This document shows, piece by piece, positions 1-64,000 of a DNA stretch of 64,000 bases (positions within the stretch are counted from its first letter, which is position 1; the number at the start of each line of letters is the position of its first letter). The translations under genes were made by a program, and so were the position numbers. The notes below the pieces were generated by a model. It ran no database searches and had not been told where the DNA came from. It saw only the letters and a program-made list of their open reading frames with translations. The DNA is from an uncultured Bacilli bacterium (GTDB taxonomy: Bacteria > Bacillota_I > Bacilli_A > RF39 > UBA660), in the NCBI GenBank assembly GCA_934129885.1, contig CAKOWU010000002.1, positions 76,070 through 140,069 of the forward strand, in the 5' to 3' direction.

Positions 1-71
1 TAGACAAAATAATTTTGAAAATAATATGAAAAAATTTTGCTTTAACTATGCCAGAACTAATAAAGATATAT

Positions 72-102
72 GGAAAACAAAAGACCTTGATGATAAGGTC
101 TT
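72..102 (-). terminator. Rho-independent terminator closing the paralog-1 transcript, about 270 nt past its stop codon
   Basis: Perfect 8-bp stem AAGACCTT/AAGGTCTT (81-88 / 95-102) with a 6-nt loop, followed on the minus strand by TTGTTTTCC. Confidence 0.6.
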
Positions 103-140
103 AAGTGAACATTCCTAACCTGAATTATTGGACAAGTCCG

Positions 141-215
141 ATAAAACACGTTGTTAGCGTTGGAGTTAAAATAAGGTGCGATAAGACGCATCACTTTTCA
201 AAAGTATCCATCATG
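141..215 (-). repeat. Degenerate AAC-rich partial copy of the 3' coding region of the adjacent gene (template-repeat-like relic)
   Basis: Minus strand reads ATCGCACCTTATTTTAACTCCAACGCTAACAACGTGTTTTAT. It shows 29/41 identities to each hypervariable block. In 6 of the 12 mismatches versus copy 1 this copy carries A. Confidence 0.35.
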
Positions 216-262
216 GCCCGCTCTTCTGATTAGGCCATGTGTAAAATTTAAATTTAAATCGT

Positions 263-373
263 CAGGCAGCTGCTGACGCAGTCGCCTGATTATTCTGCGA
301 GACTTTCGCTATCGCTCGTCCCGCTCCTGCGTCCCTTTCAGGGACTTATCAATTGCTTCGTTTATATTTTATC
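263..373 (-). repeat. Conserved GC-rich 3' non-coding element, copy 1 (partner 22213..22323)
   Basis: 111 nt immediately after the stop codon, only 3 substitutions versus the partner. Contains hairpins GTCCCT-GAA-AGGGAC and CGTCAG-N7-CTGACG. Far more GC-rich than surrounding DNA. Confidence 0.85.
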
Positions 374-1849
374 TTATCCTACGGTATACGGACTATCTGA
401 AGTCCCGTCTCCCTCAAGAGAGATGTCAGAGGATAGATAAAGAACTGGCGCCGCGCCGAAACTGTTAAGAGCGAAGTTGTAGATCAGGTTGCCGCCACTG
501 CCCACATTGAACACGAGGCTAACGTTGGAGCTAGAGGAAGGCGCGATTGTCCATGAAAAACTTTTTGCCGCAGGTCCTGCGTAAATCCAGTTATGCGTAT
601 CACTATTATTATAACATGATGATGTAACAGAATATGCATTTACATTTGTACATGCGGAATTGGTACTGGCTTTTACATAATCACTTTGATTCATTAATCC
701 TACTTTACCTTTCCATTTATACGTTTGTTCCTGCGATATTGTATTTGATAAATTGGTTTCATCTTTTTTTGTTACTCCTACATTAAACATATGTGATACT
801 ACTATATTTTGAACATTACTACTTAAACTATTATACCAATCATTATTTAAATATGTATTTAAATAAGCTTCTTTCTCCGGTAAATCTTTTAAAGTTCCAT
901 CTACAGTCCGAGGCATTTGGGTTACATTTTTTCCATTGGTATCAAGTGTAGTTGTTTTACTTCCCCATACATTGCAGCCCAAGTATGAAGATGCTTTAGA
1001 AACATAACAGTAATCTGCACTTGTACTAGAATATCTAGTACCATCAGTTGAATTTGAACCTGTTACACCAGTAATGCTTGTTGAATACCCAGGGTCAAAC
1101 ACCTTATTACCTATACTACCATTCTTTATTACCTTGAGTGTGTTATCACTTTCTACCGATATTATTCTATATGTATCTGTACCTAATGTAATATAGTTAT
1201 TTGGGTTTGCTCCTCTATACACATATCTGCCTGCTTCGGTAGTATCTTTATATAAACCATCACCAGATGTTGTCGCTAACGTTTTTAAATCGTCTATACT
1301 TTTACCATTAGAAGTTATTGGTATATCACTCGTACCATCACTTTGTGTAAAGTCTAAAGTAGCGGTTAGTGATGCATCTAGTTTTGTGGGCTGTGATGTG
1401 ATTTTACTATTATATGTTACACTTACATTAAGTATAGCACTCTCTCCTTTACGTAATACTCCGCCTTCTTTTAAACCTTTTGTTTCAAATAATACTGCTG
1501 GGTTATCTTCTTTAGTTAAAGTTATTTTATTAAGTTTGGCGTCTAAACTACCTTTATTTTCTACCTTAATATTATAAGTTATAGAGTCTCCTGGAGACAC
1601 TAAATTGGTACTAAAAGTCGCAGTTAGTTTTTCAAAGGTTGGCTGCTCTTTTACTGATGCACTACCTACTTTATTACTAGTAGTAATATCTGTTATCTCT
1701 ACATCCCATGTAGTAGATATATTAGATGTACCAGATATCTTTAAACTACTTGCGAAAGCCGCATATCCTACGGCCATAACAACTATAACCGCAAGTAAAC
1801 CTCCTATAAGTATATTTTTATTATTCTTATAACTTCTATGTCTATTCAT
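374..1849 (-). CDS. Secreted/surface protein, paralog 1: basic N-terminus plus one TM with a GYAAFASSLKISG motif, and a C-terminal W-x-x-x-P...G-A-A-P-V-L-Y-L lectin-like module with a hypervariable block
   Basis: 491-aa ORF, GGTGAT RBS, highly similar by eye along its length to 22324..23802 apart from a linker region and the hypervariable block. Confidence 0.85.
   Translation of the reverse strand: MNRHRSYKNNKNILIGGLLAVIVVMAVGYAAFASSLKISGTSNISTTWDVEITDITTSNKVGSASVKEQPTFEKLTATFSTNLVSPGDSITYNIKVENKGSLDAKLNKITLTKEDNPAVLFETKGLKEGGVLRKGESAILNVSVTYNSKITSQPTKLDASLTATLDFTQSDGTSDIPITSNGKSIDDLKTLATTSGDGLYKDTTEAGRYVYRGANPNNYITLGTDTYRIISVESDNTLKVIKNGSIGNKVFDPGYSTSITGVTGSNSTDGTRYSSTSADYCYVSKASSYLGCNVWGSKTTTLDTNGKNVTQMPRTVDGTLKDLPEKEAYLNTYLNNDWYNSLSSNVQNIVVSHMFNVGVTKKDETNLSNTISQEQTYKWKGKVGLMNQSDYVKASTNSACTNVNAYSVTSSCYNNSDTHNWIYAGPAAKSFSWTIAPSSSSNVSLVFNVGSGGNLIYNFALNSFGAAPVLYLSSDISLEGDGTSDSPYTVG
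455..531 (-). other. Hypervariable block, copy 1 (DGR variable-region-like)
   Basis: 26 codons, 17 ending in C. 20 differences from copy 2, 18 of them at codon positions 1-2. Followed 3' by the 12-nt G/C-only run 447..458. Confidence 0.6.
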
Positions 1850-1919
1850 ATTTTATCACCTTTACTACTTTAAATATACATAATATTTGGGATGAATATT
1901 GTCGAACATTTTCTTGTAC

Positions 1920-1985
1920 GAAACACCTAAAACGTCCTATTGCTACTATGGCAATGATATCAAAAAATAGAAATAATGTAAATAA
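1920..1985 (-). promoter_or_regulatory. Conserved upstream box, copy 1 of 3
   Basis: AAACACCTAAAACGTCCTATTGCTACTATGGCAATGATATCAAAAAA is shared with 23873..23945 and 16801..16860. TGTCGAA (0A-box-like) lies at 1900..1906. Confidence 0.5.
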
Positions 1986-2002
1986 CAAAGCATATATTTG
2001 TA

Positions 2003-2032
2003 AGAAAAAGAAGACCTATTTGACAGTCTTCT
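2003..2032 (-). terminator. Terminator after aspS
   Basis: Stem AGAAGAC/GTCTTCT (2009-2015 / 2026-2032) followed by TTTTTC on the minus strand. Confidence 0.5.
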
Positions 2033-3773
2033 ATCTTATCTTTATATGAACTTCTCTAAGTTGTTGTTCTGAAACAGTACTAGGAGAACCCATCATATTA
2101 TCAATACCTAAAGTATTAGGTGGGAATGCTTGTACTTCTCTTAAATTTTTCTCATCACGTAATAACATAAGCATTCTATCTATTCCAGGAGCCATACCGG
2201 CATGTGGAGGAACTCCATACTTAAATGCTGTATAAAGTGATTTAAATTTTTCTTTAACAATATCTTCTGTATAGCCTACTTCCTTAAATCCGTGCATTAA
2301 ACTATCTAAATCATGGTTACGTACAGCACCTGAACTCATTTCAAAGCCATTACATACAAAGTCATATTGATAAGCAAGTATATCTTTTATATCGCCATTA
2401 TATGCGTTCATACCACCTTGTGGCATACTAAATGGATTATGTCCAAAATCCCATTTATTTTCTTCTTCGTTCCACTCAAACATAGGCATATCATTAATAA
2501 TACAAAATTCGTATTTATTAGGATCTATTAATTCTAACTTTTTACCTAACTCTGTTCTTATTTGACCGGCGTAATTTGCCGCGACTGATTCTTTTCTGTT
2601 AGCGATAAAGAATATAACATCTCCTTTTGAAAGTTCTGCCTTACTAATTAGTGCTTTTCTCTCATCATCAGATAGAAATTTATCAATAGGGCCTTTAAAG
2701 GTATTATCGCCTAAAACAGATATATATCCAATACCAGGCATACCAATTGAAGATGCGAAATCTACTATTTCATTAAACCAACTATTAGATTTATCTGCGA
2801 TGCCTTCTACTTTTATACCTCTAACAATGGACTTTTGAAAAGGTTTAAATGTAGTATTCGCAAATTCTTCTGTTAAATCTATTATCAAAAGGGGATTTCT
2901 TAAATCTGGTTTATCAGTACCATATTTAAGCATTGCCTCTTTATATGGTATTCTTTTAAATGGTCTTTCTGAAACTTCTTTTGATGAAAAATGTTTGAAA
3001 GTATCGTAAAATATTTCTTCACCTATTTTATAAACATCTTCTTCAGTTGCGAAAGCCATTTCAAAATCTAACTGGTAAAACTCAAGGGTTCTATCAGCAC
3101 GAGAGTCTTCATCTCTAAAGCAAGGTGCGATTTGATAATACTTATCAAAGCCCCCTACCATAAGTAACTCCTTGAATATTTGTGGAGCCTGCGGTAAAGC
3201 ATAAAACTGACCTTTATACTTTCTAGATGGAACTAGAAAATCTCTAGCACCCTCTGGAGATGAAGCTGTTAAAATAGGTGTTTGAACTTCAGTAAAACCT
3301 AAACTATCCATTTTATTTCTTAAATATTTTAATAGTTCACTTCTAAACTTAATATTATCATGTACTCTATTGTTTCTCATATCTAAATAGCGATACTTAA
3401 GTCTTAATTCTTCATTTACTTTAGTGCTTGTTTTTATCTCAAATGGTAATTCATGTAAAGACTTGCCAAGTAGTGTAAACTCTTTAATAAGTATCTCTAC
3501 TGTACCAGATTTAATTTTTGGATTAAAGTTTTCTTCATCACGCATTCTAACAACGCCCTCTAAAGAAATAGTAGATTCTTTAGCAAGCCCATTAAATATA
3601 GAATCATCGTTACTTACTATTTGAACAGTACCAGTTTCGTCTCTTAAATCTACAAATATAACTCCGCCATGATCTCTAATGTTTTCTACCCAGCCTGCGA
3701 CCTTTACAGTTTTACCAAGAACGTCCTCAGTAATTTCACCGGGTCTTATATTTCTATATATATTATCCATCAT
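2031..3773 (-). CDS. aspS: Aspartate--tRNA ligase, probably non-discriminating given linkage to gatCAB and tRNA-Asn
   Basis: 580 aa with class II aaRS motifs (FRDED..R, GGMAPGIDR-like GMAPGIDRMLML) and an OB-fold N-terminus. Confidence 0.95.
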   Translation of the reverse strand: MMDNIYRNIRPGEITEDVLGKTVKVAGWVENIRDHGGVIFVDLRDETGTVQIVSNDDSIFNGLAKESTISLEGVVRMRDEENFNPKIKSGTVEILIKEFTLLGKSLHELPFEIKTSTKVNEELRLKYRYLDMRNNRVHDNIKFRSELLKYLRNKMDSLGFTEVQTPILTASSPEGARDFLVPSRKYKGQFYALPQAPQIFKELLMVGGFDKYYQIAPCFRDEDSRADRTLEFYQLDFEMAFATEEDVYKIGEEIFYDTFKHFSSKEVSERPFKRIPYKEAMLKYGTDKPDLRNPLLIIDLTEEFANTTFKPFQKSIVRGIKVEGIADKSNSWFNEIVDFASSIGMPGIGYISVLGDNTFKGPIDKFLSDDERKALISKAELSKGDVIFFIANRKESVAANYAGQIRTELGKKLELIDPNKYEFCIINDMPMFEWNEEENKWDFGHNPFSMPQGGMNAYNGDIKDILAYQYDFVCNGFEMSSGAVRNHDLDSLMHGFKEVGYTEDIVKEKFKSLYTAFKYGVPPHAGMAPGIDRMLMLLRDEKNLREVQAFPPNTLGIDNMMGSPSTVSEQQLREVHIKIR

Positions 3774-3774
3774 C

Positions 3775-5229
3775 TCACCTCTTCTCTATTTCTTCTAGCA
3801 TAGTCTCACGTGCCATACTAGGATTAGCCTTTCCTTTAGTCTTTTTCATAATTTGACCTACTAAATAATCAGCAACATTATTTTTACCAGATTTATATTT
3901 TTCTACTAACTCTGGATTTTCATCTAATACCTCGTTAGCAACTTTCACAATCGCAGTCTTATCAGTTATCTGCATCATGCCTTTTTCTTTGACTATTGCC
4001 TCTGGTACCTTACCTTCTGCCATACAAATTGCAAAAACTTCTTTGGCTTGTTTTGAAGATATAACCTTATCTTCTACAAGTTTAATAAGTTGACATAAGT
4101 GGGCAGGTGTCATTAAAGCATCAGAAATAGTCTTATTTTCTTTATTAAGAGTACCAAGTATATTAGTTGTGATCCAGTTAGAAGCACTCTTAGGATTAGC
4201 ATCTAAACTAATAGCCTCTTCAAAGAAATCAGACACATCTTTTTCCTTAACTAATATAGTGGCATCATAATCAGTTAAACCATATTCTTCTATATATAAC
4301 TTCTTTCTTTCTGAAGCAAGCATAGGAATTTCTTCCTTAATCTCTTCTATCCATTCTTTAGATAATCTAACCTTTGGAATATTTGGCTCTACAAAATATT
4401 TATAATCAATGGCGTCTGCCTTACTACGCATAAACTTTGTACTCATAGAATCTTCATCCCATCTACGAGTTTGTTGTTCCATAGAATCGTATTCACCAGT
4501 CTCTTTTAGATCGGTTTGTCTTTCTATTTCATAGTTAATAGCGTCTCTAACACCACCGAAAGAATTGACATTCTTAATCTCAATTTTAGTACCCCAGTTA
4601 CTTGGGTCATTCTCATCAAGTGAGGCATCCATGATAGACACATTAACATCACATCTAATTTGTCCTTTTTTACTATCAGCCTCACTTATACCAGCATACT
4701 GATATATACTTCTCATGGTTTCTAGGAATGCGACTGCCTCATCAGCACTTCTAAAACAAGGAGTTGTAACAAGTTCAAGTAATGGAACGCCCGCTCTATT
4801 ATAATCAATCTTTGATACATCACCAGTATGAACTGAAGATGCAGCATCTTCTTCTAAATGCAAATTATCAATGATAGCTTCTTTTTCTTCGCCATTACAT
4901 TCAAATTTTAATTTACCATATATTCCAACTGGTATAGGTTTAGTTTCCTGCGTAATTTGAAAGCCTTTAGGTAAATCTGGATAGTAATAGTTTTTTCTTT
5001 CAAAATACATATATTCTGGTTGTGTGCATTTTAATATTAAACTTGCCATAACTGCTTTTTTTACGGCTTCTTTATTAACTACTGGTAAAGTACCAGGAAA
5101 AGCCATATCAACTGGTCTAATATTAACATTCGCACTTTCATTATAATCATTCGCCGCAGATGAAAATACTTTAGTATTAGTTTCACTTATCTCACAGTGC
5201 ATTTCAAGTCCAATTAATGCCTTATACAT
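3775..5229 (-). CDS. gatB: Asp/Glu-tRNA amidotransferase subunit B
   Basis: 484 aa with the typical GatB N-terminus (IGLEMHCE...) and a C-terminal YqeY-like tail. Confidence 0.95.
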   Translation of the reverse strand: MYKALIGLEMHCEISETNTKVFSSAANDYNESANVNIRPVDMAFPGTLPVVNKEAVKKAVMASLILKCTQPEYMYFERKNYYYPDLPKGFQITQETKPIPVGIYGKLKFECNGEEKEAIIDNLHLEEDAASSVHTGDVSKIDYNRAGVPLLELVTTPCFRSADEAVAFLETMRSIYQYAGISEADSKKGQIRCDVNVSIMDASLDENDPSNWGTKIEIKNVNSFGGVRDAINYEIERQTDLKETGEYDSMEQQTRRWDEDSMSTKFMRSKADAIDYKYFVEPNIPKVRLSKEWIEEIKEEIPMLASERKKLYIEEYGLTDYDATILVKEKDVSDFFEEAISLDANPKSASNWITTNILGTLNKENKTISDALMTPAHLCQLIKLVEDKVISSKQAKEVFAICMAEGKVPEAIVKEKGMMQITDKTAIVKVANEVLDENPELVEKYKSGKNNVADYLVGQIMKKTKGKANPSMARETMLEEIEKR

Positions 5230-6686
5230 TATTTCACCTCCATGGCTGTTTGCCCTTTATAGTCCATACTGCTTTCTAAAGCATAAGCAATATTTAAAAC
5301 ATTTACGTCGTCATAGCATTTTCCTGTTATATTAAGTCCTACTGGAAGATTATTTACAAAACCATCAGGTATAGTAATTGATGGGAAACCGCCAAAGTTT
5401 CCTATTTGTAGATGATCCTCTAAAGCATTTATATTTTTATCTTCACTGCTGAAGGAATAATCTATATCTTTCGCAGGTCCAGTACTTACAGGAAGAATAA
5501 TGCCATCATATTCTTTAAAAAGTTCGTTCCATCTATCCACTAAAAGTCTTCTAACTCTTTGAGCATTATGGAAATATCTGTCCTTGTTCTCTGACTGTAG
5601 AACATAAGAACCAATTACAAATCTTCTTTTAATGAGTGAAGAAAAGCCTTCGGTACGATATTTTTTCATAGACTCATCCCATGTCTTACCTTCTGCTCTA
5701 GGTCCAAAGATAAAACCAGTTAAATTGCTCATATTTGATGTTGCCTCTGCGCATGATATAACAACATAAACTGATGGCTCTGCGTCGAGTAGTTTTCTAT
5801 CTACTGATACGCCTTCAACCTCAATACCTAATTTCTCACATAACTTTAACTTGTCTTTAAAGTTTTCTAAATGCATCTTTAATTCATCATCAGCATTAGG
5901 ATAGTTTTCTATATCACACAACTCTTTAATGTAACATAACTTTTTACCTTTAACGTTTCCATCTATACTATCATATAAATTAATATCAGATGAATCCCAA
6001 GAAGTCATATCATATTTATCGATACCTTTCATACCATCTACTACAATAGCGGCATCCTTTACACTTCTAGTTAAAGCCCCACAGTGATCTAAACTACTAG
6101 CAAAAGGAAATAAGCCATATCTTGATATCATACCATATGTAGGTTTATAACCAACTATACCGCAGTATGCCGCAGGCTTTCTAATAGAATCTCCAGTATC
6201 ACTACCTGTCGCATATGGAATAACTCCAGCCGCAACTGCTGCTGCACTTCCTGAAGAAGAACCAGCACACATTTTAGATGTATCCCATGGATTTAAAATC
6301 TTACCAGTATGTGCCGTAGTACCAGTACCGCCCATGCCAAATTCATCCATCGCTGTCTTAGATACTAGTGTAGCACCATGTTTTGATAAATTTTCTATTG
6401 CTGTAGCACTAAAAAATGGAACGTAATTTTTTAAAGTATTTGAAGAACCTGTTGAAAGAATACCTTTGGTACTATAATTATCTTTTGCGGCATAAGGAAT
6501 ACCAGATAATAAATCATCAGTAACTTTCTTTTCTTCTACGTCATCTAAAATAGTAACAAAAGCATTACATTTTTTTTGTAATTCTTTAGACTTTTCTATA
6601 GCCTCTTTAATAAGTTCTTTACTTGTTACTTTGTTTTCTTTTAAATCATTATGTATTTGTTCAATACTTTTATCCATATATGACAT
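5229..6686 (-). CDS. gatA: Asp/Glu-tRNA amidotransferase subunit A (amidase signature)
   Basis: Amidase signature GGSSSGSAAAVAAG. Likely start is MSYMDKS at 6686, just after the gatC stop. Confidence 0.95.
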   Translation of the reverse strand: MSYMDKSIEQIHNDLKENKVTSKELIKEAIEKSKELQKKCNAFVTILDDVEEKKVTDDLLSGIPYAAKDNYSTKGILSTGSSNTLKNYVPFFSATAIENLSKHGATLVSKTAMDEFGMGGTGTTAHTGKILNPWDTSKMCAGSSSGSAAAVAAGVIPYATGSDTGDSIRKPAAYCGIVGYKPTYGMISRYGLFPFASSLDHCGALTRSVKDAAIVVDGMKGIDKYDMTSWDSSDINLYDSIDGNVKGKKLCYIKELCDIENYPNADDELKMHLENFKDKLKLCEKLGIEVEGVSVDRKLLDAEPSVYVVISCAEATSNMSNLTGFIFGPRAEGKTWDESMKKYRTEGFSSLIKRRFVIGSYVLQSENKDRYFHNAQRVRRLLVDRWNELFKEYDGIILPVSTGPAKDIDYSFSSEDKNINALEDHLQIGNFGGFPSITIPDGFVNNLPVGLNITGKCYDDVNVLNIAYALESSMDYKGQTAMEVK

Positions 6687-6687
6687 A

Positions 6688-6984
6688 TTATCCCACCATC
6701 CTTGGTACAACTACGGCATCTCCATCACTATCACCGCAGTTAGCAAATATTTCTTCTTTTGATATTGACTCTTCTTTTACATCTTCTCTAAATGTACACT
6801 CAAAATCATCTAATGCATGAGTCATTGGAACAATATCACTAATATCATCTATCTCATTTATTCTAGCAATACTAGCGTCTATTTCCTCAAATTCATCAAG
6901 CACTTTTTTATTTTCTTCTTCTGTAAGACCAATTAATAACTTATCTGCATAGTCATCAACCATTTCTTTAGTAAACTTTCCCAT
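6688..6984 (-). CDS. gatC: Asp/Glu-tRNA amidotransferase subunit C
   Basis: 98 aa, sits upstream of gatA, has a GGAGG RBS. Confidence 0.9.
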   Translation of the reverse strand: MGKFTKEMVDDYADKLLIGLTEEENKKVLDEFEEIDASIARINEIDDISDIVPMTHALDDFECTFREDVKEESISKEEIFANCGDSDGDAVVVPRMVG

Positions 6985-7012
6985 TACATATCCTCCTTTT
7001 AAAACAAAATAT

Positions 7013-7047
7013 ATAAAAAATAAGTCTATAGGATAAATCCTAGAGAC
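7013..7047 (-). terminator. Hairpin plus U-run between tRNA-Asn and gatC (terminator or attenuator/processing site)
   Basis: Minus strand GUCUCUAGG-AUUUAU-CCUAUAGAC (8 bp plus 1 mismatch) followed by UUAUUUUUUAU. Confidence 0.4.
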
Positions 7048-7063
7048 CTACTTAATAACTAAA

Positions 7064-7139
7064 TGGCGCCTGATGTAGGACTCGAACCTACGACCTAACG
7101 GTTAACAGCCGTGCGCTCTACCGACTGAGCTAATCAGGC
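7064..7139 (-). tRNA. tRNA-Asn (GUU), encoded CCA
   Basis: Cloverleaf read by hand: acceptor GCCUGAU/AUCAGGC, anticodon loop CUGUUAA, T-arm GGUUCGAGUCC. Confidence 0.9.
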
Positions 7140-7143
7140 AAAG

Positions 7144-7219
7144 TGGCGCCCAATGTAGGACTCGAACCTACGACCTAACGGTTAACAGCCGTGCGCTCTA
7201 CCAACTGAGCTAATTGGGC
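7144..7219 (-). tRNA. tRNA-Asn (GUU), second tandem copy
   Basis: Body identical to 7064..7139, with compensated acceptor-stem changes (GCCCAAU/AUUGGGC). Confidence 0.9.
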
Positions 7220-7221
7220 AA

Positions 7222-7480
7222 AAGTATAAAAAGACAGTTAAGCGTCCCCATATAAGGACGAATAACTGTAACTCGCGGTACCACCTTATTTATCACACGA
7301 AGTGATCTCTCTATAGTTTCAAATGAAACTTATAACGCGGTAACGGGTTACATCCGATTTATCCTACTGTTATTTCAGATAAATTACTCTGTGGTGTTAT
7401 TCACAGTAGTATTATTATTAGTTCTCATCATACTAACTTTCTGTAAATAAGTGACTACTGTTACTTCTCCACTTCCTAGT
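7222..7480 (-). promoter_or_regulatory. T-box riboswitch leader, candidate Asn (AAC) specifier
   Basis: T-box sequence AAUAAGGUGGUACCGCGAG (7271-7290). Terminator ACAGUUA..CGUCC-loop-GGACG..UAACUGU plus CUUUUUAU. Stem I base GUGG/CCAC encloses AGAAGUAA and UGAAUAACA, with AAC-A (7396-7398) directly before the closing helix. Confidence 0.75.
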
Positions 7481-7507
7481 ATCTATAAAATATTTATAAA
7501 CAAATTT

Positions 7508-7584
7508 TGGTAGTCCGTACGGGATTTGAACCCGTGAATGCATGCGTGAAAGGCATGTGTGTTAACCAATTTCACCAACGGACC
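7508..7584 (-). tRNA. tRNA-Glu (UUC)
   Basis: Anticodon loop CUUUCAC, acceptor GGUCCGU/ACGGACU, encoded CCA. Confidence 0.85.
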
Positions 7585-7592
7585 AAATTAAA

Positions 7593-7669
7593 TGGTGGGC
7601 CTGGCAGGACTTGAACCTGCGACCCCTCGCTTATCAAGCGAGTGCTCTAACCAACTGAGCTACAGGCCC
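7593..7669 (-). tRNA. tRNA-Ile (GAU)
   Basis: Anticodon loop CUUGAUAA, acceptor GGGCCUG/CAGGCCC, encoded CCA. Confidence 0.85.
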
Positions 7670-7688
7670 AACTCAATTTGACCCTTTA

Positions 7689-7717
7689 AGTATACATTAT
7701 TTTATAGACTTTGACAA
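7689..7717 (-). promoter_or_regulatory. Sigma-A-type promoter for the tRNA cluster
   Basis: Minus strand TTGTCA, 17 nt, TATACT, about 20 nt upstream of tRNA-Ile. Confidence 0.5.
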
Positions 7718-7818
7718 CCCTTTTTAGAATGTTTTATTATTTTTTTTAAGATTTTATGGTTTTTCTTTCAAAAAAATACCAATTTGGTATAAAATATTTG
7801 TATAAGGAAGTGATACAT

Positions 7819-8466
7819 ATGCCTTCATGGCCAGTACATATTGCCCTAGCAAAAAAACTTAATAAAGATTTAAAGCTGTCTGACGATTTTATTTTAGGTA
7901 ACATAATCCCAGACGTTCCGAACGGATACATAATACCAAATACAAGGTGTAAGAAAACAAAAAGATTTACTCATTTTAATATTAATAAAGAAAACACTAA
8001 ACCAATTATAAGCATAGAAGATTTCTTAAAAAAATATCAAAATAAATTAAATAATCCCATTATATTAGGATATTATACTCATCTTCTAACTGATAAATAT
8101 TTTAATGATGATTTTCATAAAAAACATGTAAAAAATAAAATTATTATATTAAAGGACGGTACTCCCAATAACACTCAATTTAAAGGCTGGGAACTAAAGC
8201 AAAAAGATTTTAACGTTTTCGGAGACTACCTTACCTTAAATGGTAATTTAGAAAACCCTATATTTCAAACTAAAGATACAAAAAAATTGATTAAAGATTT
8301 ACCCTTCACTTTTCCAAATGAGGATATAACTTTAACCATTAATAAAATAAATTTATTTATAACTAATATTCCAAGTAAACAAACAGATTACCTAGTTTAC
8401 ACCGAAGAAGAACTTATGAATACATTTAATAACTGTTATAAATATATTTTAAAAATTATCAAGTAA
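7819..8466 (+). CDS. Hypothetical metal-dependent hydrolase (zinc phospholipase-C-like N-terminus MPSWPVH)
   Basis: AAGGAAG RBS before the ATG at 7819. W-x-x-H N-terminus and HLLTD motif. Family assignment is weak. Confidence 0.4.
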   Translation: MPSWPVHIALAKKLNKDLKLSDDFILGNIIPDVPNGYIIPNTRCKKTKRFTHFNINKENTKPIISIEDFLKKYQNKLNNPIILGYYTHLLTDKYFNDDFHKKHVKNKIIILKDGTPNNTQFKGWELKQKDFNVFGDYLTLNGNLENPIFQTKDTKKLIKDLPFTFPNEDITLTINKINLFITNIPSKQTDYLVYTEEELMNTFNNCYKYILKIIK

Positions 8467-9667
8467 AAAATCAATTATATTTTTATGAATAATACCTTTC
8501 TGGGAAAAATCAAAAGTATCAGCAGAAATAACATATTTAGGATAATTATCCCCAATATTATTATATACCCCAAATTCTCTATCAATAATATCATCATTTA
8601 AATGGAACGCAACCTGAAAATACTTCTTCTCTTCAAACCTAGTCGCAATAAAATCTATCTCGCCATTTTCTAAAGTGCCAACCTTTACATCGTACCCTCT
8701 AGAAATAAGTTCATTATAAACAATATTTTCTAAATATACTCCCATTTGTTTCTTTCTTTCACTGTTTACTACTTGCCCTAATCCAAGGTCTGTTAAATAA
8801 TATTTATATTTTCCGTTTAAAATTCTTTTGCCTCTTACATCATACCTGTCCGCCTTATGTATAAGAAATACCCTACACATATATTCCAAATAATTATAAA
8901 TAGTTACTTTTGAAACTTCAATATTATCACCAAGCAAATAATTAGAAAGACTTTCCGCCGAAAATGTTTGTGACGGAGTAGTAACTATATATGTAAGTAT
9001 TTTATTAAAAAGATCTAAATCTTTTATCTTAAACCTATCAACAATATCTTTTATAACAATAGAATTATATATATCAGATAAATATGTCCTTATTTGTGGC
9101 TCACTATCTAAAGCAAACCTTTGCGGCATACCACCCCCATAAAATAAAGTCATCAAATTCTTTTGCTAACTCATATTTATCTTTATCACTAATATTTTTA
9201 AGTTCGCATACCTCTTTAAGAGTAAATGGATATATATTAAAATTTACATACCTTCCAGCAATATGTGTCGCAAGTTCTCTAGATAACAAATCACTATTAG
9301 AGCCTGTTATAAATATTGATACACCCTCTCCGTATTTCGCTTTAAATGAATTAACTACTCGCTCCCAACCATCAACATTTTGAATTTCATCAAAGAACAA
9401 ATAATACTTTTCATCATTAACCATTTTACCCTTTACATATTCATAAAATTTTTTAGCATCTAGTATATCTGCATAATCCATAAACTCAAAATTAATATAA
9501 ATAATTTGACTTTCCTTAACCTTCATTTCTTTTAACTCGTCCATTATCTGGCTTAATATAACAGACTTTCCTGGTCTTCTAATACCGGTTAATACTTTAA
9601 TTAAATCTTGATTATAAAAAGGTCTTATCTTCTCCAAATACTTTTTTCTCTTTATCGCTTTGCTCAT
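8449..9667 (-). pseudogene. Frameshifted AAA ATPase (AAA_14 plus DUF4143 type)
   Basis: N-terminal ORF has P-loop GIRRPGKS and the C-terminal ORF is DUF4143-like. The frames join at a G-run near 9140-9160 (..DDFILWGW.. versus ..LFYGGGMPQRF..). Confidence 0.7.
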
Positions 9668-9780
9668 CTCCTATGTACATTATATCCAAATCATTTTTGT
9701 TTATCAATTTGGTATAGTACACTGTACAAAATTACTTTTTTAACCATTTTTGTTTACTACAAAAAAATAGAGAGGGCTCT

Positions 9781-10497
9781 CTATTTTGGTATTCTACCTA
9801 CAGTATCATTATAACTAGTTAAAAGTTCAGACTTTTTAAATACAACTTTACCATCTTTAACATCCCAGTTATCTTTATTATCTTTAAGTAAATTCAAAAC
9901 ATCCTTTTGCACCGCAAGTACATTCTTAATAGCGTCCGCCGTAACCTTTGTACTCTTATATCCATTTTCAAATGCAGTAGTCGCTGGAGTACCAAGCATA
10001 AGTTCTTTATAAAGGGTTATATAGTGATTACTTAAATCTTTGTCATCTATATTCTTCATTATTTGCTTTTCCTTAGCCATTGTCTCTAACTTCTTTAAAG
10101 TATCATTAATAGTATTTTCTGTATTACTAATATAAATGGTAGAGTTATTAAAGTCTTTGCCATCATTAGTGTAATTGTCCGCAGATAAAATAGATGTAAA
10201 AGTTTTGTCTATTTTTATTTCGTCTATTTTAGAAGACGTACTCGCATACTGTGCAATATACTCCTTTATAGAACTTTCTACAACTGCATAATTACCTTTA
10301 GTTTTAGCCTTATTATCATATGAATAAGAAGTAATATCACTATTTAATAAAGCATAAACTTCACTTTTTAAAATATTCTCTTGTTTCGTACTATTATATA
10401 ACATTACACATAAAACTGCCATAATAACAACTGCCAAAGTAATAATCGTTATTAAAACTTTTGTCTTATTATTAATTTTTATTTTCTTTTTAGCCAT
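9781..10497 (-). CDS. Membrane-anchored hypothetical protein
   Basis: 238-aa ORF with an N-terminal TM helix and no recognisable motif. Confidence 0.5.
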   Translation of the reverse strand: MAKKKIKINNKTKVLITIITLAVVIMAVLCVMLYNSTKQENILKSEVYALLNSDITSYSYDNKAKTKGNYAVVESSIKEYIAQYASTSSKIDEIKIDKTFTSILSADNYTNDGKDFNNSTIYISNTENTINDTLKKLETMAKEKQIMKNIDDKDLSNHYITLYKELMLGTPATTAFENGYKSTKVTADAIKNVLAVQKDVLNLLKDNKDNWDVKDGKVVFKKSELLTSYNDTVGRIPK

Positions 10498-10508
10498 ATC
10501 AATTCCTC

Positions 10509-10823
10509 CTAAAAGCTAACTGGATTACTCATAATATCAATAATTTTATCAAAATTATCGTCTTTCGCCATAATATTCTTCCGCACACTCCCGCACTTAT
10601 CACACCTATATATTATCTTGTAAGTGTTTTTAAATTTTTCTACCGCAATAGGGATTAAAGTACCATGGCAAGTCTCTAACCTATCCCCAGGATTTATATC
10701 TACATGTTTAGATGATAAACATTTTGGACAATGATCCCTCGCGCTATAGCCAAGAGGCTCTACTTTTCCTCCACAGACTTCACAAACAAAACTTTCATCG
10801 ATCATTTTAAATCTTTTTTCCAT
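10509..10823 (-). CDS. RNHCP-domain zinc-ribbon protein
   Basis: CEVCG...RDHCPKCLSSKH...CDKCG pattern. Confidence 0.7.
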   Translation of the reverse strand: MEKRFKMIDESFVCEVCGGKVEPLGYSARDHCPKCLSSKHVDINPGDRLETCHGTLIPIAVEKFKNTYKIIYRCDKCGSVRKNIMAKDDNFDKIIDIMSNPVSF

Positions 10824-10942
10824 ATAAGTATTTTATCACATAATCTACTTTTATTAAAGAGAATGCCTTTTAATTTTTTAGGGCGTGTGAATTTCGAGTG
10901 AAAATGTCTCTATTGAAAACGCAAACAAATTATTGGCAAAGG

Positions 10943-11428
10943 CTAATCTTTAGTAAGTTTACCATTAAAACATAGCTCCTTTTGTCCATCCTTGTATAAA
11001 CCATTTACAACTTCTATCAACTGCCAATCGTATTTATTTATAATCGATTTAAACATTGGAAGTTTATAATCCGCTAGAGTTATAAATGGTTTTGTCGTAC
11101 CTAAAAACTCCATTGAAGCCTCAAGCAACATCGTTCCAATTCTTTTTTTTCTAGTGCACTTTGACACATATAAAGTACATAGTTTTCTCTCTTCATCATC
11201 TTTTTTTAAAGAAGACACTGCCACTATCTTATTTTTATCTCTTATAAAAAGTATCTCACCACCAGAAGTAAAAACTCTAGGTATTTGTTTACTAAAATAC
11301 CACTCTTTATAATTTGGATAATCTCCGCAAGCATCTTTTGTAAAATCATATATTTCATTACACAATTTTTCAAATTCTGTTTTTTTTAAAATACCAATAT
11401 AACTTTTTAAACTCTCTACCTTTAACAT
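10943..11428 (-). CDS. GNAT-family N-acetyltransferase
   Basis: 161 aa with acetyl-CoA motif RKKRIGTMLLE. Confidence 0.6.
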   Translation of the reverse strand: MLKVESLKSYIGILKKTEFEKLCNEIYDFTKDACGDYPNYKEWYFSKQIPRVFTSGGEILFIRDKNKIVAVSSLKKDDEERKLCTLYVSKCTRKKRIGTMLLEASMEFLGTTKPFITLADYKLPMFKSIINKYDWQLIEVVNGLYKDGQKELCFNGKLTKD

Positions 11429-11705
11429 TGTAATGTCTCCTTTAATTTAATTTTTTTTGTAATAAACCACTTAAAAATAAATACATATACATTTTTGTGT
11501 GGTTAAAAAATAGGTTCAATTTTAATAACTAAAACCTCATTTTTCCAAATGTGCTGTCTTTTCTCGTCATTAAGTCTAATTTCAATCCTTTTAGTACCAT
11601 TACTTAAAGTAAAATCATTTTGGTTGTAACATCATTTATTGAACATACTTCTTCATCTTTCACTTAAATTTTATCACAAAACTAAAAAAGAAAACAGGAG
11701 CACTC

Positions 11706-14441
11706 CTATTTTCCATTTACAACTTCATTACAGTGTGTACATATACCACCAGTTATCTCAAGTTCATCGAAGTAATTCCAGCATCTTTCGCATCTAATAC
11801 CTTCAAACTTCTCTACCTTAACCATACAGTTGTCATATTTAGTAAACTCATTCGTACTTAAAACAACATCAGAAACAATTAATAACTGTTTTAAATCCGG
11901 TAATATATCATGAAGCATCTCTTTATCTTCTTCTCTTAAATTCAAATAAACCTTTGCCTCTAATGACTTACCAATAATCTTTTCACTTCTTGCCTCTTCA
12001 AGAGCCTTATAAACATCGTTCTTAATGCCAAAGAAAGCGTTCCATTTTTCCTTCAATTCTTCTTTCTCTTTATAAATTAAAACTTCTGGGAAACTTTCTA
12101 AATGAACAGATTCTTCCTTTCTATAAGGCATAAATTTATAAACTTCTTCACTAGTATAAGGAAGTACTGGAGCCATAAGCCTTACTAAATTATAAATAAT
12201 TTCATATAAAACAGTCTGAACACTACGTCTGCGAACACTGTCAGCCTTATCTATATATAAAATATCTTTAGTAAAATCAAGGTAGAAATTAGATAAACTA
12301 GATATATAATTATTAAATAGCTTGTATATCTCATCAAAATTATAATCATCATAATTCTTTCTAATATTCTTTACAAAATCATTTAAATTTACAAGCATAT
12401 ATTTATCAACACTAGAAAGTCTGTCATAAGCAATCTTATCTTTTTTAGGATTAAAATCAGAAATATTACCTAAAATAAATCTATAAGTATTTCTAATCTT
12501 TCTATAACTCTCTTTAACTTGCGTAAGAAGTTCACTACTAAACCTAACATCTTCTGTAAAGTCAACACTAAGAGCCCAAAGTCTTAAAATATCAGAACCA
12601 TGTTTTGATACAATGTCCATTGGAGCCACTACATTACCAATAGACTTACTCATCTTAAGGCCCTTACCATCTAAAACAAAACCAGATGATAGAAGTTCCT
12701 TATATGGGCTTTTACCAAAAGCCGCAACACTACAAATTAATGAAGAATTAAACCATCCTCTATATTGGTCAGAGCCCTCAAGATAAATATCGGCAGGATA
12801 ACTCATACCTCTTTCCATAAGTACTCCCGCAAATGAAGTTCCAGAGTCAAACCAAACATCCATTATATCAGTTTCTTTAGTAAATTTACCATTCGGAGAT
12901 GCTGGATTTGTATAACCCTTTGGTAATAAATCTACCGCATCCTTTTCAAACCAATAATTAGAGCCATGTTCTCTAAATAACTTTGAAACATGCATCATAA
13001 CATCATAATCTACTATTTCAGAGCCATCTTCATTATAGAATATTGGAATAGGTACACCCCAAGCCCTTTGTCTTGAAATACACCAGTCTCCTCTGCCCTC
13101 AATCATATTACGAATTCTAGTCTTACCCCATTCAGTATGGAATTTTATCTTATTATCAATTTCATTTAATAAATCATCTCTTATCTTATCCACACTACAG
13201 AACCATTGCTTTGTTGCTCTAAAAATAATAGGCTTTTTAGTACGCCAATCATGTGGATATGAGTGCTTAATAAACTTAAGTTTAAGTAGATAACCATTTT
13301 CATCTAACCAACCAGTTATAGCCTTATTCGCGTCTTCAAAGAATAAACCCTCAAACATACCAGACTCTTTATTTAAAGTACCGTCATCATCAACACCATT
13401 AACCATATCAAGGTTACAGTTCTTACCAACAATAAAGTCATCCTCACCATAAGCAGGTGCCGTATGAACAAGTCCAGTTCCAGCTTCAGTTGTGACATGA
13501 TGTCCAATAACCACAGGGCTAATTCTATCCATAAATGGGTGTTTATAAGTAATACCTACTAAATCAGTACCTTTAAAAGTATTTAAAGTCTCATACTCAT
13601 CAAAGCCAAACTCTTCCATTAAGCCTGAAACAAGTTCTGTTGCGACAACGTAGTTAGAACCATTACTTTTTATAAGAGAATATTCTAGATTTTCACCTAC
13701 ACACACGCCAGTATTTCCCGGTAAAGTCCATGGAGTAGTTGTCCAAATAACAAGTTTATCTCCAGCACTTACAAAATCATTACCTTCTTCTACTGTAAAA
13801 GCTACAAAAACTGAAGGATCTTTTCTGTCCTTATACTCAATTTCAGCCTCCGCAAGTGCAGTTTCTGAAGAAGGAGACCAATATACTGGTTTTAATCCCT
13901 TAAATATTAAACCTTTTTTAGCCATTTTAGCAAATATCTCAATTTGTCTTGCCTCATATTCTTTTTTCAAAGTTATATAAGGATTATCAAAATCTCCCAT
14001 AATATTAAGTTTTATGAAATCATTCTTCTGCTTATCTACTTGCTTTAAAGCATATTCCATACATAACTTTCTAAAATCTGCGACGCTCATTTCTTTTCTG
14101 TTTACACCACTATTAGTAACCGCCTGTTCAATAGGAAGACCATGAGTATCCCATCCAGGAACGAAGTCTACAAAATAGCCTTCCATCATCTTTGAACGAT
14201 TTATAAAATCCTTAAGAATTTTTTGAAACGCATGACCAATATGAATATTTCCGTTAGCGTATGGTGGACCATCATGTAAAACAAAAGGTTTATTACTTTT
14301 ATTTTTCTCTTTTATCTTATTATATAAATCCATCTCTCCCCATTTTTCTCTCTGTAAAATCTCATTCTCTGCGAGATTGCCCCTCATTTTAAACTCTGTT
14401 TTTGGCATTAATAAAGTATCTTTATAATCCATTTCTCTCAT
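11706..14441 (-). CDS. ileS: Isoleucine--tRNA ligase
   Basis: 911 aa with HIGH (NIHIGH), KMSKS and a C-terminal zinc ribbon CERCW...CTHC. Confidence 0.97.
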   Translation of the reverse strand: MREMDYKDTLLMPKTEFKMRGNLAENEILQREKWGEMDLYNKIKEKNKSNKPFVLHDGPPYANGNIHIGHAFQKILKDFINRSKMMEGYFVDFVPGWDTHGLPIEQAVTNSGVNRKEMSVADFRKLCMEYALKQVDKQKNDFIKLNIMGDFDNPYITLKKEYEARQIEIFAKMAKKGLIFKGLKPVYWSPSSETALAEAEIEYKDRKDPSVFVAFTVEEGNDFVSAGDKLVIWTTTPWTLPGNTGVCVGENLEYSLIKSNGSNYVVATELVSGLMEEFGFDEYETLNTFKGTDLVGITYKHPFMDRISPVVIGHHVTTEAGTGLVHTAPAYGEDDFIVGKNCNLDMVNGVDDDGTLNKESGMFEGLFFEDANKAITGWLDENGYLLKLKFIKHSYPHDWRTKKPIIFRATKQWFCSVDKIRDDLLNEIDNKIKFHTEWGKTRIRNMIEGRGDWCISRQRAWGVPIPIFYNEDGSEIVDYDVMMHVSKLFREHGSNYWFEKDAVDLLPKGYTNPASPNGKFTKETDIMDVWFDSGTSFAGVLMERGMSYPADIYLEGSDQYRGWFNSSLICSVAAFGKSPYKELLSSGFVLDGKGLKMSKSIGNVVAPMDIVSKHGSDILRLWALSVDFTEDVRFSSELLTQVKESYRKIRNTYRFILGNISDFNPKKDKIAYDRLSSVDKYMLVNLNDFVKNIRKNYDDYNFDEIYKLFNNYISSLSNFYLDFTKDILYIDKADSVRRRSVQTVLYEIIYNLVRLMAPVLPYTSEEVYKFMPYRKEESVHLESFPEVLIYKEKEELKEKWNAFFGIKNDVYKALEEARSEKIIGKSLEAKVYLNLREEDKEMLHDILPDLKQLLIVSDVVLSTNEFTKYDNCMVKVEKFEGIRCERCWNYFDELEITGGICTHCNEVVNGK

Positions 14442-14451
14442 CTCCTCATAA

Positions 14452-14660
14452 CAAAAAAAGTCCTTAAATCTTAAGGACGAAAAAATCGCGGTACCACCTT
14501 ACTTTATAGATATAAATCTATACACTCAAAACTATAACGCGTTACCGTTCATCCCTACTTAAATTTTAGGAAAACACATCAAGAGTGATCCATATATTAA
14601 TGATTTATTAGTTCACACCAACCACTAATTCTCTGCGAAATCTATATAATATAACGTCTC
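14452..14660 (-). promoter_or_regulatory. T-box leader of ileS (candidate AUC specifier at 14587-14589)
   Basis: AAGGUGGUACCGCG (14487-14500), then terminator GUCCUUAAGAUUUAAGGAC plus a U-run immediately upstream of ileS. Confidence 0.8.
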
Positions 14661-14671
14661 TATCAACTGTT

Positions 14672-15127
14672 TTAAAGTTCCACTTTTTCAATTTCATCAA
14701 TAACCTCAAGTTGTTGCTCTACAATGTTTTTAAGCCTTCTTTTAAATACTGTAACATTTCTTTGAAGTGTCATCGCATCATTTTCAATCTTTTCTGCTCT
14801 TTGTAACGCCTCATTAACTATTCTACTAGCGTTCTTTTTAGCGTCATCAAGCATAATCTCACTTTCCTTATGAGCCGCAACTTTAAGTTGATCGGAAGTC
14901 TTTTGTGCCATAATAATTGCTCTATTCAAAGTATCTTCCATTCTTTCATATTGGGCAAGTCTTTCCATGACCTCAGGATTGCCTTGATTTTTCTTAAGTC
15001 TTTCAATCTCTTTATCTTTAGCGTTTATCTCTGAAATCATCTCTTCAATACGTGTAATGATTTGATCTAAAAAGTTATTAACTTCTTCTGGATCATAGCC
15101 CCTTAGTACACGATTAAATCTTTCCAT
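14672..15127 (-). CDS. divIVA: DivIVA-domain cell-division protein
   Basis: N-terminal F-x-x-x-LRGYDxxEV motif, coiled coil, position upstream of ileS as in Bacillus. Confidence 0.85.
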   Translation of the reverse strand: MERFNRVLRGYDPEEVNNFLDQIITRIEEMISEINAKDKEIERLKKNQGNPEVMERLAQYERMEDTLNRAIIMAQKTSDQLKVAAHKESEIMLDDAKKNASRIVNEALQRAEKIENDAMTLQRNVTVFKRRLKNIVEQQLEVIDEIEKVEL

Positions 15128-15186
15128 AATATCGCATCCTCACACGTGCATCTTATTATAACACACTTTTCCTTTTATTTCTATAC

Positions 15187-15585
15187 TTACCACTCAATAT
15201 TTATATCATCATTATCATGGATGCCTTTACCATTTGTATCGCCAGTAATTTCGCCTTGAACACTGATATTGTCAGGAGTACACAAGAATATTCCGCCACC
15301 TATCTTTTGGATTTTTCCATTAATAGCGTATATAGTTCCACTTAAAAAGTCTACTATTCTCTTTGCTTGATCCGGAGTAACCCTTTTCAAATTAACAACA
15401 ACAGTATTTCTCTTCTTCAAATGATCGGCAATTTGTTGTGCTTCAGAATAAGCTCTTGGCTCTAATAGTATCATTTTAGCACTATCATCACTTAAAGCTG
15501 CTTCCTTTTCAGTTTCATAATATTTTTCAGTAGAACTGTAAGTTGGATCTTCGTCTCCATTAAATAATCCAGTTAATATACCCAT
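15187..15585 (-). CDS. sepF: Cell division protein SepF
   Basis: 132 aa with the conserved C-terminal domain ([16 protein letters not shown]...VVNL). Confidence 0.85.
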
Positions 15586-15703
15586 AATTATCCTCCTTCA
15601 TGTACTTTAAAAAATGTACAATCTGCTATAATTAATTCTAACATAACTTTTATAAAAATAAAATGTTTTTTTCATATATTTACAAAATAATTGTAAACTT
15701 GCG

Positions 15704-16387
15704 TTAATTATCGTCATCTTCTTCCTTTTGTCTCTTATATCCGACATAAAAAACACCAGGTTCCATAGTTAAACAAGTTATAACATGTTCAATATCAGAA
15801 ACTTCATCCGCTGATATCTCTGAAGATATTTTTATCTTATCTTTTTCTTCTGTTTTAGAAGTGCTGATAAGCCTAATATCTGTATCATCAATATTTTGAG
15901 CCACCAAAGTCCTTATTTCTTGTTCTCTCTCAGGTGAAATCACCACTGTAAGGACATACTTCTTTGTACTTTTTTTATCACTCATAGCAATTATCTTACG
16001 TGTAATATATCTAAGGACAATATTAGCGCATAAAATTAAAAACGTTCCCGTAGTTGCCTCTACTAAATAACCAGTCGCACATAACACCCCGATAGCGGCA
16101 TTACACCATAGTGTAGCGGCTGTATTAAGACCTCTTATATTAGCACCATCTTTAATAATTACTCCAGCACCTAGAAAACCAATACCACTAATAATTTGTG
16201 CTGCTACTTTTGTATCCCCGACTGCCCCAGACATCGTAGGCATAGAAGCAAATAAAAATGAGCCTAAGCACACAAGTACATTGGTACGGAGCCCAACTGC
16301 TCTCTTACGCCATTGTCTTTCAAGACCAACAACGAAACTTAAAAATAAAGCAATACTGATTCTAATTAAAAAATCTACATAATCCAT
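15704..16387 (-). CDS. MgtC/SapB family membrane protein
   Basis: 227 aa with GLERQ motif and 4-5 TM helices plus a C-terminal soluble domain. Confidence 0.8.
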   Translation of the reverse strand: MDYVDFLIRISIALFLSFVVGLERQWRKRAVGLRTNVLVCLGSFLFASMPTMSGAVGDTKVAAQIISGIGFLGAGVIIKDGANIRGLNTAATLWCNAAIGVLCATGYLVEATTGTFLILCANIVLRYITRKIIAMSDKKSTKKYVLTVVISPEREQEIRTLVAQNIDDTDIRLISTSKTEEKDKIKISSEISADEVSDIEHVITCLTMEPGVFYVGYKRQKEEDDDN

Positions 16388-16571
16388 ATATCGACCTCCT
16401 AAATAAGTGTTATAGAAATTACATTTTACTATATATATTATTAAGTGTCAAGGTAAAATATGTAGGAAAAAATATCTCAAAAATATTTTTGTTACTACGC
16501 AAATAAAAGAATAGAAAAATACAATAATATTTGCCTATAACTTTTCTATATTAATTGTTAGCCATTCCAGT

Positions 16572-16757
16572 TTACTGTAGCATTTTTACCAGCATACTAT
16601 TAAGTTTTGTATAATTAATACTCTCTTCTTCTTTTCTTCCATATATAAAGACAGCATAATCAATGGATAGACATAATAGCGCTGCTAACAAACAAAATAC
16701 TATTATTCTCTTTTGCTTTTTTGCATCTTTTCTACGTAAATGTTTCCTGCATTTCAT
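16572..16757 (-). CDS. Small membrane protein with the same upstream box and signal-anchor style as the large paralogs (possible truncated family member)
   Basis: 61 aa: basic N-terminus, one TM, IDYAVF motif. The conserved upstream box lies at 16801..16860. Confidence 0.4.
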   Translation of the reverse strand: MKCRKHLRRKDAKKQKRIIVFCLLAALLCLSIDYAVFIYGRKEEESINYTKLNSMLVKMLQ

Positions 16758-16800
16758 ATCATGTCCCTTTATCTTATGAAATATATTTTATTATTAGGTG

Positions 16801-16860
16801 AAACACCTAAATTATCCTATTGCTGTTATGGTAATAATATCAAAAAATAATGGTAACGCA
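16801..16860 (-). promoter_or_regulatory. Conserved upstream box, copy 3
   Basis: AAACACCTAAATTATCCTATTGCTGTTATGGTAATAATATCAAAAAA, about 42/50 identical to copy 1. Confidence 0.45.
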
Positions 16861-16891
16861 AGTACCGTATGTGCAGGTTACCTATTTTTGT

Positions 16892-16922
16892 TAATAAAAA
16901 GCATTAGATTTTTGTCTCTAAT
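16892..16922 (-). terminator. Terminator module shared with 18121..18149
   Basis: ATTAGA-N8-TCTAAT hairpin with a minus-strand T-run. About 30 nt nearly identical to the second copy. Confidence 0.5.
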
Positions 16923-16966
16923 ACTCTAGCGGCCCTTTCTGATAAATCAATTGTCTTATTAAAATA

Positions 16967-17890
16967 TTATTTTTCTATTTTCAATTCTTCAATTTCATTT
17001 TCTGATAAACCCGTGCACTTAATGATAATTTCTAACGGTAAATGCTCCTTTAGCATATTTTTGGCTACTTTCTTTGCGTTTTCTAATGCGCCAACTGTCT
17101 TGCCATGTTTTTCGCCATTAATGTATCCCTCTTCTTGTCCAACTTCTTTACCATTGGCAAAATAAGTATTTCGGGTTTTCTCCTCATCTTCCTCTTTTGA
17201 CATAAATTCTATGAAGTCAGAATCATTGTTAATCTCTTTTACACTCTTTACAAACTCTTTCATAATCTTATCTCCGTTCGCACTTAATCTCTCTAATTCC
17301 TCTTTACCTAATGCAAGCATCGCTACATGGAAGTACTTGCTGTTACCATTATTATACCATGCCTTAAGTATTTTAGACCCATTAAATTCGATTATCTTGA
17401 ATTTGGTCGAGTATTCAAGGCCGGTTTCTTTATCAGTAAGAACGTATACGGCTTTTTCAGGATAGTGCTCTGGCAGGCCATAAGTAAAGTTTATGAGTAT
17501 TGCTTCATCTACATTTTTATAATCACTTCCTGACTTTATAACATTAGAGAATAAAGCACAAAGATATGAAAGTCCTTTCTCATGCTGACCATCATAAAAA
17601 GATGAGTTCATTTCTAAAATGGCATGTCTACCGCCTTCCAAAGTAACCATAACATCTACTCTTTGTTTTTTTGTCCACACGCTTTTATAAGGTAATTCTA
17701 AAATATTGGAATTAAGCACAGTTACCTTTTCTTCCATAGACATATCTAAATAATACTTTAATAAGTTCCTTCTTCCTACAAACATAGCCTTAAATACCGA
17801 GTCCGCTAGTGGTTTATAGAATACTGTTCCATCTGGCAACACCTCCTTTGTTTGAATATTTTTTGTATCCATTTTTTTCACATTGTTCAT
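16967..17890 (-). CDS. Rpn-family recombination-promoting nuclease / putative transposase (PD-(D/E)XK)
   Basis: 307 aa with N-terminal DSVFKAMF motif and a C-terminal helical tail, typical of YhgA/Rpn-like proteins. Confidence 0.7.
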   Translation of the reverse strand: MNNVKKMDTKNIQTKEVLPDGTVFYKPLADSVFKAMFVGRRNLLKYYLDMSMEEKVTVLNSNILELPYKSVWTKKQRVDVMVTLEGGRHAILEMNSSFYDGQHEKGLSYLCALFSNVIKSGSDYKNVDEAILINFTYGLPEHYPEKAVYVLTDKETGLEYSTKFKIIEFNGSKILKAWYNNGNSKYFHVAMLALGKEELERLSANGDKIMKEFVKSVKEINNDSDFIEFMSKEEDEEKTRNTYFANGKEVGQEEGYINGEKHGKTVGALENAKKVAKNMLKEHLPLEIIIKCTGLSENEIEELKIEK

Positions 17891-18120
17891 AAACTTATCT
17901 TCCTCCTTTCAAAAAATGAATACAGTCCTTTTTTATTCTTGCACTACTCCATTAATAAATATTAGTCTCTTTTTTCTCTAAATCACCTCTCCCCCCCTCA
18001 CTAGTAATATACAACGTAAGTGGGGCAAATTACTTCTTCAACTTGCAAACTTTTTATATTTTTTCACTGTTTTTGCATTTTAACTCATATTTTAGATATT
18101 TTTACTTTTGGTGTAGATAA

Positions 18121-18149
18121 CAAAAAACATTAGATTTCTGTCTCTAATG
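18121..18149 (-). terminator. Terminator module (second copy)
   Basis: CATTAGA-N8-TCTAATG 7-bp stem with a minus-strand T-run. Confidence 0.55.
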
Positions 18150-18168
18150 TCTAGTTATTAAAATATTT

Positions 18169-19197
18169 TTAATTAGTACCAGTCCAGTTTAACGTCGCAT
18201 TCGTCGCACCCCATGGGGTGCCTTCTATAGCCCCTTCTTTTCTATTTACATTAATCATGGTTAAATTTTCATTATCTTTGAATGTACTTTGATGTATTGT
18301 TTTTACTGTAGACGGCAAATCTATGCTTGTGATTGTTTCTCCCGCTAAAGACATATTATTTAATGTTTCAACCCCTTCTTCTATTGTTACTTTTCTTGCC
18401 ATACTATAAGCAAAACAATAACTTGGAATTTCTTTTATTCTTCCCGGGATAGTTATTTCTTCATATTTTACATTTACATATGCCTCGGGCTGAATAACAG
18501 TTATCGTATCTGGTATTGATGTTCCAGTCGCATTCCTTCCTGCATAACTATTTAACACAGAATAATTTGTACTACCATCTGAATTAATACCATAAATAAA
18601 GGCTGCATCACCTTTTAGATTATTATTGCCAAAAGCACCACCTTCCATATATGTTACACTACTTGGAATATTTATCTCAGTGAGATTATTACCATTAAAA
18701 GCATCTAATCCTATATTTTTTAAACCTTCATTTAATTTTAAATATTTTATTTCATTATACTCAAATGCGTATTTACCAACTTCCTTTATATTAGTGGGCA
18801 AAGTTAAACTTTCTAATTTATTCGAATGAAACGCATAATTTCCTACCTCAACTAAAGTATCTGGTAATGTTAATTTGGTAATACCTTTATCCTGAAATGC
18901 TTTATCTCCTATTTTGGTAACAGTAAGTCCTTTTATAGTAGAAGGAATATTTACTTCTGTTCCACATGATTTATCATAATCAGTTATGGTTACTGTACCA
19001 TTTCCATTATCTGAGGTTCCATAACATTTATCAGATACTTTATATACATTGCCTTTGGCAGATAGGTTTATATTGGTGCTGAAGGCAGAGTAGCCTGTGA
19101 CAAGTACAAAAGTTAAACAAAGGAATATAGATGCGAATATTATTCTATGTTTTACAATATCTTTTTTTCTTAATCTTCTTTGGTATTTTCTTTGCAT
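18169..19197 (-). CDS. Leucine-rich-repeat (BspA-type) surface protein with GYSAFSTNINLS signal motif
   Basis: Repeats of the form I-P-x-x-V-x-x-I-G-x-x-A-F. Likely start is MQRKYQRR at 19197. Confidence 0.75.
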   Translation of the reverse strand: MQRKYQRRLRKKDIVKHRIIFASIFLCLTFVLVTGYSAFSTNINLSAKGNVYKVSDKCYGTSDNGNGTVTITDYDKSCGTEVNIPSTIKGLTVTKIGDKAFQDKGITKLTLPDTLVEVGNYAFHSNKLESLTLPTNIKEVGKYAFEYNEIKYLKLNEGLKNIGLDAFNGNNLTEINIPSSVTYMEGGAFGNNNLKGDAAFIYGINSDGSTNYSVLNSYAGRNATGTSIPDTITVIQPEAYVNVKYEEITIPGRIKEIPSYCFAYSMARKVTIEEGVETLNNMSLAGETITSIDLPSTVKTIHQSTFKDNENLTMINVNRKEGAIEGTPWGATNATLNWTGTN

Positions 19198-19549
19198 AAG
19201 ATATGGCACCCTTTCTACTAGGATTAACATATAACTCATAGTTATACGTTAATTATCTATATAAATCATACCACAAAATTGTCGGTTTGTATCATTATAT
19301 ATATCAAAGCACTCTTTTTTACCTTCATTTTTAATGTATAACTGTGAGTTATACATTAATGGTTGGACAATTTTATATTTCTTATGATATTCGTAAGAAG
19401 TTTAAGGGTTATATAGGTTTGTTTTTGATATGTTATGTGATTTTACTATATGGTTGTGTAGTTAACAAGAGAAAATTCTCTTCTGATTTTTACTATATCA
19501 CTTTTTTTATGGTTATGAATATAATACTATGAATATGAAAGGAGAGTTT

Positions 19550-20536
19550 ATGAAGAGGTTTATTGTGTTTTTGATTTTACTTGGTTTGATTATTGCTGGG
19601 TACTTTGTACTTTCGGGTAATCATGAGACTAAGGAGGTTAAAACTACTCATGTAAAGGTTGGAGAGGTTACTCATAGTGTGTTTTATGCACCACAATATG
19701 TAGCGGATGCACTTGGGTACTTTGAAGATGAGGGGCTTGATGTGGATATTGTTTTGACTGCTGGTGCTGACAAGGTTACGGCGGCAGTTCTATCAGGGGA
19801 TGTTCAGATTGGTTTTTGTGGTAGTGAGGCTACTATGTATTTATACAATCAAGGTGAGAAGGATTATTTAGTTAATTTTGCAGGTCTTACTAAGAAAGAT
19901 GGAAGTTTTATTGTTTCTAGAGAGAATATTAAGGATTTCAGTGTAGATGATTTATCTGGCAAGAAGATTTTAGGAGGCCGTGAGGGTGGTATGCCAGCGA
20001 TGACGCTTGAATATGCTTTGAAACAAAATGGCGTAGATGATGCGGATATTGATACTAGTGTTGATTTTTCTTCTATGTCTGGGGCGTTTATAGGTGGTAA
20101 TGGAGATTTTGTTACTTTATTTGAACCTACTGCGTCAGAAATTCAAAATGAGGGATATGGCTATATTGTGGCTTCTGTAGGTGAGCTTGGTGGTAGTGTG
20201 CCTTATACAGCTTATAACGCTAGGGGAAGTTATATAGATAATAATCCTGATGTAATTGAAGGGTTTACTAAGGCTATTCAAAAGGGCTTAGATTATGTTC
20301 ACAGTCATTCTGCGAAGGAAGTTGCGAGTACAATTAGTAAGCATTTCCCAGATAATTCTATTTCAGAACTTACTGATATTGTTCAAAAATATATGGATAT
20401 TGATGCTTGGTATGATACTACCTATATTACAAAAAATGATTTTAATCATATTATGGACATTGTTAGTAGTGCTGGTAAGTTAGATAAAAAAGTACCTTAT
20501 AAAAAGTTAGTTAATAATAGTTATAGTGAGAAATAA
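19550..20536 (+). CDS. ABC transporter substrate-binding protein (NMT1/THI5-like, NitT/TauT family)
   Basis: Signal anchor, GGAG RBS at MKRF, followed by the cognate ATPase and permease. Confidence 0.75.
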   Translation: MKRFIVFLILLGLIIAGYFVLSGNHETKEVKTTHVKVGEVTHSVFYAPQYVADALGYFEDEGLDVDIVLTAGADKVTAAVLSGDVQIGFCGSEATMYLYNQGEKDYLVNFAGLTKKDGSFIVSRENIKDFSVDDLSGKKILGGREGGMPAMTLEYALKQNGVDDADIDTSVDFSSMSGAFIGGNGDFVTLFEPTASEIQNEGYGYIVASVGELGGSVPYTAYNARGSYIDNNPDVIEGFTKAIQKGLDYVHSHSAKEVASTISKHFPDNSISELTDIVQKYMDIDAWYDTTYITKNDFNHIMDIVSSAGKLDKKVPYKKLVNNSYSEK

Positions 20537-21279
20537 TGGGTATTTTAAGTATTAAGAATTTAAGAAAAATTTATCACAATGAGTCTAAGGAAACTTTGGC
20601 TGTCGATAGTTTTTCTTTTGATTTAAATGAGGGCGAGTTTGTCGCTATTGTGGGGCCTTCGGGCTGTGGTAAGAGTACGATTTTATCTATTTTATGTGGG
20701 CTTGATGAGGCATCTTCTGGGAATATAGAACATGATAAGGATTTAAGGTTTGGCTATATGTTACAGGGGGATAATTTATTTGAATGGAATACGGTGTTTA
20801 AGAATTGTTTACTAGGCCTTGAGATAAATGGTAAGGTATCTAACGAGGATAAGGAATATGTTAAAAGGTTACTTAAGACGTACGGGCTTGGTGAGTTTAT
20901 GGATGCGTATCCTGGGGATTTATCTGGAGGGATGAGACAGCGAGTTTCGCTTATTAGGACGCTGGCGACGCATCCAGATATTCTTTTACTTGATGAACCT
21001 TTTTCGGCTTTAGATTATCAGTCGGCTTTGGCTGTGTCTGATGATGTATATGGTATTATTAAGAATGAGAAGAAAAGTGCGATTATGGTGACACATGATA
21101 TTAGTGCGGCGATTAGTATGGCAGACAGGATTATTGTTTTATCGGAAAGACCGAGCCATGTTAAGAAGGTTTATGAGATTAATTTGACTGATAAAAGTAC
21201 ACCTATTAATAACAGGAAGGCGAAGGAATTTAGCTATTATTATGATATGATTTGGAAGGATATTGATTTTCATGTGTAG
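20536..21279 (+). CDS. ABC transporter ATP-binding protein
   Basis: Walker A GPSGCGKST, signature LSGGMRQR, Walker B LLLDEP. Confidence 0.9.
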   Translation: MGILSIKNLRKIYHNESKETLAVDSFSFDLNEGEFVAIVGPSGCGKSTILSILCGLDEASSGNIEHDKDLRFGYMLQGDNLFEWNTVFKNCLLGLEINGKVSNEDKEYVKRLLKTYGLGEFMDAYPGDLSGGMRQRVSLIRTLATHPDILLLDEPFSALDYQSALAVSDDVYGIIKNEKKSAIMVTHDISAAISMADRIIVLSERPSHVKKVYEINLTDKSTPINNRKAKEFSYYYDMIWKDIDFHV

Positions 21280-22060
21280 TGCAGAACATAAGGCGTATTT
21301 AAAGAAAGTTAAGTTATATAAGTATGCCGTACGTGCGGTACAGGTTTTGATTATTGTGGTATTTCTTATAGTATGGCAACTAGCGTCTCAATATGGTATT
21401 ATTAATTCATTTATTTATTCTAGTCCTAGTAAGATTTTTTATACTATTGTATCATTATACAATGATGGTTCTTTATTTCATCATGTTTGGATTACTTTTT
21501 ATGAGGTTATAATTAGTTTTGTTTTAGGTAGTTTGATTGGAATTAGTATCGCAGTGGCGTTATGGAGATTTACGTTTTTGTCTAGGGTTCTTGATCCTTA
21601 TTTGACGGTTTTAAATAGTTTACCTAAGGTGTCACTTGGCCCTATTATAATTATTATTGCGGGTGCTGGAATACAGTCTATTATTGTTATGGCTTTGTTT
21701 ATTTCGGTTATTGTGACGATTATTAATGTTCATCAAGCATTTTCTAATACGGATAAGAATAAGTTAAAGGTTATGGAGAGTTTTAAGGCTTCTAAGAGTC
21801 AAATTTTATTTAAACTTATTTTACCAAGTAATTTCAATAATATTATTGGGGTTTTTAAGGTAAATATTGGTCTTGTGTTTATTGGTACTATTATGGGGGA
21901 ATTTTTAGTTAGTAAGGCTGGGGTTGGTTATTTAATTATGTATGGCTCACAGGTGTTTAATTTAAATTTGGTTATGAGTGGGATAATTATTTTGGCTATT
22001 ATGTCTAGTTTATTATATTACTTTATTGTATTTATTCAAAAAAGGCTTACCAGACGGTAA
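21263..22060 (+). CDS. ABC transporter permease
   Basis: 265 aa, 6 TM helices, overlaps the ATPase stop. Confidence 0.85.
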   Translation: MIFMCSAEHKAYLKKVKLYKYAVRAVQVLIIVVFLIVWQLASQYGIINSFIYSSPSKIFYTIVSLYNDGSLFHHVWITFYEVIISFVLGSLIGISIAVALWRFTFLSRVLDPYLTVLNSLPKVSLGPIIIIIAGAGIQSIIVMALFISVIVTIINVHQAFSNTDKNKLKVMESFKASKSQILFKLILPSNFNNIIGVFKVNIGLVFIGTIMGEFLVSKAGVGYLIMYGSQVFNLNLVMSGIIILAIMSSLLYYFIVFIQKRLTRR

Positions 22061-22067
22061 GTTTTTT
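22046..22067 (+). terminator. Terminator of the ABC operon
   Basis: CTTACC-AGAC-GGTAAG followed by TTTTTT. Confidence 0.6.
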
Positions 22068-22212
22068 GATGTGCTTTGTCTACAATCTTACAAAGTAAAA
22101 GGTAAAACATAAGAAGCATTTACATAATTCTTCCTCCTTGTTTTCCCACAAAAAAATATGGAATGTAAATCTTATAATTTACACACCATATTATACAAGG
22201 CCTTTAAACCAG

Positions 22213-22323
22213 CAGGCAGCTGCTGACGCAGTCGCCTGATTATCCTGCGAGACTTTCGCTATCGCTCGTCCCGCTCCTGCGTCCCTTTCAGGGACTTACC
22301 AATTGCTTCGTTTATGTTTTATC
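22213..22323 (-). repeat. Conserved GC-rich 3' non-coding element, copy 2
   Basis: 108/111 identical to 263..373. Confidence 0.85.
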
Positions 22324-23802
22324 TTATCCTACAGTATACGGACTATTTGAAATCCCGTCTCCCTCAAGAGAGATATCAGAGGATAGATAAAGAACTGGCG
22401 CCGCACCGTAACTGTTAATAGCGTAGTCGTGGCTCAGGCCGCCGTCACTGTACACATGGAACATGTTGCTAGCGTTTAAGGTAGAGGAAGGCGCGATTGT
22501 CCATGAAAAATTTTTTGCCGCAGGTCCTGCGTAAATCCAGTTATGCGTAGCACTTTCTTCATAACATGATGAATTATTCCAATATGCCATTACACTTGTA
22601 CACTCTGAATTAGTACTTGCTTTTACATAATCACTTGGATTCATTAATCCTACTTTACCTTTCCATTTATACGTTTGTTCCTGCGTTATTGTATTTGATA
22701 AATTTGTTACATTATATTTCGTTACACCAACATTAAACATATGTGATACTACTATATTTTGAACATTACTACTTAAACTATTATACCAATCATTATTTAA
22801 ATATGTATTCAAATAAGCTTCTTTCTCCGGCAAATCTTTTAAAGTTCCATCTATAGTCCAAGGCATTTGTGTTACATTTTTTCCATTAGTATCAAGCGTT
22901 GTTGTTTTGCTTCCCCATACTTTACAGCCCAAGTATGAAGATGCTGAAGAATCATAACAGTAATCTGTCCTTGTACTAGAATATCTAGTACCATCAGTTG
23001 AATTTGAACCTGTTACGTCAGTAATGCTTGTTGAATACCCAGGGTCAAACACCTTAATACCTATACTACCATTTTTTATTACCTTTAGTGTGTTATCACT
23101 TTCTATGGCAATTATTCTATATGTATCTGTACCTAATGTAATATAGTTATTTGGGTTTGCTCCTCTATATACATATCTGCCTGCTTCCGTAGAATCAGTA
23201 TAGAGTCCGTCACCACTGGTAACTACTTTTGCTTTTAACATTTCTGCGGCAGCATTACTAGTATCTCCACCAGTACTACCACTACTTCCGTCACTTTGGA
23301 CAAAGTCTAATGTAACTGTTAGAGATGCATCTAGATTAGTAGGTTGTGAGGTAACGCTATTACTATAAGTTACTTTTACTGACAATGTAGAAGATGTACC
23401 TTGTTTTAAGACATCACCTTCTTTTATACCACTTGTTTCAAATAATATCGCAGAATTATTATCTTTTTTTAGGGCTATTTTATTAAGTTTGGCATTTAGG
23501 TTACCTTTGTTTTCTACTTTTATATTATAAGTTATACTATCGCCAGGCAACACTAAATTAGTATTAAATGTAGCCGTTAGCCCGTCATAACTAGGTGTGC
23601 CACTTACTGATGCACTACCTACTTTATTACTAGTTGTAATGTCAGTGATTGATATATTCCAAGATGTAGATATATTAGATGTACCAGATATCTTTAAACT
23701 ACTTGCGAAAGCCGCATATCCTACCGCCATAATAACTACAACCGCAAGTAAGCCTCCTATAAGTATGCTTTTATTATTCTTATAACTTCTATGTCTGTTC
23801 AT
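22324..23802 (-). CDS. Secreted/surface protein, paralog 2
   Basis: 492 aa with the same architecture as 374..1849. Confidence 0.85.
   Translation of the reverse strand: MNRHRSYKNNKSILIGGLLAVVVIMAVGYAAFASSLKISGTSNISTSWNISITDITTSNKVGSASVSGTPSYDGLTATFNTNLVLPGDSITYNIKVENKGNLNAKLNKIALKKDNNSAILFETSGIKEGDVLKQGTSSTLSVKVTYSNSVTSQPTNLDASLTVTLDFVQSDGSSGSTGGDTSNAAAEMLKAKVVTSGDGLYTDSTEAGRYVYRGANPNNYITLGTDTYRIIAIESDNTLKVIKNGSIGIKVFDPGYSTSITDVTGSNSTDGTRYSSTRTDYCYDSSASSYLGCKVWGSKTTTLDTNGKNVTQMPWTIDGTLKDLPEKEAYLNTYLNNDWYNSLSSNVQNIVVSHMFNVGVTKYNVTNLSNTITQEQTYKWKGKVGLMNPSDYVKASTNSECTSVMAYWNNSSCYEESATHNWIYAGPAAKNFSWTIAPSSTLNASNMFHVYSDGGLSHDYAINSYGAAPVLYLSSDISLEGDGISNSPYTVG
22405..22481 (-). other. Hypervariable block, copy 2 (DGR variable-region-like)
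   Basis: 15 of 26 codons end in C. See the pairwise comparison with 455..531. Confidence 0.6.
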
Positions 23803-23872
23803 ATTTTATCACCTTTACTACTTTAAATGTACATGACATTTAGAGTGGGCTTTGTCGAACATTGTTTTGCAA

Positions 23873-23945
23873 AAAGCACCTAAAATGTTCTATTGCTTCT
23901 ATGGTAATGATATCAAAAAACAGGGATGATGTAAATACTCCAGCA
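23873..23945 (-). promoter_or_regulatory. Conserved upstream box, copy 2
   Basis: AGCACCTAAAATGTTCTATTGCTTCTATGGTAATGATATCAAAAAA. TGTCGAA lies at 23853..23859. Confidence 0.5.
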
Positions 23946-23976
23946 AATGTTTATAAAAAAAGAACTTAATGTCCTT

Positions 23977-24741
23977 TTAAGCAATTTTATGGAAGTCTAG
24001 TCTTAACTTATCAGCGATAGTTACGATAAATTCTGAATTAGTGGGTTTGGCTTTATCGATATCTACGCTATAACCAAATAAATCTTCCATGAAATCAATG
24101 TTACCTCGATTCCAACTAACTTCAATAGCGTGTCTTATGGCTCTTTCTACTCTAGAGACCGTTGTGTTAAATTCTTCGGCTAAAGCGGGATATAATTCTT
24201 TTGTAATACCGCCAATTACGCTAGGATTATTAAAGATAATTTTGACGCCTTCTCTTATATACTGATAGCCTTTTATGTGTGATGGAATACCTAGTTCATG
24301 CAGCATTCTCGTGATAGATACTTGAAGATTATTACCAAAGAAGTCTATGTTTTTGTTATCACTTTTTTGATTAGATATTTCATATATTCTAGATCTTAAG
24401 TCATCTAAATCAAATGGTTTTAAGACGTAATAGTTAACGCCAAACTCAGATACTTCTCTTATGACTTCGGCAGCATTATAACTTGTTGCGACGATTACAT
24501 TTTTATTTATACCTCTTTCTTTCATTTGTTTAAGTACATAAATACCGTCTTTTTTAGGCATAATTAAATCTAGTATAATTACATCATAGTCATCTTTGTA
24601 TTTTTCGATCATTTCTATACCTGCACTGCCATCATGGGCCTCTAAAACGATATTTATGTTACCTAAACTTTTAAAATACTCTCTTACCATATCTATTAAA
24701 TTAACATTATCATCAATCATTAAAACTCTTATATTATTCAT
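23977..24741 (-). CDS. spo0A: Sporulation master regulator Spo0A
   Basis: Receiver domain plus the diagnostic C-terminus HIKGYQYIRE...FNTTVSRVERAIRHAIEVSWNRGN. Confidence 0.95.
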   Translation of the reverse strand: MNNIRVLMIDDNVNLIDMVREYFKSLGNINIVLEAHDGSAGIEMIEKYKDDYDVIILDLIMPKKDGIYVLKQMKERGINKNVIVATSYNAAEVIREVSEFGVNYYVLKPFDLDDLRSRIYEISNQKSDNKNIDFFGNNLQVSITRMLHELGIPSHIKGYQYIREGVKIIFNNPSVIGGITKELYPALAEEFNTTVSRVERAIRHAIEVSWNRGNIDFMEDLFGYSVDIDKAKPTNSEFIVTIADKLRLDFHKIA

Positions 24742-24842
24742 ATTTCTCTTTCTCCTTTACTGTTTTCAATTATACAAAACCTTGACACTTTTTTCCATAG
24801 CACATTTTATCTAGTTTTGTCGAAAAAATAAGAGAAGTACAT

Positions 24843-25514
24843 CTAACTGGTTACTTCTCTTATTTTTTTTAATTTTTTTGTGTCTAATGACTCTGCACCG
24901 ACGATAAAACCTGAAACGTTTGGTATTTTATTAAGCGTATCAATATTATAAGTACCAACGCTTCCGCCATATATAACTTTTACGTCATAGTCAAATAAAG
25001 ATTTTATAAATGTTATGACTTCTTCTATTTTTTCTATAGGGGGAGTTATGCCATTCCCTATTGCCCAAATGGGTTCATAGGAAATGATAACTTCTTTATC
25101 TATACCCTCTAAATCTTTTTTTATTTGATTTTCTATGACGCTTTTATAGTCATCAGTTTTATCCTCACCTACGCATAATATGACGTTTAAGTTATTATGG
25201 AGTGCAGATTTAACTTTTTTATTGATTAGTTCATCGTCTTCTTTAAATAGTATACGTCTTTCGGCATGTCCGATTAAAGCAAAAGATACTCCGATTGATT
25301 TAGCCTGATATGCTGATATTTCTCCGGTATAGCTGCCAAAGTCTCCTACATATATATTTTGAATACCTGCCTTTATTTTATTACCGGAAAAGTAAGGAAT
25401 ATAGATACTACTTGGAAAAAATATAATGTCTAGGTCTTTTATTTCGTTTAAATAATTAGTCATTTCTTTATATGTTAAGTTCATTTTATGATTTGCAACA
25501 ATTAATTTTTCCAT
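24843..25514 (-). CDS. tpiA: Triose-phosphate isomerase (compact, 223 aa)
   Basis: ANHKMN, GSYTGE, GHAERR, YEPIWAIGNG and YGGSV motifs. Confidence 0.9.
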   Translation of the reverse strand: MEKLIVANHKMNLTYKEMTNYLNEIKDLDIIFFPSSIYIPYFSGNKIKAGIQNIYVGDFGSYTGEISAYQAKSIGVSFALIGHAERRILFKEDDELINKKVKSALHNNLNVILCVGEDKTDDYKSVIENQIKKDLEGIDKEVIISYEPIWAIGNGITPPIEKIEEVITFIKSLFDYDVKVIYGGSVGTYNIDTLNKIPNVSGFIVGAESLDTKKLKKIREVTS

Positions 25515-26737
25515 TTGTTTCCCCTTCTTTTAAAGAAATTAATAATTTTACTTTTTAAATCTGTGTTACCATTTTTGATAACCTTTTCATAAATGGTAAT
25601 AATTTGATCGGCAAAGTATTTAGAAGAATGCATTTCTGCACTTGCACTGGCTCCTTTTTTAAGGCGTTTTGTTAAAGATTTATCATGTTTTATTTTAAGG
25701 ATAGCTTCTTCGCATTCTTCTTTTGTATTAAATATGAAACCATTATAGTCGTTTATTACGGTACCATTGAAACTTTCATCATTTATACATACTGCTGGTA
25801 CACCAGCAGCAAGGGCTTCTACGACGGTAAGTCCTTGGGTTTCAAAATGGCTAGCGGTTACAAAGACGTTAGAGATATTATAGTATTTAGGGGCATCCTC
25901 ATATGGTACTTTACCAGCAAAGACAACGTTTTTGGAAACACCATACTCCTCTGCTTTCTTTTTTAAGAAATCTTCGTCTGGTCCATCTCCTACTAGTAAT
26001 AATTTAATGCGTGGTTCTTTTTTGGCAATAGAGGCGTATACATCGATAATAAATTCGATATTTTTCTCCTTACCGAGTCTACCTAAATAAAGAATGACAA
26101 AATCGTCTTTTCGTATTTTACATTTTTTTCTTATTAAATCTAGTTCATTTTTCGAATATTTTTCTGGATAGAATCTTTCTGTTTCTATACCTGTTGGGAT
26201 TATATAGATATCTCTATCATATTTATATTTTTGTTTGAATAAATCATAAGTTTTTTTTGTTGGTACAATAAGTTCTGTACAGGTTTTATCACAAAAAAAT
26301 TTGGTGATATATTCAACTATTTTTTTACTACTTTTATCAAAGTATCCTTTGGTAATAGCTTCGACATAGTCTTCATACATTGTATGATAGGTATGTACTA
26401 ATGGTATATTAAATTCGATACTAATAAGTCTTGCGAAGGTACCAATACCAAATTCAGTGTGTGAATGGATAATATCTAAATTCCACGATTTAATTTTTTT
26501 AACTGCTCTTATTGGATACATACCTGTTAGTCTATAATCATATATTCCTGTAGGTATTCCAGGAATTCTTATTATTTTGTCATCGTCTTCGTATTTATAT
26601 TGCATGTTTTCTGGGTTGACTGTTACGACGTAGACGGTATGCCCTTTTTTTTCTAAGGCTCGTTGGAGCATTAAAATACTAGTTGACACCCCATTTGTAT
26701 ATGGTGGATAACTATCTGTAAATATTCCTATTCTCAT
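25502..26737 (-). CDS. GT4-family glycosyltransferase (diacylglycerol glycosyltransferase-like)
   Basis: MRIGIFTDSYPPYTNGVS N-terminus and C-terminal E-x7-E-type region (ETQGLTVVEALAAG). Confidence 0.8.
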   Translation of the reverse strand: MRIGIFTDSYPPYTNGVSTSILMLQRALEKKGHTVYVVTVNPENMQYKYEDDDKIIRIPGIPTGIYDYRLTGMYPIRAVKKIKSWNLDIIHSHTEFGIGTFARLISIEFNIPLVHTYHTMYEDYVEAITKGYFDKSSKKIVEYITKFFCDKTCTELIVPTKKTYDLFKQKYKYDRDIYIIPTGIETERFYPEKYSKNELDLIRKKCKIRKDDFVILYLGRLGKEKNIEFIIDVYASIAKKEPRIKLLLVGDGPDEDFLKKKAEEYGVSKNVVFAGKVPYEDAPKYYNISNVFVTASHFETQGLTVVEALAAGVPAVCINDESFNGTVINDYNGFIFNTKEECEEAILKIKHDKSLTKRLKKGASASAEMHSSKYFADQIITIYEKVIKNGNTDLKSKIINFFKRRGNKWKN

Positions 26738-26738
26738 A

Positions 26739-27728
26739 TTAGTCCTCCTTTATTATTGACACTCCCCCTATTATAAAGCCCATATAATAAGTTATAAATC
26801 TCCATGTTATCATTATACTAGATAATACTGGCCCTGTGACGAAAGTACCAAAGAATACGGTAAAGCAGTATTCTATTCCGCCACTGGCACCAGGGGTTGG
26901 TATGAAAGAACTTATAATCATTACGTATGATGTAGCCACGACTGCTTCAAGTGGTGTGATTACTCCTCCAAGACCAAGTATTAGGGCGTAAGGAATTAAG
27001 TATAGTAAGATAAGTCCAAGGATATTTACTAGAATCATGAACATAAAGGATAGTTTATTATTAAATAGTTTTAAGGCACAGTTATGAAAGTTTTCGATAT
27101 ATTCGCCTTTATTGGCTAGAAATTTATCCTTGTTTTTAATAATTTTTAATTTTGCCCCTACTTTTATTATTTTATCTAAGATAAAAGTATTACCTTTTCT
27201 ATTAAATGAAAGTATAAAAAGGAAAATGATAACGAGTAAATTCACTACATATCCTATTATAACGAGTTTCTTTAATAATAAATCATTTTGAAAGATATGT
27301 AAATAATGATTTATTAAAACAGAAATGCTTCCTAATATAACTAAAGCAATTTGATAAACGATAAAATCCTCTATTACTATATTTGTACCTTTAGATGCAT
27401 CAATATTTTGTTTTTTTAGTTTATATATTTGATAAGGCTGTCCTAAGGCGGCGAATGGTGTAATGTTATTAATAAACTGGGTATCTAGTATTAGTTTAAA
27501 GGTTTTACTAAATTTACGTTCACTTTGAAACTGTTTAATAAAACTATGTAGAGATATTGCTCTACATCCTAAATACAAGATAAACAGTAAGCACGCCAGT
27601 AGCAGATAAGATAGGTCATAAGAAAATAAATAATTTATTTTATCGGCAGCGTCATCTTTTAAAGCAAATATGAGTACAATCAGGGTTATTAATATAATTA
27701 ACATGATGTTTTTTTTATTATTTTTCAT
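26739..27728 (-). CDS. Flippase-like membrane protein (UPF0104 / lysyl-PG-synthase TM-region family)
   Basis: About 8 TM helices, PTPGASGGIE motif, overlaps pgk and abuts the GT4 gene. Confidence 0.55.
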   Translation of the reverse strand: MKNNKKNIMLIILITLIVLIFALKDDAADKINYLFSYDLSYLLLACLLFILYLGCRAISLHSFIKQFQSERKFSKTFKLILDTQFINNITPFAALGQPYQIYKLKKQNIDASKGTNIVIEDFIVYQIALVILGSISVLINHYLHIFQNDLLLKKLVIIGYVVNLLVIIFLFILSFNRKGNTFILDKIIKVGAKLKIIKNKDKFLANKGEYIENFHNCALKLFNNKLSFMFMILVNILGLILLYLIPYALILGLGGVITPLEAVVATSYVMIISSFIPTPGASGGIEYCFTVFFGTFVTGPVLSSIMITWRFITYYMGFIIGGVSIIKED

Positions 27729-28881
27729 CTATTACTTGAAGGGCTGGGAGCCTTACTCCTTCTAAATATTCTAGACTAGCACCACCGCCTGTAGAGATAT
27801 GGCTAAATTTATCTTTATATCCCATATTTACGGCAGCACTGGCTGTGTCTCCGCCACCTATAACTGTATAGGCGTCTTTATTAGAGGCCATAGCCTCTAG
27901 TACATATAATGTTCCTTCTTTATATTTTTCATCTTCAAAATACCCAAGAGGACCATTCCAAAATATTGTACTACTTTTATCTATATAATTTTTAAATATT
28001 TCTCTTGTATTGGTTCCTATGTCATAGCAAATGTCATCGTCATCTATTTCATTGATGAATTTTTCTTCGCCTGTTTCTGTTATGACGTCAATTGGTAAGA
28101 TTATTTTTTTCTCGTATTTACTGAGCATAGAAACGCACTCATCGATAGTGTCCTTGCACACTTCGTTAGCACCTGTTTCAAAGCCTGATGCTTTAAGGAA
28201 GGTAAAGGCCATGGCTCCACCTATAAGTACATAGTCGCACTTGCTGGCTAGGTGGTTAATAATGCCTATTTTATCTTCTACTTTATTACCTCCGAGTACT
28301 ACGGTGTACGGCTTTTTAGGTTTATTTAGTTTACTAAGCATTTTTATTTCTTTTTCGACTAGAAAGCCTACACCGCTAGGAAGATTTTGCGCTAAAGCGT
28401 ATGTAGATGCGTTCTTTCTATGTAATGTACCAAAGGCATCATTTATATAAATATCTCCTAAACTAGCCCAGTATTTACCAAGATCGTTATCGTTAGATGA
28501 TTCTTTATTTTCATCTAAATCTTCAAACCTAGTATTTTCAAGTAATAGAATGCTTTTCATACGTAAATGTTTTATAGCCTCTTCTACTTCCTTACCACTA
28601 GATGAAGGAATAAAAGTGACTTTTTTCTTTAAAAGTTCACTTAAATGTTCAGCAACTGGCTTTAAGCTATATTTTTCTTTATCCATATCACATTTAATTC
28701 TACCCATGTGAGAGAGGATAATAACCTTTGCACCTTCCTTGCAAGCATATTTTATTGTTGGTAAACTTTCTTTAATTCTTGTATCATCTGCAATTACATC
28801 ACCATCCATAGGTACGTTATAATCACATCTAATTATAACTTTTTTACCTTTTAAATTATAATCCATTATTGTTTTTTTCAT
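27718..28881 (-). CDS. pgk: Phosphoglycerate kinase
   Basis: 387 aa with R-x-D-x-NVP and GGGDT..A motifs. Confidence 0.95.
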   Translation of the reverse strand: MKKTIMDYNLKGKKVIIRCDYNVPMDGDVIADDTRIKESLPTIKYACKEGAKVIILSHMGRIKCDMDKEKYSLKPVAEHLSELLKKKVTFIPSSSGKEVEEAIKHLRMKSILLLENTRFEDLDENKESSNDNDLGKYWASLGDIYINDAFGTLHRKNASTYALAQNLPSGVGFLVEKEIKMLSKLNKPKKPYTVVLGGNKVEDKIGIINHLASKCDYVLIGGAMAFTFLKASGFETGANEVCKDTIDECVSMLSKYEKKIILPIDVITETGEEKFINEIDDDDICYDIGTNTREIFKNYIDKSSTIFWNGPLGYFEDEKYKEGTLYVLEAMASNKDAYTVIGGGDTASAAVNMGYKDKFSHISTGGGASLEYLEGVRLPALQVIDEK

Positions 28882-29333
28882 GCATTATCATCCTCCTTTA
28901 TTACATTTTCACTAGATAGACATTCTTCGTCTTCTTCGCTGCATTTACATTCTCCTGATACACCGACATAACAACAGTTAATAATCCCGCTATTATTAGA
29001 TGCCATAATGTTCCAGTCAGATGCGCTACTTTCAGTATCATCGCTGGTGTAAGGATTTACTATGTTCTTTTTTAAGTATCCTTTTTCGATTAAATCATTA
29101 ACGGTTAAACTGATATTTCGGTTATTTCCATTACTATCTACAAACTTATAATTATCGGGGTTTATTTCTAAATAGGTAATGCAAGCGTCACTTACGTTAC
29201 TTCTAAATGTTTTTTTTTGTTGTTCTATTGTTTTTTTATTGGTCTCTATCAAAGAGGGCATAGCAACAGCCATGAAGATAGCAAGCACTGATATTATTCC
29301 TAGTAATTCAACAAGTGTAAAGCCCTTGTTCAT
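28878..29333 (-). CDS. Prepilin-type (type IV pilin/pseudopilin-like) protein with a Cys-rich acidic C-terminus
   Basis: MNKG/FTLVELL class III signal plus a hydrophobic helix. Its stop overlaps the pgk start (ATGA). The start lies about 10 nt after the gap stop with an AGGGTG RBS. Confidence 0.7.
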   Translation of the reverse strand: MNKGFTLVELLGIISVLAIFMAVAMPSLIETNKKTIEQQKKTFRSNVSDACITYLEINPDNYKFVDSNGNNRNISLTVNDLIEKGYLKKNIVNPYTSDDTESSASDWNIMASNNSGIINCCYVGVSGECKCSEEDEECLSSENVIKEDDNA

Positions 29334-29343
29334 ATGCATCACC

Positions 29344-30348
29344 CTATAAATCACCTAAATATTTGGCTGTTTTTACCATTTGACTACTATAACTCATTTC
29401 ATTGTCATACCAAGCGATTATCTTTACTAGTTGTTTACCGTCTACTTCAAGGACATCTGTAAGGAGACTGTCCACTACGCCGCCTTTTCTAGTTCCTATT
29501 ATATCGCTAGATACGATAGGGTCTTCGGTATATCCTAGTGTATCATTTTGATTATTTTTATATAAATTATTAATTTCTTCTATGGTAGTGTTTCTTTCAA
29601 GTTCGAGAGTCAAATCAATAACTGATCCTGTGGTAACGGGTACTCTTATTGCAGAACCGTCAAGTTTACCATCAAGTTCTTTGATAACTTTTCCTATGGC
29701 ACTTGCGGCACCGGTTGTACTTGGAATAATATTTGCCGCGGCTGCTCTACCTCTCCTAGAAATTGCTCCCTTCTTATGTGGCATATCTAAAGTGGCCTGA
29801 TCATTAGTATAAGCATGTACGGTGGTCATGAAGCCTTTAACTATTCTATTATTTTTATTTAGTATATCTAATACAGGTGCAAGGCAATTAGTAGTACATG
29901 ATGCGGCTGAAATGACTTTGTCATCACTAGTTAAAGTTTCCTCGTTAACACCATATACAATAGTTTTTACATCTCCCTTAGCAGGTGCAGAAATAATGAC
30001 CTTTTTGGCTCCGGCAGTTATATGAGCATATGCTTTATCTTTATCTGTAAAGTGACCAGTACATTCAAATACCTCGTCTATACCAAGTTCACCCCATGGT
30101 AAGTTAGAGGGATCTGTTTCTTTATATACTCTTATTTTTTTACCACTTACTATTAAATTCTCATTATCATATGATATTTCATCCACTTTATAACATCTAT
30201 GTGAAGTATCATATTTAAGTAAATACGCAAGTTCTTTAGGTTCTGTTAAGTCATTGATTGCGACCACATCAAAAGATGGGTCTTCTTCCATAATTCTAAA
30301 TACAAGCCTTCCTATTCTTCCAAATCCATTAATCGCAACTTTTATCAT
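29344..30348 (-). CDS. gap: Glyceraldehyde-3-phosphate dehydrogenase
   Basis: INGFGRIGR and SCTTNCLAP active-site motifs. Confidence 0.95.
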   Translation of the reverse strand: MIKVAINGFGRIGRLVFRIMEEDPSFDVVAINDLTEPKELAYLLKYDTSHRCYKVDEISYDNENLIVSGKKIRVYKETDPSNLPWGELGIDEVFECTGHFTDKDKAYAHITAGAKKVIISAPAKGDVKTIVYGVNEETLTSDDKVISAASCTTNCLAPVLDILNKNNRIVKGFMTTVHAYTNDQATLDMPHKKGAISRRGRAAAANIIPSTTGAASAIGKVIKELDGKLDGSAIRVPVTTGSVIDLTLELERNTTIEEINNLYKNNQNDTLGYTEDPIVSSDIIGTRKGGVVDSLLTDVLEVDGKQLVKIIAWYDNEMSYSSQMVKTAKYLGDL

Positions 30349-30362
30349 TCTATTCCTCTTTT

Positions 30363-32021
30363 CTAGTCACTATATATTCCGCCACCTATAAATTCTCTAA
30401 GCATTGAGTCTCTAGGTATCTCTTCGGTAGCCATGGGCATAAATTGCCTTAATAAATTAATAAGTCTTTGAGCCTCTGAATAGACTGGGCTATTCATATC
30501 AATGCCATATAATAAGGCTTCAGCATATATTCTAAGTACTCCTATCTCATAACTAAGTGAAGAGTTAATTACATTATCAACTTCGTCTTCATAAGGATAT
30601 ATATTTTGGAAAGTACCTTTATCAACGTTATGCCACATTTTCAAAGTTTCTTCAGCCGTAGTATTTCTAGTTCTACTATCTCTTACAATTCTTCTTATTT
30701 TCCTTAAATCAGTAGTTCTAATTCTATTGTGGTTATCAAGTTTTAAACTAAGTATTGGGCTCATAAATATTTTGTACTTATTTTCTCTTTTTATGTTACT
30801 AGTTAAAATATCATTTAAAGCGTTAGTACCCTCAACTAATAATATATCATTTTCTTCTAATTTTAAATAATTTTTTTCGTAAACTTTACGTCCCTTTATA
30901 AAGTCATGTCTTGGAATGTTAACTTTTTCACCTTTTAAAAGTCTAGTTAAATGTTTATTAAATAAAGCAATATCTGTGGCTTTTATGTTATCAAAGTCAT
31001 AATCTCCATTCTCATCACGAGGTGTTTTTTCAATATTTACTAGATAATCATCTAAAGATACTTGATGAGGGGTAAGTCCTCTAGCCTTTAAGTAAAGTCC
31101 TAACTTTTTAGATGTTGTTGTCTTTCCACTTGAAGATGGTCCGGATATTAAAACGACTTTTACTTTGTTTCTATGGTTAAATATGTCTTCAGCGATAGAA
31201 GAAAGTTTACTTTCGTAGTGGGTTTCAAATAGTCTTATCGCATCACTGTAAGCACCTTTGGTAGCAAGGATATTTAAATCACTAGCCATGTTTATTTTTA
31301 TTGTTTCGGTCCATTTTTTATGGTCACCATATTCTTTTAAGATCTTTTCATGTTTTTTAGGTTTTAATACTTTTGAAGGGTTGATTTCACTTGGATAACT
31401 AACTACAAAGGTATCTGAGTTAATATAAGATACTTTATATTTATTAATTTGTTTGGTATTATATGCAAGTTCACCAAAGAAATAATCATATTCATCTTTT
31501 AGTTTATATAATTTTATAACTTCATTAGTGGTGTATTGTAGGTTATTTACTTTATCAAGTTCTCCTTTGGCTTTAAAATATTTTATTGCATCTGTTCTCA
31601 TAACTTTATTAGGTATAAATTCATAGCCTTCTTTAATAAATTCTTTTAGTTTATCGTCAAGTTTTTCTACAAATTTAGGAGTAACTCTATGGCCTGTAAG
31701 TTCACAATATATTCCGTTATCAAGGGAATAATTGATGAGTATATCGGAATCATTATAAATTTCTTTAGCAGCAGCGATTATCATAAACTCAAGACTTTTT
31801 TCATATATGTCATTACCGTCACTAGTGCTTAAGTCTAAAAACTCTACTTTACCATTTTTATGTACTTTTTCGTTTAAATTCATAACTATATTATTAAATT
31901 TTGCGCCTATTATAGGGTACTTATAGTCTTTAGAAACTAGTTTGCTTACTTCATATAGAGTAGTACCGGGGGTTATATTTTCTATATATTTATCATTACA
32001 TTTTAGTTTTATGCTTGCCAT
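30363..32021 (-). CDS. TGS-domain / uridine-kinase-family nucleoside kinase
   Basis: 552 aa with a ThrRS-like N-terminal TGS region and P-loop GPSSSGKTTT in a C-terminal Udk/PRK-like domain. Confidence 0.7.
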   Translation of the reverse strand: MASIKLKCNDKYIENITPGTTLYEVSKLVSKDYKYPIIGAKFNNIVMNLNEKVHKNGKVEFLDLSTSDGNDIYEKSLEFMIIAAAKEIYNDSDILINYSLDNGIYCELTGHRVTPKFVEKLDDKLKEFIKEGYEFIPNKVMRTDAIKYFKAKGELDKVNNLQYTTNEVIKLYKLKDEYDYFFGELAYNTKQINKYKVSYINSDTFVVSYPSEINPSKVLKPKKHEKILKEYGDHKKWTETIKINMASDLNILATKGAYSDAIRLFETHYESKLSSIAEDIFNHRNKVKVVLISGPSSSGKTTTSKKLGLYLKARGLTPHQVSLDDYLVNIEKTPRDENGDYDFDNIKATDIALFNKHLTRLLKGEKVNIPRHDFIKGRKVYEKNYLKLEENDILLVEGTNALNDILTSNIKRENKYKIFMSPILSLKLDNHNRIRTTDLRKIRRIVRDSRTRNTTAEETLKMWHNVDKGTFQNIYPYEDEVDNVINSSLSYEIGVLRIYAEALLYGIDMNSPVYSEAQRLINLLRQFMPMATEEIPRDSMLREFIGGGIYSD

Positions 32022-32148
32022 AACATATCCTTCCTATTCTTTTACCATTTTATCAAAAATATTTGGGTTTGTCAGCACTCCCGCTACTAAAAATTACTAT
32101 ATCAAAAATTTTACGTTAATTAACAGGAAAAAACACCTAGAGTGTTTC

Positions 32149-32484
32149 TTATCTTACAATAATTTTTTTACCATGGAATACCAACGCAATTTCCTTTATA
32201 TTATTTACTCCTTCAAGTTCTAGTTCTTTATAATATTCCATCTGGTTAATAGCGGTCTCTGCCCTTGTTTCCATTGCTTCGGAGGTGCTTGCTAGTTTAA
32301 ACTCTATTACATACCCTACGCTATTTTCTATTTCTCTTATCATTACATCAAATCTACCACTACCGGCTTCTCTATTTGATTTTATAATATAGCCATTATT
32401 ATCTAGTAGTGATTTAAAGATACCTAAAGTATACGCATGATAGAAGTATTCTTGACTATCCATATATGATAAAGATGTAAACAT
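32149..32484 (-). pseudogene. C-terminal fragment of a PD-(D/E)XK (PDDEXK_9/DUF1703-type) protein
   Basis: GSGRFDVMI...VIEFK nuclease-fold motif. The usual N-terminal AAA-like part is missing and an IS remnant abuts it. Confidence 0.6.
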
Positions 32485-32589
32485 TTTATTAAGTAAGGTT
32501 TCAAGTTCTTTTTTATCATATTCTTTTAAAGCCCTATTAAATAATATTAACTCATTAGGTATTTTATTATAACTATTGGTGTCTGTTAG

Positions 32590-33055
32590 GTTAGCTATTA
32601 TACATGTAATTAATTTTCTTTTCTTTAATTCTAGTTGTATTATAAAATTCTATCCATTCTTCAACTAATTGTATATATTCTTCTAAAGATATGCGTCCTA
32701 CATTATTAGACTTACCACGAGTTCCTTCTTTTACAATATATCCAATATCCATTTTTTCTAAATTTTTCTATCCAATACATCAATGAACTTCTAGGAATAT
32801 TGTATTTACGTGCAAGACTATATGTAAAACCACCAACATTATAATACTCATCTACTATTTTTATTTTTTCTTCATATGAATATCTATATGTTTTATTTAC
32901 CTTTTCAGCCATTAGAAAAGCACCTCCTTTTGAAGGTGTATTCTATCATAAACTAGACCTTTTTTGAATGTCTACCCTAAAGGGTGCATTTCATACTTCC
33001 TTGTGGCTCTTTTTTTACTATCTAGAATTCACTATATTTTGGTGTAGTTAAAGCA
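32590..33055 (-). mobile_element. Internally deleted IS3-family-like remnant
   Basis: N-terminal HTH ORF (32712..32912) shifts frame into DIGYIVKEGTRGKSNNVGRISLEEYIQLVEEWIEFYNTTRIKEK, a typical transposase C-terminal tail. The catalytic core is absent. The upstream end carries the CTACACCAAAATATA motif. Confidence 0.45.
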
Positions 33056-33061
33056 ATGATA

Positions 33062-34066
33062 TCATTTTATTTTTTTATGAAGAGCTATATTTACTCCTTC
33101 ACTAATAACGTCAGATAACTTTATTGCTACAAAGTCCTCTTCTTTAGGAGTAACCATTAAATTGTATCCAATAGGATTTAAAATTTCATAAATAAATTTT
33201 TTAACCTCTTCATCGCTTAAATTACCAACTAATCCAAATAAACTCTTTTTATCCAGATTGTCAATATGAACATCTTTATTTAAATAATTAGGATTAACCA
33301 TTAACTTATATGCTGGATTAGAATAATTAGCACGCGTATACGCAAAATATTTATACATATATCTAATCGTATCACTAACAATAGAGGCCGCATCCACTAC
33401 TGTAGGCACTCCAACAGCAATAACGGGTACTCCTAAAGTATCATAACTAATCTCTTTTCTAACATTACCTATCCCACTACCTGGATTTATCCCAGCATCT
33501 GTCATCTGAATAGTCTTATTAACCCTCTCAATAGAACTACTTGCGAGAGCATCAATAATAATCACAAAATCAGGCTTAATAACCTCACATATTCCAAGAA
33601 TATAGTCACTAGTTTCAATACCAGTTTCCCCCATTACCGATGGAGAAATACCAAAAGTTCTTCTGAAGCCATCTTCTACCTCACCATACTGAAATAAATG
33701 ATTAGTAACAATAACCTTATCAAGAGCCAGAGGGCCAATAGAGTCTGGGGCACTTTTCTTGTTGCCAAGGCCTACCACTAGACAACTCCCCTCCTCGCCT
33801 ACCTTAATACTCTTCATCATGGTGCGTAATTCCCTAGAAAAAACATTTTTAACCTTCTCCGCATTTTCATAATCAGTCACATCAGAAAACTCAATAGTAA
33901 TATAACTACCCTTTTTCTTATCTATAACCTTACCTTGTTTTTCATCAAGCTTAATTTTAGTAACTTTTATTTCTCCATTTTCATAATAATTATCACTTTT
34001 ATCCGTAAGATCAATTGCTAGGTCAGTCCTAACATCGTATTTACTCATATCAATTTCATGTCCCAT
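33062..34066 (-). CDS. gpr: Germination protease GPR
   Basis: DVRTDLA N-terminus. Likely start is MGHEID (GGTGAT RBS) at 34066. Confidence 0.85.
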   Translation of the reverse strand: MGHEIDMSKYDVRTDLAIDLTDKSDNYYENGEIKVTKIKLDEKQGKVIDKKKGSYITIEFSDVTDYENAEKVKNVFSRELRTMMKSIKVGEEGSCLVVGLGNKKSAPDSIGPLALDKVIVTNHLFQYGEVEDGFRRTFGISPSVMGETGIETSDYILGICEVIKPDFVIIIDALASSSIERVNKTIQMTDAGINPGSGIGNVRKEISYDTLGVPVIAVGVPTVVDAASIVSDTIRYMYKYFAYTRANYSNPAYKLMVNPNYLNKDVHIDNLDKKSLFGLVGNLSDEEVKKFIYEILNPIGYNLMVTPKEEDFVAIKLSDVISEGVNIALHKKIK

Positions 34067-34133
34067 ATGTATCACCATAATTATTATGAACAAAATAGAT
34101 AAGAAGAATACAGGTTTTATATTTATAATTTAT

Positions 34134-34830
34134 TTATGCCTTTAAACACCCTATTGGAACTATATATACTCCATCTTCTCTTTGGTAGGCATATTTTCCA
34201 GTCGCAGTTAAAGCCATTAAAAATGAAGGATTGTGCATTTTATCAGTATCAATTTTATTTTTCATTTTTTTTAGGTTTTCTACACCTTCACTTATTAAAT
34301 TGTCGCCACCAAGTTTAATTTCTACAAGTCCGTATAATCCGTTTCTTAAATGTATAACAGCATCACATTCCAAATCCCCCGCATCTCTATAATGATATAC
34401 ATTTCCGTTTATACTTTCAGCATATACTCTTAAATCTCTTATACATAAAGATTCAAAAATTAAGCCAAAGGTATTCAAGTCATTTATTAAATCGTTTGGG
34501 GACGCTCCAAGCGCAGCAACGGCGATAGAGGGGTCAACAAAATATCTTGTATCTGTTGTTCTTTTGGCTGTTTTACTTCTTAAATTTGGGTTCCTCGCTA
34601 AAGACTCTTCAATAACAAATATCTTTTTTTAATCATTAATGGATGCGAGGACTGTATCAGTATCAAGGCCAATAGAGTCATTACTAATCATATCATTACG
34701 AAGGGTTTCGCTAGAAGCCTGCGTCCCAATATTTCTAGCATAACTTTTCATTAAGCTTTTAACACGTTTGGGATTTCTACTTACATTAGAGGCTCTTGAT
34801 ATATCTAGTAATTTTCAAAGTTAATTAAAA
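34134..34830 (-). pseudogene. Truncated or degraded DUF4143-type ATPase gene
   Basis: Only a 114-aa C-terminal ORF (FESLCIRDLRVYA...) is intact. Upstream homologous sequence has broken frames. Confidence 0.55.
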
Positions 34831-34961
34831 CTCGGTTATTTGTAGATTTTACTTTTACAGATCTATCAACTTATTTTATAACCAAATAAAGATAATTCTT
34901 TAAAAATGAAAAATCAAAAATCATATAGAAAAATAAATCCATTTATAGTATAATAAGAACG

Positions 34962-35555
34962 GTGTATGATATGAATTATCCAAATGGAATAAAAAAACAT
35001 GTAAATAACGAAACATTCATCCTAGATAACCATGCCAATAGAGGTATGGCACTAGAAGATGAAATCAACAAAACAAATGAATATTATAAAGATAAAAGCA
35101 TCGCAATCATTTATAAAAAACCAACTCCGATAAAGATAACCAAGGTAGACTATCCGTCAAGAAAAGGTGCGACTATAAAAGAAGCCTACTTCATGACCCC
35201 ATCCACTACTGATTATAATGGTATATATAAAGGAAGGTACATCGACTTTGAAGCCAAGGAGACTAAACAAAAAAGGTCATTTCCTTTAAATAATATTCAT
35301 AAACACCAAATAAAGCACCTAAACGAAATATGTAAGCATGGTGGGATAGGTTTTCTAATAATTAGATTTACAAACTTAAATAAAACTTACTTACTTGCGG
35401 AAAAAGATTTAAATAATTTTCTAAAAACTGAAAATAAAAAATCCATTCCCCTATCATATTTTGAAAAACATGGACATTTAATAAAAGATAAATTCATTCC
35501 AAGAGTAGATTATATAGAAATAGTTGATAAGCTATATATAAGAGGAGGTAAATAA
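34962..35555 (+). CDS. recU: Holliday junction resolvase RecU
   Basis: 197 aa with a conserved core (DYNGIYKGRYIDFEAKET) immediately upstream of ponA as in Bacillus. The start may be the ATG at 34971. Confidence 0.9.
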   Translation: MYDMNYPNGIKKHVNNETFILDNHANRGMALEDEINKTNEYYKDKSIAIIYKKPTPIKITKVDYPSRKGATIKEAYFMTPSTTDYNGIYKGRYIDFEAKETKQKRSFPLNNIHKHQIKHLNEICKHGGIGFLIIRFTNLNKTYLLAEKDLNNFLKTENKKSIPLSYFEKHGHLIKDKFIPRVDYIEIVDKLYIRGGK

Positions 35556-38542
35556 TGGAACAAGAATTAAAAAGAATAATACGTTTTTTTAGAAAAAGGC
35601 CATATAATCTCGCAGTACTAGGATTAAGTTTCTTAGCATTAATTATAATGAGTATAATTTTTAATATCCTTATAGGTCTTATTTCTTTTATATTACTTAA
35701 CCTTGTGTGGGTTATTCCCTACATAAATACTAGAAAAAGTCATATAAATAGTAAGACTAGAGTCGCTACTATTGAAAGCAAAAAAGAGATAGATAGAAAA
35801 ATAGAAAGTGATGAGCAAATGAGTACTAAACCACATAAGAAAAAAAATAAAGACAGTAAAAAAACTATTGGCAAAAAAATATTAATTGCCTTACTTGGAA
35901 TTTTCATTGCAGGAATTATTGCCTTAATAATCTTCTTTGCCTATATTGCCCTATCAGCGGGTAAATTTGATCCAGATAAATTATATACCAAAGAAGCCAG
36001 CATATTATATGATAAAGATGGTAAGCAATTTGCCAAGTTAGGTACTGAGATGCGTACTAAAATAAAATATGATGATATGTCAGAAGCATTAATTAACGCT
36101 ATAATTGCGACTGAAGACTCAAGATTCTTTGAACATAACGGTTTTGATTTACCTCGTTTCTTAAAGGCTTCATTTGGACAAGTTTTAGGACAAAATGCAG
36201 GTGGAGCCTCTACTCTAACTATGCAGGTATCAAAAAACCAATTTACATCAACTACGTCTAGTGGATTTGCGGGTATAAAACGTAAATTTACCGATATATA
36301 CATGGCTATATTCCAAATAGAAAGAAATTATAGTAAAGAAGAAATACTAGAGTTCTACGCTAACTCATACTATTTAGGAAGTGGTTCTTACGGAGTTGAA
36401 CAAGCTGCTCAAACATACTTTGGCAAAAATGCCTCTGAACTTAATATATCAGAAGCAGCTATGCTCGCAGGAATGTTCCAATCTCCAGTAACGTATGACC
36501 CTAACTTAAATCCAGAACAGACAGAAAAAAGACGTCAAACTGTCTTAAAACTAATGAAAAGACATAAATATATTACTGAAGATGAGTATAATGTCGCAAA
36601 AGCAATGACTGTAAATAAAATAGTTAAAAAAGGAAACAGTGCATCTACAAATAATGCTGAATATCAAGGCTTTATCGATACTGTTGCTGTAGATGTTCAA
36701 GAAAAAACAGGATATGACCCTTATTCATATTCAATGAAAATCTACACTACAATGGATAGGGATGCCCAAGATTACATAACAGGCATTATGAATGGTGAAA
36801 ACTATACATGGGAAAATGATAAAGTAGATGCTGGAATAGTGGTTCTAAATACCAAAACGGGTGCTATCACGGCTGTAGGGTCTGGTAGAAATAATTCAGG
36901 TGCTAAATCATTTAATAACGCAACTATGACTAAAAGACAAATAGGTTCAACTGCCAAACCACTATATGATTATGGACCTGCCATCGAATATCTTGACTGG
37001 AATACAAACCATCCTATTATCGATGCTAAATACACATATAGTGATGGAACAGAAATAAATAACTGGGATGGTGGCTATAAAGGAATTATTAATATAAGAG
37101 AAGCTTTGGTGGATTCACGTAATATCCCAGCACTAAAAACGTTCCAAAGTGTAGATAACGGAAAAATAAAAACCTTTGTAGAAAGCCTAGGACTATCTCC
37201 AGAAGTATCAGGCGGAAAATTACATGAAGCTCACGCTATTGGAGGATATACTGGAGAATCACCACTTACTCTTGCTGCTGCCTATGCTGCATTTGGTAAC
37301 TCTGGTAAATATAATAAACCATACAGTTTCACAAAAGTGGTATTTGATAAAAATAATAAAACAAAAACAATTAAAAATGAAAGTGCTGACGTTATGGGAT
37401 CAGACACAGCCTACATGATAACAGATATGTTAGTTGATACTGGAAAATCTGCCCTAGGTAGATATAGTAATATAAATGGTAGTCAGTATGCTGCTAAAAC
37501 TGGTACAACAAACTTTGATGAGAAAACTAAAAAAGCCCATAACTTACCAGATTCAGCCGTTAATGATTTATGGGTCGCAGGTTATAATGCTGATTATTCA
37601 ATCGCTGTATGGTATGGTTATGATAAAATTTCAGATGGACATAACTACTTTGGTTCGTCTCAAAACTCAAAATTATTTAGTGCGGTAGCTAAACATTTCT
37701 TTAAACCATCAATAACATTTACAAAACCAGATACTGTGACAGAAGTAACTGTTGAAAAATATTGTGCGGCTTCACTATTACCAAGTGAAAATACTCCAGA
37801 TTCTATGAAAACAACAGAACTATTTAAAACAAAGAGTAAACCAACTGAAGTATCAAATAGATATGCAAAATTAGATAATGTAACAGGTGCTAAAAGTAGT
37901 GTAAATGGTAAAAAAGCCACTTTATCATGGAACGCAATTGGAACACCAGATGGTTTAAGTAGTAGTTATTGGAGTTCACAAGTTAATAAAGCCTTCAAAG
38001 TATCTAGTGATCAAAGTACTTATTTAAATTACATAATGAATTATAACAACTCCGCTTTAGGTAGCGTCGTGTATAACATATACTTAAAAACTGGTAGTGA
38101 CTTAACAAAAATTGCCACTACTGGAGAAACAAGTGCAACAATAACTTTACCAAATACTGAATCACCTACTTATGTAATAAAGGCTAGTTACTCTGCTTAC
38201 GCAGGATGTGAAAGTACAGGAACAGAAGTAAAAGTAGATTATAAAGCCACTGCAAATGAAGATATTAAAGTTACGCTCGCAGACGGAAAACAAAGAGTAG
38301 AAGTTACAAAGACAGAAGGATATACTGACCCTGCAAGCCCAGTAAAAGCTACTCTTGATGGTGAAGATATTACCAAAGAAGTTGATGACATAAGTATTAC
38401 ATATAGTAAAGATGGTGGTACTTCTACAAAATACGTCGCAGGAACTAAATTAGAAGAAATAGGAACTTATACATTTACTTATACAGTTACTTATAAAGAT
38501 AAAAAGCAAACTGTAACTAGAACAGTAAAAATAACCGAATAA
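35555..38542 (+). CDS. ponA: Class A penicillin-binding protein (PBP1A) with extended N- and C-termini
   Basis: GT51 motifs (EDSRFFEH, GASTLT, RKxxE) and transpeptidase motifs (STAKP, SRN, KTGT). Confidence 0.93.
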   Translation: MEQELKRIIRFFRKRPYNLAVLGLSFLALIIMSIIFNILIGLISFILLNLVWVIPYINTRKSHINSKTRVATIESKKEIDRKIESDEQMSTKPHKKKNKDSKKTIGKKILIALLGIFIAGIIALIIFFAYIALSAGKFDPDKLYTKEASILYDKDGKQFAKLGTEMRTKIKYDDMSEALINAIIATEDSRFFEHNGFDLPRFLKASFGQVLGQNAGGASTLTMQVSKNQFTSTTSSGFAGIKRKFTDIYMAIFQIERNYSKEEILEFYANSYYLGSGSYGVEQAAQTYFGKNASELNISEAAMLAGMFQSPVTYDPNLNPEQTEKRRQTVLKLMKRHKYITEDEYNVAKAMTVNKIVKKGNSASTNNAEYQGFIDTVAVDVQEKTGYDPYSYSMKIYTTMDRDAQDYITGIMNGENYTWENDKVDAGIVVLNTKTGAITAVGSGRNNSGAKSFNNATMTKRQIGSTAKPLYDYGPAIEYLDWNTNHPIIDAKYTYSDGTEINNWDGGYKGIINIREALVDSRNIPALKTFQSVDNGKIKTFVESLGLSPEVSGGKLHEAHAIGGYTGESPLTLAAAYAAFGNSGKYNKPYSFTKVVFDKNNKTKTIKNESADVMGSDTAYMITDMLVDTGKSALGRYSNINGSQYAAKTGTTNFDEKTKKAHNLPDSAVNDLWVAGYNADYSIAVWYGYDKISDGHNYFGSSQNSKLFSAVAKHFFKPSITFTKPDTVTEVTVEKYCAASLLPSENTPDSMKTTELFKTKSKPTEVSNRYAKLDNVTGAKSSVNGKKATLSWNAIGTPDGLSSSYWSSQVNKAFKVSSDQSTYLNYIMNYNNSALGSVVYNIYLKTGSDLTKIATTGETSATITLPNTESPTYVIKASYSAYAGCESTGTEVKVDYKATANEDIKVTLADGKQRVEVTKTEGYTDPASPVKATLDGEDITKEVDDISITYSKDGGTSTKYVAGTKLEEIGTYTFTYTVTYKDKKQTVTRTVKITE

Positions 38543-38568
38543 AAATACTGAAACTAATTCAGTATTTT

Positions 38569-38964
38569 TTATTTTCTATTTATATATTTTAGAGCATTAG
38601 CAAGGACCTTTTTATCATTATCAAAAGTAACCATTTCCATTGCCCTATCCATAGGCATCCACATAACTTCAGATACTTCCTCTAATTGAGGTTTTTCCTT
38701 ACCACCTGTTACAGTTGCTGCAAAATAAACAACATCCTTCATAATTAAAGGTTTTGGACTATAAGAAATAACGTATCTAAATCTATTATCAATTTTTGTC
38801 TCAAGACCAGTCTCTTCTAAAATTTCTCTATAGGCAGTCTCTTCTTCGGTCTCATTGCCCTCTACATGTCCTTTAGGAAACGCTATATGTCCTGCATTAT
38901 GCTTGATAAGCAAAACCTTATCATCATTATACACAATCGCACCACATGATTTTTCTTTATTCAT
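38569..38964 (-). CDS. NUDIX hydrolase
   Basis: Nudix box GHVEGNETEEETAYREILEETGL. Confidence 0.85.
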   Translation of the reverse strand: MNKEKSCGAIVYNDDKVLLIKHNAGHIAFPKGHVEGNETEEETAYREILEETGLETKIDNRFRYVISYSPKPLIMKDVVYFAATVTGGKEKPQLEEVSEVMWMPMDRAMEMVTFDNDKKVLANALKYINRK

Positions 38965-39592
38965 TTCTACTCTCCTTACAATATTTTCTTAATTTACAAC
39001 TACCACATTTTGGTAACCTTGCTGTGCAGTAATATCTACCAAACAAAACCATTTGATGATGTAGCCTACATAAAGCCTCTTTATCAAATGTTAACTCCAA
39101 TTTTTTCTCAATAATATTTGGACTGTCTCCTTCATTTGCAATACCAATTCTAATACTAACGCGACTTACATGAGTATCCACCGCAATACAAGGGACATTA
39201 TATATATTACTAAGCACTACGTTTGTAGTTTTCCTACCAACTCCAGGTAAACTCTCCAAATACTCCCTATCATTAGGCACTACGCCATTACATTCTGAAT
39301 AAAGCCTCTTCGCAATTGAAATAACATTTTTTGCCTTCTTATTAAAAGTACCTATTGGTCTAATAATTCTAATTACATCATTAATATCGGCTTTACTTAA
39401 TGAATTTAAATCCGGATATTTACTAAATAATACCTCCGTAACCATATTTACTCGTTTATCGGTCGTCTGTGCACTAAGCATCGTTGCAATAACAAGTTCA
39501 TAATCTTTATTATAGTTAAGTTCACACTTGGGATTTGGGAATAATTCATCTAAGAAAGTTTGTACATCATTCGTTAAGCCAGTCATAATCAA
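38957..39592 (-). CDS. nth: Endonuclease III
   Basis: HhH-GPD region (LPGVGRKTTNVV) and 4Fe-4S cluster C-x6-C-x2-C-x5-C. Confidence 0.92.
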   Translation of the reverse strand: MIMTGLTNDVQTFLDELFPNPKCELNYNKDYELVIATMLSAQTTDKRVNMVTEVLFSKYPDLNSLSKADINDVIRIIRPIGTFNKKAKNVISIAKRLYSECNGVVPNDREYLESLPGVGRKTTNVVLSNIYNVPCIAVDTHVSRVSIRIGIANEGDSPNIIEKKLELTFDKEALCRLHHQMVLFGRYYCTARLPKCGSCKLRKYCKESRNE

Positions 39593-40199
39593 ATACCTCT
39601 CGTTTAGGCTTGTTATTTCTAAAAGTCTTGTTACTCTTATCTAAATCCGCTTTAGTTTTTATGCCTTTTTTCTTCCATTCAAATAAAATTTTATCAATAT
39701 ATCTTAAGTTAGTAACACCATTAAATATTGCTTCTTTTAAAGCTAAATCAATTGTTTCTTCCAAAAAGCCATCATCAAGCCAAGCACCAATAATCTCATA
39801 TTCTTTAGGACTTAAAGTTCTACCAAATTCTTTTTCAAACTTATCATAAATAGTAACGTCTATTTCTTTATCTTCTTTGTCTTCTATAAAAAGCAAAGCA
39901 AGTTTATTATAAAGTTCATCTAATGAGAAATACTCTTCTATCTTTTTATTGTTAGAAATACTTTCTAATTTGATAATATCTTTTTTAGTTAAAGAAGATA
40001 CTAGTTCTAAAACTTTAAAGACTTCCATATCTAAATCTTTCGCAATTCTCTCTGGATCAAACTCATTATTAGTGGTTAAATAAATAAGGAAAATAGTCTC
40101 TAACTCTGTGAGTTTTAACTTCTTATATCTGGTAAGAAGCAACTTTGGAAAAACCACACTACCTTCTTTAAATAAATCAATAATTTTACCAGTCATCAA
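39567..40199 (-). CDS. dnaD: DnaD-domain replication initiation protein
   Basis: C-terminal DnaD/DnaB_2 domain (YIDKILFEWKKKGI), dnaD-nth synteny. Confidence 0.8.
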   Translation of the reverse strand: MMTGKIIDLFKEGSVVFPKLLLTRYKKLKLTELETIFLIYLTTNNEFDPERIAKDLDMEVFKVLELVSSLTKKDIIKLESISNNKKIEEYFSLDELYNKLALLFIEDKEDKEIDVTIYDKFEKEFGRTLSPKEYEIIGAWLDDGFLEETIDLALKEAIFNGVTNLRYIDKILFEWKKKGIKTKADLDKSNKTFRNNKPKREVFDYDWLNE

Positions 40200-40231
40200 A
40201 AATAACCTCCCTTCAAAACAATAAAAATAAA

Positions 40232-40831
40232 TTAATATCTTGCCTGCGGAATAATCATTACACTATAAGATTCATCATCAAACTTTAAAATAGAAAAACT
40301 TTCCGTATCAATCATATGACTATCAGTCCAAGATTCAAATGTATCTTCTAAAAATTTAGCTGAAATATCTTTGTCATAAAAAATTATACTAGCATTTGTA
40401 GGTATGGCAAACTCTTCATTAAGAGATATTAAATAAATGAAGTTGCACCCTTTCACATTTCTATGAATATTATCATAAATACATAAAGTATAATTGTTTA
40501 TTCTAAAACTAAATCTATCTTTACCTAGATAAACATAAGCATTTCTAATTTTTTTTGAAAACTTACCTTCTAAAAAATGGATACTAGGATTAGAATTAAA
40601 AATCATTAAATTTTTCTTTATATCCAAATCATTTTTATACTTAATGATAAATAAATCGCTATCATTTTTATCCATTAAAAGGAGCGATGTACTGTTTTTT
40701 AGTTTCATAAATACTAAAAATATTTCATTATCTCCTATATCAAGATCAATTTTTTTTAAATTATTCGCACTACTATGAATATTAAAAAATAAAATAAATA
40801 AAATTAAAAACAAAAATATAACCTTTTTCAT
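40232..40831 (-). CDS. Secreted hypothetical protein
   Basis: 199 aa with a signal peptide and no motif recognised. Confidence 0.5.
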   Translation of the reverse strand: MKKVIFLFLILFILFFNIHSSANNLKKIDLDIGDNEIFLVFMKLKNSTSLLLMDKNDSDLFIIKYKNDLDIKKNLMIFNSNPSIHFLEGKFSKKIRNAYVYLGKDRFSFRINNYTLCIYDNIHRNVKGCNFIYLISLNEEFAIPTNASIIFYDKDISAKFLEDTFESWTDSHMIDTESFSILKFDDESYSVMIIPQARY

Positions 40832-40856
40832 AATATCGCCCTATTAAAGCGTATGA

Positions 40857-41948
40857 CTATAAATAATTTTTAATTAAATAATTTTTAAGTATTTCTTCAT
40901 CATTATCTAAAGTATTATCTAAAATTTTTTCTTCAACATCATTTAAGATATCTCTAATAAATTTACCCGGCTCTTTGCCTAAAATCTCACAAATAGCCTC
41001 GGGCTTAAGTTTAATATCAAGTCTACTGTGAATAGGCATGTTTAAATAAATCTCATTAAGTTCTTTTTTACTTACATCGTTTACCTCGCAAACTAAAGAA
41101 CATACATAAAGGCCATATTCATAAATAACTCTTCTATCAAGAATATCTCTATCTTTAAGTTTTAAAATCTTAAAAATAGTATCTTGCTCTTGTGCATTAA
41201 ATGGATACTTACATGTAACGTCAAGTAAAGCCCAAGTAACTATCATTGATGGTGTGATCATAATTTTTTTTAAATTAGGTATCTCAAGGCTATCAGATAG
41301 TTTAAGTTCATTTAATAACTTAATACCATATTCTTTATTAGAACTGGCGAAAATAATATCAAGTTCTTCCCTTCTTCTTTGTGCTGATAACTTTCTAACA
41401 AGGCCACTATATTTCTTAATATATGCCTTTAAAACTGGTTCTAATTCAAAATTTAAAATAGTCGCAAATCTGATGGCACGTAATATTCTAAGGGCATCCT
41501 CTTTAAGTTTAATTTTTGGATTTCCAACCATTCTAATAATCTTATTATCTAAATCGCTTTTTGCATTAAGTAAGTCAATTTGTTTACCCTCTTTATCAAT
41601 GCAAAGTGTATTAATTGTGAAATCTCTTCGTTTAAGATCTTCTTCTAAACTATCAACATATTTAATAACACTAGGCTTACGATTATTAATATATTTACCT
41701 TCACTTCTAAATGTTGTAATCTCTATTCTAACGTTTTCGTGCAGAATAGTGACGGAACCATATTCAAAGTTTGTTGTAACTACATCTGGAAAAATTTTTA
41801 TAATCTCCATCGGAGTTGCGTCTGTACAAACATCAATGTCAGTAGATCCTCTTTTTAAATATAAGTCTCTTGGATATCCTCCAATAATATAAGCCTTATA
41901 TCCATATTCTTCTATTCTATTAAGTACATTTAAACCAATATTATACAT
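40857..41948 (-). CDS. cca: CCA-adding enzyme / poly(A) polymerase family nucleotidyltransferase
   Basis: GGYPRDLYL..DIDV motif and RRDFTIN motif. Confidence 0.85.
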   Translation of the reverse strand: MYNIGLNVLNRIEEYGYKAYIIGGYPRDLYLKRGSTDIDVCTDATPMEIIKIFPDVVTTNFEYGSVTILHENVRIEITTFRSEGKYINNRKPSVIKYVDSLEEDLKRRDFTINTLCIDKEGKQIDLLNAKSDLDNKIIRMVGNPKIKLKEDALRILRAIRFATILNFELEPVLKAYIKKYSGLVRKLSAQRRREELDIIFASSNKEYGIKLLNELKLSDSLEIPNLKKIMITPSMIVTWALLDVTCKYPFNAQEQDTIFKILKLKDRDILDRRVIYEYGLYVCSLVCEVNDVSKKELNEIYLNMPIHSRLDIKLKPEAICEILGKEPGKFIRDILNDVEEKILDNTLDNDEEILKNYLIKNYL

Positions 41949-41985
41949 AATACTTCATCTCCAAACAGAAAAAAGGCCAAAGAGC

Positions 41986-42258
41986 CTATTTCAAAGCATA
42001 CTTAAGTTTTGTACCAGCCTTAATAACAACTGTATTTTTAGCAGGAACATCTATAATTTCACCAGTTCTAGGATTACGTCCTTTTCTAGCAGCCTTTTTT
42101 TTAAGTGAAAAATTACAAAAACCATTAATAGTAACTTTTCCTTCTTTTTTTAGTCCACTAGTAATTCCTACTAAAACAGAATCAAACATTACCATAACAT
42201 CGGCCTTGTCAAAGCCTGTGTCTGCGACTATAAAATCAATAAGTTCCTGTTTTGTCAT
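41986..42258 (-). CDS. hup: DNA-binding protein HU
   Basis: 90 aa with the RNPRTGE arm motif. Confidence 0.93.
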   Translation of the reverse strand: MTKQELIDFIVADTGFDKADVMVMFDSVLVGITSGLKKEGKVTINGFCNFSLKKKAARKGRNPRTGEIIDVPAKNTVVIKAGTKLKYALK

Positions 42259-42425
42259 AATTTAAGCCTCCACTTGTCACAACTAAAGAATACCATTTTT
42301 AAAGCCAAAAATCAATAGAATTTTATGTATTTCTTATGTCAAAAATTAATATTAAATAGACTAAATAGTAATCATTATTTTATAACTAATGTAAGAGCAC
42401 TTAAGATTTAATATATAAACAATAA

Positions 42426-43901
42426 TTAAATCACAATTGCGAATAAATTTCCAGAACCTTTATTAACAAGTTTAGATAAAGTCTGTTGTAACTTAAATCT
42501 AACAGCCTCTGGCATTAATGAAAGTTTTGCCTGTATACCCTCCTGAACGATAACATCTAGACTTCTACCAAAGATTTCACTTTTCCAAATATTGTTAGAA
42601 TCACTCTCTTTTCCTTTCATTAAATGGTCAATAAGTTCTTTACTTTGGATTTCGGAACCAATAATTGGTTCAAAAGTACTTTCTACATCTACTCTAATCA
42701 TATGAATAGATGGGGCGACTGCTTTTAATTTAATACCGTATCTACTACCTTGTTTTAAAATTTCTGGTGTATCAAGCGACATATCATTAAGAGTAGGACT
42801 TGCGACACCATAGCCAGTAGTTTTGACCATTTTTAAGGCATCTTTAATTTGATCATATTCACATTTTGCTTCGTTATATTCTTGGAACAATGATAGAAGT
42901 TGTGAACGATTGGTAATATCGACACCAATAATTTCTTTAAGAACTTCATTATATAAGTCATCTGGAGCTTTTAACGTAACATTAACTTCACCTGTTGAAG
43001 TATCAACGTTAGATAAGTAAGCCTGTCTAATATACTCGCATTCTTCTAATTTTTCAGTGATAACATCAATATCTCTAAGTTTATCAATTTCACATATACT
43101 ATCTCTGATTGTATCAATATATGCTTTCTTAAGCCAGTTATTAGGCGCTAGTGTAGCAATCCAGTCTGGCATATCGACATTAATCCTAACAACTGGGAAC
43201 TCATATAAGGCTTCTCTTAAAATGTTGTATGCGTCTCTTTCACTCATATTGTCAACATTCATTGGAATAACTGGCACATTATAACATTCTCTAAGCGAGG
43301 CCGCTAAATTTTCGGTCTCTGGTAACATTGGATGTGTACTATTTAATATAACAATATATGGCTTACCAATTTCACTAAGTTCGTCTGCGATTCTTTGTTC
43401 TGCAGGGGCATAACACTCTCTGTTAAACTCTCCGATAGAACCGTCAGAAGTTATTAAAACGCCAATACTAGAGTGGTCTTTAATAACTTTTTCAGTCCCT
43501 ATTTCAGCTGCTTCAACAAATGGAATTTCCTCCTCATACCATGGTGTGCGCACCATTCTAGGACCGTTTTCATCCTCATATCCTTTGGCTCCGTCAATTA
43601 CATATCCGACGCAGTCTACTAGGCGCACATTAGCACTAAAGTCATCAATATTGATTTTGGCGGCGTTACTAGGTACAAATTTAGGTTCTGTAGTCATGAT
43701 GGTCTTACCTTGTGCAGATTGAGGAATTTCATCAAGTGTCCTCTTTCTTTCGTATTCATCTAAGATATTAGGTACAACTAAATTTTCTAAAAATCTTTTG
43801 ATAAATGTACTTTTACCAGTTCTTACAGCTCCAACTACGCCAAGATAAATATCACCGCCAGTTCTTTCTGTAATACTTTTAATAATATCTATTTTTTCCA
43901 T
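42426..43901 (-). CDS. spoIVA: Stage IV sporulation protein A
   Basis: 491 aa. N-terminus ERTGGDIYLGVVGAVRTGKSTFIK is near-identical to Bacillus SpoIVA. Confidence 0.95.
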   Translation of the reverse strand: MEKIDIIKSITERTGGDIYLGVVGAVRTGKSTFIKRFLENLVVPNILDEYERKRTLDEIPQSAQGKTIMTTEPKFVPSNAAKINIDDFSANVRLVDCVGYVIDGAKGYEDENGPRMVRTPWYEEEIPFVEAAEIGTEKVIKDHSSIGVLITSDGSIGEFNRECYAPAEQRIADELSEIGKPYIVILNSTHPMLPETENLAASLRECYNVPVIPMNVDNMSERDAYNILREALYEFPVVRINVDMPDWIATLAPNNWLKKAYIDTIRDSICEIDKLRDIDVITEKLEECEYIRQAYLSNVDTSTGEVNVTLKAPDDLYNEVLKEIIGVDITNRSQLLSLFQEYNEAKCEYDQIKDALKMVKTTGYGVASPTLNDMSLDTPEILKQGSRYGIKLKAVAPSIHMIRVDVESTFEPIIGSEIQSKELIDHLMKGKESDSNNIWKSEIFGRSLDVIVQEGIQAKLSLMPEAVRFKLQQTLSKLVNKGSGNLFAIVI

Positions 43902-44010
43902 ATAATCCCTCCATAGTTTACTTAAATATATTCAAAATATTTTATCTTTATACACAATTTTTTTAAAACTACACCAAAATATAGTATAATGTAACAAAGG
44001 AGTGAGACGT

Positions 44011-44289
44011 ATGGAAAATAAAGAAGTAATGACTACTATGGATAATACACCAATTAGTCCTTGGGGATACTGCGGATACTATATACTATTTAGCATTCCA
44101 ATTATAGGGTTTATATGCGCGATAATATTTGCTGTAAGTACAACTGGTAACATCAACCGTAGGAATCTTGCTAGAGGATACTGGTGTATGGTTCTATTAG
44201 CATTCATTATGATTGCCTTTATGTTATTACTTGCTGCAGTCGCTGGTATATCTGTTAGTGACGCTACTGCGAGTGCTATAACTGCTTAA
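44011..44289 (+). CDS. Small membrane protein
   Basis: AAGGAG RBS, two TM helices. Confidence 0.55.
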   Translation: MENKEVMTTMDNTPISPWGYCGYYILFSIPIIGFICAIIFAVSTTGNINRRNLARGYWCMVLLAFIMIAFMLLLAAVAGISVSDATASAITA

Positions 44290-44292
44290 AAA

Positions 44293-44315
44293 AATAGGGA
44301 AACCTATTTTTTTTG
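44293..44315 (+). terminator. Rho-independent terminator
   Basis: ATAGG-GAAA-CCTAT followed by T8. Confidence 0.6.
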
Positions 44316-44396
44316 ATTACCCTATTTATCTTCTTTAAATAAAAGAAAGTACGATTTTACATAGACTGACAAAACTTTTAAAAGTGTAAACTTATG

Positions 44397-44639
44397 TTAT
44401 ATTAATTTGTCAATATCATTTGGGACTTTGTCATTAACAACTGCATTTACAATTTTATCTTCTTTATCTTTAGAAACAACTCTACCTGTCATCTGACCAA
44501 GTTCTTGAATAACCTCTCTTAAAGTATTTTCATTCTTTAAATCATTTTGTTGTAATTTTTGGGCTAAATCTAAAATAGTTTGTTTCCCAACATTTGTCTT
44601 CTTTTCAACTCTATCGAAAAAACCATCTGAAAAACGCAT
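44397..44639 (-). CDS. Stage VI sporulation protein F-like (YjcC/SpoVIF family)
   Basis: FFDRVEKKTNVGKQTILDLAQKLQ resembles Bacillus SpoVIF FFKKLEKKTGV... Confidence 0.65.
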   Translation of the reverse strand: MRFSDGFFDRVEKKTNVGKQTILDLAQKLQQNDLKNENTLREVIQELGQMTGRVVSKDKEDKIVNAVVNDKVPNDIDKLI

Positions 44640-44701
44640 TACATCATCTCCTAGATTAATATATGAAACTATATAAAAAAAGTTATAAGAAAAAACAAGA
44701 A

Positions 44702-46015
44702 TTAATCTCGTTCTCCTTTATTCTTAAACTGAAGTACAATGGGTGTACCTTCAAAATCAAAATTTTCTCGAATTTTATTTTCTAAATATCTTTCATAAGA
44801 AAAGTGCAGAAGTCCTTTATTATTAACTTCGATATTAAAAGTTGGTGGTGCACATCTAACTTGACTTGTAAAATATATTTTCATTCTCTTGCCTTTATAG
44901 GTAGGTGGTAAATTAAGACTATATGCATCCATAATAACATTATTTATAAGACTTGTTTTTATCATTCTATGAGAGTTTTTATAAGCCTTTATTATCTCTG
45001 GCATTAAAGTATGTATTCTTTTTTTAGTTAAGGCTGATAGAAATACAATAGGTGCATAGGGCATAAACTGAAAATTATTTTTAATATCTTGAATAAATCC
45101 TGTTCTTGCTTTATCTTTGTCTTCAATTAAATCCCATTTATTAACAACAATTATAACTGCTTTACCTGCTTCAATAGCGTAACCTGCGATATGTTTATCT
45201 TGAATGGAAATACCCTCATTTGCGTCAATTACTAAAACGCATACGTCAGAGCGGTCAATAGCCTTTAATGATCTAAGTAAACTATATTTTTCTACAGTTT
45301 CATAAATCTTACCACGTTTCCTCATACCGGCGGTATCAATTACCACAAACTCTTCACTGTGATAAGTGAAAGGAGTATCTACTGCATCTCTTGTAGTTCC
45401 CGCAACGTCACTGACAATAACTCTCTCTTCATTTAAAATCGCATTAACTAGACTACTTTTACCGACGTTTGGTCTGCCGATAATAGAAAATTTAACTCTA
45501 GAATCTTCTTGTTCTTCATACGTATCAAAATCTTTTGTGATTTCATCTAGCATATCGTAAAAGCCAAAGTTTTGCTCGCCACTAACTTCGAAATAATCTT
45601 CAAAGCCAAGTTCATAAAAGTCATACATATGGTCTTTAAATAATTTAGAATCTGCTTTATTAATAGCGACAATAACTTTTTTACCACTTTTTAATAGTAG
45701 ATCTCTTACTTTAAAATCGTTGGCGGTAAGTCCTTCTTTACCATCAACAACAAAAATAATAATATCTGCTTCATCAATAGCAAGTTCGGCTTGTCCTTTT
45801 ATTTCTTTATTAAAATTGCCTGTTTCCATATCAATACCGCCAGTATCAATTAAATGGAAACTATAATCTTTATATTTAACGGTACCATATATACGGTCTC
45901 TTGTTACTCCAGGAGTATCTTCTATAATTGCAAGTTTACTGGAAGTTAAACGATTAAAAATAGTACTCTTACCAACATTCGGTCTTCCAACTAAAGCTAC
46001 AACTGGTTTTTTCAT
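44702..46015 (-). CDS. der: Ribosome-biogenesis GTPase Der (EngA)
   Basis: Two tandem GTPase domains (GRPNVGKST twice) plus a KH-like C-terminus. Confidence 0.95.
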   Translation of the reverse strand: MKKPVVALVGRPNVGKSTIFNRLTSSKLAIIEDTPGVTRDRIYGTVKYKDYSFHLIDTGGIDMETGNFNKEIKGQAELAIDEADIIIFVVDGKEGLTANDFKVRDLLLKSGKKVIVAINKADSKLFKDHMYDFYELGFEDYFEVSGEQNFGFYDMLDEITKDFDTYEEQEDSRVKFSIIGRPNVGKSSLVNAILNEERVIVSDVAGTTRDAVDTPFTYHSEEFVVIDTAGMRKRGKIYETVEKYSLLRSLKAIDRSDVCVLVIDANEGISIQDKHIAGYAIEAGKAVIIVVNKWDLIEDKDKARTGFIQDIKNNFQFMPYAPIVFLSALTKKRIHTLMPEIIKAYKNSHRMIKTSLINNVIMDAYSLNLPPTYKGKRMKIYFTSQVRCAPPTFNIEVNNKGLLHFSYERYLENKIRENFDFEGTPIVLQFKNKGERD

Positions 46016-46019
46016 AATA

Positions 46020-46499
46020 TCACCTTACCTTTTTTGCAAGTTTTAAAATCTCTTTCGCTTCATTTCCATAAATCACTTTAGACATTTCAAATAATTTACC
46101 AACTGCGAAAACATCCATTTGTTTTTTAATTTTTACATATATTTTATCAGAAATTTTATAAACGTCAAGCATTCTTATATCAATATTAGGAAAGTCAAGA
46201 AGTTCATATAAAAAAGAAGCTTCTATTACTTTAATATTCATTTGAATTTGATTAGTAAAGTAATCAAAGTATTCTAGTTCTTCTCTTACTACATCAATAA
46301 TAACTCCGTAATTTGCGTCAGCATATATATTAACGTTATAAAATCCATCAAAATCTAAATTATATCTATTCCCAAGCATTTTCAAAATATTTTTTAAATA
46401 TGACTCTAGAAAACTTTTGTCAGAAAAATCAAAATTTTGAAAATAGACTTTATTTATATACAAACTAACAATATCATCACCACAAACAACTCTCATCAT
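46020..46499 (-). CDS. Hypothetical protein
   Basis: 159-aa ORF tightly linked upstream of der. Confidence 0.5.
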   Translation of the reverse strand: MMRVVCGDDIVSLYINKVYFQNFDFSDKSFLESYLKNILKMLGNRYNLDFDGFYNVNIYADANYGVIIDVVREELEYFDYFTNQIQMNIKVIEASFLYELLDFPNIDIRMLDVYKISDKIYVKIKKQMDVFAVGKLFEMSKVIYGNEAKEILKLAKKVR

Positions 46500-46542
46500 A
46501 TCACCTAACTTAGTGTATGAAAAAGAAAATAATATGGAACTA

Positions 46543-47124
46543 TTACTCGGTGTTTTCTATTTTTTTAAGTACATCTTCTTTGCCGAATTTGCTTACACTA
46601 GAAAACATCAAAAAGTCATCACCCACTACCAAATCTAAATCATTTAAAATATTATTTCGCTGTTTTTGTTGTAAAGTTACACCTACTTTATCACATTTAG
46701 TTCCTACGATAGTAACTGGTATTTTATAATACTTTAAAAAGTTATACATAAGAATATCATCGTTAGTCGGTTTATGTCTAAAATCGATTAATAAAAATAC
46801 TTGTTTTAAACTTTTACGATTAACAATATAATCTTCAATCATAAGGCCAAATTTTTTTCTTTTGGTTTTACTAAGTTGTGCATAACCATAACCAGGAACG
46901 TCAACTAAATAAAATTCATCATTGACATTATAGAAATTTATAGTTTGTGTTTTTCCAGGTCTACTGGATGTCCTTGCATAATTCTTTCTATTGACTAATG
47001 TATTAATAAAACTACTTTTACCAACGTTAGATCTACCAATAAGTAAATACTCTGGCCTATTGTCAGTTGGAAACTGACTTCTTCTAACGGCTGAAATAGT
47101 TAAATCGACTGAATTAATTTTCAT
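46543..47124 (-). CDS. engB: GTP-binding protein EngB/YsxC
   Basis: GRSNVGKSSFIN, DVPGYGYA. Confidence 0.92.
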   Translation of the reverse strand: MKINSVDLTISAVRRSQFPTDNRPEYLLIGRSNVGKSSFINTLVNRKNYARTSSRPGKTQTINFYNVNDEFYLVDVPGYGYAQLSKTKRKKFGLMIEDYIVNRKSLKQVFLLIDFRHKPTNDDILMYNFLKYYKIPVTIVGTKCDKVGVTLQQKQRNNILNDLDLVVGDDFLMFSSVSKFGKEDVLKKIENTE

Positions 47125-47184
47125 CTAATCACCTTACCTAATACTAATAAATTATAACAAATCTGTAAATAAGTGTCAAAGTAG

Positions 47185-48054
47185 TTATTTTCTATGTTTT
47201 CTTTTGATTTTTTCTGCGACATACTTTATAGACTTAACAGGACCGGTTGTAAATAGTCCCTTTGTAGTTTGGGATAAACTTTTATCTTTATTTTTATGAT
47301 ATAAAAATTTATAGACACTATCCATATCATTTTCATCTGAAGAGTTTATGTAATTTTTAAGTTCTAAAGGAAGAGCGTCAATATCAATCGTTTCTAATTG
47401 CACATTACCGTCATTTATTTTGATAAGTTTTCCATAAACATCATGGTAAAAATCAAAACTACCATCAACAATATTTTTAACTTTATCTGGATTTTCTGCG
47501 ATACCCATACGGGTATCTCCGATATAGGATAAACCCGCTAAAGAAATGTAAAAATCTCTTTCAGGTAAAACTTTATTACCATTAATAAGTCTTGTTGCCA
47601 TAACGGCATATTTACGATTATCATCTATTCGTTTATTAATATCGTCATCCGCTAAAACAACCAATATAGGTTTTTGCATTCTACCAGCGATATAAAAAGT
47701 GCTCCAGTTATCTAAATCATCAAGAAAGTCATTTTTTTGAATAGTACCGATTTTATATTCTCTATCTCCAAAAGGTATATATGTCATATAACATATCTTA
47801 CCACCGTTTCGTAAAAAGTTATTATTAATATACCTAAAAAATAATTTAGATGAAAATGAATAGTCGCTGGGGTTCATTTCCATATTTTGTTTATGCCACT
47901 GTTTTAAATTATCTACAATAATAATTAAATCAATTTGTGGTTTTCTATTTTCTTGTCCTTTCTGTAAATTAATACCAGAACCATATCCTATAATACCAAT
48001 GCATTTTGGTCTTGTACTCATAAAATCTAAAATATCTTTATCTCTTGTAGCCAT
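47185..48054 (-). CDS. Tam41/Mmp37-like protein (putative phosphatidate cytidylyltransferase type)
   Basis: GIIGYGSG...QIDLIIIVDN...WH..N...NPSDYS pattern. GGAGG RBS before the ATG at 48054. Confidence 0.55.
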   Translation of the reverse strand: MATRDKDILDFMSTRPKCIGIIGYGSGINLQKGQENRKPQIDLIIIVDNLKQWHKQNMEMNPSDYSFSSKLFFRYINNNFLRNGGKICYMTYIPFGDREYKIGTIQKNDFLDDLDNWSTFYIAGRMQKPILVVLADDDINKRIDDNRKYAVMATRLINGNKVLPERDFYISLAGLSYIGDTRMGIAENPDKVKNIVDGSFDFYHDVYGKLIKINDGNVQLETIDIDALPLELKNYINSSDENDMDSVYKFLYHKNKDKSLSQTTKGLFTTGPVKSIKYVAEKIKRKHRK

Positions 48055-48154
48055 TATTGCACCTCCAATAACAACATTATACCACGATATATAAAGTTTT
48101 TTTAATAAAACTATTGCATTTAGCACAATAACGTGCTATAATTTAAAAGCAGTT

Positions 48155-48231
48155 GGGGAATTAGCTCAGTTGGCTAGAGCACCTGCTTTGCACGCAGGGG
48201 GTCAAGGGTTCGAGTCCCTTATTCTCCACCA
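48155..48231 (+). tRNA. tRNA-Ala (UGC) with G3:U70 and encoded CCA
   Basis: Acceptor GGGGAAU/AUUCUCC, anticodon loop CUUUGCA. Promoter TTGCAT-17-TGcTATAAT lies just upstream (48114-48141). Confidence 0.9.
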
Positions 48232-48282
48232 ATATGTTTATTAAAACCTTGATAATTCAAGGTTTTTCTTTATTTATAAGGG
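48216..48282 (+). repeat. Direct repeat (attL-like): last 16 nt of tRNA-Ala plus its terminator
   Basis: 67/67 identical to 56038..56104. Confidence 0.9.
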
Positions 48283-48330
48283 CTTTTGTTTTACAATATC
48301 ACATTTATATCACATTTTCTAAATTTCATT

Positions 48331-48358
48331 AAAAAAATTGTAGAGAAAAAGTCTACAA
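48331..48358 (-). terminator. Terminator of the island operon
   Basis: TTGTAGA-N7-TCTACAA followed by T7 on the minus strand. Confidence 0.6.
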
Positions 48359-48360
48359 GT

Positions 48361-49578
48361 TTATCTTTTTATTCTTGGTATATCACTATTTTGGTATGGG
48401 AATTGTTCTAAATTTATTATATGCTCTGTTGGTTTTTCTATATATTCTACTATATTCGGTCGTTGAGAATAACTATCAAATTCTTTGCTTAAAGACATTA
48501 TATCTTCATCGGTAAATCCATAATTTGAAAAATCCGGTCTTTCTTGTAAACTAATAGTAGCTTCCATAAATGTTTTAATATTATCTATTCCTCTTTTTTT
48601 ATCTATACTTATTTGCTTATAAAATCCATACGCTATTAAACCAGATTCCACTTCTAATAGCTGTTTCATTGTTTGAAAGCTAATATGTTCTTTAACATTT
48701 TCCACAGATAAATCATTATACGCAGAAATACCTTTACTGCGCACCAAATCCAATTTTATTTGTAATAAGGTCATATTAGCAAGTGATTTTAAATAATCAT
48801 TTTTTTTCATTCTTAATTTTTGTACTTCTTTCTTATCAAAACCTTGTTTTTCTAGATAATCTATAAATAAGTAATCAATGGTATATGTAGGAACTTCATG
48901 AAAACCGTAATATGTTTCACTAGGAAGTTTCTTTTTAGAATAAAAATCTACACTATGCATTATCTCGTGATTTAAAATTTGGTAATCAAATATTGTATTT
49001 TCTCTGGCTACTGAACAATAAGCTTCATCAAATACATGATCATAGATAGTTAAGCCACCATAATTTTCAAATTCACCCAATTGTCCTTCTCTAATATGTA
49101 ATAGTTCAGGGTTATCCAAAGTTTTTAAAGCTCTTTCTTTAATATCATTATCATCTAATTCAGTATAAAATTTTTTAGACATATCTATTAACTCTTTATC
49201 AGAAATTTCCATTTTAGTAAATGTAATTTCTCCAGTATTGCCATCAGCGATATTTTGAGCTAAATCTAATAAAAATTGTAAATAGGCACCGTCTACGTAA
49301 TCGCCTTTATTTTGTACTAATTCATATTCTAATTTTGCGTATTTTTCTTCTTTTGTAAGTTTTAGTTTGCCATTTGTTACTTTTTGTAAAACGTTTTTTA
49401 AATTAGAAGCAAATTTTGATACTCCTGTTTGTAATAGACAAACATATCCAATTAGGCTCATTTCCAATTCTTCTTTTTCTTTATCAGTTAAATTAACACA
49501 TTTTAACCTATCTAAAACATATTTTTTCTTTTTTCTAATAGAACTTAAATTCCAATTATAATTACTCATATAAATCAA
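48361..49578 (-). CDS. HExxH gluzincin-type metallopeptidase-like protein
   Basis: NHEIMHSVDF with Glu 20 residues after the second His (GFHEVPT), matching thermolysin-like spacing. Otherwise helical. Confidence 0.5.
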   Translation of the reverse strand: MIYMSNYNWNLSSIRKKKKYVLDRLKCVNLTDKEKEELEMSLIGYVCLLQTGVSKFASNLKNVLQKVTNGKLKLTKEEKYAKLEYELVQNKGDYVDGAYLQFLLDLAQNIADGNTGEITFTKMEISDKELIDMSKKFYTELDDNDIKERALKTLDNPELLHIREGQLGEFENYGGLTIYDHVFDEAYCSVARENTIFDYQILNHEIMHSVDFYSKKKLPSETYYGFHEVPTYTIDYLFIDYLEKQGFDKKEVQKLRMKKNDYLKSLANMTLLQIKLDLVRSKGISAYNDLSVENVKEHISFQTMKQLLEVESGLIAYGFYKQISIDKKRGIDNIKTFMEATISLQERPDFSNYGFTDEDIMSLSKEFDSYSQRPNIVEYIEKPTEHIINLEQFPYQNSDIPRIKR

Positions 49579-49636
49579 ATCCTTTAATCAAACTCATTTT
49601 GTAAAATTCTTGATATGATATATTATTTAAAGCAAT

Positions 49637-50040
49637 TTACCTTGTGTTTGCTCTATTATTTATTATATTGTTAGAAATTAAATATTTCGAGTAATCTTGC
49701 TCGTATATAGAAATATAATCCGATAACATACTCTCATAAAAATTTTCAATAAAAGTTACACATTTATTAGATAAATTATTATAATTATTAATAACATATT
49801 TTATCACATTATCTGAAGTAGGAGTTCCTGTTTTTAAAATACTTGCTAACTCTGTTAATTTGTCATTAAGTATTGTATCTTCATTGACATTGTTTGTTTT
49901 TTAATCTTTAATATTAATCCATCATTTTCTAAAAAACTTAATACATTTTTATTTAAATTTTGCCTAGTCATATCATCTATATATGAATTATTAAGACAAT
50001 TTTTAATCTGTTCTTTCAAATTATCATTATCAGTTTTAAA
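49637..50040 (-). pseudogene. Frameshifted small helical-protein gene
   Basis: Two adjacent frames (..LENDGLILKIKKQ and NEDTILNDKLTELASIL...NNRANTR*) join at an A-run near 49893-49900. No ORF of 60 aa or more appears in the track. Confidence 0.4.
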
Positions 50041-50051
50041 ATACTTATTTA

Positions 50052-50453
50052 TTAAAGAATTAAAAACATAATACCAATTTTGGTATAAGAGCCTCCTAAT
50101 CCGAAATAATCTAAAGAAAGATATGGTTTATATTCTAATATAAAGTCTAGTAACGTTTTTTGATTTTCGTCATCAATAATTAAATCTAAATCAAATTCAT
50201 TAATTTCTAGTTTATTTATGCGATTACTAAAAAATTTAATAACATTTGGTGTGTTATTAATTAATTTCTTGTCATTAAAACAATTATGATAATTTTCAAA
50301 TATATTTTTATTTTCTTCTATAATTTTTAAATAATCTTGAACTAATTTTTTTAATTTTGGTCCTAATTCTTCTTGTCTTTTTTTTAACACATCATTATAC
50401 CCATTATTAATTACATTTGCTATTTGGATTTTGTAATCTTTTATCATAAGCAC
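50052..50453 (-). CDS. Hypothetical protein
   Basis: 133-aa ORF in the island operon. Confidence 0.5.
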   Translation of the reverse strand: MLMIKDYKIQIANVINNGYNDVLKKRQEELGPKLKKLVQDYLKIIEENKNIFENYHNCFNDKKLINNTPNVIKFFSNRINKLEINEFDLDLIIDDENQKTLLDFILEYKPYLSLDYFGLGGSYTKIGIMFLIL

Positions 50454-50469
50454 CTCTTAATACATGAAA

Positions 50470-51195
50470 TTATCTAACATTACCTTTTTGTCTTTCAACT
50501 AAATAATTACCATTTTGATATGCAGGTAATAATTCCGCTGTCCCGTCATTATGTCTTAAATATACTTTTGGAAAGGTATAAAACCCCTCATAAGTAGGAT
50601 TATTTTCATACATAATAAAATTAAAATCGTTACTTGGAGGCATTAACATAGCCATAGTTTCTACTTGTTTATTTTTAAATAGTGGATGAAGATTATTAAA
50701 TTGTACATATGAAATTAAATCGCCAAAAGAAAAATTATCACTTACAGGAGAAATTCCATGTGTATGTCCATGACATATAACTTGCTTATTACCATTATCA
50801 TATTCTCCCTGTTCAATGCCTCTTACATATTCATTTAAAGATGAATTAATTCCATCAAAGGAAGCAGAAGTTCTACCACTAGGTTGATATGTTGAAATAA
50901 CTGTATCTAGCCACACCGTTCCGTTTGGCTTTTCTTCACCAAACATTAAATAGGCAATTTCTTCATTTGTTTGACTTGTAATGTTTCTTATTTTAAGTAG
51001 TTCTTGATATGCTTCTTCGGTTATAACTATATTATTACTAGCATTTACATTTCCCATTTTTACTGGAGAAATAGGTGTGTTTTCTGAATCTCCATAATTA
51101 TATGTTTCAAAAAGACTAGCGTAAAAATCGGCATTTGGGTTATTGTCACCCAATAATATATCAATTGTTTTATTTCTCGCTTCTTCTCTATTCAT
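50470..51195 (-). CDS. JAB/MPN (JAMM)-like metalloprotease
   Basis: Upstream Glu (EIAYLMFGEE), then HGHTHG-x-SPVSDNFSFGD, which fits H-x-H-x(7-9)-S-x-x-D. Confidence 0.55.
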   Translation of the reverse strand: MNREEARNKTIDILLGDNNPNADFYASLFETYNYGDSENTPISPVKMGNVNASNNIVITEEAYQELLKIRNITSQTNEEIAYLMFGEEKPNGTVWLDTVISTYQPSGRTSASFDGINSSLNEYVRGIEQGEYDNGNKQVICHGHTHGISPVSDNFSFGDLISYVQFNNLHPLFKNKQVETMAMLMPPSNDFNFIMYENNPTYEGFYTFPKVYLRHNDGTAELLPAYQNGNYLVERQKGNVR

Positions 51196-51317
51196 TTATC
51201 TAATACCTCTCTTAATTTCACTTTCTGATATTCTGTATCACCCTTATAATAAATTATATAATCATTTCTCATTAAATTCAATATCAAATATATTATAATT
51301 ATTATTACATAGTATAA

Positions 51318-52364
51318 CTATATTGTTTTTATTCTTCTATTAATTAGACTTAAAGCAACTTGTAAAGTTTCTTCACTCTGACACTCAATATCAGGTTTTG
51401 TGTTAAAATATCCTTCATATTGTATTTTTCCTTCTGGATTTATTGGAGCTTCAGTAGGAAACCATAGTCCCATATTTCTACCTATAATTTTCCACTCATG
51501 TTTATATTTATCACTTTGTTTTCCATTATAAACACCACTGGTTAATTGTATATTAAAAGGAGTAAATCCTCCTCCTTCACCTAGAGTTGATTCACCAATT
51601 ATGGTAGCATAACCTGTTTGCTTACAAAATTTAGCCAATGTTTCAGAAGTTGAAAACACTTCATTATTAATAAGTAAGTATTTATTATAATGTTTTACAT
51701 TATTGCCTTGAGGAATAGGATTCCACGTAAAATCAAGTTCTTTTTTCAAGAATAAGTCATATAATCTATCATGAAAATCTAAATTTTCATCAGTAAAACA
51801 ACTAAAATGTTTAAAATATGCATCACTTCCGCCTCCATTAGATCTTATATCAATAATGATATTATTAATTTCATTATTATCTAAGTAATTTTTTAAATTT
51901 TTAAATATATATTCATCTTCTTCAATAAAAGTATTATTAAATGATTTTATTTTAATAATAGCGCTGTCATTTATAAAGCTAATTTCCGCATTATTATTTT
52001 TAAATTCTTCACGCGCATCTTCACTTTTCTGTTTTTTTTCTTCCAAATCATTTTCCAAGTCGTCATATTCCATAGGGCCTATTGCCACATGGTCATTGGA
52101 TATTTTTTCAATTAAGTTATCGTTTATAAAATCGATAAAATCATCATCTGAAAAAACGGTTTGTCTAACTTTTAATTTTAATTCTTTTAAATAGTTATCA
52201 TTTAAAAAATTATTACCTTTCCAGTCCAAATAATATTTTTGACTTGTTTCTATAAGTTTATAAATAAACTCTAGTTTAGATACATAATTATCCAATCTTT
52301 TATATTGTTCTTGTATTTCAAGTTCTTTTTTTTCTCGCTCTTTCATTATTTGTTCAATATTCAT
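51318..52364 (-). CDS. S41 (C-terminal processing peptidase)-like protein with an N-terminal coiled coil
   Basis: IIIDIRSNGGGS and LLINNEVFSTSETLAKF...IIGESTLGEGG align to the S41 DLRxNxGG and SASASE...TFGKG motifs. Confidence 0.6.
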   Translation of the reverse strand: MNIEQIMKEREKKELEIQEQYKRLDNYVSKLEFIYKLIETSQKYYLDWKGNNFLNDNYLKELKLKVRQTVFSDDDFIDFINDNLIEKISNDHVAIGPMEYDDLENDLEEKKQKSEDAREEFKNNNAEISFINDSAIIKIKSFNNTFIEEDEYIFKNLKNYLDNNEINNIIIDIRSNGGGSDAYFKHFSCFTDENLDFHDRLYDLFLKKELDFTWNPIPQGNNVKHYNKYLLINNEVFSTSETLAKFCKQTGYATIIGESTLGEGGGFTPFNIQLTSGVYNGKQSDKYKHEWKIIGRNMGLWFPTEAPINPEGKIQYEGYFNTKPDIECQSEETLQVALSLINRRIKTI

Positions 52365-52387
52365 ATTAATATTCTCCTATGTCCATA

Positions 52388-53392
52388 TTACATACTACCA
52401 ATTTTCCTGCCTTCACTTACTTGAATATTTTGTGTTAATAAATGTTCCGGCACTGCTCCTGTTTTTTCATATTGCTTTAATTCTTCTAAACTCATTTTCT
52501 GTAATAATTGATCTCGTCTTGCTGCTTCTTCATTTATATTGTTGTTCTGCCAGCTTTGACCATCTACTGAATTTTGATGACTTAATATAGTTTGTGCTTG
52601 ATTAACTAATTCTTGCGTTTGAGGTGATAACTGTGGTTGCTGTGGTACTTCTACATATTCAATTATAATATCATCTTCAGCCTTTTGTCTAGTTTGTTCC
52701 ACTACATTTTGAATAACTTCTTGACTTTGTTTTTCTAGTTGTATTATCGTCCCATAAAAAGATTTTGCCGACATAATTGTAGAATTTCTATTTTGATTTA
52801 TTAATGTTGATACATTACTTTTTAACATTTGCTCAGCATTTTCTTTTTCTACTAATATTATCCGTTTTAACTCTTCAACTGCTTGCGAATTACTATATAC
52901 ACCATTTGTAGTTATAACACTTCTAAATAAATCAGTAAATTGGGCGGATAGATCTATTCTATTTGCATATAATTCCTGTAAAGTTTGTAGTTTACTATCA
53001 CTTTTATTTATGCCTTTTTCAATCATATTATTTTTCTCTTCAGTAGTTTTATCTTCTGCTTGACTTTTACTTGTTATTGTTCTAATCATAGCTTCATTTA
53101 TTTTATCAAAATTTTGATAATTTTCTGCCACAAAACTTTGATGTGTTTTTCGCATTTCACTAATAGCAATATTATCTACATAGTACTCAATATCATTTCT
53201 ACTACTCGAAAAACCATAATGATCTAAAACCGCAGTCATAGAATTAATTAATCTTTGTCGAATGATGCTTAAATCACCACTATTTTTTTCCAAACTTTGA
53301 TTACTAAATTTCCTTAAATTTTCTGTCATTTTACTTTTTAAAGTAATTTCCATATCTTTAAACTGCTCAATAGGTATTGCCATATCTACCAT
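52388..53392 (-). CDS. Coiled-coil, Gln-rich hypothetical protein
   Basis: 334-aa ORF, helical and low-complexity. Confidence 0.5.
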   Translation of the reverse strand: MVDMAIPIEQFKDMEITLKSKMTENLRKFSNQSLEKNSGDLSIIRQRLINSMTAVLDHYGFSSSRNDIEYYVDNIAISEMRKTHQSFVAENYQNFDKINEAMIRTITSKSQAEDKTTEEKNNMIEKGINKSDSKLQTLQELYANRIDLSAQFTDLFRSVITTNGVYSNSQAVEELKRIILVEKENAEQMLKSNVSTLINQNRNSTIMSAKSFYGTIIQLEKQSQEVIQNVVEQTRQKAEDDIIIEYVEVPQQPQLSPQTQELVNQAQTILSHQNSVDGQSWQNNNINEEAARRDQLLQKMSLEELKQYEKTGAVPEHLLTQNIQVSEGRKIGSM

Positions 53393-53442
53393 TTCTCCAT
53401 TTCTATTATATAAAATAACAATTTTTTAGCAAATTTTTACCT

Positions 53443-53757
53443 CTATGCTAGCAAATTAATATATAAAGCCATAAAACCACTTAACAATAAACAAAATGCT
53501 AAAAGAATTGTAGTGATAGTTGTTTTAGTATTATTAACTTTCTTTGCAAGTGGATGTTTATCAAGAGTTTTTTGCCAACCTTTTTCTTGTGTATTTGATT
53601 TTTCTAAGGTTTTAGAATTTTGTAATGTACTTATAGATTGTCCATTTTCTAAAGCTTCTAATTGTTCAAAATTCATATTTAATAAATCCTCATAAGAATA
53701 CTTATTACCATAGTTATCTTGAAAGAAAGTTTTTTTACTTGTTTGAAAATCATTCAT
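53443..53757 (-). CDS. Tail-anchored small membrane protein
   Basis: 104 aa with a single C-terminal TM helix. The start overlaps the upstream gene. Confidence 0.5.
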   Translation of the reverse strand: MNDFQTSKKTFFQDNYGNKYSYEDLLNMNFEQLEALENGQSISTLQNSKTLEKSNTQEKGWQKTLDKHPLAKKVNNTKTTITTILLAFCLLLSGFMALYINLLA

Positions 53758-54577
53758 AATAAACCTCCAAAATTTTTATCTTAATTGCTTTTTGTATTAT
53801 CTGATCGTTTAATTCTTCAATTTTATCATCCAATAATTTAAGCAAATCATTAGATGGAGTAGTATTAATTTCTTCTCTTGAAGCCACATTGTTAATACTA
53901 TTTAAAGTAACTCCAGCCATTATTTTATCTATTTCACTAGTATTAGGATTATTTATAATATCTTGAACTTTTTGAGTTTTATCTTCTCTTTTTTCTTTAG
54001 TCATATTTGGAGTTCCATCTAATCTTGAATATTCTACTTCTGCAGTTATTTTATCTAATTCACTACTTTTTGAACTTTTTTGTATATTATTCCAGTATTT
54101 TTCTTTTTCTTCTTCAGTTTTATGGATTGAATATTGATTTTTTTCTTGATTGTTTGTTAAGTATACTTTCCCTAATATACTTAATTTTAATGGTGTTAAT
54201 TCATGCATACAAGTTAACGCTTTTAAAAGATCCATGTGAATATCTTTTAACAATATCATTTCATTATTTAACATTGCTATTATGTCCTCAGTTAATTTAG
54301 AACTAAACTTGTTTACTAGTTTACTATCAATATAATAAATGTTATCATTGATTGTTCTAGCCTGAAACTGTAGCCATTCTCTAAGATTTTGTTTTTGCTT
54401 TTCCACTTCCAGCCATTGATTAGGCTCAGCTTTATAAAAACTTATTAATTTGTTTTTATACTGTTTGATTACTTTATTTCTTAGTTTTATTAATTTTTTA
54501 TAATCTAAATTTTTAATATCTGACATTGTTTCTTCATTTAGAAGTTTTTTGCTTTTTCTTTCACTTAATATTTTCAT
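53750..54577 (-). CDS. Hypothetical helical protein with an internal duplicated SE(L/I)DKI(T/M)A motif
   Basis: 275-aa ORF. Confidence 0.5.
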   Translation of the reverse strand: MKILSERKSKKLLNEETMSDIKNLDYKKLIKLRNKVIKQYKNKLISFYKAEPNQWLEVEKQKQNLREWLQFQARTINDNIYYIDSKLVNKFSSKLTEDIIAMLNNEMILLKDIHMDLLKALTCMHELTPLKLSILGKVYLTNNQEKNQYSIHKTEEEKEKYWNNIQKSSKSSELDKITAEVEYSRLDGTPNMTKEKREDKTQKVQDIINNPNTSEIDKIMAGVTLNSINNVASREEINTTPSNDLLKLLDDKIEELNDQIIQKAIKIKILEVYYE

Positions 54578-54677
54578 ATCTTACCTCCGATTTTATTCCA
54601 AAAAATATAATCAACAGCAAAGAGACTTGCTACTGACTATATTATTATATTTTTATTTAATCTCTTTACCTATTAAT

Positions 54678-55382
54678 TTATTCTCCAAAAATATCTTTTA
54701 ATGGATTATAATTATCGTCTAAAGATTTGATGATATGTGAATATTCTTCTTTAATTATGCGAGGTACTGAATTAAGAGTTAAAGCAATGGCTTCAAAATC
54801 AAATAAGAATTTATCATCTACCTCATCATGTTTAGCATAAATTGGAGCATATACATTATTTACTACATCATTCTCATCAAATTTTAACCCACCATATTCA
54901 GCAACAAACTTTCTGTTCAATTCTACTTCTTTTTTAGATCTTTCAATTTTTTTGCTAATTTTTTCGGTATATTCTTTAACAGTATCACTATATTGATTAT
55001 CAAATTCGGACTCTAACGGCTTGATTTTTTCTTCAACATCCGCTTTCATAAATTCATTCTTTTTAACACCAACAGAAATAGCTACGGCAAAATCCGAATT
55101 TTTTGTATTACATTCGTCATATAATCTTTTATAATCGTATCTTTTTTGCTCTAATATTTTTTGTATTCTTTCAACTTCAGATAAATATGTGTCAAGCCCT
55201 TTTTGAAAACTTTCAGGTGAAAGCATTTTTTTGATATTTTTTCTAAAACTATATTCAGCCTCATATACTTCATCAGCAAGTTGTAAATATTGTTCAGTTT
55301 CTTTAGAATACCTTTCCATAATATCTTTTACATCAGAATTATGTTTCTCAATTAATTCATTCACTATTATCTCCTCCTTCAA
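54678..55382 (-). CDS. Hypothetical helical protein (first gene of the island operon)
   Basis: 234-aa ORF divergent from the XRE gene. Confidence 0.5.
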   Translation of the reverse strand: MKEEIIVNELIEKHNSDVKDIMERYSKETEQYLQLADEVYEAEYSFRKNIKKMLSPESFQKGLDTYLSEVERIQKILEQKRYDYKRLYDECNTKNSDFAVAISVGVKKNEFMKADVEEKIKPLESEFDNQYSDTVKEYTEKISKKIERSKKEVELNRKFVAEYGGLKFDENDVVNNVYAPIYAKHDEVDDKFLFDFEAIALTLNSVPRIIKEEYSHIIKSLDDNYNPLKDIFGE

Positions 55383-55563
55383 AATAAAATGAATATAATA
55401 AAATTTTAAGAAAAATATACCTTTTTCTACATAAATCTACTTATATTGTAACATAAATATTTTTATTTTTTGCATAAAATATATAATTTTACGCATATTT
55501 ACATAAGCAATATCACTATAATTGATTTTCAATAAATGTAAAATTGTATATAGGAGAAGATTT

Positions 55564-55899
55564 ATGAAAAATAATTTAAAAGAAATTAGAAACAGTAAAA
55601 ACTTATTGCAAACTAAAGTTGCAATGGATTTAAATATAACTCAAGAAACAATAAGCTCTTATGAAACGGGACGCGTTTTTCCTAGCTCAGATATGCTTAT
55701 AAAATTAGCCAATTATTATAATACTTCCATTGATTATTTACTGTGTCGCACTAAATATAATATGCCAATCAATACTATTAAACCAAATAATATATCTGAT
55801 GATGATTTTATTTTATTAAATAAAATAAATAAATTATCTTCACAAAATAGAGTAAAAGTTGAAGCCTATATTGAAGGATTAAATGATAGCTCCAACTAA
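55564..55899 (+). CDS. XRE-family helix-turn-helix regulator
   Basis: LLQTKVAMDLNITQETISSYETGRVFPS HTH region. TAGGAGAAG RBS before the ATG at 55564. Confidence 0.8.
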   Translation: MKNNLKEIRNSKNLLQTKVAMDLNITQETISSYETGRVFPSSDMLIKLANYYNTSIDYLLCRTKYNMPINTIKPNNISDDDFILLNKINKLSSQNRVKVEAYIEGLNDSSN

Positions 55900-56037
55900 T
55901 TCATATCACTTTTATATCAATTTTTATATAATTTTTGATATTTTGATTTAATTATTATTAATTTAAAATATATGAAAATGGTTGATACATATAGCGTTTT
56001 TTATCATTTAAAACATTAATAAAACAATTAAATAAAA

Positions 56038-56104
56038 CCCTTATTCTCCACCAATATGTTTATTAAAACCTTGATAATTCAAGGTTTTTCTTTATTTATA
56101 AGGG
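56038..56104 (+). repeat. Direct repeat (attR-like)
   Basis: 67/67 identical to 48216..48282. Confidence 0.9.
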
Positions 56105-56484
56105 TTTTGTCATATTTTGTTTTTTTGTGGGCTACACCAAAATATATTACTTTCCTATCTATCATTTTATTATTAAAAGTAATTTATCACTCATCATATT
56201 ATCGCCATATATAATAAATTCATTTTCACCACCGTGCATAGACATACCAACTACCACCCCAATAATCAGCAGCAACAATTGACAAATGAAGTTACCTTTA
56301 TAATTTATAAGAACATTAAATGATTTTTTCAATGTGTAGCCCAAACATTTAAGATATCTTGGTAAAAATAAAATTTAAAATGTTGATGTTTATCAAAAAA
56401 AGTAATAACACAACTTATAGATAAGTATGAGAAATCAAAATCATTGCTATAATATCACTTATTAATTTAAAGGAGGAGATTAAT

Positions 56485-56805
56485 ATTATAAAAGAATTAA
56501 ATCAAGCATTTGAAAAATTATTGTTTAATTTATCTATAGCAATTTACTATGAACCATATTGTGATGAAAAAGCAGAATATATGGAAATGCTTGAATTAAT
56601 AGCACAACAAAAAATACAATATGATAAAAGTAAAAATTTCAATTCATTATCTATAGATGTATTAAATGATGTACACCTTAGCTCACTACCTTTACTTGAA
56701 AAATACGCTATCTATGACGGAAACTACGCAGAACAAATTGAAATATGGAGTGATTATTTGTTAAATTTACAGAAAAAATTAACATTAATAAAGGCAGGAA
56801 AATAG
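56485..56805 (+). CDS. Hypothetical protein, possibly starting at a non-canonical ATT/ATA
   Basis: AGGAGG at 56471-56476 lies 8 nt before ATT at 56485, in frame with the tracked TTG ORF (56521..56805) and with no intervening stop. Confidence 0.4.
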   Translation: MIKELNQAFEKLLFNLSIAIYYEPYCDEKAEYMEMLELIAQQKIQYDKSKNFNSLSIDVLNDVHLSSLPLLEKYAIYDGNYAEQIEIWSDYLLNLQKKLTLIKAGK

Positions 56806-56966
56806 TCTTATTAAAAAATTAGGAGGATTACATAATAAACCTCTCTACACCTATTGACTTTTATATTTTATCTAATGCAAGTGCACTATAAAGTCTTTGA
56901 ATATAAGACTTTTTTTCATATACCTAATAAAACAAAAAAGACGATATATAAATCATCTTTTCACTA

Positions 56967-57827
56967 TTATTTTAGTCCTAATTCACTAAAGAAATTATCA
57001 ATTTCATCTGTATCGTCAGTGTATCCACTTAAACTAGAAACAACCTTTTTATCTTTAATTCCTAAAGTAGTAGGAGTTCCCCAACTTTTGTTTTCGTCAA
57101 AATAGTCTTTTAATGAATCTTGTAGTGCAGTTATGTCATCAGATTCCCAAGTATCTATTTCAGCAATATAGATAGGTAAATTATTATCACCAACATATTC
57201 ATTAATAATAGGTTTAAATTTTAAACAATAACTACATGTAGTTTGTGCTAAAATTAAAGCAAATGGTTTATCACTATCATATAATTTCTTATATTGTGCA
57301 TAACTAATTTCTCCTAAATTTTCATACTCTTCATCGGCTTTAATATCAAAAGCAAATTTTGCGATACCGGCTTCACTAAGGAAATCTTTAATAGTATCAC
57401 TTGAAGTTAAATCAGCATCTTTATAATTTGTAACCTTTCCATCTTTAACAACAAGTACAACGTCTCCATTAAATGAATCGTCACTATATTTAAGATCTTT
57501 CTTAATTTTTTTCATATCACTTTTACTGATATTATCAGTATCTAAATAATATATAGTATGATCAATACTTTCAGCAACTTTTTCTAAAGATTTTTTATCT
57601 TTCGCACTCATCTCACTTGTATATACGATTACATTACTAGATTTAGTTGCATATAAACATTCATACTTATCATAGTCTAAAGCACCTAACTTTTTATAAT
57701 TTTCATCTGCTTTTACACCACAAGCAAAAGATTTATCTTTTTCAGGCCAAAATGCAATTACTAAAATCAAAACGATAACTGCAATTACAACACCAAAAAG
57801 TACTAAAAGTCTTTTATTTTCGTTCAT
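56967..57827 (-). CDS. Membrane-anchored thioredoxin-like protein (two Trx-like halves, the second with CSYC)
   Basis: Signal anchor, C-x-x-C motif TTCSYCLKF, GGAGG RBS at MNENK. Confidence 0.6.
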   Translation of the reverse strand: MNENKRLLVLFGVVIAVIVLILVIAFWPEKDKSFACGVKADENYKKLGALDYDKYECLYATKSSNVIVYTSEMSAKDKKSLEKVAESIDHTIYYLDTDNISKSDMKKIKKDLKYSDDSFNGDVVLVVKDGKVTNYKDADLTSSDTIKDFLSEAGIAKFAFDIKADEEYENLGEISYAQYKKLYDSDKPFALILAQTTCSYCLKFKPIINEYVGDNNLPIYIAEIDTWESDDITALQDSLKDYFDENKSWGTPTTLGIKDKKVVSSLSGYTDDTDEIDNFFSELGLK

Positions 57828-57965
57828 TTCCTTACCTCCTCCTATAAATAATAGCACATTTTATTCTAATTTTCCAGCAATATGGCGGTATTTGATATAA
57901 TTTCAAATGATTTTCACATTGAAAATGCACTTACAGAACAAGTTTAAATTTATTTAGTAATATAC

Positions 57966-59261
57966 TTATGAAATAAATTTATTAAGTATATCTATAAAAG
58001 CAGAATTACAAATATATATATTAACAATATAAAAACATAAAACAATTACCAAATAATGCCATGCATCACTAAATTTTAATCCTTTAAAAATCTTTTTGAG
58101 TAAAATACCAAATATTATAAGTTCCATTAATAAGAATAATAAAACTTGTAATCTAAGTACTGTAAAACCAAAAACACTAATATATAAATACATTCTATAA
58201 TAAGAGTTAAAAATTAATACTACTGAAAAGATAATTAAAAGTGCAGTTAAAATTTTAAGTGTATTATTCTTTTCGGTGAGTAACTTTGTTTTATAAATAA
58301 TAAATAAAATCAAAGCATAATTAATAATTGTAACAACTAATAGTTCAAAGAAACCTTCTCTAGCATATGCCGCATACGTATATTCATTAGGCAATCCAAG
58401 AAAATTACCTGTTAATTTAGAAACTTCTGATAAGGTAAAAAGTACAAATATGAAATTAATTATTGTTAAAATAACATTAAATACTACTGCGTCAGTTTTA
58501 CAGTATTTTCTTTCCTTCATTTCTAAATTAGGAGCGTTTAATACATTTACTGATATACTAAAGAAACAAATAAAATATAAGATAAATAAAATTATATTCC
58601 CAAAATCTAAAAATGAAAATATTTTTGACACAAAAGCGTCGAAGTAATCATCGGCAAATACCAATAATATTAATATAACCATTCCAAAGCATAATCCAAT
58701 AACGCTTCCCTTTATAATTAACCCTATTTTTTTCCTATCTCGTTTACCAAAGGCATCACTAACTAATGATAAATTACTAAATAATCTTTTAGGGAAAATA
58801 TCAAAAACTAGCGATAAGTTTTCAAAAGACAGTTTATATTTTTTATTTAAAAGTCCTATAAAAATCATTTGAAAAAGTAATGCTAGAACAAGGACATTTA
58901 ATATTTGATTAGAAAAATCTGAATCTAGGGCTATACTGCTAAGCAGAATAAGAACATACGGAATTAATAGAAAATAATAATTTTTATTTTTTATATTCTC
59001 TTTATTAAAATTCATTAAAAATAAGGTACCTATAATAAGCAAGGCAAATAAAGATATAATATTTTTTAAATACCAAGCAATATCTAAATTATGAATTATT
59101 ACCATAAGTAAAGATAACAACAAAGGAATTAAAAGATTAAATTTATTAAGTTTTATATTAATAGGTTTTCTTCTTTTACCCTCTATAGATAATCCGCATT
59201 TAGGACAGTAAAATGTATCATTTTGTAATTTAGTTCCGCATTCTGTACAATAATTATTCAT
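57966..59261 (-). CDS. Polytopic membrane protein with an N-terminal zinc ribbon (DUF4153/DUF4173-like)
   Basis: CTECG...CPKCG followed by about 10 TM helices. Adjacent to the HTH/DUF2975 pair. Confidence 0.55.
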   Translation of the reverse strand: MNNYCTECGTKLQNDTFYCPKCGLSIEGKRRKPINIKLNKFNLLIPLLLSLLMVIIHNLDIAWYLKNIISLFALLIIGTLFLMNFNKENIKNKNYYFLLIPYVLILLSSIALDSDFSNQILNVLVLALLFQMIFIGLLNKKYKLSFENLSLVFDIFPKRLFSNLSLVSDAFGKRDRKKIGLIIKGSVIGLCFGMVILILLVFADDYFDAFVSKIFSFLDFGNIILFILYFICFFSISVNVLNAPNLEMKERKYCKTDAVVFNVILTIINFIFVLFTLSEVSKLTGNFLGLPNEYTYAAYAREGFFELLVVTIINYALILFIIYKTKLLTEKNNTLKILTALLIIFSVVLIFNSYYRMYLYISVFGFTVLRLQVLLFLLMELIIFGILLKKIFKGLKFSDAWHYLVIVLCFYIVNIYICNSAFIDILNKFIS

Positions 59262-59466
59262 TATCGCCACCTCCATATTCAAGTAAATCGCCAGGCTGGC
59301 AATCTAAAGCCAAGCATATTAGTGCCAGTGTAGAAAAACGAATAGCCTTGGCTTTATTATTTTTTAGTATCGATAAATTAGCGGGCGTTATTCCTGTTTT
59401 TTCACTAAGGGTATTAAGAGACATTTTTCTTTTAGCCATCATTACATCTAAATTAACAATTATCAT
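59254..59466 (-). CDS. Small XRE/YozG-type HTH regulator
   Basis: 70 aa with LNTLSEKTGITPANLSILKNNKAKAIRFSTL. Confidence 0.8.
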   Translation of the reverse strand: MIIVNLDVMMAKRKMSLNTLSEKTGITPANLSILKNNKAKAIRFSTLALICLALDCQPGDLLEYGGGDNE

Positions 59467-59477
59467 CTTTGCCCTCC

Positions 59478-59930
59478 TTAAACTGTATAGTCTACTTCAT
59501 CTTTATATATAGTTGCGGCTTTTATGACTGTAGACAAGCAGTAGAAACTAAGGCCCGCAATAAAGCAAACTACCGCTACCGCAACTGATAAAATAGTAGG
59601 AATAAATACCGTTTTAATTAAAACTATTAAAGATAAAATAATAAATAAAGTCGCAATTACATTCAAATATGTTTCTATTTTCTTTTTAAATGGGGTATCA
59701 ATATATATATCAGAAAATAATCTATTTAAAATAAATATAATAATTAAGCAGATAATAAAACATAAATAGAACGCTATTTTATAAATATTGCTTTGCTCAC
59801 TAAAACTTGGAACACTATCATATTTAAATAAGTTATATAGTATAGGTAAAACAAATAAACAACATGCGCCCCCTATAAACATAACTTTTAAAATAATGGA
59901 TACAATTTTTGCAAGTAAATTTTTCTCCAT
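59478..59930 (-). CDS. DUF2975-like four-TM membrane protein
   Basis: 150 aa, 4 TM helices, typical partner of YozG-type HTH genes. Confidence 0.55.
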   Translation of the reverse strand: MEKNLLAKIVSIILKVMFIGGACCLFVLPILYNLFKYDSVPSFSEQSNIYKIAFYLCFIICLIIIFILNRLFSDIYIDTPFKKKIETYLNVIATLFIILSLIVLIKTVFIPTILSVAVAVVCFIAGLSFYCLSTVIKAATIYKDEVDYTV

Positions 59931-60147
59931 ATCCTCACCTCACGAAAATAATATATATCTTTTTTTAATAAATGTCAATATATTTTTATTGATAAACGAT
60001 AAAAATAGTTTTGTATACATAACAAGACACTTTCTTATTTAGTTATACAAATTTATTATCAAAAAATAATAATTGGGTATTTCATTTACACCATTTAACC
60101 AAATATGAATATGTTATATTGAAAGTAAATGAAGGGGTGGATTATAT

Positions 60148-60588
60148 ATGTGTAACAATAACACGAATGAATGCCGATGCATATCAGAAATCCTAACAGT
60201 TATCAATATCTTGCAAGATAATGCACAATGTGCGGATACTTGTTTAGATACTTGCGATAGAGGGTTTTTAGGCTGCTCAGTATCAACAGTAGGCTGCAAC
60301 ACTAGACCTATAATGCTATATATAGGTGCTGGTAATGGTACACCATGGCAAATGCCTACTACTAAAACAAATGCTGTCTGTGGTAATGATGGGGCAACAT
60401 GTTCAAATGTATTTAGAGTAGAAAAAGTAGATGGTTGTTGTGCTACGTTTAGAGTTCTTGGAGAAAATCCTGATTCAGAAGAAGCTGAAACAATACCATA
60501 TGTCGCAACAAATACATTTTTTACAATGAATTTAAATTGTGTATGCTGCTGCAGATGTTTACAAGATACATATGTAGAAGGCGTTTAA
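60148..60588 (+). CDS. CotY/CotZ-family cysteine-rich spore coat/exosporium protein
   Basis: VFRVEKVDGCCATFRVL resembles Bacillus CotZ FFRVERVHGSCATLSLL. About 19 Cys, including CVCCCRC. Confidence 0.75.
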   Translation: MCNNNTNECRCISEILTVINILQDNAQCADTCLDTCDRGFLGCSVSTVGCNTRPIMLYIGAGNGTPWQMPTTKTNAVCGNDGATCSNVFRVEKVDGCCATFRVLGENPDSEEAETIPYVATNTFFTMNLNCVCCCRCLQDTYVEGV

Positions 60589-60589
60589 A

Positions 60590-60618
60590 AGAATTGCCCG
60601 TTGGCAATTTCTTTTTTT
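60590..60618 (+). terminator. Terminator after the cotZ-like gene
   Basis: AATTGCC-CGTT-GGCAATT followed by a T-run. Confidence 0.6.
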
Positions 60619-60644
60619 AATATCTAAAAAAATAACACATTGTG

Positions 60645-60977
60645 CTATTTCTCTATTCTTTTAATATCGGTAACATCACTAATTGGAATTAGTTCATTTT
60701 CTATGGTGATTAAATGTGTACTATTACGTCCTACTATCCGTGCAGTGATAGTTTTATCTTTCAGTTTAATTTCCACGTCTGCTTTATACACGTAATTTGA
60801 TGAGTTAAAAATGTCGTTTATTTTTTGGTTAACATTTTTTTCATTTAAAATCACCTTAGAACTTTTAGTGGTTTCTTCCGGCACCCTCTCTTCTTTGCTA
60901 GAATATGAAACTCGCTCATTATTTCCTGATGACTTTTGGGCGGGGTTTACAAATATACCTGGTAATTTTTTATCCAT
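60645..60977 (-). CDS. Possible CotO-like coat protein
   Basis: Sits convergent (tail-to-tail) with the cotZ-like gene, recalling the cotO-cotZ adjacency in Bacillus. Weak sequence basis only. Confidence 0.3.
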   Translation of the reverse strand: MDKKLPGIFVNPAQKSSGNNERVSYSSKEERVPEETTKSSKVILNEKNVNQKINDIFNSSNYVYKADVEIKLKDKTITARIVGRNSTHLITIENELIPISDVTDIKRIEK

Positions 60978-61010
60978 ATTTCTCACCTCTCTACCCAATA
61001 ATATGTCATA

Positions 61011-61808
61011 CTATGATATTTTATTAACAAAACTAGTTACCTTATAACCTAAAATAAATAAAATGCTACCTATAATAATATCTAATGTATTAGGGCTAGA
61101 GGCAAATATTTCATATACCATCATTAAAAAGGAAGATGTCATAAGAACAAAGATAAGTAAATTCATAAAAATATGATGCTTTTTAAATAAGTAATTAAGT
61201 AATTTTGATAAGACAAATAGCCCTGTAAAAATACCAGTAATAAAAAATATATTAAATTTAAAATAAGATGGATTTAACAAATTAGAAAATAAATCTAAAA
61301 GTGATTCATAAGCTCCAAGTGACATAAAAATTGCGGTACCACTTATTCCCGGAACAATGGAAGTAAATACTTCTATACACCCCATTATAAAGAAACTAAT
61401 GCCGTTTTTATTAATACTAAATAAGTCACTATTACAAATAAAATACATAATACTCATGAAAATAGAGCCTATCAAAAACATTTTAAATAGACTATTTTTA
61501 CCAAAAGTAATATTTTTTTTGAGTTCTTTAAATCCGCTGGCGATTAAGCCGATAAATAAAAACATCATAGGAAAATAATACTCACTTAAAAGCCATTTAA
61601 TAACTCCGCTAAAAAGGATAATACCACTAAATATACCTATACATATAGTTGCAAGAAAAGTGAAATCTTTAAAATTAATATGAAAAATATTAGAAATAAT
61701 GCTGATAAGTCTTTCATAAATTCCAAAAGAGATAGCCATCATACTGCCACTAACGCCAGGTGCGATTTTAAGTATTCCAATTATAAAACCCTTAACTATA
61801 TTTATCAT
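61011..61808 (-). CDS. DUF368-family membrane protein (undecaprenyl-phosphate translocase-like)
   Basis: APGVSGSMMAISFGIYERL and a second PGISGTAIFMSLG repeat. Confidence 0.7.
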   Translation of the reverse strand: MINIVKGFIIGILKIAPGVSGSMMAISFGIYERLISIISNIFHINFKDFTFLATICIGIFSGIILFSGVIKWLLSEYYFPMMFLFIGLIASGFKELKKNITFGKNSLFKMFLIGSIFMSIMYFICNSDLFSINKNGISFFIMGCIEVFTSIVPGISGTAIFMSLGAYESLLDLFSNLLNPSYFKFNIFFITGIFTGLFVLSKLLNYLFKKHHIFMNLLIFVLMTSSFLMMVYEIFASSPNTLDIIIGSILFILGYKVTSFVNKIS

Positions 61809-61851
61809 ATTAAAATATATGAAAAAAAGGACTAAATATACTAGTCACTTT

Positions 61852-63084
61852 TTATCTAACGTTTACGCCAAAATCAATATCATCATTGAATTCAATTTCT
61901 GTGTTAGTAACAACTTTTCTAACCCCAGTAACGCTATAGTAATATAAACTATTTCCGTTTACGAAATAAACATCATTACCTCTAAACATAACACTATTTA
62001 TGTCTGTTGTAGTAAATAAATATGTATGTAGTTTTTTATTTAAAATATCTGTCCTATATACTGCGTATCCATTATCTATCTTTTTATATAAATAGTAGTA
62101 GCCGTACTTATTACCTATCTTCTGAACTTTTTCATATCCATTTATATCTTTGTCTTTATAGTTATCAAAAGTCTTTCCATCAATGGCTGATGCTAACGTC
62201 ATAGTTCCCCACTTGGTGCCTGTGTAGTCCAAAAGATTGTCTTTGTTGCCCACTTTTTTTATAACTTCATCATCTATATTGATTTTATACTGCGTTAAAC
62301 TATCTTTATCAAAGAAGTATACTTCTCCGTTTACCACTCCCTGCATAACGGTATCAAAAGATATATCATCATAACTTCTAATTTCTTTAATATTACCATT
62401 TACTAAATTGACAATATAGAAAATTTTAAAGGTATACTGTTTATTATAGTCAGCGACTATGTAATATTTATTGGTAAAAATGCTGACAGGCTTTTTATAA
62501 ACATCATTATCAAATATATTAATATCACGGGCTTTATTCCCTATAAGGGTAACTCCTCTATAACTTTCTACGGCAATATAATTATTATCTTTTACATTAT
62601 CATAAGTAGCCGATAAGGTGCCGGATATCTTCTTTGAAGATGCTTTATCTTTATAAAGAGAATCTTTATAGCCAAGTTCTTTTAATGATTTTGCAAAGGC
62701 TTTTACTTCGGTATCATTAATATCATGGGCATATGTAATGGTATTACCACTTAAACACATAATATCACTATTTATATCACTATTTTTATATATTGGTAAA
62801 ATGCACTGGTACTTACTAGTTTTAATGTATTTAATCTTTTTTATGATTTTTTCATCTTTATTATAATCTTTAAGTAATTGGAAATTTATTTTAAAATTAC
62901 TTGTATTAATAGCAAAATAATAAATATCTTCATTATTAAAACCGTTTACTTTAAGATTTTCTTTTACCGTAAAATTACCAACAGAATAACTAATACTATG
63001 TCCTTTATCAAAAACGTGCATAAGTGTTTTTATTCCTAAAAATATGGCTAGTAAGACGATTAAAACTTTACATAAATATTTCAA
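61852..63084 (-). CDS. Membrane-anchored hypothetical protein (beta-rich, Tyr/Asn-rich)
   Basis: 410-aa ORF with an N-terminal TM helix. Confidence 0.5.
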   Translation of the reverse strand: MKYLCKVLIVLLAIFLGIKTLMHVFDKGHSISYSVGNFTVKENLKVNGFNNEDIYYFAINTSNFKINFQLLKDYNKDEKIIKKIKYIKTSKYQCILPIYKNSDINSDIMCLSGNTITYAHDINDTEVKAFAKSLKELGYKDSLYKDKASSKKISGTLSATYDNVKDNNYIAVESYRGVTLIGNKARDINIFDNDVYKKPVSIFTNKYYIVADYNKQYTFKIFYIVNLVNGNIKEIRSYDDISFDTVMQGVVNGEVYFFDKDSLTQYKINIDDEVIKKVGNKDNLLDYTGTKWGTMTLASAIDGKTFDNYKDKDINGYEKVQKIGNKYGYYYLYKKIDNGYAVYRTDILNKKLHTYLFTTTDINSVMFRGNDVYFVNGNSLYYYSVTGVRKVVTNTEIEFNDDIDFGVNVR

Positions 63085-63137
63085 AATACCAACTACTTTC
63101 TATATAAAACGGAATAAACAATTATTCCGCTTTTAAA

Positions 63138-63644
63138 TTATTCATTTTCCTCGTTCATAGATTTTAAATCATGGTTAAACTGTACTCGTTCTTCGTCAGT
63201 TATATCGGTTCTAAATTCTCTTTTTTTCTGCATTATATATTTAGATAAAACGGTTTCAATTTCTTCGAGCGCACTACTAGATAGATTAGATAGTATGACT
63301 GTCTCTTTTACGGTATCTATAACCGCACGGCCCCATATAAGGCCCATTTTTATGGTAAAATCGTTAAACATATCTGGGGTAATACTATAATAGAAGTAAC
63401 CAAAGAATAATCTTTTTTGAGCTACGATAATTCTTTTATCAGTTAAAACTACGACATGGGTACTAAGTACATCTAAAGCGCTAGGACCTTTTTGGGCCGC
63501 AAATACGTATAAAACTTCTTCGTTGTCATTAACCATTTTTTGGGCTACGGCACAGTGTTGTTTTAGTCTCCATATTACGGTTCCAGGAAATTTATTTGCG
63601 AATTCTTTAGCCTTTCTATATACAGTGTTATCTTTTTTTGTCAT
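63138..63644 (-). CDS. Hypothetical protein (possibly bacterial PH-domain-like)
   Basis: 168-aa ORF. Assignment is weak. Confidence 0.4.
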   Translation of the reverse strand: MTKKDNTVYRKAKEFANKFPGTVIWRLKQHCAVAQKMVNDNEEVLYVFAAQKGPSALDVLSTHVVVLTDKRIIVAQKRLFFGYFYYSITPDMFNDFTIKMGLIWGRAVIDTVKETVILSNLSSSALEEIETVLSKYIMQKKREFRTDITDEERVQFNHDLKSMNEENE

Positions 63645-64000
63645 ATATCATCACCAACTATCATTATTATAACAAAATAATTTGTAATTTTAAAGAAAAA
63701 TATTATAAGTTATGATAGATGTCTTTAACTACACCAAAATATATTGAACTATATACGATATAAAAAGAACCACAAGGGTTATGCTTGTAGGGGGCAGGCA
63801 CTATTATAATTTATATTTTTAAAGCAGTACATATTAATGCATTCCACATTAAATTAATTATACACCTTTGAGTATAGCTTTGTGCTTTTTTAAAATTCAT
63901 AGAAAGTAACTTACAATATTGCTTTCTGACGGTAATTATATACTGAGTACAAATATCGTTGTGATATATATCTTTAACCACGTTAGATGATGGTAAGCAG

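Follow-up and report, generated by a model that had tools for sequence, protein, structure and literature searches.

The window, i.e., the whole stretch of 64,000 nucleotides analysed here, has a GC content of 30% and comes from a 114-kb contig of a Hadza gut metagenome. Close to its start, on the minus strand, lies a gene encoding a protein with a hypervariable C-terminal block, and a second paralog is found further along on the same strand. Read in the orientation of the gene, the sequence 3′ of paralog 1 consists of a GC-rich structured stretch (360..266), an AT-rich spacer, a hairpin (239..212), GATACTTTTGAAAAGTGATGCGTCTT, a short AAC-rich segment (182..141), unrelated sequence and a terminator-like hairpin (102..81). 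The features to which we refer are the following, the loci of relatives being designated by L numbers, the template repeat of a diversity-generating retroelement (DGR) by TR and the variable region by VR:

72..102, minus strand: intrinsic-terminator-like hairpin (AAGACCTT..AAGGTCTT plus a T run), found by terminator scan, about 40 nt past the end of TR homology
141..182, minus strand: probable TR stub, the mutated 5′ end of a DGR template repeat, cut down to 42 of about 110 nt, with IAPYFNSNANNVFY as its product in the VR frame; assigned from shuffle-tested alignment, a predicted TR and collinearity with L056
183..253, minus strand: non-coding flank upstream of the TR, comprising the AT-rich spacer, the hairpin CATGGCC...GGCCATG (239..212) and GATACTTTTGAAAAGTGATGCGTCTT; conserved in L005, L020 (two copies) and L038, and alignable with the 5′ region of the L056 TR
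266..360, minus strand: element of three hairpins, GC-rich (56%), within the 3′ UTR of the target gene (covariance model R1, seven copies)
374..1849, minus strand: predicted DGR target gene, paralog 1 (P1), an ORF of 491 aa whose N-terminal hydrophobic membrane anchor is followed by an Ig-like domain and, at the C-terminus, by a DUF6273-like domain; the 1687 homologues found have a C-terminal block that is hypervariable
431..457, minus strand: GC-rich invariant 3′ end of the VR, GGCGCGGCGCCAGTTCTTTATCTATCC, at an IMH-like position; identical or nearly so in P1, P2 and the paralogs of L005, L020 and L038
458..547, minus strand: VR of paralog 1, delimited by NNC-codon differences between P1 and P2, by the family alignment and by the homology of 141..182 to 547..506
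22216..22310, minus strand: second GC-rich three-hairpin element, behind paralog 2, with no hairpin, flank or TR stub after it
22324..23802, minus strand: predicted DGR target gene, paralog 2 (P2), 492 aa, 79% identical to paralog 1, with its VR at about 22408..22497

Within 458..547, P1 and P2 differ almost only at codon positions 1 and 2 of C-ending codons (AGC/ACC, CTC/AAC, GGC/TAC, AAC/GGC, ATC/AGC, TAC/CAC and others), and the sequences flanking this block are nearly identical. The protein search that recovered the 1687 homologues provided 36 aligned members sharing the pattern SWTIAPxSxSxAxxVFxVxSxGxLxxxxAxxSxGAAPVLYL, in which the scaffold is invariant and the x positions are free. A hypervariable C-terminal block in a fixed scaffold, varying at codon positions 1-2 of NNC/AAY-derived codons, is what defines a DGR target, and on this evidence, drawn from sequence, both paralogs are read as carrying genuine DGR variable regions. 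The GC content of the VR reaches 53% in surroundings of 30%, as expected if template adenines had been randomized. The invariant stretch that closes it (431..457), whose counterpart in the TR of L056 is GGCGCGGTCCCAGCTCTTGG, would function as an IMH-like initiation site.

The domain that carries the VR resembles DUF6273, described as a C-lectin-like domain with DGR variable regions at its C-terminal end (PMC10743442; PMC11792537), the Pfam matches, at 18.9 and 22.2 bits (E=1.4e-3 for paralog 1 and 1.4e-4 for the other), falling short of the gathering threshold of 23.5; some homologues carry a precomputed PF19789 assignment. The domain is poorly modelled by AlphaFold, with pLDDT below 50 at residues 414..466, i.e., across the VR. 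Foldseek matches to this model are confined to the N-terminal Ig-like part (Ig-like appendage domains), and a PDB profile search with the target protein returned no match. The closest homologue (P0002, 91%) lies in a different context, where the cassette is absent.

Two further observations concern the protein family. Upstream of the VR, and outside the region homologous to the TR, the family alignment reveals a second, milder variable patch, SVNAYxxxSSCYNNS, around residues 400-416 of P1 (590..660, minus strand). In turn, a prepilin-type N-methylation signal (PF07963) stands in for the N-terminal anchor and the Ig domain in many members (homologues P0085, P0091, P0095 and P0101-P0109; L005 11693..12991; L012 1407..2370), with pseudopilin genes nearby, which suggests from sequence that some DGR-varied domains may be displayed on type IV pilus-like fibres.

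The minus strand of the AAC-rich segment (182..141) reads ATCGCACCTTATTTTAACTCCAACGCTAACAACGTGTTTTAT, letter for letter as quoted in the first-pass annotation, and this sequence occurs only once in the window. Aligned without gaps, it shares 31 of 42 positions with copy 1 (547..506) and likewise with copy 2 (22497..22456); the 29 of 41 reported earlier was right in substance and slightly off in the count. The same can be said of the adenines, as the segment has A at six of the 11 (not 12) positions where it differs from copy 1, and at four of 11 for copy 2. The remaining differences are mostly C/T and G/A changes at scaffold positions, and with five of the 11 differences from copy 1 located away from adenines of the segment the two do not constitute a clean TR/VR pair. 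A functional TR would differ from its VR (almost) exclusively at TR adenines and would match it over its full length, including the IMH-like 3′ end; here only 42 of about 110 nt are present and the GGCGCGG...CCAG end is absent.

The likeness itself is nevertheless solid. The local alignment of 100..262 against both genes, proposed in the first-pass annotation as a check, gave a Smith-Waterman score of 20 with each gene, above every dinucleotide shuffle (mean 11.4, sd 1.3, maximum 17-18; 0 of 1000 reach 20), and in a blastn search of the VR against the whole window the segment is the best non-self match (E=0.002). The homology to the VR, as well as that to the TR of L056, ends at about 141-148, past TTTTAT as had been noticed. 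The weaker TR/VR similarity thought to continue upstream to about 215 did not hold up: the local alignment halts at ATCGC, and 183..253 is homologous instead to the non-coding hairpin and flank situated 5′ of the TR in L056 and found also in L005 and L038.

When translated in the VR frame the segment gives IAP-Y-F-N-S-N-A-N-N-V-F-Y, retaining 17 of the 20 near-invariant columns of the family and placing Asn (AAC) at four of the six hypervariable codons covered, an enrichment at the variable positions of the VR family that rests on a small sample and is partly circular. A TR predicted by putting A at the sites where VR1 and VR2 vary matches the segment at 35 of 38 positions (E=1.7e-8), against 29 of 38 for either real VR, a comparison that is also partly circular, since the rule favours A-rich sequence; this predicted TR aligns over its full length with the independent, real TR of L056. 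Across the 42 nt there are five mismatches to the predicted TR, four of them G-to-A or C-to-T transitions. The segment being only 42 nt long, each of these statistics rests on few positions.

A scan of the genome collection provided 54 loci from related MAGs, with several target paralogs per genome, and two of these loci illustrate what stands behind the target when the cassette is preserved. L054 contains a complete target-TR-avd-RT DGR whose target has the same N-terminal module as that of the window. Its VR (12735-12844) is followed by a TR (13021-13130) located 105 nt past the target stop codon, the TR adenines match the variable VR positions (A-to-N pattern), and 3′ of the TR come an avd-like gene, an ORF and an RT with the motifs LPIGNETSQ and YMDD. 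L056, whose cassette is the closer of the two and was found through an RT fragment, presents in succession a hairpin, the GGGATACTTT flank, an AAC-rich TR (APISGNSNNVWNVNSSTGYLNNNNARNGNGAVPAL), a spacer of about 330 nt, a MutS_I-domain gene (33 bits, cutoff 20.6), bAvd (E=2.7e-7) and an RT (RVT_1 in two halves). Its contig is without the target gene, and its TR is identified by composition and context, with no TR/VR pair on the contig. In the L056 RT (1238..2338) one in-frame TAA (1862-1864) separates the N-terminal motifs from LPIGNLTSQ in a cassette that otherwise looks intact; it could be a recent inactivation or an assembly error. The gene order in the clade is target, TR, (MutS-like), avd and RT, with the TR directly behind the target, which bears out the order of target, then TR, then RT invoked in the first-pass annotation. 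A search for full-length TRs in all fetched loci retrieved those of L054 and L056 only, no RT was found in L045, and none of the relatives found has an intact cassette at the orthologous aspS-target-Yip1 position.

Window 253..148 is collinear with 22..123 of L056 through the AT spacer, the hairpin, the GGGATACTTT flank and the start of the TR, over 106 columns (E=4e-15), the flank of L056, like the alignment as a whole, being only 74% identical to the window. By this collinearity the segment can be said to occupy the TR position by descent, at a place homologous to a bona fide TR locus in a relative, and its upstream neighbour is a TR flank rather than coding sequence. Past the segment, a weak similarity between the terminator region of the window and the end of the L056 spacer (E=0.64) is not counted as evidence.

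Nothing of the machinery that would follow a TR is found in the window. Motif scans and tblastn with the L054 and L056 RTs revealed no RT in the window or in L001, and motif and tblastn searches for avd and MSL (the MutS-like gene) in the same sequences were likewise negative. Gene calls in the 10 kb adjoining each end of the window include no RVT_1, which brings the sequence covered to 84 kb of the 114-kb contig, all of it without a DGR-type RT. Just beyond the window start, where the first-pass annotation had suggested looking for RT remnants, there are none and the next genes are Yip1, argS and asnB; past the other end come polC, cdaA and clpP, and both sides are thus housekeeping. In the window no RT C-terminal remnants follow the segment, and it is in the sister loci L038, L012 and L016 that RT or MutS-like remnants appear at the equivalent place.

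These sister loci offer several deletion products. In L038 the target, the GC element and the hairpin abut what remains of an RT, namely its 94 C-terminal codons (70% identity, E=6e-24, in comparison with the C-terminus of the L056 RT). L016 has the target, a GC-rich element and then a truncated MutS-like gene (53% identity, E=1e-27). In L005 the same flank leads to a TR stub that breaks off at a different point and has a gap inside it, which fits neutral decay. By the same sequence comparison, the window would be one more member of this deletion series, in which everything past TR position ~42 was lost.

L012 deserves separate mention. Its target gene (124..795) is cut short and closes with a VR that turns AAC-rich and TR-like in its 3′ half (GNNANNSNGAAPAL*), and an L056-type TR-downstream spacer precedes a 60-aa ORF (1119..1301) in which a MutS-like N-terminus is fused to an RT C-terminus. 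Judging from its sequence, this locus appears to be a VR::TR recombination product with an internal deletion.

We consider it highly probable that 141..182 represents a decayed remnant, or stub, of the 5′ end of a DGR template repeat that once stood directly behind the gene at 374..1849, the cassette having since been deleted and the stub having drifted. This is the option of a decayed TR already raised in the first-pass annotation, and it is supported by the location of the segment behind an L056-type hairpin and flank, by the TR position in L054 and by AAC at hypervariable codons. The ancestral order would have been a target gene with a C-terminal VR, the GC-rich 3′ element, the hairpin, the TR, a structured spacer, a MutS-like gene, avd and RT. 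In such a cassette the RT would copy TR RNA into cDNA with errors at adenines and the cDNA would replace the VR, thereby varying the ligand-binding face, at the putatively C-lectin-like tip, of a surface protein. The target-TR-(MSL)-avd-RT cassette would have been duplicated together with its target, and in this copy a deletion would have removed the sequence from TR position ~43 onward through the RT, leaving a stub of 42 nt in which five more point changes would then have built up, four being G-to-A or C-to-T transitions. Since it is without the 3′ initiation end, the spacer and the RT, the stub would be non-functional as a template. What is seen directly is the homology, the place of the segment and the series of deletions among relatives; from these we infer both the past activity of the cassette and its present inactivity.

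The VRs would now be frozen, barring action in trans by a DGR located in another part of the genome. All three members of the 90% cluster of P1 share one and the same VR, and for P2 seven of eight members do so, though in both cases the members differ elsewhere. Such constancy across the sampled strains fits frozen VRs and is no proof of them. The exception for the P2 VR is L060, the syntenic locus of another strain. Compared with window 22620..22340 (minus strand), L060 11185..11465 comes after 1184 nt of near identity and shows dense differences along some 280 nt, a part of them at synonymous sites beyond the VR. As the synonymous changes extend outside the VR, the tract points to recombination or gene conversion of the C-terminal module with another paralog, and not to fresh mutagenic retrohoming.

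If the stub is what we propose, it marks both paralogs as former or current DGR targets, and with the diversifying machinery lost in this copy the binding surfaces would probably be fixed in this strain. A more elaborate version, which we regard as unlikely, is that the decay is non-random: the lineage would repeatedly duplicate targets with their DGR cassettes, delete TR-RT, freeze a selected VR and keep the 3′ module for a DGR acting in trans or for the swapping of VRs. The module kept may comprise the invariant VR end, the C-terminal tail, the 95-nt GC-rich three-hairpin element and the hairpin, and could be either the cis recognition site of a single master DGR acting in trans or a recombination handle by which VR modules are swapped between paralogs, in which case the L060 tract would be one such swap.

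Another explanation, very improbable in our estimation, is that the segment is not a TR at all but a piece of a third, decayed paralog, i.e., of a pseudogene that bore a VR. It would account for the non-A differences, and the similarity of the segment to each VR equals that of VR1 to VR2 in the same stretch; moreover, paralogs are numerous in these genomes and their C-terminal modules recombine. What such a pseudogene should have, and the locus lacks, is coding homology upstream of ATCGC, where the SWT... of the scaffold would be expected. The local alignment to the genes stays within the TR-homologous part, upstream there is non-coding sequence, the hairpin and flank also seen 5′ of the real TR of L056 and of the TR stub of L005, and AAC is enriched exactly at the hypervariable codons.

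We give equally little credence to the possibility that the stub is still in use, be it as a short TR that still serves the 5′ half of the VR with the help of an RT encoded elsewhere, or as part of a conserved 3′ untranslated or small RNA with another role. The flank and the stub are about 90% conserved between the window and L005, the region 60..376 folds well (z-score of -5.6), a terminator-like hairpin comes after the stub, and the 84 kb of contig over which an RT was sought are not the whole genome. Nonetheless, priming and initiation depend, in known DGRs such as that of BPP-1, on the GC-rich 3′ end and the spacer, and these elements, found after the TR in L054, L056 and L012, are missing from the stub. 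It further has five non-A mismatches to the VR at scaffold positions, the VRs are static across strains, and the stub in L005 breaks off elsewhere and is internally gapped. Finally, a chance likeness between AAC-rich low-complexity stretches, for which the short match (38-42 nt) and the modest blastn E value within the window could be invoked, is scarcely credible given that the match keeps the frame and register of the VR scaffold, and it is refuted by the shuffle test together with the independent collinear alignment to the L056 TR locus.

As a decayed DGR, then, the locus can be placed among known systems. Architecture D designates MSL-containing DGR cassettes with avd, exemplified by the Legionella DGR (Wu et al., 2018; PMC5758913). 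L056 conforms to it, in that a single cassette brings together on one strand a TR, a small gene with a MutS_I domain, an avd-like gene and a DGR-type RT (LPIGNxTSQ, YMDD), and in the relatives the cassette adjoins a target gene with a C-terminal VR. The window, in contrast, keeps only the first 42 nt of the TR, and MSL, avd and RT are gone. The clade also departs from the Architecture D examples in that the TR stands directly behind the target, past the conserved GC-rich element and the hairpin, and in its host, an uncultured gut Bacilli lineage.

The mechanistic reference is the DGR of Bordetella phage BPP-1, with the order mtd-avd-TR-brt. Common to both are the adenine-specific flow of information from TR to VR (seen in L054), TR codons rich in AAC, a GC-rich invariant VR 3′ end and the placing of the VR at the end of the C-terminal domain, which here may be C-type-lectin-like, to judge by the weak DUF6273 match. 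The present systems differ in the order target-TR-(MSL)-avd-RT, in being chromosomal and not phage-borne, in the many target paralogs per genome and in that the window copy would be dead. The DUF6273 targets of gut-phage DGRs likewise have the VR at the C-terminal end of a DUF6273-like domain (PMC10743442; PMC11792537); unlike them, those considered here have a sub-threshold Pfam match and are cellular proteins with a membrane-anchored or pilin-like N-terminus, rather than phage tail proteins.

The decay itself has a precedent in the literature: all3226 of Nostoc PCC 7120 retains remnant TR-VR homology without a nearby RT, and was read as the loss of the diversification machinery after duplication, and Anabaena sp. 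90 has a degraded DGR (Vallota-Eastman et al., 2020; PMC7517822). There, as here, a dispersed DGR-target paralog keeps a TR-like remnant with the RT absent. The phylum and the target family are different, and in the present case a deletion series (TR, RT and MSL stubs, VR::TR fusion) can be traced across sister loci. The segment and these loci together provide a clear deletion series for the decay of DGR cassettes beside duplicated targets in uncultured human-gut Bacilli, which helps to annotate DGR targets without a nearby RT. No new mechanism is revealed: this is a decayed DGR of known architecture, and a new example of a known phenomenon, ordinary decay.

The GC-rich element between the target and the flank has features of its own. 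Covariance model R1 finds seven copies, every one just behind a target paralog: the two of the window and five in relatives (L005 11370-11464, L020 10101-10195 and 12463-12557, L038 871-962, L003 11424-11524). The 95-nt element lies directly past the target stop codon and is 83-91% conserved even when the upstream proteins are only ~52% identical. Among its variants there are G-U wobble changes, as would suit an RNA read from the sense strand, and a compensatory change at one pair only, and its last hairpin (278..260), together with ATTTAAATTT, has a terminator-like score in the terminator scan. The element may be a simple terminator or stabilizer; a role in DGR target recognition would be speculation. 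A different GC-rich structured stretch is found at the same post-stop position in L016 (1617..1740), behind a more distant target paralog, and has only short motifs (GCGAGCGACTGCG) in common with the element of the window.

Exact-pattern scans for the GC element and the predicted TR core in viral_contigs, and for the GC element and the hairpin-flank in metagenome_contigs, gave no match, both collections being without the ENA assemblies of close relatives. The Rfam scans (gathering thresholds over the whole window, permissive over 1..420) gave no hit at the stub or at the GC element, their sole hits being T-boxes and tRNAs in other parts of the window. Four tRNA genes and two T-box leaders lie at 7067..7669, 7251..7486 and 14470..14675 (minus strand), one leader being ahead of gatCAB-aspS and the other ahead of the gene for a 911-aa tRNA synthetase, an ordinary housekeeping context.

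Follow-up and report, generated by a model that had tools for sequence, protein, structure and literature searches.

Two paralogous genes in the 64,000-nucleotide stretch of DNA analyzed here (the window), from an uncultured Bacilli bacterium, differ from each other near their 3' ends in a short block followed by nearly identical sequence. This raises the question of whether the two blocks were written by the adenine mutagenesis of a diversity-generating retroelement (DGR), a known machinery for targeted mutation of its target genes, as the original prediction held, and of where the element responsible is or was located. The features concerned are listed in Table 1; VR1 and VR2 denote the variable blocks of the two genes and TR the template repeat.

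Table 1. Features of the two paralogous loci, with positions in the window
Feature	Position	Strand	Remarks
Target gene, paralog 1	374..1849	-	491 aa; from ORF list and translation
Target gene, paralog 2	22324..23802	-	492 aa; directly downstream of spo0A
VR1 core block	455..531	-	residues 440-465, SSNVSLVFNVGSGGNLIYNFALNSFG; 20 differences from VR2
VR2 core block	22405..22481	-	STLNASNMFHVYSDGGLSHDYAINSYG
GC-only run GGCGCGGCGCC	447..457	-	3' edge of variable block; putatively IMH-like, read from sequence
Conserved coding tail (...PVLYLSSDISLEGDGTSDSPYTVG, stop)	374..446	-	near-identical in paralogs and across related genus
GC-rich 3' untranslated element	253..373	-	three predicted hairpins, with a U-rich run after the last, terminator-like
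Second copy of IMH-like run, coding tail and 3' hairpin element	22203..22404	-	direct repeat family D1

Target genes and predicted protein fold

Each target gene very probably encodes a protein of surface type in which the VR codons form a beta-hairpin at the end of a C-terminal DUF6273 domain. Paralog 1 begins with a hydrophobic anchor or signal segment (...LLAVIVVMAVGYAAF...), has a weak match to an Ig-like domain, and ends in a DUF6273-type domain that bears the variable block. Pfam matches to DUF6273 have E values of 1.4e-3 (18.9 bits) for paralog 1 and 1.4e-4 (22.2 bits) for paralog 2, both below the curated cutoff of 23.5, and precomputed PF19789 annotations are present in many close homologs. 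The AF2 model of residues 190-491 of paralog 1 has a pLDDT of 95.6 and places the variable block in a beta-hairpin region. The top matches of this model in a Foldseek search of BFVD are phage DUF6273 proteins (E values of 2e-8 to 1e-4), while matches to solved C-type lectin domains and to the C-terminal domain of Legionella Lcl are weak (E values of 0.2-6). Published work describes DUF6273 as a C-type-lectin-like domain of DGR targets in which the VR is C-terminal (PMC10743442, PMC11792537), and PMC10743442 equates it with the C-type lectin fold. A model of the domain alone was poorer than the two-domain model, made the lectin match no clearer, and was set aside. A SipW/TasA-type signal was also dropped as a candidate for the N-terminus. 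NCBIfam gave no match for the target protein.

The genes belong to a chromosomal family of at least six scattered paralogs per genome, located among housekeeping and sporulation genes, and some paralogs have a prepilin-type N-terminus (PF07963). Orthologs at the spo0A-adjacent locus in other assemblies (L106 and L107) carry different VRs.

Substitutions between the two variable blocks

The blocks were compared in an ungapped alignment of the coding (minus) strand at an offset of 21950. Recomputation of the alignment between 455-531 and 22405-22481 gave exactly the counts first reported, i.e., 20 mismatches, of which 8 are at codon position 1, 10 at position 2, and 2 of the 20 at position 3; transitions and transversions number 10 each. 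The near identity described for the 3' flanks was also reproduced. The coding tail (454-377) has 4 mismatches between the paralogs, all transitions (425, 402, 397, and 383), the 111 nt after the stop (373-263) differ at 3 sites (366, 349, and 294), and paralog homology stops at ∼253/22203. The mismatch density is thus 20/77 in the block versus 7/186 in the 3' flank (p=4e-7). In the 438 codons upstream of the block, differences are distributed 50/54/108 over codon positions 1/2/3 (positions 1+2 versus 3, block versus upstream, Fisher p=3e-4). The earlier statement that variation is confined to the block holds with respect to the immediate flanks and the codon-position pattern, by which the block stands out, but not for raw divergence alone, as the paralogs are only ∼84% identical overall upstream of it.

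The variable codons are of the NNC type in a genome of 30% GC: the third codon position is C in 17 of 26 block codons (65%) versus 36 of 438 upstream codons (8%; p=1e-11). The block carries an AAC-to-NNC signature, in which positions 1 and 2 vary, the third base is biased toward C, and K, E, Q, M, and W are scarce. A is present in 13 of the 20 variable site pairs, the chance expectation being roughly 50%.

Variation among alleles and strains

Six same-species DNA alleles were also compared. The invariant block columns comprise 19 C, 15 T, 13 G, and 2 A (A in 2/49), and A is never seen in 16 of the 53 variable columns. Across 50 distinct 40-aa alleles, the share of K/E/Q/M/W in 16 hypervariable columns is 2%, versus a background of 15.8%, and 98% of the residues at these positions are within the AAC-to-NNC repertoire. 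The family-wide hypervariable columns coincide with the VR1 block. The 472-aa class has at least 12 VR alleles in 21 proteins, with a column diversity of 0.28-0.33 in the VR versus ≤0.21 elsewhere. In a third paralog, to the right of the window (L098, L099, and L100), the VRs of three strains are unalignable, and the flanks are 99.2-99.7% identical over 17-20 kb.

No current hypermutation is visible at the VR1 and VR2 loci. Three cluster members share an identical VR1 allele, and 7 distinct proteins of a 90% cluster share an identical VR2 allele, although in both cases the proteins differ elsewhere, and the N-terminal parts of the proteins bearing these alleles are mosaics of two haplotypes. 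One VR allele also occurs on differing architectures, e.g., in P0011 (492 aa) and P0042 (307 aa). Some alleles vary in length or scaffold (L106, L098, and L099), so that recombination, several TRs, or ordinary mutation is also needed.

The 3' boundary and the conserved downstream element

The GC-only run at 447-457 marks the likely 3' end of the homology to the TR. Its aligned counterparts are GGCGTCCGCCCA in L065, lying exactly at the point of divergence of a proven VR and TR, and GCGGTTCTTCCCGCCA in the L029 family, again where VR and TR diverge. Homology between the strains compared at the third paralog restarts exactly at the GC-rich boundary matching 447-457. The run is thus a candidate for the GC-rich, IMH-type element of a 3' VR boundary, and the TR-homologous stretch around VR1 probably runs from ∼541 to 446.

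Downstream of this boundary, the coding tail and 3' element are 91-93% identical to those of L007a (MAG CAKPSB01), the housekeeping DNA of CAKPSB01 being ∼70% identical. The predicted RNA fold of the 3' element has a free energy of -43.2 kcal/mol (z = -4.9), and an Rfam search with the element gave no match. It is found after both window genes (W1 and W2) and after L106, L107, L007a, L009a, and L009b, is partial in L104, and is absent after L005, L007b, and L105, i.e., it is optional in the family. Direct repeat family D1 has 90% identity over 300 nt. No significant hairpin or cruciform was predicted directly after the GC-rich boundary (DNA folds of 374-462, z = -0.5, and of 22324-22412, z = +0.6); strong hairpins begin only ∼110 nt downstream of it, within the 3' untranslated element. 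A hairpin or cruciform immediately downstream of the IMH, as in BPP-1, is not known to be universal among DGRs. The idea that the GC-rich island at 250-600 is a separate mobile insertion that supplied a new C-terminus was rejected because the coding part is homologous family-wide and the noncoding part is optional and separable.

Homologous DGR cassettes in related MAGs

Full-length homologs of the target gene adjoin complete target-TR-MSL-bAvd-RT cassettes in related MAGs, the family order being target, TR, MutS_I-like ORF, bAvd, (219-aa ORF), and RT. As judged from sequence, the window genes are homologous to the targets inside two such sets of cassettes, L029 and L065/L067. The target in L029 has 425 aa and 37% identity over residues 1-490 (E value of 2e-80), and after it come TR, MutS-I-like ORF, Avd (bAvd), and RT; all 22 mismatches between its own VR and TR are at TR adenines. 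For VRs located on three further contigs of this MAG or in a second MAG, 15-21 of 16-22 mismatches are at TR A, and remote multi-target DGRs therefore occur in this family. L065/L067 has target, TR, MutS_I, bAvd, and RVT_1, with 15/15 core VR-TR mismatches at TR A. Several cassette-bearing relatives have 2-5 tandem TR-like copies. In the related MAG E40__bin28, one cassette serves several scattered paralogous targets, and an inserted block of three recombinases interrupts the RT beside the TR, indicating that cassette decay happens in the family.

A template constructed with A at the 20 variable sites (AAC TAA AAC GAT AGC AAC ATG TTC AAT GTG AAC AGT GAC GGC AAC CTG AAC AAC AAC TAC GCT ATT AAC AGT TAC) is 81% identical over 57 nt to a real TR in a related MAG (L029:2349-2457) and carries an in-frame TAA. 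The L029 TR has A under 14 of 18 alignable variable sites versus 19 of 77 invariant sites (p=4.5e-5); at the other 4 of the 18 this heterologous TR has a base other than A.

Searches for the cognate RT and TR

The statement that the window contains no RT, Avd, or third repeat copy held on reexamination: no ORF with YxDD was present, tblastn of the window with two family RTs gave no match at an E value of ≤1, and no cognate TR was found there. RT, Avd, MSL, and TR were not found within 10 kb of most of the six same-species paralog loci, and the same-species DNA examined around these paralogs, 233 kb when overlaps are counted, likewise lacks RT and TR. A lack of both RT and TR in the genome and in close relatives, which had been named as evidence against a DGR, was not observed, because related MAGs hold complete cassettes with both.

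Neither a cognate TR nor a cognate RT was found in GTDB species representatives, IMG/VR, JGI metagenomes, or phage and plasmid records. Scans for a TR with a 20-mer upstream of the VR gave only three chance matches, in GC-rich genomes. A 46-nt scaffold pattern (N at A and variable sites) found nothing in GTDB representatives or IMG/VR, a looser 43-nt pattern found in the same collections only two already known VRs of MAG CAKPSB01, and a 29-nt pattern gave only six chance matches in JGI metagenomes. The 3' region had no BLAST match among phage and plasmid records, and the C-terminal 111 aa, used as a query for TR-encoded ORFs, matched only 8 fragments, all bearing a VR. An RT-based search gave 4476 RT homologs; in GTDB representatives it gave 12 RT loci, none from the closest MAGs. 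The RT contexts P0207, P0143, and P0161 all have the SPS...GYGVRP target type, and BLAST detected no similarity between them and the window VRs. As the cognate TR was not found, we infer A-specificity at VR1 and VR2 and do not read it directly.

Comparison with known systems

DUF6273 DGR targets of gut phages and prophages ("tentaclins," Faecalibacterium prophage; PMC10743442, PMC11792537) probably have the same target domain as the window genes (a weak Pfam match here) and, like these genes, a C-terminal VR, a beta-hairpin, and NNC variable codons. Unlike these targets, the window genes are chromosomal, encode an Ig-like domain behind an N-terminal membrane or signal segment, and are scattered (at least six copies per genome) with no adjacent cassette or prophage. 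Remote DGR targets and MSL accessory genes have been documented (PMC5758913). The Treponema denticola DGR has TvpA and seven remote targets, and Wu et al. 2018 (PMC5758913) catalogued chromosomal DGRs with targets >100 kb away. The T. denticola DGR and E40__bin28 are alike in having one cassette and several paralogous targets around the chromosome. The systems differ in target fold (an FGE-sulfatase-type CLec in TvpA and DUF6273 in the window genes) and in accessory set (HRDC in Treponema and bAvd with a MutS-like protein in relatives of the window genes), and the cassette has not been located in the window genome. Architecture D DGRs with MSL, e.g., the Legionella DGR (PMC5758913), share their gene order with the cassettes beside homologs of the window genes, a likeness established only for these relatives and not for the window's genome.

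With the DGR of Bordetella phage BPP-1 (mtd VR, TR, avd, and brt), the window genes probably share A-to-N change in AAC-type codons at the 3' end of a C-type-lectin-like receptor-binding gene. Both also have a GC-rich element at the 3' VR boundary (GGCGCGGCGCC in the window); in BPP-1, a GC-only run lies inside the IMH. Unlike those of BPP-1, the window VRs have no hairpin or cruciform directly downstream of the boundary, and the targets are not adjacent to TR and RT and are bacterial rather than phage borne.

Origin of the variable blocks

We consider it highly likely that 455-531 and 22405-22481 are the VRs of two paralogous DGR target genes that are remote or orphaned. Several lines of evidence favor the DGR-type adenine mutagenesis originally proposed: the NNC codons, the scarcity of invariant A, the match to adenines of the L029 TR, the cassette-borne homologs, and the DUF6273 domain. 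The proposal of a remote or orphaned target pair also fits the data, neither the window nor the 10-kb flanks of most paralog loci having yielded an RT or TR. The cognate TR and RT presumably exist, or existed, elsewhere in this genome, so that the two genes would be remote targets or, should the cassette no longer be present, orphans. Several observations weigh against this reading: the cognate TR and RT are missing from the DNA and collections searched, VR1 and VR2 are fixed among the proteins compared, 2 of the 20 sites are third codon positions, the all-A template contains an in-frame TAA, the L029 TR lacks A at 4 of the 18 aligned variable sites, 16 of 53 variable columns are without A, alleles vary in length or scaffold, and no significant hairpin directly follows the GC-rich boundary. 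In this mechanism, a TR with AAC-type codons would be transcribed and copied by the DGR reverse transcriptase with bAvd, misincorporating opposite adenines, and a MutS-like accessory protein would probably take part, as in related cassettes. The cDNA would replace the VR up to the GC-rich boundary GGCGCGGCGCC, and the outcome would be NNC codons in which the copies diverge at template-A sites alone.

It is very improbable that no DGR was ever involved and that point mutation, positive selection, and gene conversion between paralogs turned the blocks into an ordinary antigenic or ligand-binding hotspot. Diversifying selection can yield replacement-biased, clustered variation, the proportion of site pairs with A (13/20) is not far from the ∼50% expected by chance, and TR or RT was not found in the DNA and collections searched. 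Selection on the protein, however, leaves the third-position C of the variable codons unexplained when 8% of codons elsewhere end in C. Such an origin is also opposed by invariant columns that are almost without A, by hypervariable positions that exclude K, E, Q, M, and W, by variable sites that match the adenines of a real TR, and by homologous genes that are proven DGR targets. Still harder to credit is an assembly artifact, in which reads of strains or paralogs were collapsed or chimerized in the 3' region, which is indeed repeated. The DNA does come from a metagenome contig, but both exact proteins recur on 4-5 independent contigs (up to 162 kb) from different samples, both ORFs are intact, and the same architecture is found in many MAGs.

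A possible, if doubtful, account is that the VRs are fossils, i.e., that a DGR formerly wrote the blocks, that the species has since lost or inactivated the cassette, and that allele differences now arise by homologous recombination or gene conversion among the six or more paralogs. The conserved flanks used would be WTIAP... upstream and ...APVLYLSSDISLEGDG with the 3' element downstream. As regards origin, this account is a sub-case of the remote or orphaned targets preferred above; as regards present mechanism, it is a rival. It is consistent with the failure to find RT, TR, Avd, and MSL near the six paralog loci (10-kb flanks of most), with the fixation of VR1 and VR2 across several assemblies beside mosaic N-terminal parts, with the sharing of one VR allele by P0011 and P0042, with differences in scaffold and length among alleles of one locus, and with the split RT of E40__bin28. 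The genome of the species was, however, searched over ∼233 kb only (counted with overlaps), and DGR cassettes tend to break assemblies, RT contigs having been seen to end right at the TR. Wholly different VRs of the third paralog within flanks that are 99.2-99.7% identical are also easier to explain by an active element, although conversion from unseen paralogs would work as well.

Significance

The remote or orphaned targets described here extend the known DGRs by a chromosomal family with multiple targets, found in uncultured, spore-forming Bacilli of Hadza and other human gut metagenomes; its targets are surface proteins with a DUF6273 tip. Given the prepilin-type N-termini of some paralogs, these bacteria appear to diversify adhesin-like or pilus-tip ligand binding. 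DGR targets are recognizable from sequence alone though the cassette lies elsewhere, and on fragmented MAGs such targets would escape cassette-centered tools such as DGRscan and myDGR. The mechanism itself is not new, and the finding is of value for annotation and ecology, unless cassette shuffling or the conserved 3' module is functional.

A functional role of this kind is part of a two-layer system that we regard as unlikely. In such a system, the DGR would seed NNC cassettes, and gene conversion through the ultraconserved flanks would move them among the six or more paralogs and among strains; the coding tail and three-hairpin 3' element would then be a dedicated cis-acting recognition or recombination module and not just a terminator. 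In a system of this type, the DGR is possibly mobile, shared between genera, or already lost in some strains.

Variable blocks of the two target genes

The two differing blocks near the 3' ends of the target paralogs are a real feature, very probably the variable repeats (VR1 and VR2) of a diversity-generating retroelement (DGR) target pair that is remote or orphaned. An offset of 21950 brings the 3' ends into ungapped alignment, with homology ending at ∼253/22203, and the recomputed alignment reproduced all of the counts originally reported for the blocks and their flanks. VR1 and VR2 differ at 20 sites (8 in the first codon position, 10 in the second, and 2 in the third; 10 transitions and 10 transversions), compared with four differences, all transitions, in the 78 coding nt 3' of the block and three in the 111 nt past the stop (difference density, block versus 3' flank, P = 4e-7). 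Because differences 5' of the block are split 50/54/108 over the three codon positions, the shift to positions 1 and 2 within it is significant (P = 3e-4). The blocks show NNC coding: codons ending in C account for 17 of 26 in copy 1 and 15 of 26 in copy 2 but only 8% in the remainder of the gene (P = 1e-11). When A is placed at all 20 variable sites, the resulting sequence is dominated by AAC and includes AAC ATG TTC AAT GTG AAC AGT GAC GGC AAC CTG AAC AAC AAC TAC GCT ATT AAC AGT TAC; this prediction has the composition that would be expected of a DGR template repeat (TR).

Coordinates of target genes, repeats, and associated features (window positions unless a locus is named)
Feature	Location	Strand	Remarks
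Target gene, paralog 1	374-1849	Minus	ORF, 491 aa
Target gene, paralog 2	22324-23802	Minus	ORF, 492 aa
VR1	455-531		Copy 1, in paralog 1
VR2	22405-22481		Copy 2, in paralog 2
GC-rich untranslated element	253-373 and 22203-22323	Minus	∼120 nt, after the stop codon of both paralogs
65-nt sequence	1920-1984, 16800-16864, 23873-23937		Copies 78 to 85% identical
Transposase-like gene and BspA-type gene	16967-17890 and 18169-19239
tRNA gene	48155-48228
71-nt direct repeat	48216-48286 and 56038-56108		99% identity, 7,822-bp spacing
Third paralog (three strains)	L098:1-162, L099:1-162, L100:1-160		Ends ∼10 kb to the right of the window (past 64000) and upstream of polC
L065 cassette	Target 130-3081; TR about 3175-3290		Then MutS_I-like ORF, bAvd, RVT_1
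L029 TR	2349-2457		Found by all-against-all A-mismatch repeat screen
L029 split RT	L029:3457-8032		Inserted ORFs at 4249-7445
Tandem TR-like units	L067:3137-3746; L102 about 6270-7000; L114 about 120-480
Prepilin-type paralog	L007:11693-12991

Complete cassettes in relatives and match to a real template

A protein-guided scan of GTDB representatives gave 79 loci with homologs, two of which (L065 and L067) encode a reverse transcriptase (RT) bearing the IGNxxSQ...YMDD motif of DGRs. In L065, the 15 core sites at which VR and TR disagree all have A in the TR. A repeat screen with mismatches sitting on A as its criterion found a further TR in L029, a locus of the related metagenome-assembled genome (MAG) E40__bin28. 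This TR lies immediately 3' of a 425-aa homolog that shares the architecture of the window genes (37% identity over residues 1 to 490, E = 2e-80); a MutS-like ORF, Avd, and an RT come next. The TR differs from its own VR at 22 sites, all A in the TR. Compared with VRs on three more E40__bin28 contigs and in a second MAG, it has 16 to 22 mismatches, 15 to 21 of them at A. Since one TR matches VRs on other contigs in this way, DGRs with remote, multiple targets exist in this gene family. Remote DGR targets and MutS-like accessory genes have been catalogued (PMC5758913), and remote targets with a DUF6273 tip are a known kind, to which the present pair adds a member from an uncultured gut Bacilli lineage.

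The template predicted from the two window copies alone is 81% identical to the L029 TR over 57 nt. Variable sites fall on L029 TR adenines in 14 of 18 alignable cases, but invariant sites do so in only 19 of 77 (P = 4.5e-5). In L065 as in L029, VR and TR diverge at the position to which the GC-only run GGCGCGGCGCC (447-457) aligns; no hairpin was found directly 3' of this GC-rich boundary. The substitution geometry, the NNC coding, and the homology to proven targets and a real TR bear out the DGR reading of the original prediction. A TR transcript would have been copied by an adenine-mutagenic RT, and the product would have homed into both genes as far as the GC-rich boundary.

The L029 RT is split within its LPIGNxTSQ motif by a 3.4-kb insertion of three consecutive opposite-strand tyrosine-recombinase-like ORFs; another E40__bin28 contig (L096) carries a second partial RT. 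Several related cassettes carry 2 to 5 tandem, nonidentical TR-like units of ∼166 to 170 nt between target and accessory genes. Unit 1 of one such cassette, L102, matches the VR apart from differences at TR adenines, and its other units are more AAC rich.

Search for RT, Avd, and template

The original prediction that the window holds no RT, Avd, or template copy was confirmed. Neither a third DNA copy of the repeat nor a YxDD ORF was found in the window, and tblastn with the RT, Avd, and MutS-like proteins of L029 and L065 against the window and all same-species loci (233 kb with overlaps) gave nothing at E ≤ 1. No RT or Avd gene was found in the examined flanks of the six paralog loci (10 kb for most), no TR matching degenerate scaffold patterns in GTDB representatives, IMG/VR, or JGI metagenomes, and no BLAST match in phage and plasmid records. 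Twelve representative MAGs within the same broad group encode RT relatives; the closest MAGs do not. Three more RT contexts that were inspected represent a different target subtype. Their contigs often stop at the TR, and cassettes are therefore readily lost from bins.

Conserved 3' module

From the end of the VR onward, the rest of the coding sequence and the following 111- to 121-nt untranslated element are 91 to 93% identical between the window and the paralogs of CAKPSB01, an “uncultured Bacilli” MAG and the closest GTDB species representative, whereas housekeeping DNA is only ∼70% identical. The element has three predicted hairpins (z = −4.9), the last terminator-like, and no match in Rfam. 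It follows only some family members and, because it is absent from some paralogs that keep hypervariable VRs, is dispensable for carrying a VR.

Variation across the family and between strains

Hypervariability is family-wide. A 302-aa C-terminal query gave 1,601 homologs, and among the matches listed the 40-residue W..AP...AP.LYL segment had 50 distinct alleles with 16 hypervariable columns. In these alleles the 15-residue NNC repertoire accounts for 98% of residues at the hypervariable columns, and K/E/Q/M/W for 2%, versus 15.8% elsewhere. Six same-species alleles (VR1, VR2, and four from paralog loci L104 to L107) vary at 53 of 102 DNA columns. The 49 invariant columns (C, 19; T, 15; G, 13; A, 2) are depleted in A, so that nearly all A-bearing positions vary, as would be expected under DGR mutagenesis. 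At the spo0A locus, the paralog 2 orthologs L106 and L107 have different VRs.

VR turnover between near-identical strains was observed at a sister locus, the third paralog. Its VRs cannot be aligned among three strains with flanks 99.2 to 99.7% identical over 17 to 20 kb, and identity restarts exactly at GGCGTNGCCCCAGTA. Two of the three strain blocks misfit the usual scaffold, a hint that cassettes are exchanged or that there is more than one template. At the two window loci, 3 cluster members share an identical VR1 allele and 7 an identical VR2 allele, although the same proteins differ elsewhere, and this fixation counts against present activity there. Paralog recombination or several TRs must also contribute to VR diversity, because some alleles are common to proteins of differing architecture and some differ in length or scaffold. 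A DGR-seeded system in which recombination shuffles the cassettes, with a dedicated conserved 3' module, seems to us improbable.

Some paralogs (P0037, P0061, P0070 to P0073, and others) combine a hypervariable DUF6273 tip with a prepilin-type N-terminal methylation motif (PF07963), a pairing that suggests that some Gram-positive gut bacteria have a pilus or pseudopilus tip diversified by a DGR.

Fold of the variable domain

In both target proteins the N terminus contains a hydrophobic segment; there is also a weak match to an Ig-like domain and, spanning the C-terminal 150 residues, a weak one to DUF6273. This domain has been described as C-type-lectin-like and as a DGR target whose C-terminal end holds the VR (PMC10743442; PMC11792537). 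An AlphaFold2 model of residues 190 to 491 (98 homologs; pLDDT, 95.6) places the VR in a predicted strand-turn-strand hairpin. Foldseek matches in BFVD were phage proteins with DUF6273 and proteins of the receptor-binding or tail type (E = 2e-8 to 1e-3). In the PDB the sole strong match was the Thomasclavelia ramosa IgA peptidase 9qa6 (E = 6e-7); next came the C-terminal domain of Legionella Lcl (E = 0.2) and numerous C-type lectin domains (E = 3 to 6). With PDB lectin matches this weak, the lectin-type tip originally proposed is no more than suggested by the model.

Genomic setting

The window comes from a 114-kb Hadza gut metagenome contig of an AT-rich spore-former and carries spo0A, spoIVA, T-box leaders, and aminoacyl-tRNA synthetases. 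Positions 250 to 600 form a GC-rich island (45 to 51% GC, versus ∼30% for the genome). A 65-nt sequence, found 70 to 135 nt upstream of both target genes and, in a third copy, upstream of an apparent short ORF with a hydrophobic N terminus (∼16700, minus strand), may be a shared promoter or operator. Between the target paralogs lies a PD-(D/E)XK family transposase-like gene adjoining a gene for a BspA-type leucine-rich-repeat surface protein. A tRNA gene shares its 3' end with the first copy of a 71-nt direct repeat, and strain L100 diverges near the second. The bracketed ORFs are mostly unannotated (one S41 peptidase, one HTH protein), and no integrase was found between the copies (48216-56108); the segment resembles a remnant integrated island.

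Follow-up and report, generated by a model that had tools for sequence, protein, structure and literature searches.

An asparagine T-box leader upstream of tRNA-Asn genes and gatCAB-aspS in an uncultured gut Bacilli bacterium: a riboswitch that may gate its own ligand

Does a T-box riboswitch that is followed directly by genes for the tRNA it senses control the synthesis of its own ligand? The question is raised by a locus on the minus strand of the window, which is the whole 64-kb stretch of DNA analysed here. The initial annotation offered two readings of this locus, either that the switch gates transcription of its own ligand or that everything needed for indirect Asn-tRNA(Asn) synthesis is joined in a single unit that senses uncharged tRNA.

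Layout of the locus and the Asn T-box leader

The minus-strand order proposed at the outset was a promoter, tRNA-Ile, tRNA-Glu, the T-box, two tRNA-Asn genes, a hairpin with a U-run and gatC-gatA-gatB-aspS, and all of these elements were located:

7717-7689, minus strand: operon promoter, -35 TTGTCA, 17-nt spacer, -10 TATACT (sigma-70 scan, 10 of 12 matches)
7593-7669, minus strand: tRNA-Ile, anticodon GAU (ARAGORN; Rfam tRNA, 77.6 bits)
7508-7584, minus strand: tRNA-Glu, anticodon UUC (tRNA gene search and Rfam)
7221-7486, minus strand: Asn-specific T-box leader, with Stem I and its specifier loop, Stem II, IIA/B, Stem III and the antiterminator/terminator
7398-7396, minus strand: specifier codon AAC (Asn), with the conserved purine A at 7395 (covariance-model alignment)
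7285-7274, minus strand: T-box sequence GGUGGUACCGCG, with the bulge UGGU at 7283-7280 predicted to pair with the tRNA-Asn 3' end G73-C-C-A
7226-7269, minus strand: T-box intrinsic terminator, a 14-bp stem at 7269-7234 and then CUUUUUAU at 7233-7226
7144-7219, minus strand: tRNA-Asn (GUU) copy 1, with G1-C72, G73 and an encoded CCA
7064-7139, minus strand: tRNA-Asn (GUU) copy 2 (tRNA gene search and Rfam)
7013-7053, minus strand: second hairpin (7053-7018) with U6 (7020-7015) between the tRNA array and gatC, terminator-like or a processing element
6688-6984, minus strand: gatC, with Shine-Dalgarno GGAGG at 6996-6992 and ATG at 6984
5229-6710, minus strand: gatA (longest ORF)
3775-5229, minus strand: gatB (NF004012, 567.6 bits against a cutoff of 338)
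2031-3773, minus strand: aspS, bacterial-type aspartyl-tRNA synthetase (NF001750, 713.6 bits)
2009-2032, minus strand: operon-end intrinsic terminator, immediately after the aspS stop codon

The leader was matched by Rfam RF00230 at 7251-7486 with 140.3 bits (gathering score 93, E 3e-31) over the full model, 1-219 of 219. The range 7013-7480 given earlier spans the hairpin and the two tRNA-Asn genes as well as the leader, which itself had to be redrawn as 7221-7486. The specifier loop reads GAA-U-AAC-A-CC (GAA-U-AAC-A-CCAC in the covariance-model alignment), with GAA-U-AAC-A at 7402-7395. The earlier assignment of 7396-7398 to asparagine was borne out, as the covariance model places AAC and its purine at this position and the codon is invariant across 23 aligned homologous leaders. 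These homologues carry compensatory changes in 24 of 41 consensus pairs, and the antiterminator pairs are present in the consensus structure. RF00230 scores were 120-152 bits in 18 of 20 tested relatives, the remaining two being cut at contig ends, and 125-141 bits at four further loci. The AAC specifier, the downstream tRNA-Asn, gatCAB and aspS all match one pathway. A further T-box, that of ileS, lies at 14470-14675 of the window.

The canonical T-box sequence and terminator noted previously are both present, at 7285-7274 and as the stem 7269-7234 with its U-run; the terminator has a dG of -17.6 kcal/mol (z -4.94 versus shuffles). The same terminator helix, with compensatory changes and a run of at least five U after it, was found at ∼34 loci. 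In ∼30 related leaders the T-box hairpin has no U-run, so termination is not obviously the mechanism in every member. The window bulge UGGU faces the tRNA-Asn discriminator G73 as a G-U pair. Among the 68 leaders listed the variable base of UGGN is U in 39 and C in 29, always with G73 in the downstream tRNA-Asn, with which either base can pair.

The promoter scan accepted sites with four or more of six matches in both hexamers, and the sole minus-strand site with at least 10 of 12 matches lies upstream of tRNA-Ile, its -10 ending 19 nt from that gene. Of 20 relatives with the tRNA-Ile/tRNA-Glu pair and enough upstream sequence, 19 keep the element (TTGTCA-17-TATACT/TACAAT). Scan, inspection by eye and conservation gave no convincing promoter in the tRNA-Glu/T-box spacer (7487-7507, 21 nt, unstructured, fold 0 kcal/mol) or in the tRNA-Asn/gatC spacer, in agreement with the claim that neither the leader nor gatC has a promoter of its own. 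The first genes 3' of the riboswitch are, as had been proposed, its tRNA substrate, two tRNA-Asn(GUU) genes; the terminator ends ∼7 nt before G1 of the first, too short a gap to hold a promoter. The gene beyond the operon-end terminator carries a promoter-like site of its own (1982-1954). Judged from sequence, the locus is probably co-transcribed as a single minus-strand unit of ∼5.7 kb.

The protein-coding genes encode a putative GatCAB amidotransferase and AspRS. For GatC the best match was TIGR00135 (42 bits, under the NCBIfam cutoff of 47.1), with Pfam GatC above threshold (E 1e-10), and for GatA it was TIGR00132 (432.8 bits, under the NCBIfam cutoff of 481.1); the true start of gatA is probably the ATG near 6686, overlapping the gatC stop. 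GatB matched structures in the PDB with E 1e-131 to 1e-118. AspRS is presumed from its operon context to be non-discriminating, and no asnS was found within the 64-kb window.

Conservation of the junction and the supply of tRNA-Asn

A search of the collection for T-box motifs with a tRNA D-arm behind them gave at least 119 loci. At 67 of these, one to four tRNA-Asn(GUU) genes stand directly 3' of the T-box, and the layout is shared by no fewer than 67 species-level gut Bacilli genomes; most loci listed have two to four tandem copies. No protein identical to the AspRS of the window was found in the collections, and the closest locus among the matches listed (L010) has 91-95% amino-acid identity. 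The genes after tRNA-Asn vary between gatCAB-aspS, gatCAB-asnS(-aspS) and asnS alone, one form being T-box, two tRNA-Asn genes and asnS. The T-box/tRNA junction therefore persists while the enzyme genes are exchanged, which suggests that the tRNA is the constant regulated product. At one locus (L082) the T-box is followed by tRNA-Asn and tRNA-Glu, with no gat, asnS or aspS match within 7.7 kb downstream, and at two Paenibacillus loci (L056 and L076) by tRNA genes only.

The number of ligand genes outside the T-box block was assessed by an exact 45-mer scan of the tRNA-Asn body with complete listing. The T-box block takes in all four of the exact matches in three closed chromosomes (OZ007022.1, OZ007025.1 and OZ007038.1), while control genomes showed dispersed copies by the same scan. 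T-box-linked and unlinked tRNA-Asn genes are both present in at least one related MAG, Lapin-005__bin63 (L082 and L140). For the organism studied here the census covers the 64-kb window, and further tRNA-Asn genes, asnS, asnA/asnB or a second gatCAB may lie elsewhere. Since the T-box precedes all detectable copies in three closed relatives, it is most likely that the switch controls how much of its own ligand is made, along with the enzymes for Asn-tRNA(Asn). The two readings offered initially are mutually compatible and both are favoured, the junction occurring in at least 67 genomes and every copy detected in the three closed chromosomes lying in the T-box array.

Whether the enzyme genes belong to the regulated unit depends on the second hairpin, which had been described as weak. 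The hairpin and its U6 are present, but with a dG of -17.0 kcal/mol (z -3.97) its stability is close to that of the T-box terminator and it cannot be called weak. A hairpin with a U-run, or CCA followed directly by eight U, occupies the position before gatC in most related loci, with differing sequences, and the U-run lies ∼18 nt from the gatC Shine-Dalgarno in the window and 10-20 nt from it in relatives. As a good and conserved terminator candidate, it implies that expression of gatCAB-aspS must rely on partial read-through or processing. It could also stop most transcripts, in which case gatCAB-aspS might need a promoter missed in the AT-rich spacer. The T-box would then govern the tRNA-Asn genes only, with an efficient second terminator and an unrecognised gatCAB-aspS promoter overlapping the hairpin or the second tRNA-Asn. 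T-boxes with tRNA genes alone do exist (the Paenibacillus loci and L082), and inspection of ∼7036-7008 by eye shows a weak TTATCC-17-TATATT. No site there reached the scan threshold of 4 out of 6 matches per hexamer, however, and the TATAA-like motifs of relatives are 2-10 nt upstream of the Shine-Dalgarno, the U-run being 10-20 nt from it, so they would set a start site at or inside the Shine-Dalgarno. The tight order of tRNA-Asn and then gatC or asnS is moreover kept in dozens of genomes despite the enzyme changes, and we regard tRNA-only control as unlikely.

Rather less likely still is the converse, that the T-box, as in C. acetobutylicum, mainly regulates gatCAB-aspS and the tRNA-Asn genes are passengers inserted in the leader, as processing punctuation or an extra copy, with the bulk of tRNA-Asn made elsewhere. 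The window spans just 64 kb, one MAG has both kinds of gene, and in related lineages tRNA-Asn genes of the G1-C72 type often have no T-box (95 of the 105 new loci among the matches listed); against this stand the four detectable copies confined to the T-box array in three closed relatives, the two to four tandem copies in most arrays, and a junction that stays constant while the enzyme genes change, including the form with asnS alone. A promoter of the leader's own, within or just past tRNA-Glu, would make the T-box unit independent of tRNA-Ile and tRNA-Glu, and ∼30 related loci without upstream tRNAs do carry a clear TTGACA/TATAAT promoter immediately 5' of the T-box, which indicates that the module is able to work alone. 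The AT-rich spacer in the window has TATAAA- and TATAGA-like hexamers, but it is just 21 nt long and gave no scan match, the best -35-like hexamers lie by eye 10-12 or ∼26 nt from the -10-like ones, outside the 16-18 nt range, and a start site set by these hexamers would delete the base of Stem I. With the order tRNA-Ile, tRNA-Glu, T-box and its short spacers recurring in at least 24 loci, such a promoter is very improbable.

The acceptor stem of tRNA-Asn and GatB

A U1-A72 pair on tRNA-Asn is the reported preference and identity element of bacterial GatCAB (PMC1635274). Both tRNA-Asn genes of the window have instead G1-C72 and G73, the two copies being told apart by one base in the D-loop and a compensated change in the acceptor stem. 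G1-C72 and G73 are also present in all 142 full-length operon-linked tRNA-Asn genes at the 68 loci listed. The G1-C72 acceptor was considered as the mark of a special operon-only tRNA-Asn and rejected, because tRNA-Asn of this type is common in the lineage and, among the matches listed, mostly has no T-box link.

The 3_10 turn of GatB (K183-M184-E185-E186 in Staphylococcus aureus) tells U1-A72 from G1-C72, and in archaeal GatB this turn is one to three residues shorter (PMC2811023). An archaeal-type GatB with a shortened turn was rejected for the window, as alignment with S. aureus GatB has no gap and the length is bacterial. Where the turn has a conserved Met, the window protein has Ser (ADSKKG), and nearly all T-box-linked GatBs carry either Ser or Thr; four bacterial GatB alignments from the PDB search each have Met at this position. 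The locus pairs a bacterial GatCAB with G1-C72 tRNA-Asn, contrary to the published identity rule.

Relation to known systems and proposed regulation

T-box control of the tRNA-dependent asparagine pathway had been noted as known in Clostridium acetobutylicum, and this precedent was found: PMC4052509, summarising Saad et al. (2012, JBC; 2013, PNAS), describes a T-box controlling a transamidation operon of non-discriminating AspRS (ND-AspRS) and GatCAB. The window has the same combination of a tRNA-Asn-sensing T-box over an AspRS and GatCAB operon, with transcription antitermination as the predicted mode here. It differs in that the riboswitch is separated from the enzyme genes by one to four genes for the tRNA that it senses, in that the leader is inside a tRNA operon and not directly after the promoter, and in the second terminator-like hairpin 5' of gatC. 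The C. acetobutylicum operon has, to our knowledge, no tRNA gene. The specifier loop in C. acetobutylicum is an overlapping two-codon GAA/AAC, whereas that of the window is a single AAC (GAAUAACA). Dual Asn/Glu specificity was accordingly rejected for the window, since GAA and AAC do not overlap in this sequence; some relatives carry GAAGAACA in the loop.

Canonical T-boxes such as those of Bacillus subtilis tyrS and glyQS, and the ileS T-box of this window, share with this leader the Stem I specifier loop, the T-box sequence, a mutually exclusive antiterminator and terminator, the U-run and downstream genes matched to the amino acid. Unlike canonical synthetase T-boxes, the first regulated product here is the ligand tRNA and not a protein. 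The E. coli thrU-tyrU-glyT-thrT-tufB operon is a mixed tRNA-mRNA operon, and the locus resembles it in joining tRNAs to a downstream translation-apparatus protein gene, with release by RNase P and 3' processing; that operon has no riboswitch, whereas here a conditional terminator would split constitutive tRNA-Ile and tRNA-Glu from regulated tRNA-Asn. The gltX-cysE-cysS operon of B. subtilis has an internal T-box, which likewise lies inside the operon past a transcribed gene and attenuates read-through to distal genes, but its flanks are protein-coding; here they are tRNA genes, of which the downstream ones encode the effector.

The comparative surveys consulted give synthetase, biosynthesis and transporter genes as T-box targets, and one found no T-box upstream of amidotransferase genes (PMC2494555). 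Our literature search gave no report of a T-box directly upstream of, or controlling, cognate tRNA genes. What appears to be new is the T-box in front of cognate tRNA genes, control of gatCAB-aspS by a T-box being known. In Ca. Onthoplasma and in Paenibacillus, tRNA-Phe genes are preceded by Phe T-boxes, and a Ruminococcus alaS leader has a G3:U70 tRNA-Ala-like gene before alaS; these cases suggest a wider class. In the cultured Paenibacillus filicis KACC14197 a stand-alone Phe T-box is followed by three tRNA-Phe genes, which makes the idea directly testable.

In the proposed mechanism, polymerase starting at the tRNA-Ile promoter would always make tRNA-Ile and tRNA-Glu before reaching the T-box, where the AAC specifier would bind tRNA-Asn through its GUU anticodon. 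In the uncharged state this tRNA has a free 3' end (G73-CCA), which would pair with the UGGU bulge and lock the antiterminator, and polymerase would proceed into the two tRNA-Asn genes. With charged tRNA or none bound, the 7269-7234 terminator would fold and the transcript would stop at 7233-7226. RNase P and 3' processing would cut the read-through RNA to free tRNA-Asn, and some polymerases may pass a leaky second hairpin (7053-7018), so that GatCAB and AspRS are expressed; AspRS would make Asp-tRNA(Asn), to be amidated to Asn-tRNA(Asn) by GatCAB. A build-up of uncharged tRNA-Asn would by this mechanism raise the tRNA scaffold and both indirect-pathway enzymes together. We consider it likely that the riboswitch controls synthesis of its own ligand in this manner, with the regulation and its physiological logic as predicted from sequence.

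The arrangement is widespread among uncultured gut Bacilli. It is quite possible, although we would stop short of calling it probable, that every tRNA-Asn gene in this small-genome gut Bacilli lineage is behind an Asn T-box, forming an autoregulatory gate on the entire ligand supply, with GatCAB/AspRS adapted to G1-C72 tRNA-Asn (GatB Met to Ser/Thr), and that the window is an instance of a broader undescribed class that acts directly on the gene of the cognate tRNA or on a tRNA-like one (for Asn here, for Phe in Ca. Onthoplasma and Paenibacillus, and the G3:U70 tRNA-Ala-like gene before alaS in Ruminococcus). T-box riboswitches are usually seen as tuning the enzymes and transporters that feed a tRNA, the tRNA pool being taken as given. 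Here the tRNA 'cofactor' is grouped with the two enzymes that carry out tRNA-dependent asparagine synthesis and, with the sensed tRNA as the first controlled product, tRNA abundance would itself become a regulated variable within the loop.

Organization of the locus

The tRNA genes of the locus and the T-box leader, for which the gathering score of Rfam RF00230 is 93 bits, were located together with the operon end as follows.

Features of the tRNA-Asn locus
7593-7669, minus strand: tRNA-Ile(GAU), ARAGORN and Rfam
7508-7584, minus strand: tRNA-Glu(UUC), ARAGORN and Rfam
7251-7486, minus strand: full T-box leader, Rfam RF00230, 140.3 bits, E 3e-31, model positions 1-219
7285-7274, minus strand: T-box sequence GGUGGUACCGCG
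7144-7219, minus strand: tRNA-Asn(GUU) copy 1, ARAGORN and Rfam
7064-7139, minus strand: tRNA-Asn(GUU) copy 2, ARAGORN and Rfam
2032-2009, minus strand: operon-end terminator, directly 3' of aspS

The leader is located between tRNA-Glu and the first tRNA-Asn gene. The Rfam covariance-model alignment placed the specifier AAC at 7398-7396, the position proposed in the initial annotation, within the loop GAA-U-AAC-A-CCAC and followed by the conserved purine. The T-box sequence and terminator described there were also present: GGUGGUACCGCG, in which the variable base of UGGU is able to pair with discriminator G73 of both downstream tRNA-Asn genes, and a stem at 7269-7234 (-17.6 kcal/mol, with z -4.9 relative to dinucleotide shuffles) followed by CUUUUUAU, the U-run ending ∼7 nt before the first tRNA-Asn. 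As the tRNAs, the complete T-box, the hairpin and gatCAB-aspS were all found on the minus strand in the order originally reported, the observation was confirmed. The second hairpin, between tRNA-Asn copy 2 and gatC (7053-7018, U6 at 7020-7015), had been called weak but folded at -17.0 kcal/mol (z -4.0); ∼18 nt beyond its U-run is a Shine-Dalgarno sequence (GGAGG, 6996-6992), followed by gatC, gatA, gatB and aspS. The window contains another T-box leader (14470-14675, minus strand, Rfam 112.9 bits, specifier AUC-A for Ile) preceding ileS (ORF 11706-14441, minus strand, TIGR00392, 981 bits), an ordinary synthetase T-box that serves as an internal comparison for the Asn leader.

A sigma-70 scan of 6400-8200 identified a single strong minus-strand site, TTGTCA-17-TATACT at 7717-7689, with the -10 ending 19 nt 5' of tRNA-Ile; among related loci with the upstream tRNA-Ile/tRNA-Glu pair and enough upstream sequence, 19 of 20 kept this promoter. 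The 21-nt spacer between tRNA-Glu and the leader was unstructured on folding and held no hexamers at acceptable spacing. The search gave neither the leader nor gatC a convincing promoter of its own, in line with the initial annotation, absence in such AT-rich DNA not being proof. The gene beyond the operon-end terminator, a 491-amino-acid ORF (374-1849, minus strand) with only sub-threshold Pfam matches (Ig-like domain, DUF6273), has a promoter-like site of its own and is probably outside the operon. Elsewhere, two overlapping minus-strand ORFs at 8449-9667 match AAA_14 (9104-9667) and DUF4143 (8449-9156); these domains usually occur within one ATPase protein, and the pair may therefore be one frameshifted gene.

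Related loci and the source of tRNA-Asn

When 185,579 species-representative genomes were scanned for a tRNA D-arm 45-75 nt downstream of a T-box sequence, at least 119 loci matched, and in at least 67 one to four tRNA-Asn(GUU) genes were directly behind the T-box motif. At least 24 of the latter matched the window in also carrying tRNA-Ile and tRNA-Glu just 5' of the T-box. Most of the loci came from metagenome-assembled genomes (MAGs) whose labels were uncultured Bacilli, Tenericutes, Erysipelotrichaceae or Candidatus Coprosoma; among the matches listed, L010 was closest, with 91-95% amino-acid identity. Full T-boxes (Rfam, 120-152 bits) were present in 18 of 20 tested loci, the remaining two being cut by contig ends, and in four further loci at 125-141 bits. 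Across 23 aligned leaders the specifier AAC was invariant, and two-sided changes left pairing intact at 24 of the 41 consensus pairs (Stem I, II, IIA/B, III and the antiterminator). The tRNA array was followed by gatCAB-aspS, the type found in the window, in at least 15 loci, by gatCAB-asnS with or without aspS in at least 11, and by asnS alone in three among the matches listed (621 bits for asnS in L003). The T-box/tRNA-Asn junction is the constant core, and the tRNA-Asn charging enzymes are interchangeable. Some clusters (L151, L152, L156, L164, L183 and others) carried gatCAB, asnS and aspS together beside tRNA-Asn, encoding the direct route to Asn-tRNA(Asn) alongside the indirect one.

Two kinds of leader were distinguished. 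The window's kind (∼34 loci among the matches listed) has UGGU and a terminator of 12-17 bp with a run of at least five U. The other (∼30 loci among the matches listed; for example, L003:155-385, L005:4167-4399, L030:1406-1643 and L090:7081-7323) has UGGC, its own TTGACA/TATAAT promoter and a terminator-like hairpin (TTCGTCCC/GGGACGAA) lacking a U-run (longest 1-3 U); unlike their leaders, the arrays of these loci end in ordinary hairpin and U-run terminators. The specifier loop read GAAGAACA in ten loci (L018, L022, L030, L032, L050, L066, L079, L089, L108 and L114), so that the Glu codon GAA and the Asn codon AAC overlap, offset by a single base. The Clostridium acetobutylicum T-box was reportedly published as a two-codon element, and its GAA/AAC overlap resembles these relatives, whereas the window's loop is GAAUAACA.

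Copy number was assessed by a complete scan for the exact 45-nt tRNA-Asn body of window-type relatives, which returned 105 stretches. In a separate, degenerate scan, tRNA-Asn genes of this sequence type were widespread in the lineage; among the matches listed, a T-box was directly upstream in 3 of 105 new tRNA-Asn loci, with 7 of 105 too near a contig end to judge. Most being without a T-box, the linkage is a lineage-specific arrangement. In each of three closed chromosomes with the arrangement (OZ007022.1, 1.52 Mb; OZ007025.1, 1.34 Mb; OZ007038.1, 1.54 Mb) the four matches all fell within a single T-box block, with none elsewhere, in an exact scan that a divergent copy would escape. Copies were dispersed in control genomes (two blocks in Sellimonas, three contigs in Clostridiales CHKCI001), and one MAG had both linked and unlinked tRNA-Asn (L082, L140). 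The balance tips modestly towards the array being the sole source of tRNA-Asn in the window's organism.

Acceptor stem of tRNA-Asn and GatB

G1-C72 is present in both tRNA-Asn genes of the window (7064-7219, minus strand) and in each of the 142 full-length linked copies examined. U1-A72 is the identity element for bacterial GatCAB, and a tRNA-Asn mutant with G1-C72 is amidated ∼100-fold less efficiently (PMC1635274). A 3_10 turn of GatB (K183-M184-E185-E186 in Staphylococcus aureus) tells the two pairs apart, and archaeal GatB, 1-3 residues shorter at this turn, accepts G1-C72 (PMC2811023). The window's GatB (3775-5229, minus strand) is of bacterial length here, with the conserved Met replaced by Ser (ADSKKG); nearly all T-box-linked GatBs have Ser or Thr, and Met was present in all four bacterial GatB alignments shown from the PDB search. 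GatA and GatC scored below NCBIfam cutoffs. These sequence data are consistent with an amidotransferase adapted to G1-C72 tRNA-Asn.

Proposed control and other T-boxes before tRNA genes

We infer that the locus is one transcription unit, in which tRNA-Ile and tRNA-Glu would be produced constitutively, the T-box would read the charging state of tRNA-Asn and decide polymerase entry into the tRNA-Asn genes, and a further fraction of polymerase would get past the second hairpin into gatCAB-aspS. Relatives keep the position of this hairpin but not its sequence, and some instead have an eight-U run directly after the last CCA; this pattern suggests a leaky terminator, possibly also a processing or stability element. 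Such a terminator would set a high tRNA-to-mRNA ratio. More speculatively, tandem tRNA-Asn amplification (2-4 copies) may offset attenuation by the T-box terminator.

Control of the AspRS-GatCAB operon by a T-box sensing tRNA-Asn in C. acetobutylicum, cited in the initial annotation, is established as summarised in PMC4052509 (Saad et al.), and that part is not new. A T-box survey from 2008 found amidotransferase genes without any T-box in front of them, and the term 'tRNA gene' is absent from its text (PMC2494555). No description of a T-box with cognate tRNA genes immediately downstream was found in the searchable open-access literature, and by that measure this arrangement is the new part.

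The same scan yielded other examples. In the cultured species Paenibacillus filicis (KACC14197, NZ_JBBPCC010000031.1, L056:6600-7210) a promoter, a Phe T-box with specifier UUC-G (109.5 bits in Rfam) and a terminator precede three tRNA-Phe(GAA) genes, after which no ORF follows. The genes for its own ligand thus appear to be the sole targets of this T-box, and the arrangement recurs in a related Paenibacillus MAG (L076:6137-6496). A Candidatus Onthoplasma MAG (L065:3471-5127) has a Phe T-box (UUC-A), a terminator and one tRNA-Phe, with a gene matching NF051887 'PheS-related mystery ligase SrmL' (NCBIfam, 430 bits) ∼150 nt beyond. In a Ruminococcus flavefaciens MAG (L049:7010-7400) a T-box (94.7 bits) and terminator precede a 101-nt tRNA-like gene with the acceptor stem GUGCCGU/ACGGUAC (G3:U70), A73-CCA and an expanded anticodon region, and an AlaRS-like ORF (MQWTGLNDLREKYLSFFESKDH...) is directly 3'; L001, L035 and L058 are similarly arranged. 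These Phe and tRNA-like cases raise the possibility that T-boxes acting on cognate tRNA or tRNA-like genes form a general class that has been overlooked.

What the first reader, a model, noticed from the sequence alone, without database searches (positions are those of the whole stretch)
22385..22500. GC-rich NNC-codon island and G/C-only run at the end of the variable block (IMH-like)
In an AT-rich genome whose codons normally end in A/T, 15 of 26 codons (copy 2) and 17 of 26 (copy 1) in the variable block end in C (agc, aac, ggc, tac, gac, cac...). Immediately 3' of the last variable site, copy 1 has a 12-nt G/C-only run (GGCGCGGCGCC-type, 447..458). Copy 2 has the same run with one T (22397..22408). 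A conserved AT-richer stretch (AGTTCTTTATCTATCC) follows. In characterised DGRs the VR ends in a G/C-only tract plus about 20 conserved nt (the IMH) that marks the cDNA-homing boundary. Two loci sharing this implies a multi-target system or a past one.
Basis: partly seen in the sequence, partly recalled or inferred. Interest (0 to 1): 0.7.

Follow-up and report, generated by a model that had tools for sequence, protein, structure and literature searches.

The report
Orphaned DGR variable repeats with IMH
The C-ending-codon island and G/C run are the hypermutation target (variable repeat plus homing boundary) of a diversity-generating retroelement in two surface-protein genes, but the reverse-transcriptase cassette that wrote them has been deleted from its usual place next door; this is a known kind of system caught in a decayed state.

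Summary
In both paralogous minus-strand genes (374-1849 and 22324-23802), 15-17 of 26 codons end in C. The background is 9.6%, and no 26-codon window in 38 other genes exceeds 11. The bias is confined to the last ~60 codons. It is followed by a G/C run and an identical AGTTCTTTATCTATCC.

These are DGR variable repeats (446-547 and 22396-22497) with an IMH (431-458 and 22381-22408). Homologous genes in related gut Bacilli MAGs carry complete cassettes (target, TR, MutS-like, bAvd, RT). Their TR-VR mismatches fall mostly or wholly at template adenines, and TR-VR homology ends at the equivalent GC tract.

One cassette family lies at the same gatB-aspS position as copy 1. In the window that cassette is gone, and only a 38-nt TR stub remains (145-182). 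No RT, Avd or MSL was found in 83 kb of the 114-kb contig.

The VRs are therefore orphan or remote targets. Whether an RT elsewhere in the genome still serves them is unresolved.

A conserved multi-hairpin 3' tail (253-373 and 22203-22323) travels with the VRs and has no Rfam match. Overall this is a new member of a known kind, of modest interest.

The parts
22324..23802 (-). Target gene copy 2 (492 aa): N-terminal signal-anchor, Ig-like domain, and a C-terminal DUF6273-like variable domain
   Evidence: ORF and translation. Pfam DUF6273 scores 22.2 bits against a cut-off of 23.5, and many homologs carry precomputed PF19789.
22396..22497 (-). Variable repeat (VR) of copy 2
   Evidence: The NNC codon island. 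Its boundaries come from the TR stub and from TR/VR pairs in relatives. A 99%-identical strain (L081) differs by about 28 nt plus a 3-nt indel in this stretch.
22381..22408 (-). IMH-like boundary of copy 2: GC run 22397-22408 plus AGTTCTTTATCTATCC at 22381-22396
   Evidence: The TR/VR homology boundary in six related cassettes maps to the equivalent place.
22203..22323 (-). Structured GC-rich 3' tail of copy 2: hairpin 1 at 22281-22295, hairpin 2 at 22247-22274, hairpin 3 at 22213-22238
   Evidence: It is 95% identical to the copy 1 tail, while synonymous sites elsewhere differ by about 26%. Folding z-score is -2.9. Compensatory pairs are seen in relatives.
374..1849 (-). Target gene copy 1 (491 aa), directly downstream of gatA-gatB-aspS
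446..547 (-). Variable repeat (VR) of copy 1
431..458 (-). IMH-like boundary of copy 1: G/C-only run 447-458 plus AGTTCTTTATCTATCC at 431-446
205..373 (-). Structured 3' tail of copy 1: hairpin 1 at 331-345, hairpin 2 at 297-324, hairpin 3 at 263-288, extra hairpin at 212-239
   Evidence: (z = -5.4). The same sequence follows the paralogs in L002, L008 and L083.
145..182 (-). Stub of the template repeat (first 38 nt of a TR): ATCGCACCTTATTTTAACTCCAACGCTAACAACGTGTT
   Evidence: It matches the start of the VR at 29 of 38 positions, and 6 of the 9 mismatches are A in the stub. The ungapped score is 20; 300 shuffles gave a mean of 8.3 and a maximum of 14. It sits where intact cassettes carry their TR. 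A longer (~48-55 nt) stub follows the paralog in L002.

Best explanation
The flagged block is the variable repeat of a diversity-generating retroelement (DGR) target gene. The G/C run plus AGTTCTTTATCTATCC is its IMH, the 3' boundary at which adenine-mutagenised cDNA copied from a template repeat (TR) is homed into the gene. The NNC codons are the footprint of AAC-type codons in the TR. Random replacement of the two adenines changes codon positions 1 and 2, keeps the C and never makes a stop codon. Both genes encode exported proteins whose C-terminal DUF6273 (C-type-lectin-like) domain displays the variable residues. In related gut Bacilli the gene downstream of gatB-aspS is followed by a structured spacer, a TR, a MutS-like gene, bAvd and the RT. 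In this genome that cassette has been deleted, leaving the spacer and 38 nt of TR after copy 1. Copy 2 is a dispersed paralog that kept the VR, IMH and spacer. The two VRs are therefore products of past mutagenic retrohoming. They are now orphan targets, or at best remote targets of an RT lying outside the 83 kb of contig that could be examined. Shown: the codon and GC signature, hypervariability confined to the VR, the homologous intact cassettes and their TR/VR boundaries, the synteny, the TR stub, and the absence of RT, Avd and MSL nearby. Inferred: that the same mechanism wrote these two VRs, and when it stopped.
For: (1) Signature. The C3 and GC island is confined to the 3' end. VR differences fall at codon positions 1-2. 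In eight VRs of this clade the variable codons show 3-4 different bases at positions 1 and 2 with a near-constant third-position C (123 C, 37 T, 25 G, 2 A), and the residues come almost only from the NNC set.
(2) Family. In 67 homologs, entropy exceeds 3 bits at alternating positions of residues 439-465, between the strongly conserved flanks WTIAP and APVLYLSSD.
(3) Intact relatives. L073 has TR/VR with 15 of 15 mismatches at A, plus bAvd and RT. L084 has 19 of 20, L086-88 have 16 of 18, L026 has 20 of 26 and L076 has 17 of 22. RVT_1, bAvd and MutS_I were confirmed by Pfam.
(4) Boundary. In all of them TR/VR identity ends at the GC-rich tract, followed by VR GTTCTCTATCTA against TR ACTCTCTAT. 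The window carries the VR form.
(5) Synteny. L076-80 read gatB-aspS-target-TR-MSL-RT. The window reads gatB-aspS-copy 1 and then Yip1 and argS, with a significant 38-nt TR stub at 145-182.
(6) No RT, Avd or MSL by tblastn in the window, L001, L075 or L092, which cover contig positions 24184-107454.
(7) Two strains that are 98.7-99.7% identical over 21 kb differ by about 28 nt plus a codon indel inside the copy 2 VR, while 420 nt of the same gene show no difference.
(8) DUF6273 is already described as a DGR target domain with the VR at its C-terminus and a C-lectin-like fold (PMC10743442, PMC11792537).
Against: No TR or RT that matches these VRs was found anywhere. The window, GTDB genomes, IMG/VR and JGI metagenomes all gave no hit. 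The A-to-N test on this genome therefore rests on a 38-nt stub, and 3 of its 9 mismatches are not at A. The copy 2 VR is identical in 7 of 8 strain variants and the copy 1 VR in 3 of 3, which shows no ongoing diversification. Identical VRs across three samples also occur at an intact cassette (L086-88), so this does not prove inactivity. Part of the variation among paralogs is mosaic recombination rather than DGR action. P0127 joins the copy 2 body to the C-terminus of P0076, and 10 of 12 differences in the patch upstream of the L081 VR match copy 1. The Pfam DUF6273 hits on the two window proteins are just below threshold, and the AF2 model of the C-terminal domain has only moderate confidence.
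Confidence: 0.85

Rival explanations
1. Active multi-target DGR: an intact TR-MSL-Avd-RT cassette lies elsewhere in this ~1.5-Mb genome and still diversifies both VRs in trans, as in Treponema denticola. The stub after copy 1 is then only a relic of a second, lost cassette.
For: The IMH, the VR flanks and the tail are far better conserved between the paralogs (about 5% divergence) than synonymous sites elsewhere (about 26%), as expected if they are still needed in cis. The NNC pattern has not decayed. Two 99%-identical strains carry different copy 2 VRs. Remote targets more than 100 kb from the RT are known for chromosomal DGRs (PMC5758913). About 31 kb of the contig and the rest of the genome were not seen.
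Against: No RT, Avd, MSL or TR in 83 kb. VRs are identical across most strain variants. The lineage shows repeated cassette decay: the RT in L026 is split by an insertion, Avd in L076-80 carries an in-frame TAG, L012 keeps only MSL, and the window keeps only a stub.
Confidence: 0.35
2. No DGR is involved: the block is a hypervariable loop maintained by diversifying selection and paralog gene conversion, and its GC-rich codons reflect a foreign or converted segment.
For: Mosaic recombination among paralogs is real. A patch upstream of the VR (codons 400-434) also shows only non-synonymous differences and lies outside any TR.
Against: Selection and conversion do not explain a fixed third-position C with free positions 1-2. 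They do not explain the TR stub. They do not explain homologous genes in relatives paired with adenine-specific TRs and RTs at the same chromosomal site.
Confidence: 0.03

Closest known systems
Bordetella phage BPP-1 DGR (mtd VR, IMH, TR, avd, brt)
   Same: The VR lies at the 3' end of the target ORF, AAC-type codons are diversified, and a GC-rich tract followed by conserved bases marks the 3' limit of mutagenesis. Relatives carry bAvd and an RVT_1 RT (PMC5758913, PMC3240598).
   Different: The setting is chromosomal, not phage. The GC run is 12 nt rather than 14. The first conserved hairpin lies about 70-85 nt beyond the IMH rather than 4-34 bp, and its loops are not consistently GRNA. In the relatives the accessory genes lie after the TR and include a MutS-like gene. 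In the window the TR and RT are missing.
Treponema denticola and Legionella pneumophila chromosomal DGRs (remote targets; MSL accessory in Legionella)
   Same: Several dispersed paralogous target genes share one VR/IMH design. The relatives carry an MSL plus Avd accessory set, which Wu et al. 2018 describe for 16 DGRs including the Legionella one.
   Different: Here no RT can be assigned to the targets, and the cassette next to one target is visibly deleted. The target domain is DUF6273-like rather than FGE-sulfatase (formylglycine-generating-enzyme) type or DUF1566.
DUF6273 DGR targets of gut Firmicutes phages (tentaclins; Faecalibacterium prophages)
   Same: The same domain family is involved, the VR maps to the C-terminal end of DUF6273, and a C-type-lectin-like fold is reported (PMC10743442, PMC11792537).
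   Different: Those are phage receptor-binding or decoration proteins. These are cellular proteins next to housekeeping genes, with a signal-anchor and Ig-like domain, a type IV pilin-like N-terminus or LRR N-termini.

Membership tests
Diversity-generating retroelement (DGR) | A DGR-clade reverse transcriptase in the same genome | tested here: inconclusive
   tblastn found none in the window, L001, L075 or L092, which cover 83 kb of the 114-kb contig. RTs are present next to homologous targets in L073, L026, L076-80, L084 and L086-91.
Diversity-generating retroelement (DGR) | A TR/VR pair whose mismatches are at template adenines | tested here: inconclusive
   The window has no full TR, only a 38-nt stub with 6 of 9 mismatches at A. 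In homologous cassettes the counts are 15/15, 19/20, 16/18, 20/26 and 17/22.
Diversity-generating retroelement (DGR) | VR at the 3' end of the target ORF, with variation at codon positions 1-2 of AAC-derived codons and no stop codons | tested here: met
Diversity-generating retroelement (DGR) | IMH: a GC-rich tract plus conserved bases at the 3' limit of mutagenesis, differing from IMH* in the TR | tested here: met
   The tract and the following 16 nt are identical in both copies. In six related cassettes TR/VR identity ends at the equivalent tract and then diverges, and the window carries the VR (IMH) form. IMH* of this genome itself could not be seen.
Diversity-generating retroelement (DGR) | GC-rich inverted repeat shortly downstream of the IMH (7-10 bp stem, GRNA loop, 4-34 bp away; found in about a third of DGRs) | tested here: inconclusive
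   Three or four stable hairpins follow, but they start about 70-85 nt beyond the IMH, after the stop codon. Stems are 6-7 bp and loops vary (GAA, AAA, TTT, GCAA) (PMC3240598).
Diversity-generating retroelement (DGR) | Accessory protein (Avd, HRDC, MSL) | tested here: not met
   None in the window or its flanks. bAvd and MutS_I-like genes are present in the relatives' cassettes.
Diversity-generating retroelement (DGR) | Between-strain variation concentrated in the VR | tested here: met
   L001 and L081 are 98.7-99.7% identical over 21 kb. About 28 of 120 alignment positions covering the ~102-nt VR differ, and a 420-nt stretch of the same gene has no difference. Most strain variants nevertheless share one VR allele.
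DUF6273 / C-type-lectin-like DGR variable proteins | Match to PF19789 with the VR at the C-terminal end of the domain | tested here: inconclusive
   The window proteins score 18.9 and 22.2 bits against a cut-off of 23.5, aligned to profile positions 35-171 of 172. Many homologs have precomputed PF19789. The AF2 model has pLDDT 71.5, and its best PDB match is the T. ramosa IgA peptidase (E = 1e-5), whose N-terminal domain is annotated DUF6273.

The most novel reading that the evidence does not exclude
The GC-rich, multi-hairpin element that directly follows the stop codon of these target genes may be a previously undescribed cis-acting part of this DGR clade. It is retained at about 95-100% identity in orphan paralogs, present in a different sequence but the same architecture between VR and TR of every intact cassette examined, shows compensatory base changes, and has no Rfam match. 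Candidate roles are a sense-strand RNA or ssDNA structure that marks a gene as a homing target, or one that is read through into the TR RNA. Alongside it, this small-genome gut Bacilli lineage would be shedding DGR cassettes repeatedly and in different ways while keeping the frozen variable proteins.
Probability: 0.25. Interest if true: 0.5.

Novelty: new member of a known kind. Interest (0 to 1): 0.33.

Why it matters
It shows that sequence alone can pick out a DGR target when the template and the reverse transcriptase are absent: an NNC codon island followed by a G/C tract in an AT-rich genome is enough. Standard DGR finders start from the RT and would miss these loci. The locus also documents a DGR in decay. 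Cellular surface proteins were written by hypermutation and then left frozen after the cassette was deleted, and relatives lost function by other routes. That bears on how long DGR-made diversity persists in gut bacteria. The structured tail that travels with the VR is a testable candidate for a target-marking element.

Tried and rejected
1. A TR inside the window: three conserved VR-flank probes with up to 3 mismatches found only the two VRs, and the repeat finder gave no third copy.

2. A TR or VR of this sequence type in public DNA: degenerate patterns with N at every variable or adenine position found nothing in GTDB genomes, IMG/VR or JGI metagenomes. The window's own species is not in those collections.

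3. An RT next to close paralogs: L002-4 (next to rpsO), L081 (spo0A locus), L082 (next to spoVG), L083 and L008 have none.

4. RT homologs chosen in the hope that their TR matches this VR: P0145, P0154, P0229 and P0223 are all intact or near-intact cassettes of the same architecture, but each has its own TR sequence type.

5. A hairpin immediately after the IMH (TCTCTC-TTGA-GGGAGA) as the Guo-type cruciform: rejected, because it lies in coding sequence and is not conserved in the relatives.

6. Rfam on the tail: no match at the gathering threshold or at E of 10 or below.

7. The 12-sequence tail alignment A5 probably aligns non-homologous hairpins of the two sequence types. Its 'compensatory' pairs in hairpin 2 are therefore not used, and only the within-type alignments A6 and A7 are.

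8. Foreign origin of the whole gene: rejected, because GC and C3 are ordinary outside the last ~60 codons.

Full report
**Observation**

The window holds two paralogous genes on the minus strand, copy 1 at 374-1849 (491 aa) and copy 2 at 22324-23802 (492 aa). Their 3' ends and about 120 nt of downstream DNA form a 300-nt repeat, 253-552 against 22203-22502, at 90% identity. The mismatches cluster in one block.

In the 26-codon block, 17 codons (copy 1) and 15 codons (copy 2) end in C. The G/C-only run is at 447-458, and the same run with one T is at 22397-22408. AGTTCTTTATCTATCC follows in both copies.

The background fraction of C-ending codons in 38 other ORFs is 0.096. None of 13,025 windows of 26 codons in those ORFs exceeds 11. 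The island is local to the last ~60 codons of each gene, so a foreign origin of the whole gene is excluded. Between the copies, 18 of 20 VR differences lie at codon positions 1-2, against 94 of 197 in codons 1-399 (Fisher p = 2.5e-4).

**What the genes are**

Both proteins have a signal-anchor, an Ig-like domain and a C-terminal domain that matches Pfam DUF6273 just under threshold. More than 1,400 homologs exist, nearly all from gut metagenomes and 'Bacilli bacterium' MAGs. Some have the same C-terminal domain fused to a type IV pilin-like N-terminus or to LRRs.

In an alignment of 67 homologs, residues 439-465 reach more than 3 bits of entropy at alternating positions. They lie between the strongly conserved flanks WTIAP and APVLYLSSD. 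In eight VR DNA sequences of this clade, the variable codons show 3-4 different bases at positions 1 and 2 and a near-constant third-position C. The encoded residues come almost only from the NNC set.

This is the footprint expected from adenine mutagenesis of AAC codons. DUF6273 has already been described as a DGR target domain with the VR at its C-terminal end and a C-type-lectin-like fold (PMC10743442 and PMC11792537). My AF2 model was of moderate confidence. Its best PDB match was the T. ramosa IgA peptidase, whose N-terminal domain is annotated DUF6273.

**No template in the window**

Probes for the conserved VR flanks find only the two VRs. tblastn with the RT, Avd and MSL of related cassettes finds nothing in the window or in the flanking loci L001, L075 and L092. 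Together these cover positions 24184-107454 of the 114-kb Hadza gut metagenome contig that the window comes from.

**Relatives with complete cassettes**

A scan of GTDB genomes with the protein alignment returned 70 loci. A self-comparison for adenine-biased repeats picked out L073 and L026. The order in L073 is target, VR, TR, bAvd, an unannotated 210-aa gene, RT; all 15 mismatches are at TR adenines. The order in L026 is target, VR, TR, MutS_I-like, bAvd, RT; 20 of 26 mismatches are at adenines, and the RT is split by a 3.4-kb insert that carries three tyrosine recombinases.

Searching with the L026 RT gave thousands of relatives. Their contexts gave further cassettes of the same architecture: L076-80, L084, L086-88 and L089-91, with 17/22, 19/20 and 16/18 mismatches at adenines. 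In L076-80 the RT and TR are identical in five samples, but the VR has three alleles.

**The IMH test**

In each of these cassettes, TR/VR identity runs through a GC-rich tract (GGCGTTTCCCCA, GGCGTCCGCCCA, GCCCCTCGTCCCGCCG or GCCGTCCGCCCC). It then degrades: the VR reads GTTCTCTATCTA (or a close variant) and the TR reads ACTCTCTAT. The window's GGCGCGGCGCCA|GTTCTTTATCTATCC is the VR (IMH) form at the equivalent position.

**A deleted cassette**

L076-80 read gatB, aspS, target, TR, MSL, Avd, RT. The window reads gatB (3775-5229), aspS (2031-3773) and copy 1, and then, beyond the window edge, Yip1 and argS.

Where the relatives have their TR, copy 1 has ATCGCACCTTATTTTAACTCCAACGCTAACAACGTGTT at 145-182. 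This matches the first 38 nt of its own VR at 29 of 38 positions, with 6 of the 9 mismatches being A in the stub. The ungapped score is 20, against a mean of 8.3 and a maximum of 14 in 300 shuffles. A paralog next to rpsO in another Hadza assembly (L002) keeps the same tail and a longer (~48-55 nt) stub, and L008 keeps a rearranged one.

The simplest reading is that copy 1 was the cassette-adjacent target and that the TR-to-RT segment was lost.

**Is anything still active?**

The evidence is mixed.

- Against activity: the copy 2 VR is identical in 7 of 8 strain variants and the copy 1 VR in 3 of 3. The eighth copy 2 variant (P0127) carries the C-terminus of another paralog (P0076), which points to recombination or a chimeric assembly.
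- For recent activity: a strain 98.7-99.7% identical over 21 kb (L081) differs by about 28 nt and one codon indel within the copy 2 VR, while 420 nt of the same gene are identical. That VR matches neither window copy.
- For recent activity: the IMH, the VR flanks and the tail differ by about 5% between the copies, against about 26% at third codon positions elsewhere. This fits constraint in cis, or recent gene conversion followed by re-diversification.
- Caveat: identical VRs across three samples also occur at an intact cassette (L086-88), so allele sharing is weak evidence of inactivity.

I put about 0.35 on a live RT elsewhere in the genome.

**The tail**

Directly after the stop codon lies a GC-rich stretch (GC 0.48-0.51 in a ~30% GC genome) that folds into three hairpins. 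In copy 1 these are at 331-345, 297-324 and 263-288, with a fourth at 212-239. Sixteen tails from different cassettes and orphans give folding z-scores of -1.0 to -7.9, and 15 of them are at -2.3 or below.

Within the type found in L076, L078, L026, L023, L012 and L025, 6 of 21 predicted pairs show double compensatory changes; none of the six is broken in any sequence. Within the window's type, L008 and L006 carry compensatory changes in hairpin 1. Several G-U pairs on the sense strand favour a sense-strand RNA or ssDNA structure.

Rfam has no match. The hairpins start about 70-85 nt beyond the IMH, further than the 4-34 bp reported for DGR cruciforms, and their loops are not consistently GRNA (PMC3240598). 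Some orphan paralogs lack the tail altogether (L005, the second gene of L008, L072, L082). Its function is open.

**Verdict**

The finding is a correctly read DGR variable repeat and IMH in two paralogous surface-protein genes. Mechanism and family are known. The particular points here are the cellular DUF6273 targets in a small-genome gut Bacilli lineage, the deleted cassette with its TR stub, and the structured tail. I rate it a new member of a known kind, of modest interest.

Noticed in passing
window 253-373 and 22203-22323 (minus strand); L076 4790-4895, L026 11300-11400, L084 240-345, L086 1775-1870: A multi-hairpin GC-rich element directly after the stop codon of DGR target genes of this clade. 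It occurs in orphans and between VR and TR of intact cassettes. Compensatory base changes appear within sequence types. There is no Rfam match.
   Followed up: partly
L026 13280-16476: The DGR RT gene is split (12509-13195 and 16638-17036) by a 3.4-kb insert that encodes three tyrosine recombinases in a row. This looks like a recombinase-in-trio element inserted into the RT.
   Followed up: partly
L076 5808-5810 (gene calls suggest the same in L077-L080): The bAvd gene of this cassette carries an in-frame TAG where L026 has GAA. The VR nevertheless has three alleles among five samples that share an identical RT and TR.
   Followed up: no
L012 1846-2163: A target gene is followed by the structured tail and an MSL gene. 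No RT or Avd is detected in the ~9.4 kb of DNA held downstream. This is another partly decayed cassette.
   Followed up: no
window 1920-1984, 16800-16864, 23873-23937: A 65-nt repeat upstream of both target genes, probably a shared 5' leader or promoter. A third copy lies upstream of a 61-aa ORF (16572-16757, minus strand) that looks like a truncated paralog N-terminus. That ORF sits just downstream of a PDDEXK_2 (Rpn-like) gene at 16967-17890; a gene of the same family follows the RT in L084 and L085.
   Followed up: no
window 22176-22200 (minus strand); also in L006 and L082: A promoter-like box, CCTTGTATAATATGGTGTGTAAATT, occurs downstream of several paralogs at unrelated chromosomal sites. 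In copy 2 it is followed by a Shine-Dalgarno sequence and an ATG-TAA start-stop.
   Followed up: no
window codons 400-434 of both genes (about 548-652 and 22498-22605): A second variable patch just upstream of the VR shows 9 non-synonymous and 0 synonymous codon differences between the copies. It lies outside any TR. Between strains it behaves as a mosaic of paralog sequence: 10 of 12 differences in L081 match copy 1.
   Followed up: partly
L092 1-162 (about 10 kb beyond the right end of the window): A third paralog (465 aa) on the same contig has a VR-like, GC-rich 3' end (GGCGTGGCCCCAGTATTCTTCTTA). It has no structured tail.
   Followed up: no
L008 11693-12991: The same variable C-terminal domain is fused to a type IV pilin-like N-terminus (PF07963). 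This gene lies in tandem after a signal-anchor-type paralog.
   Followed up: no
window 7067-7669, 7251-7486 and 14470-14675: A cluster of four tRNA genes and two T-box leaders. These are ordinary features and unrelated to the finding.
   Followed up: no
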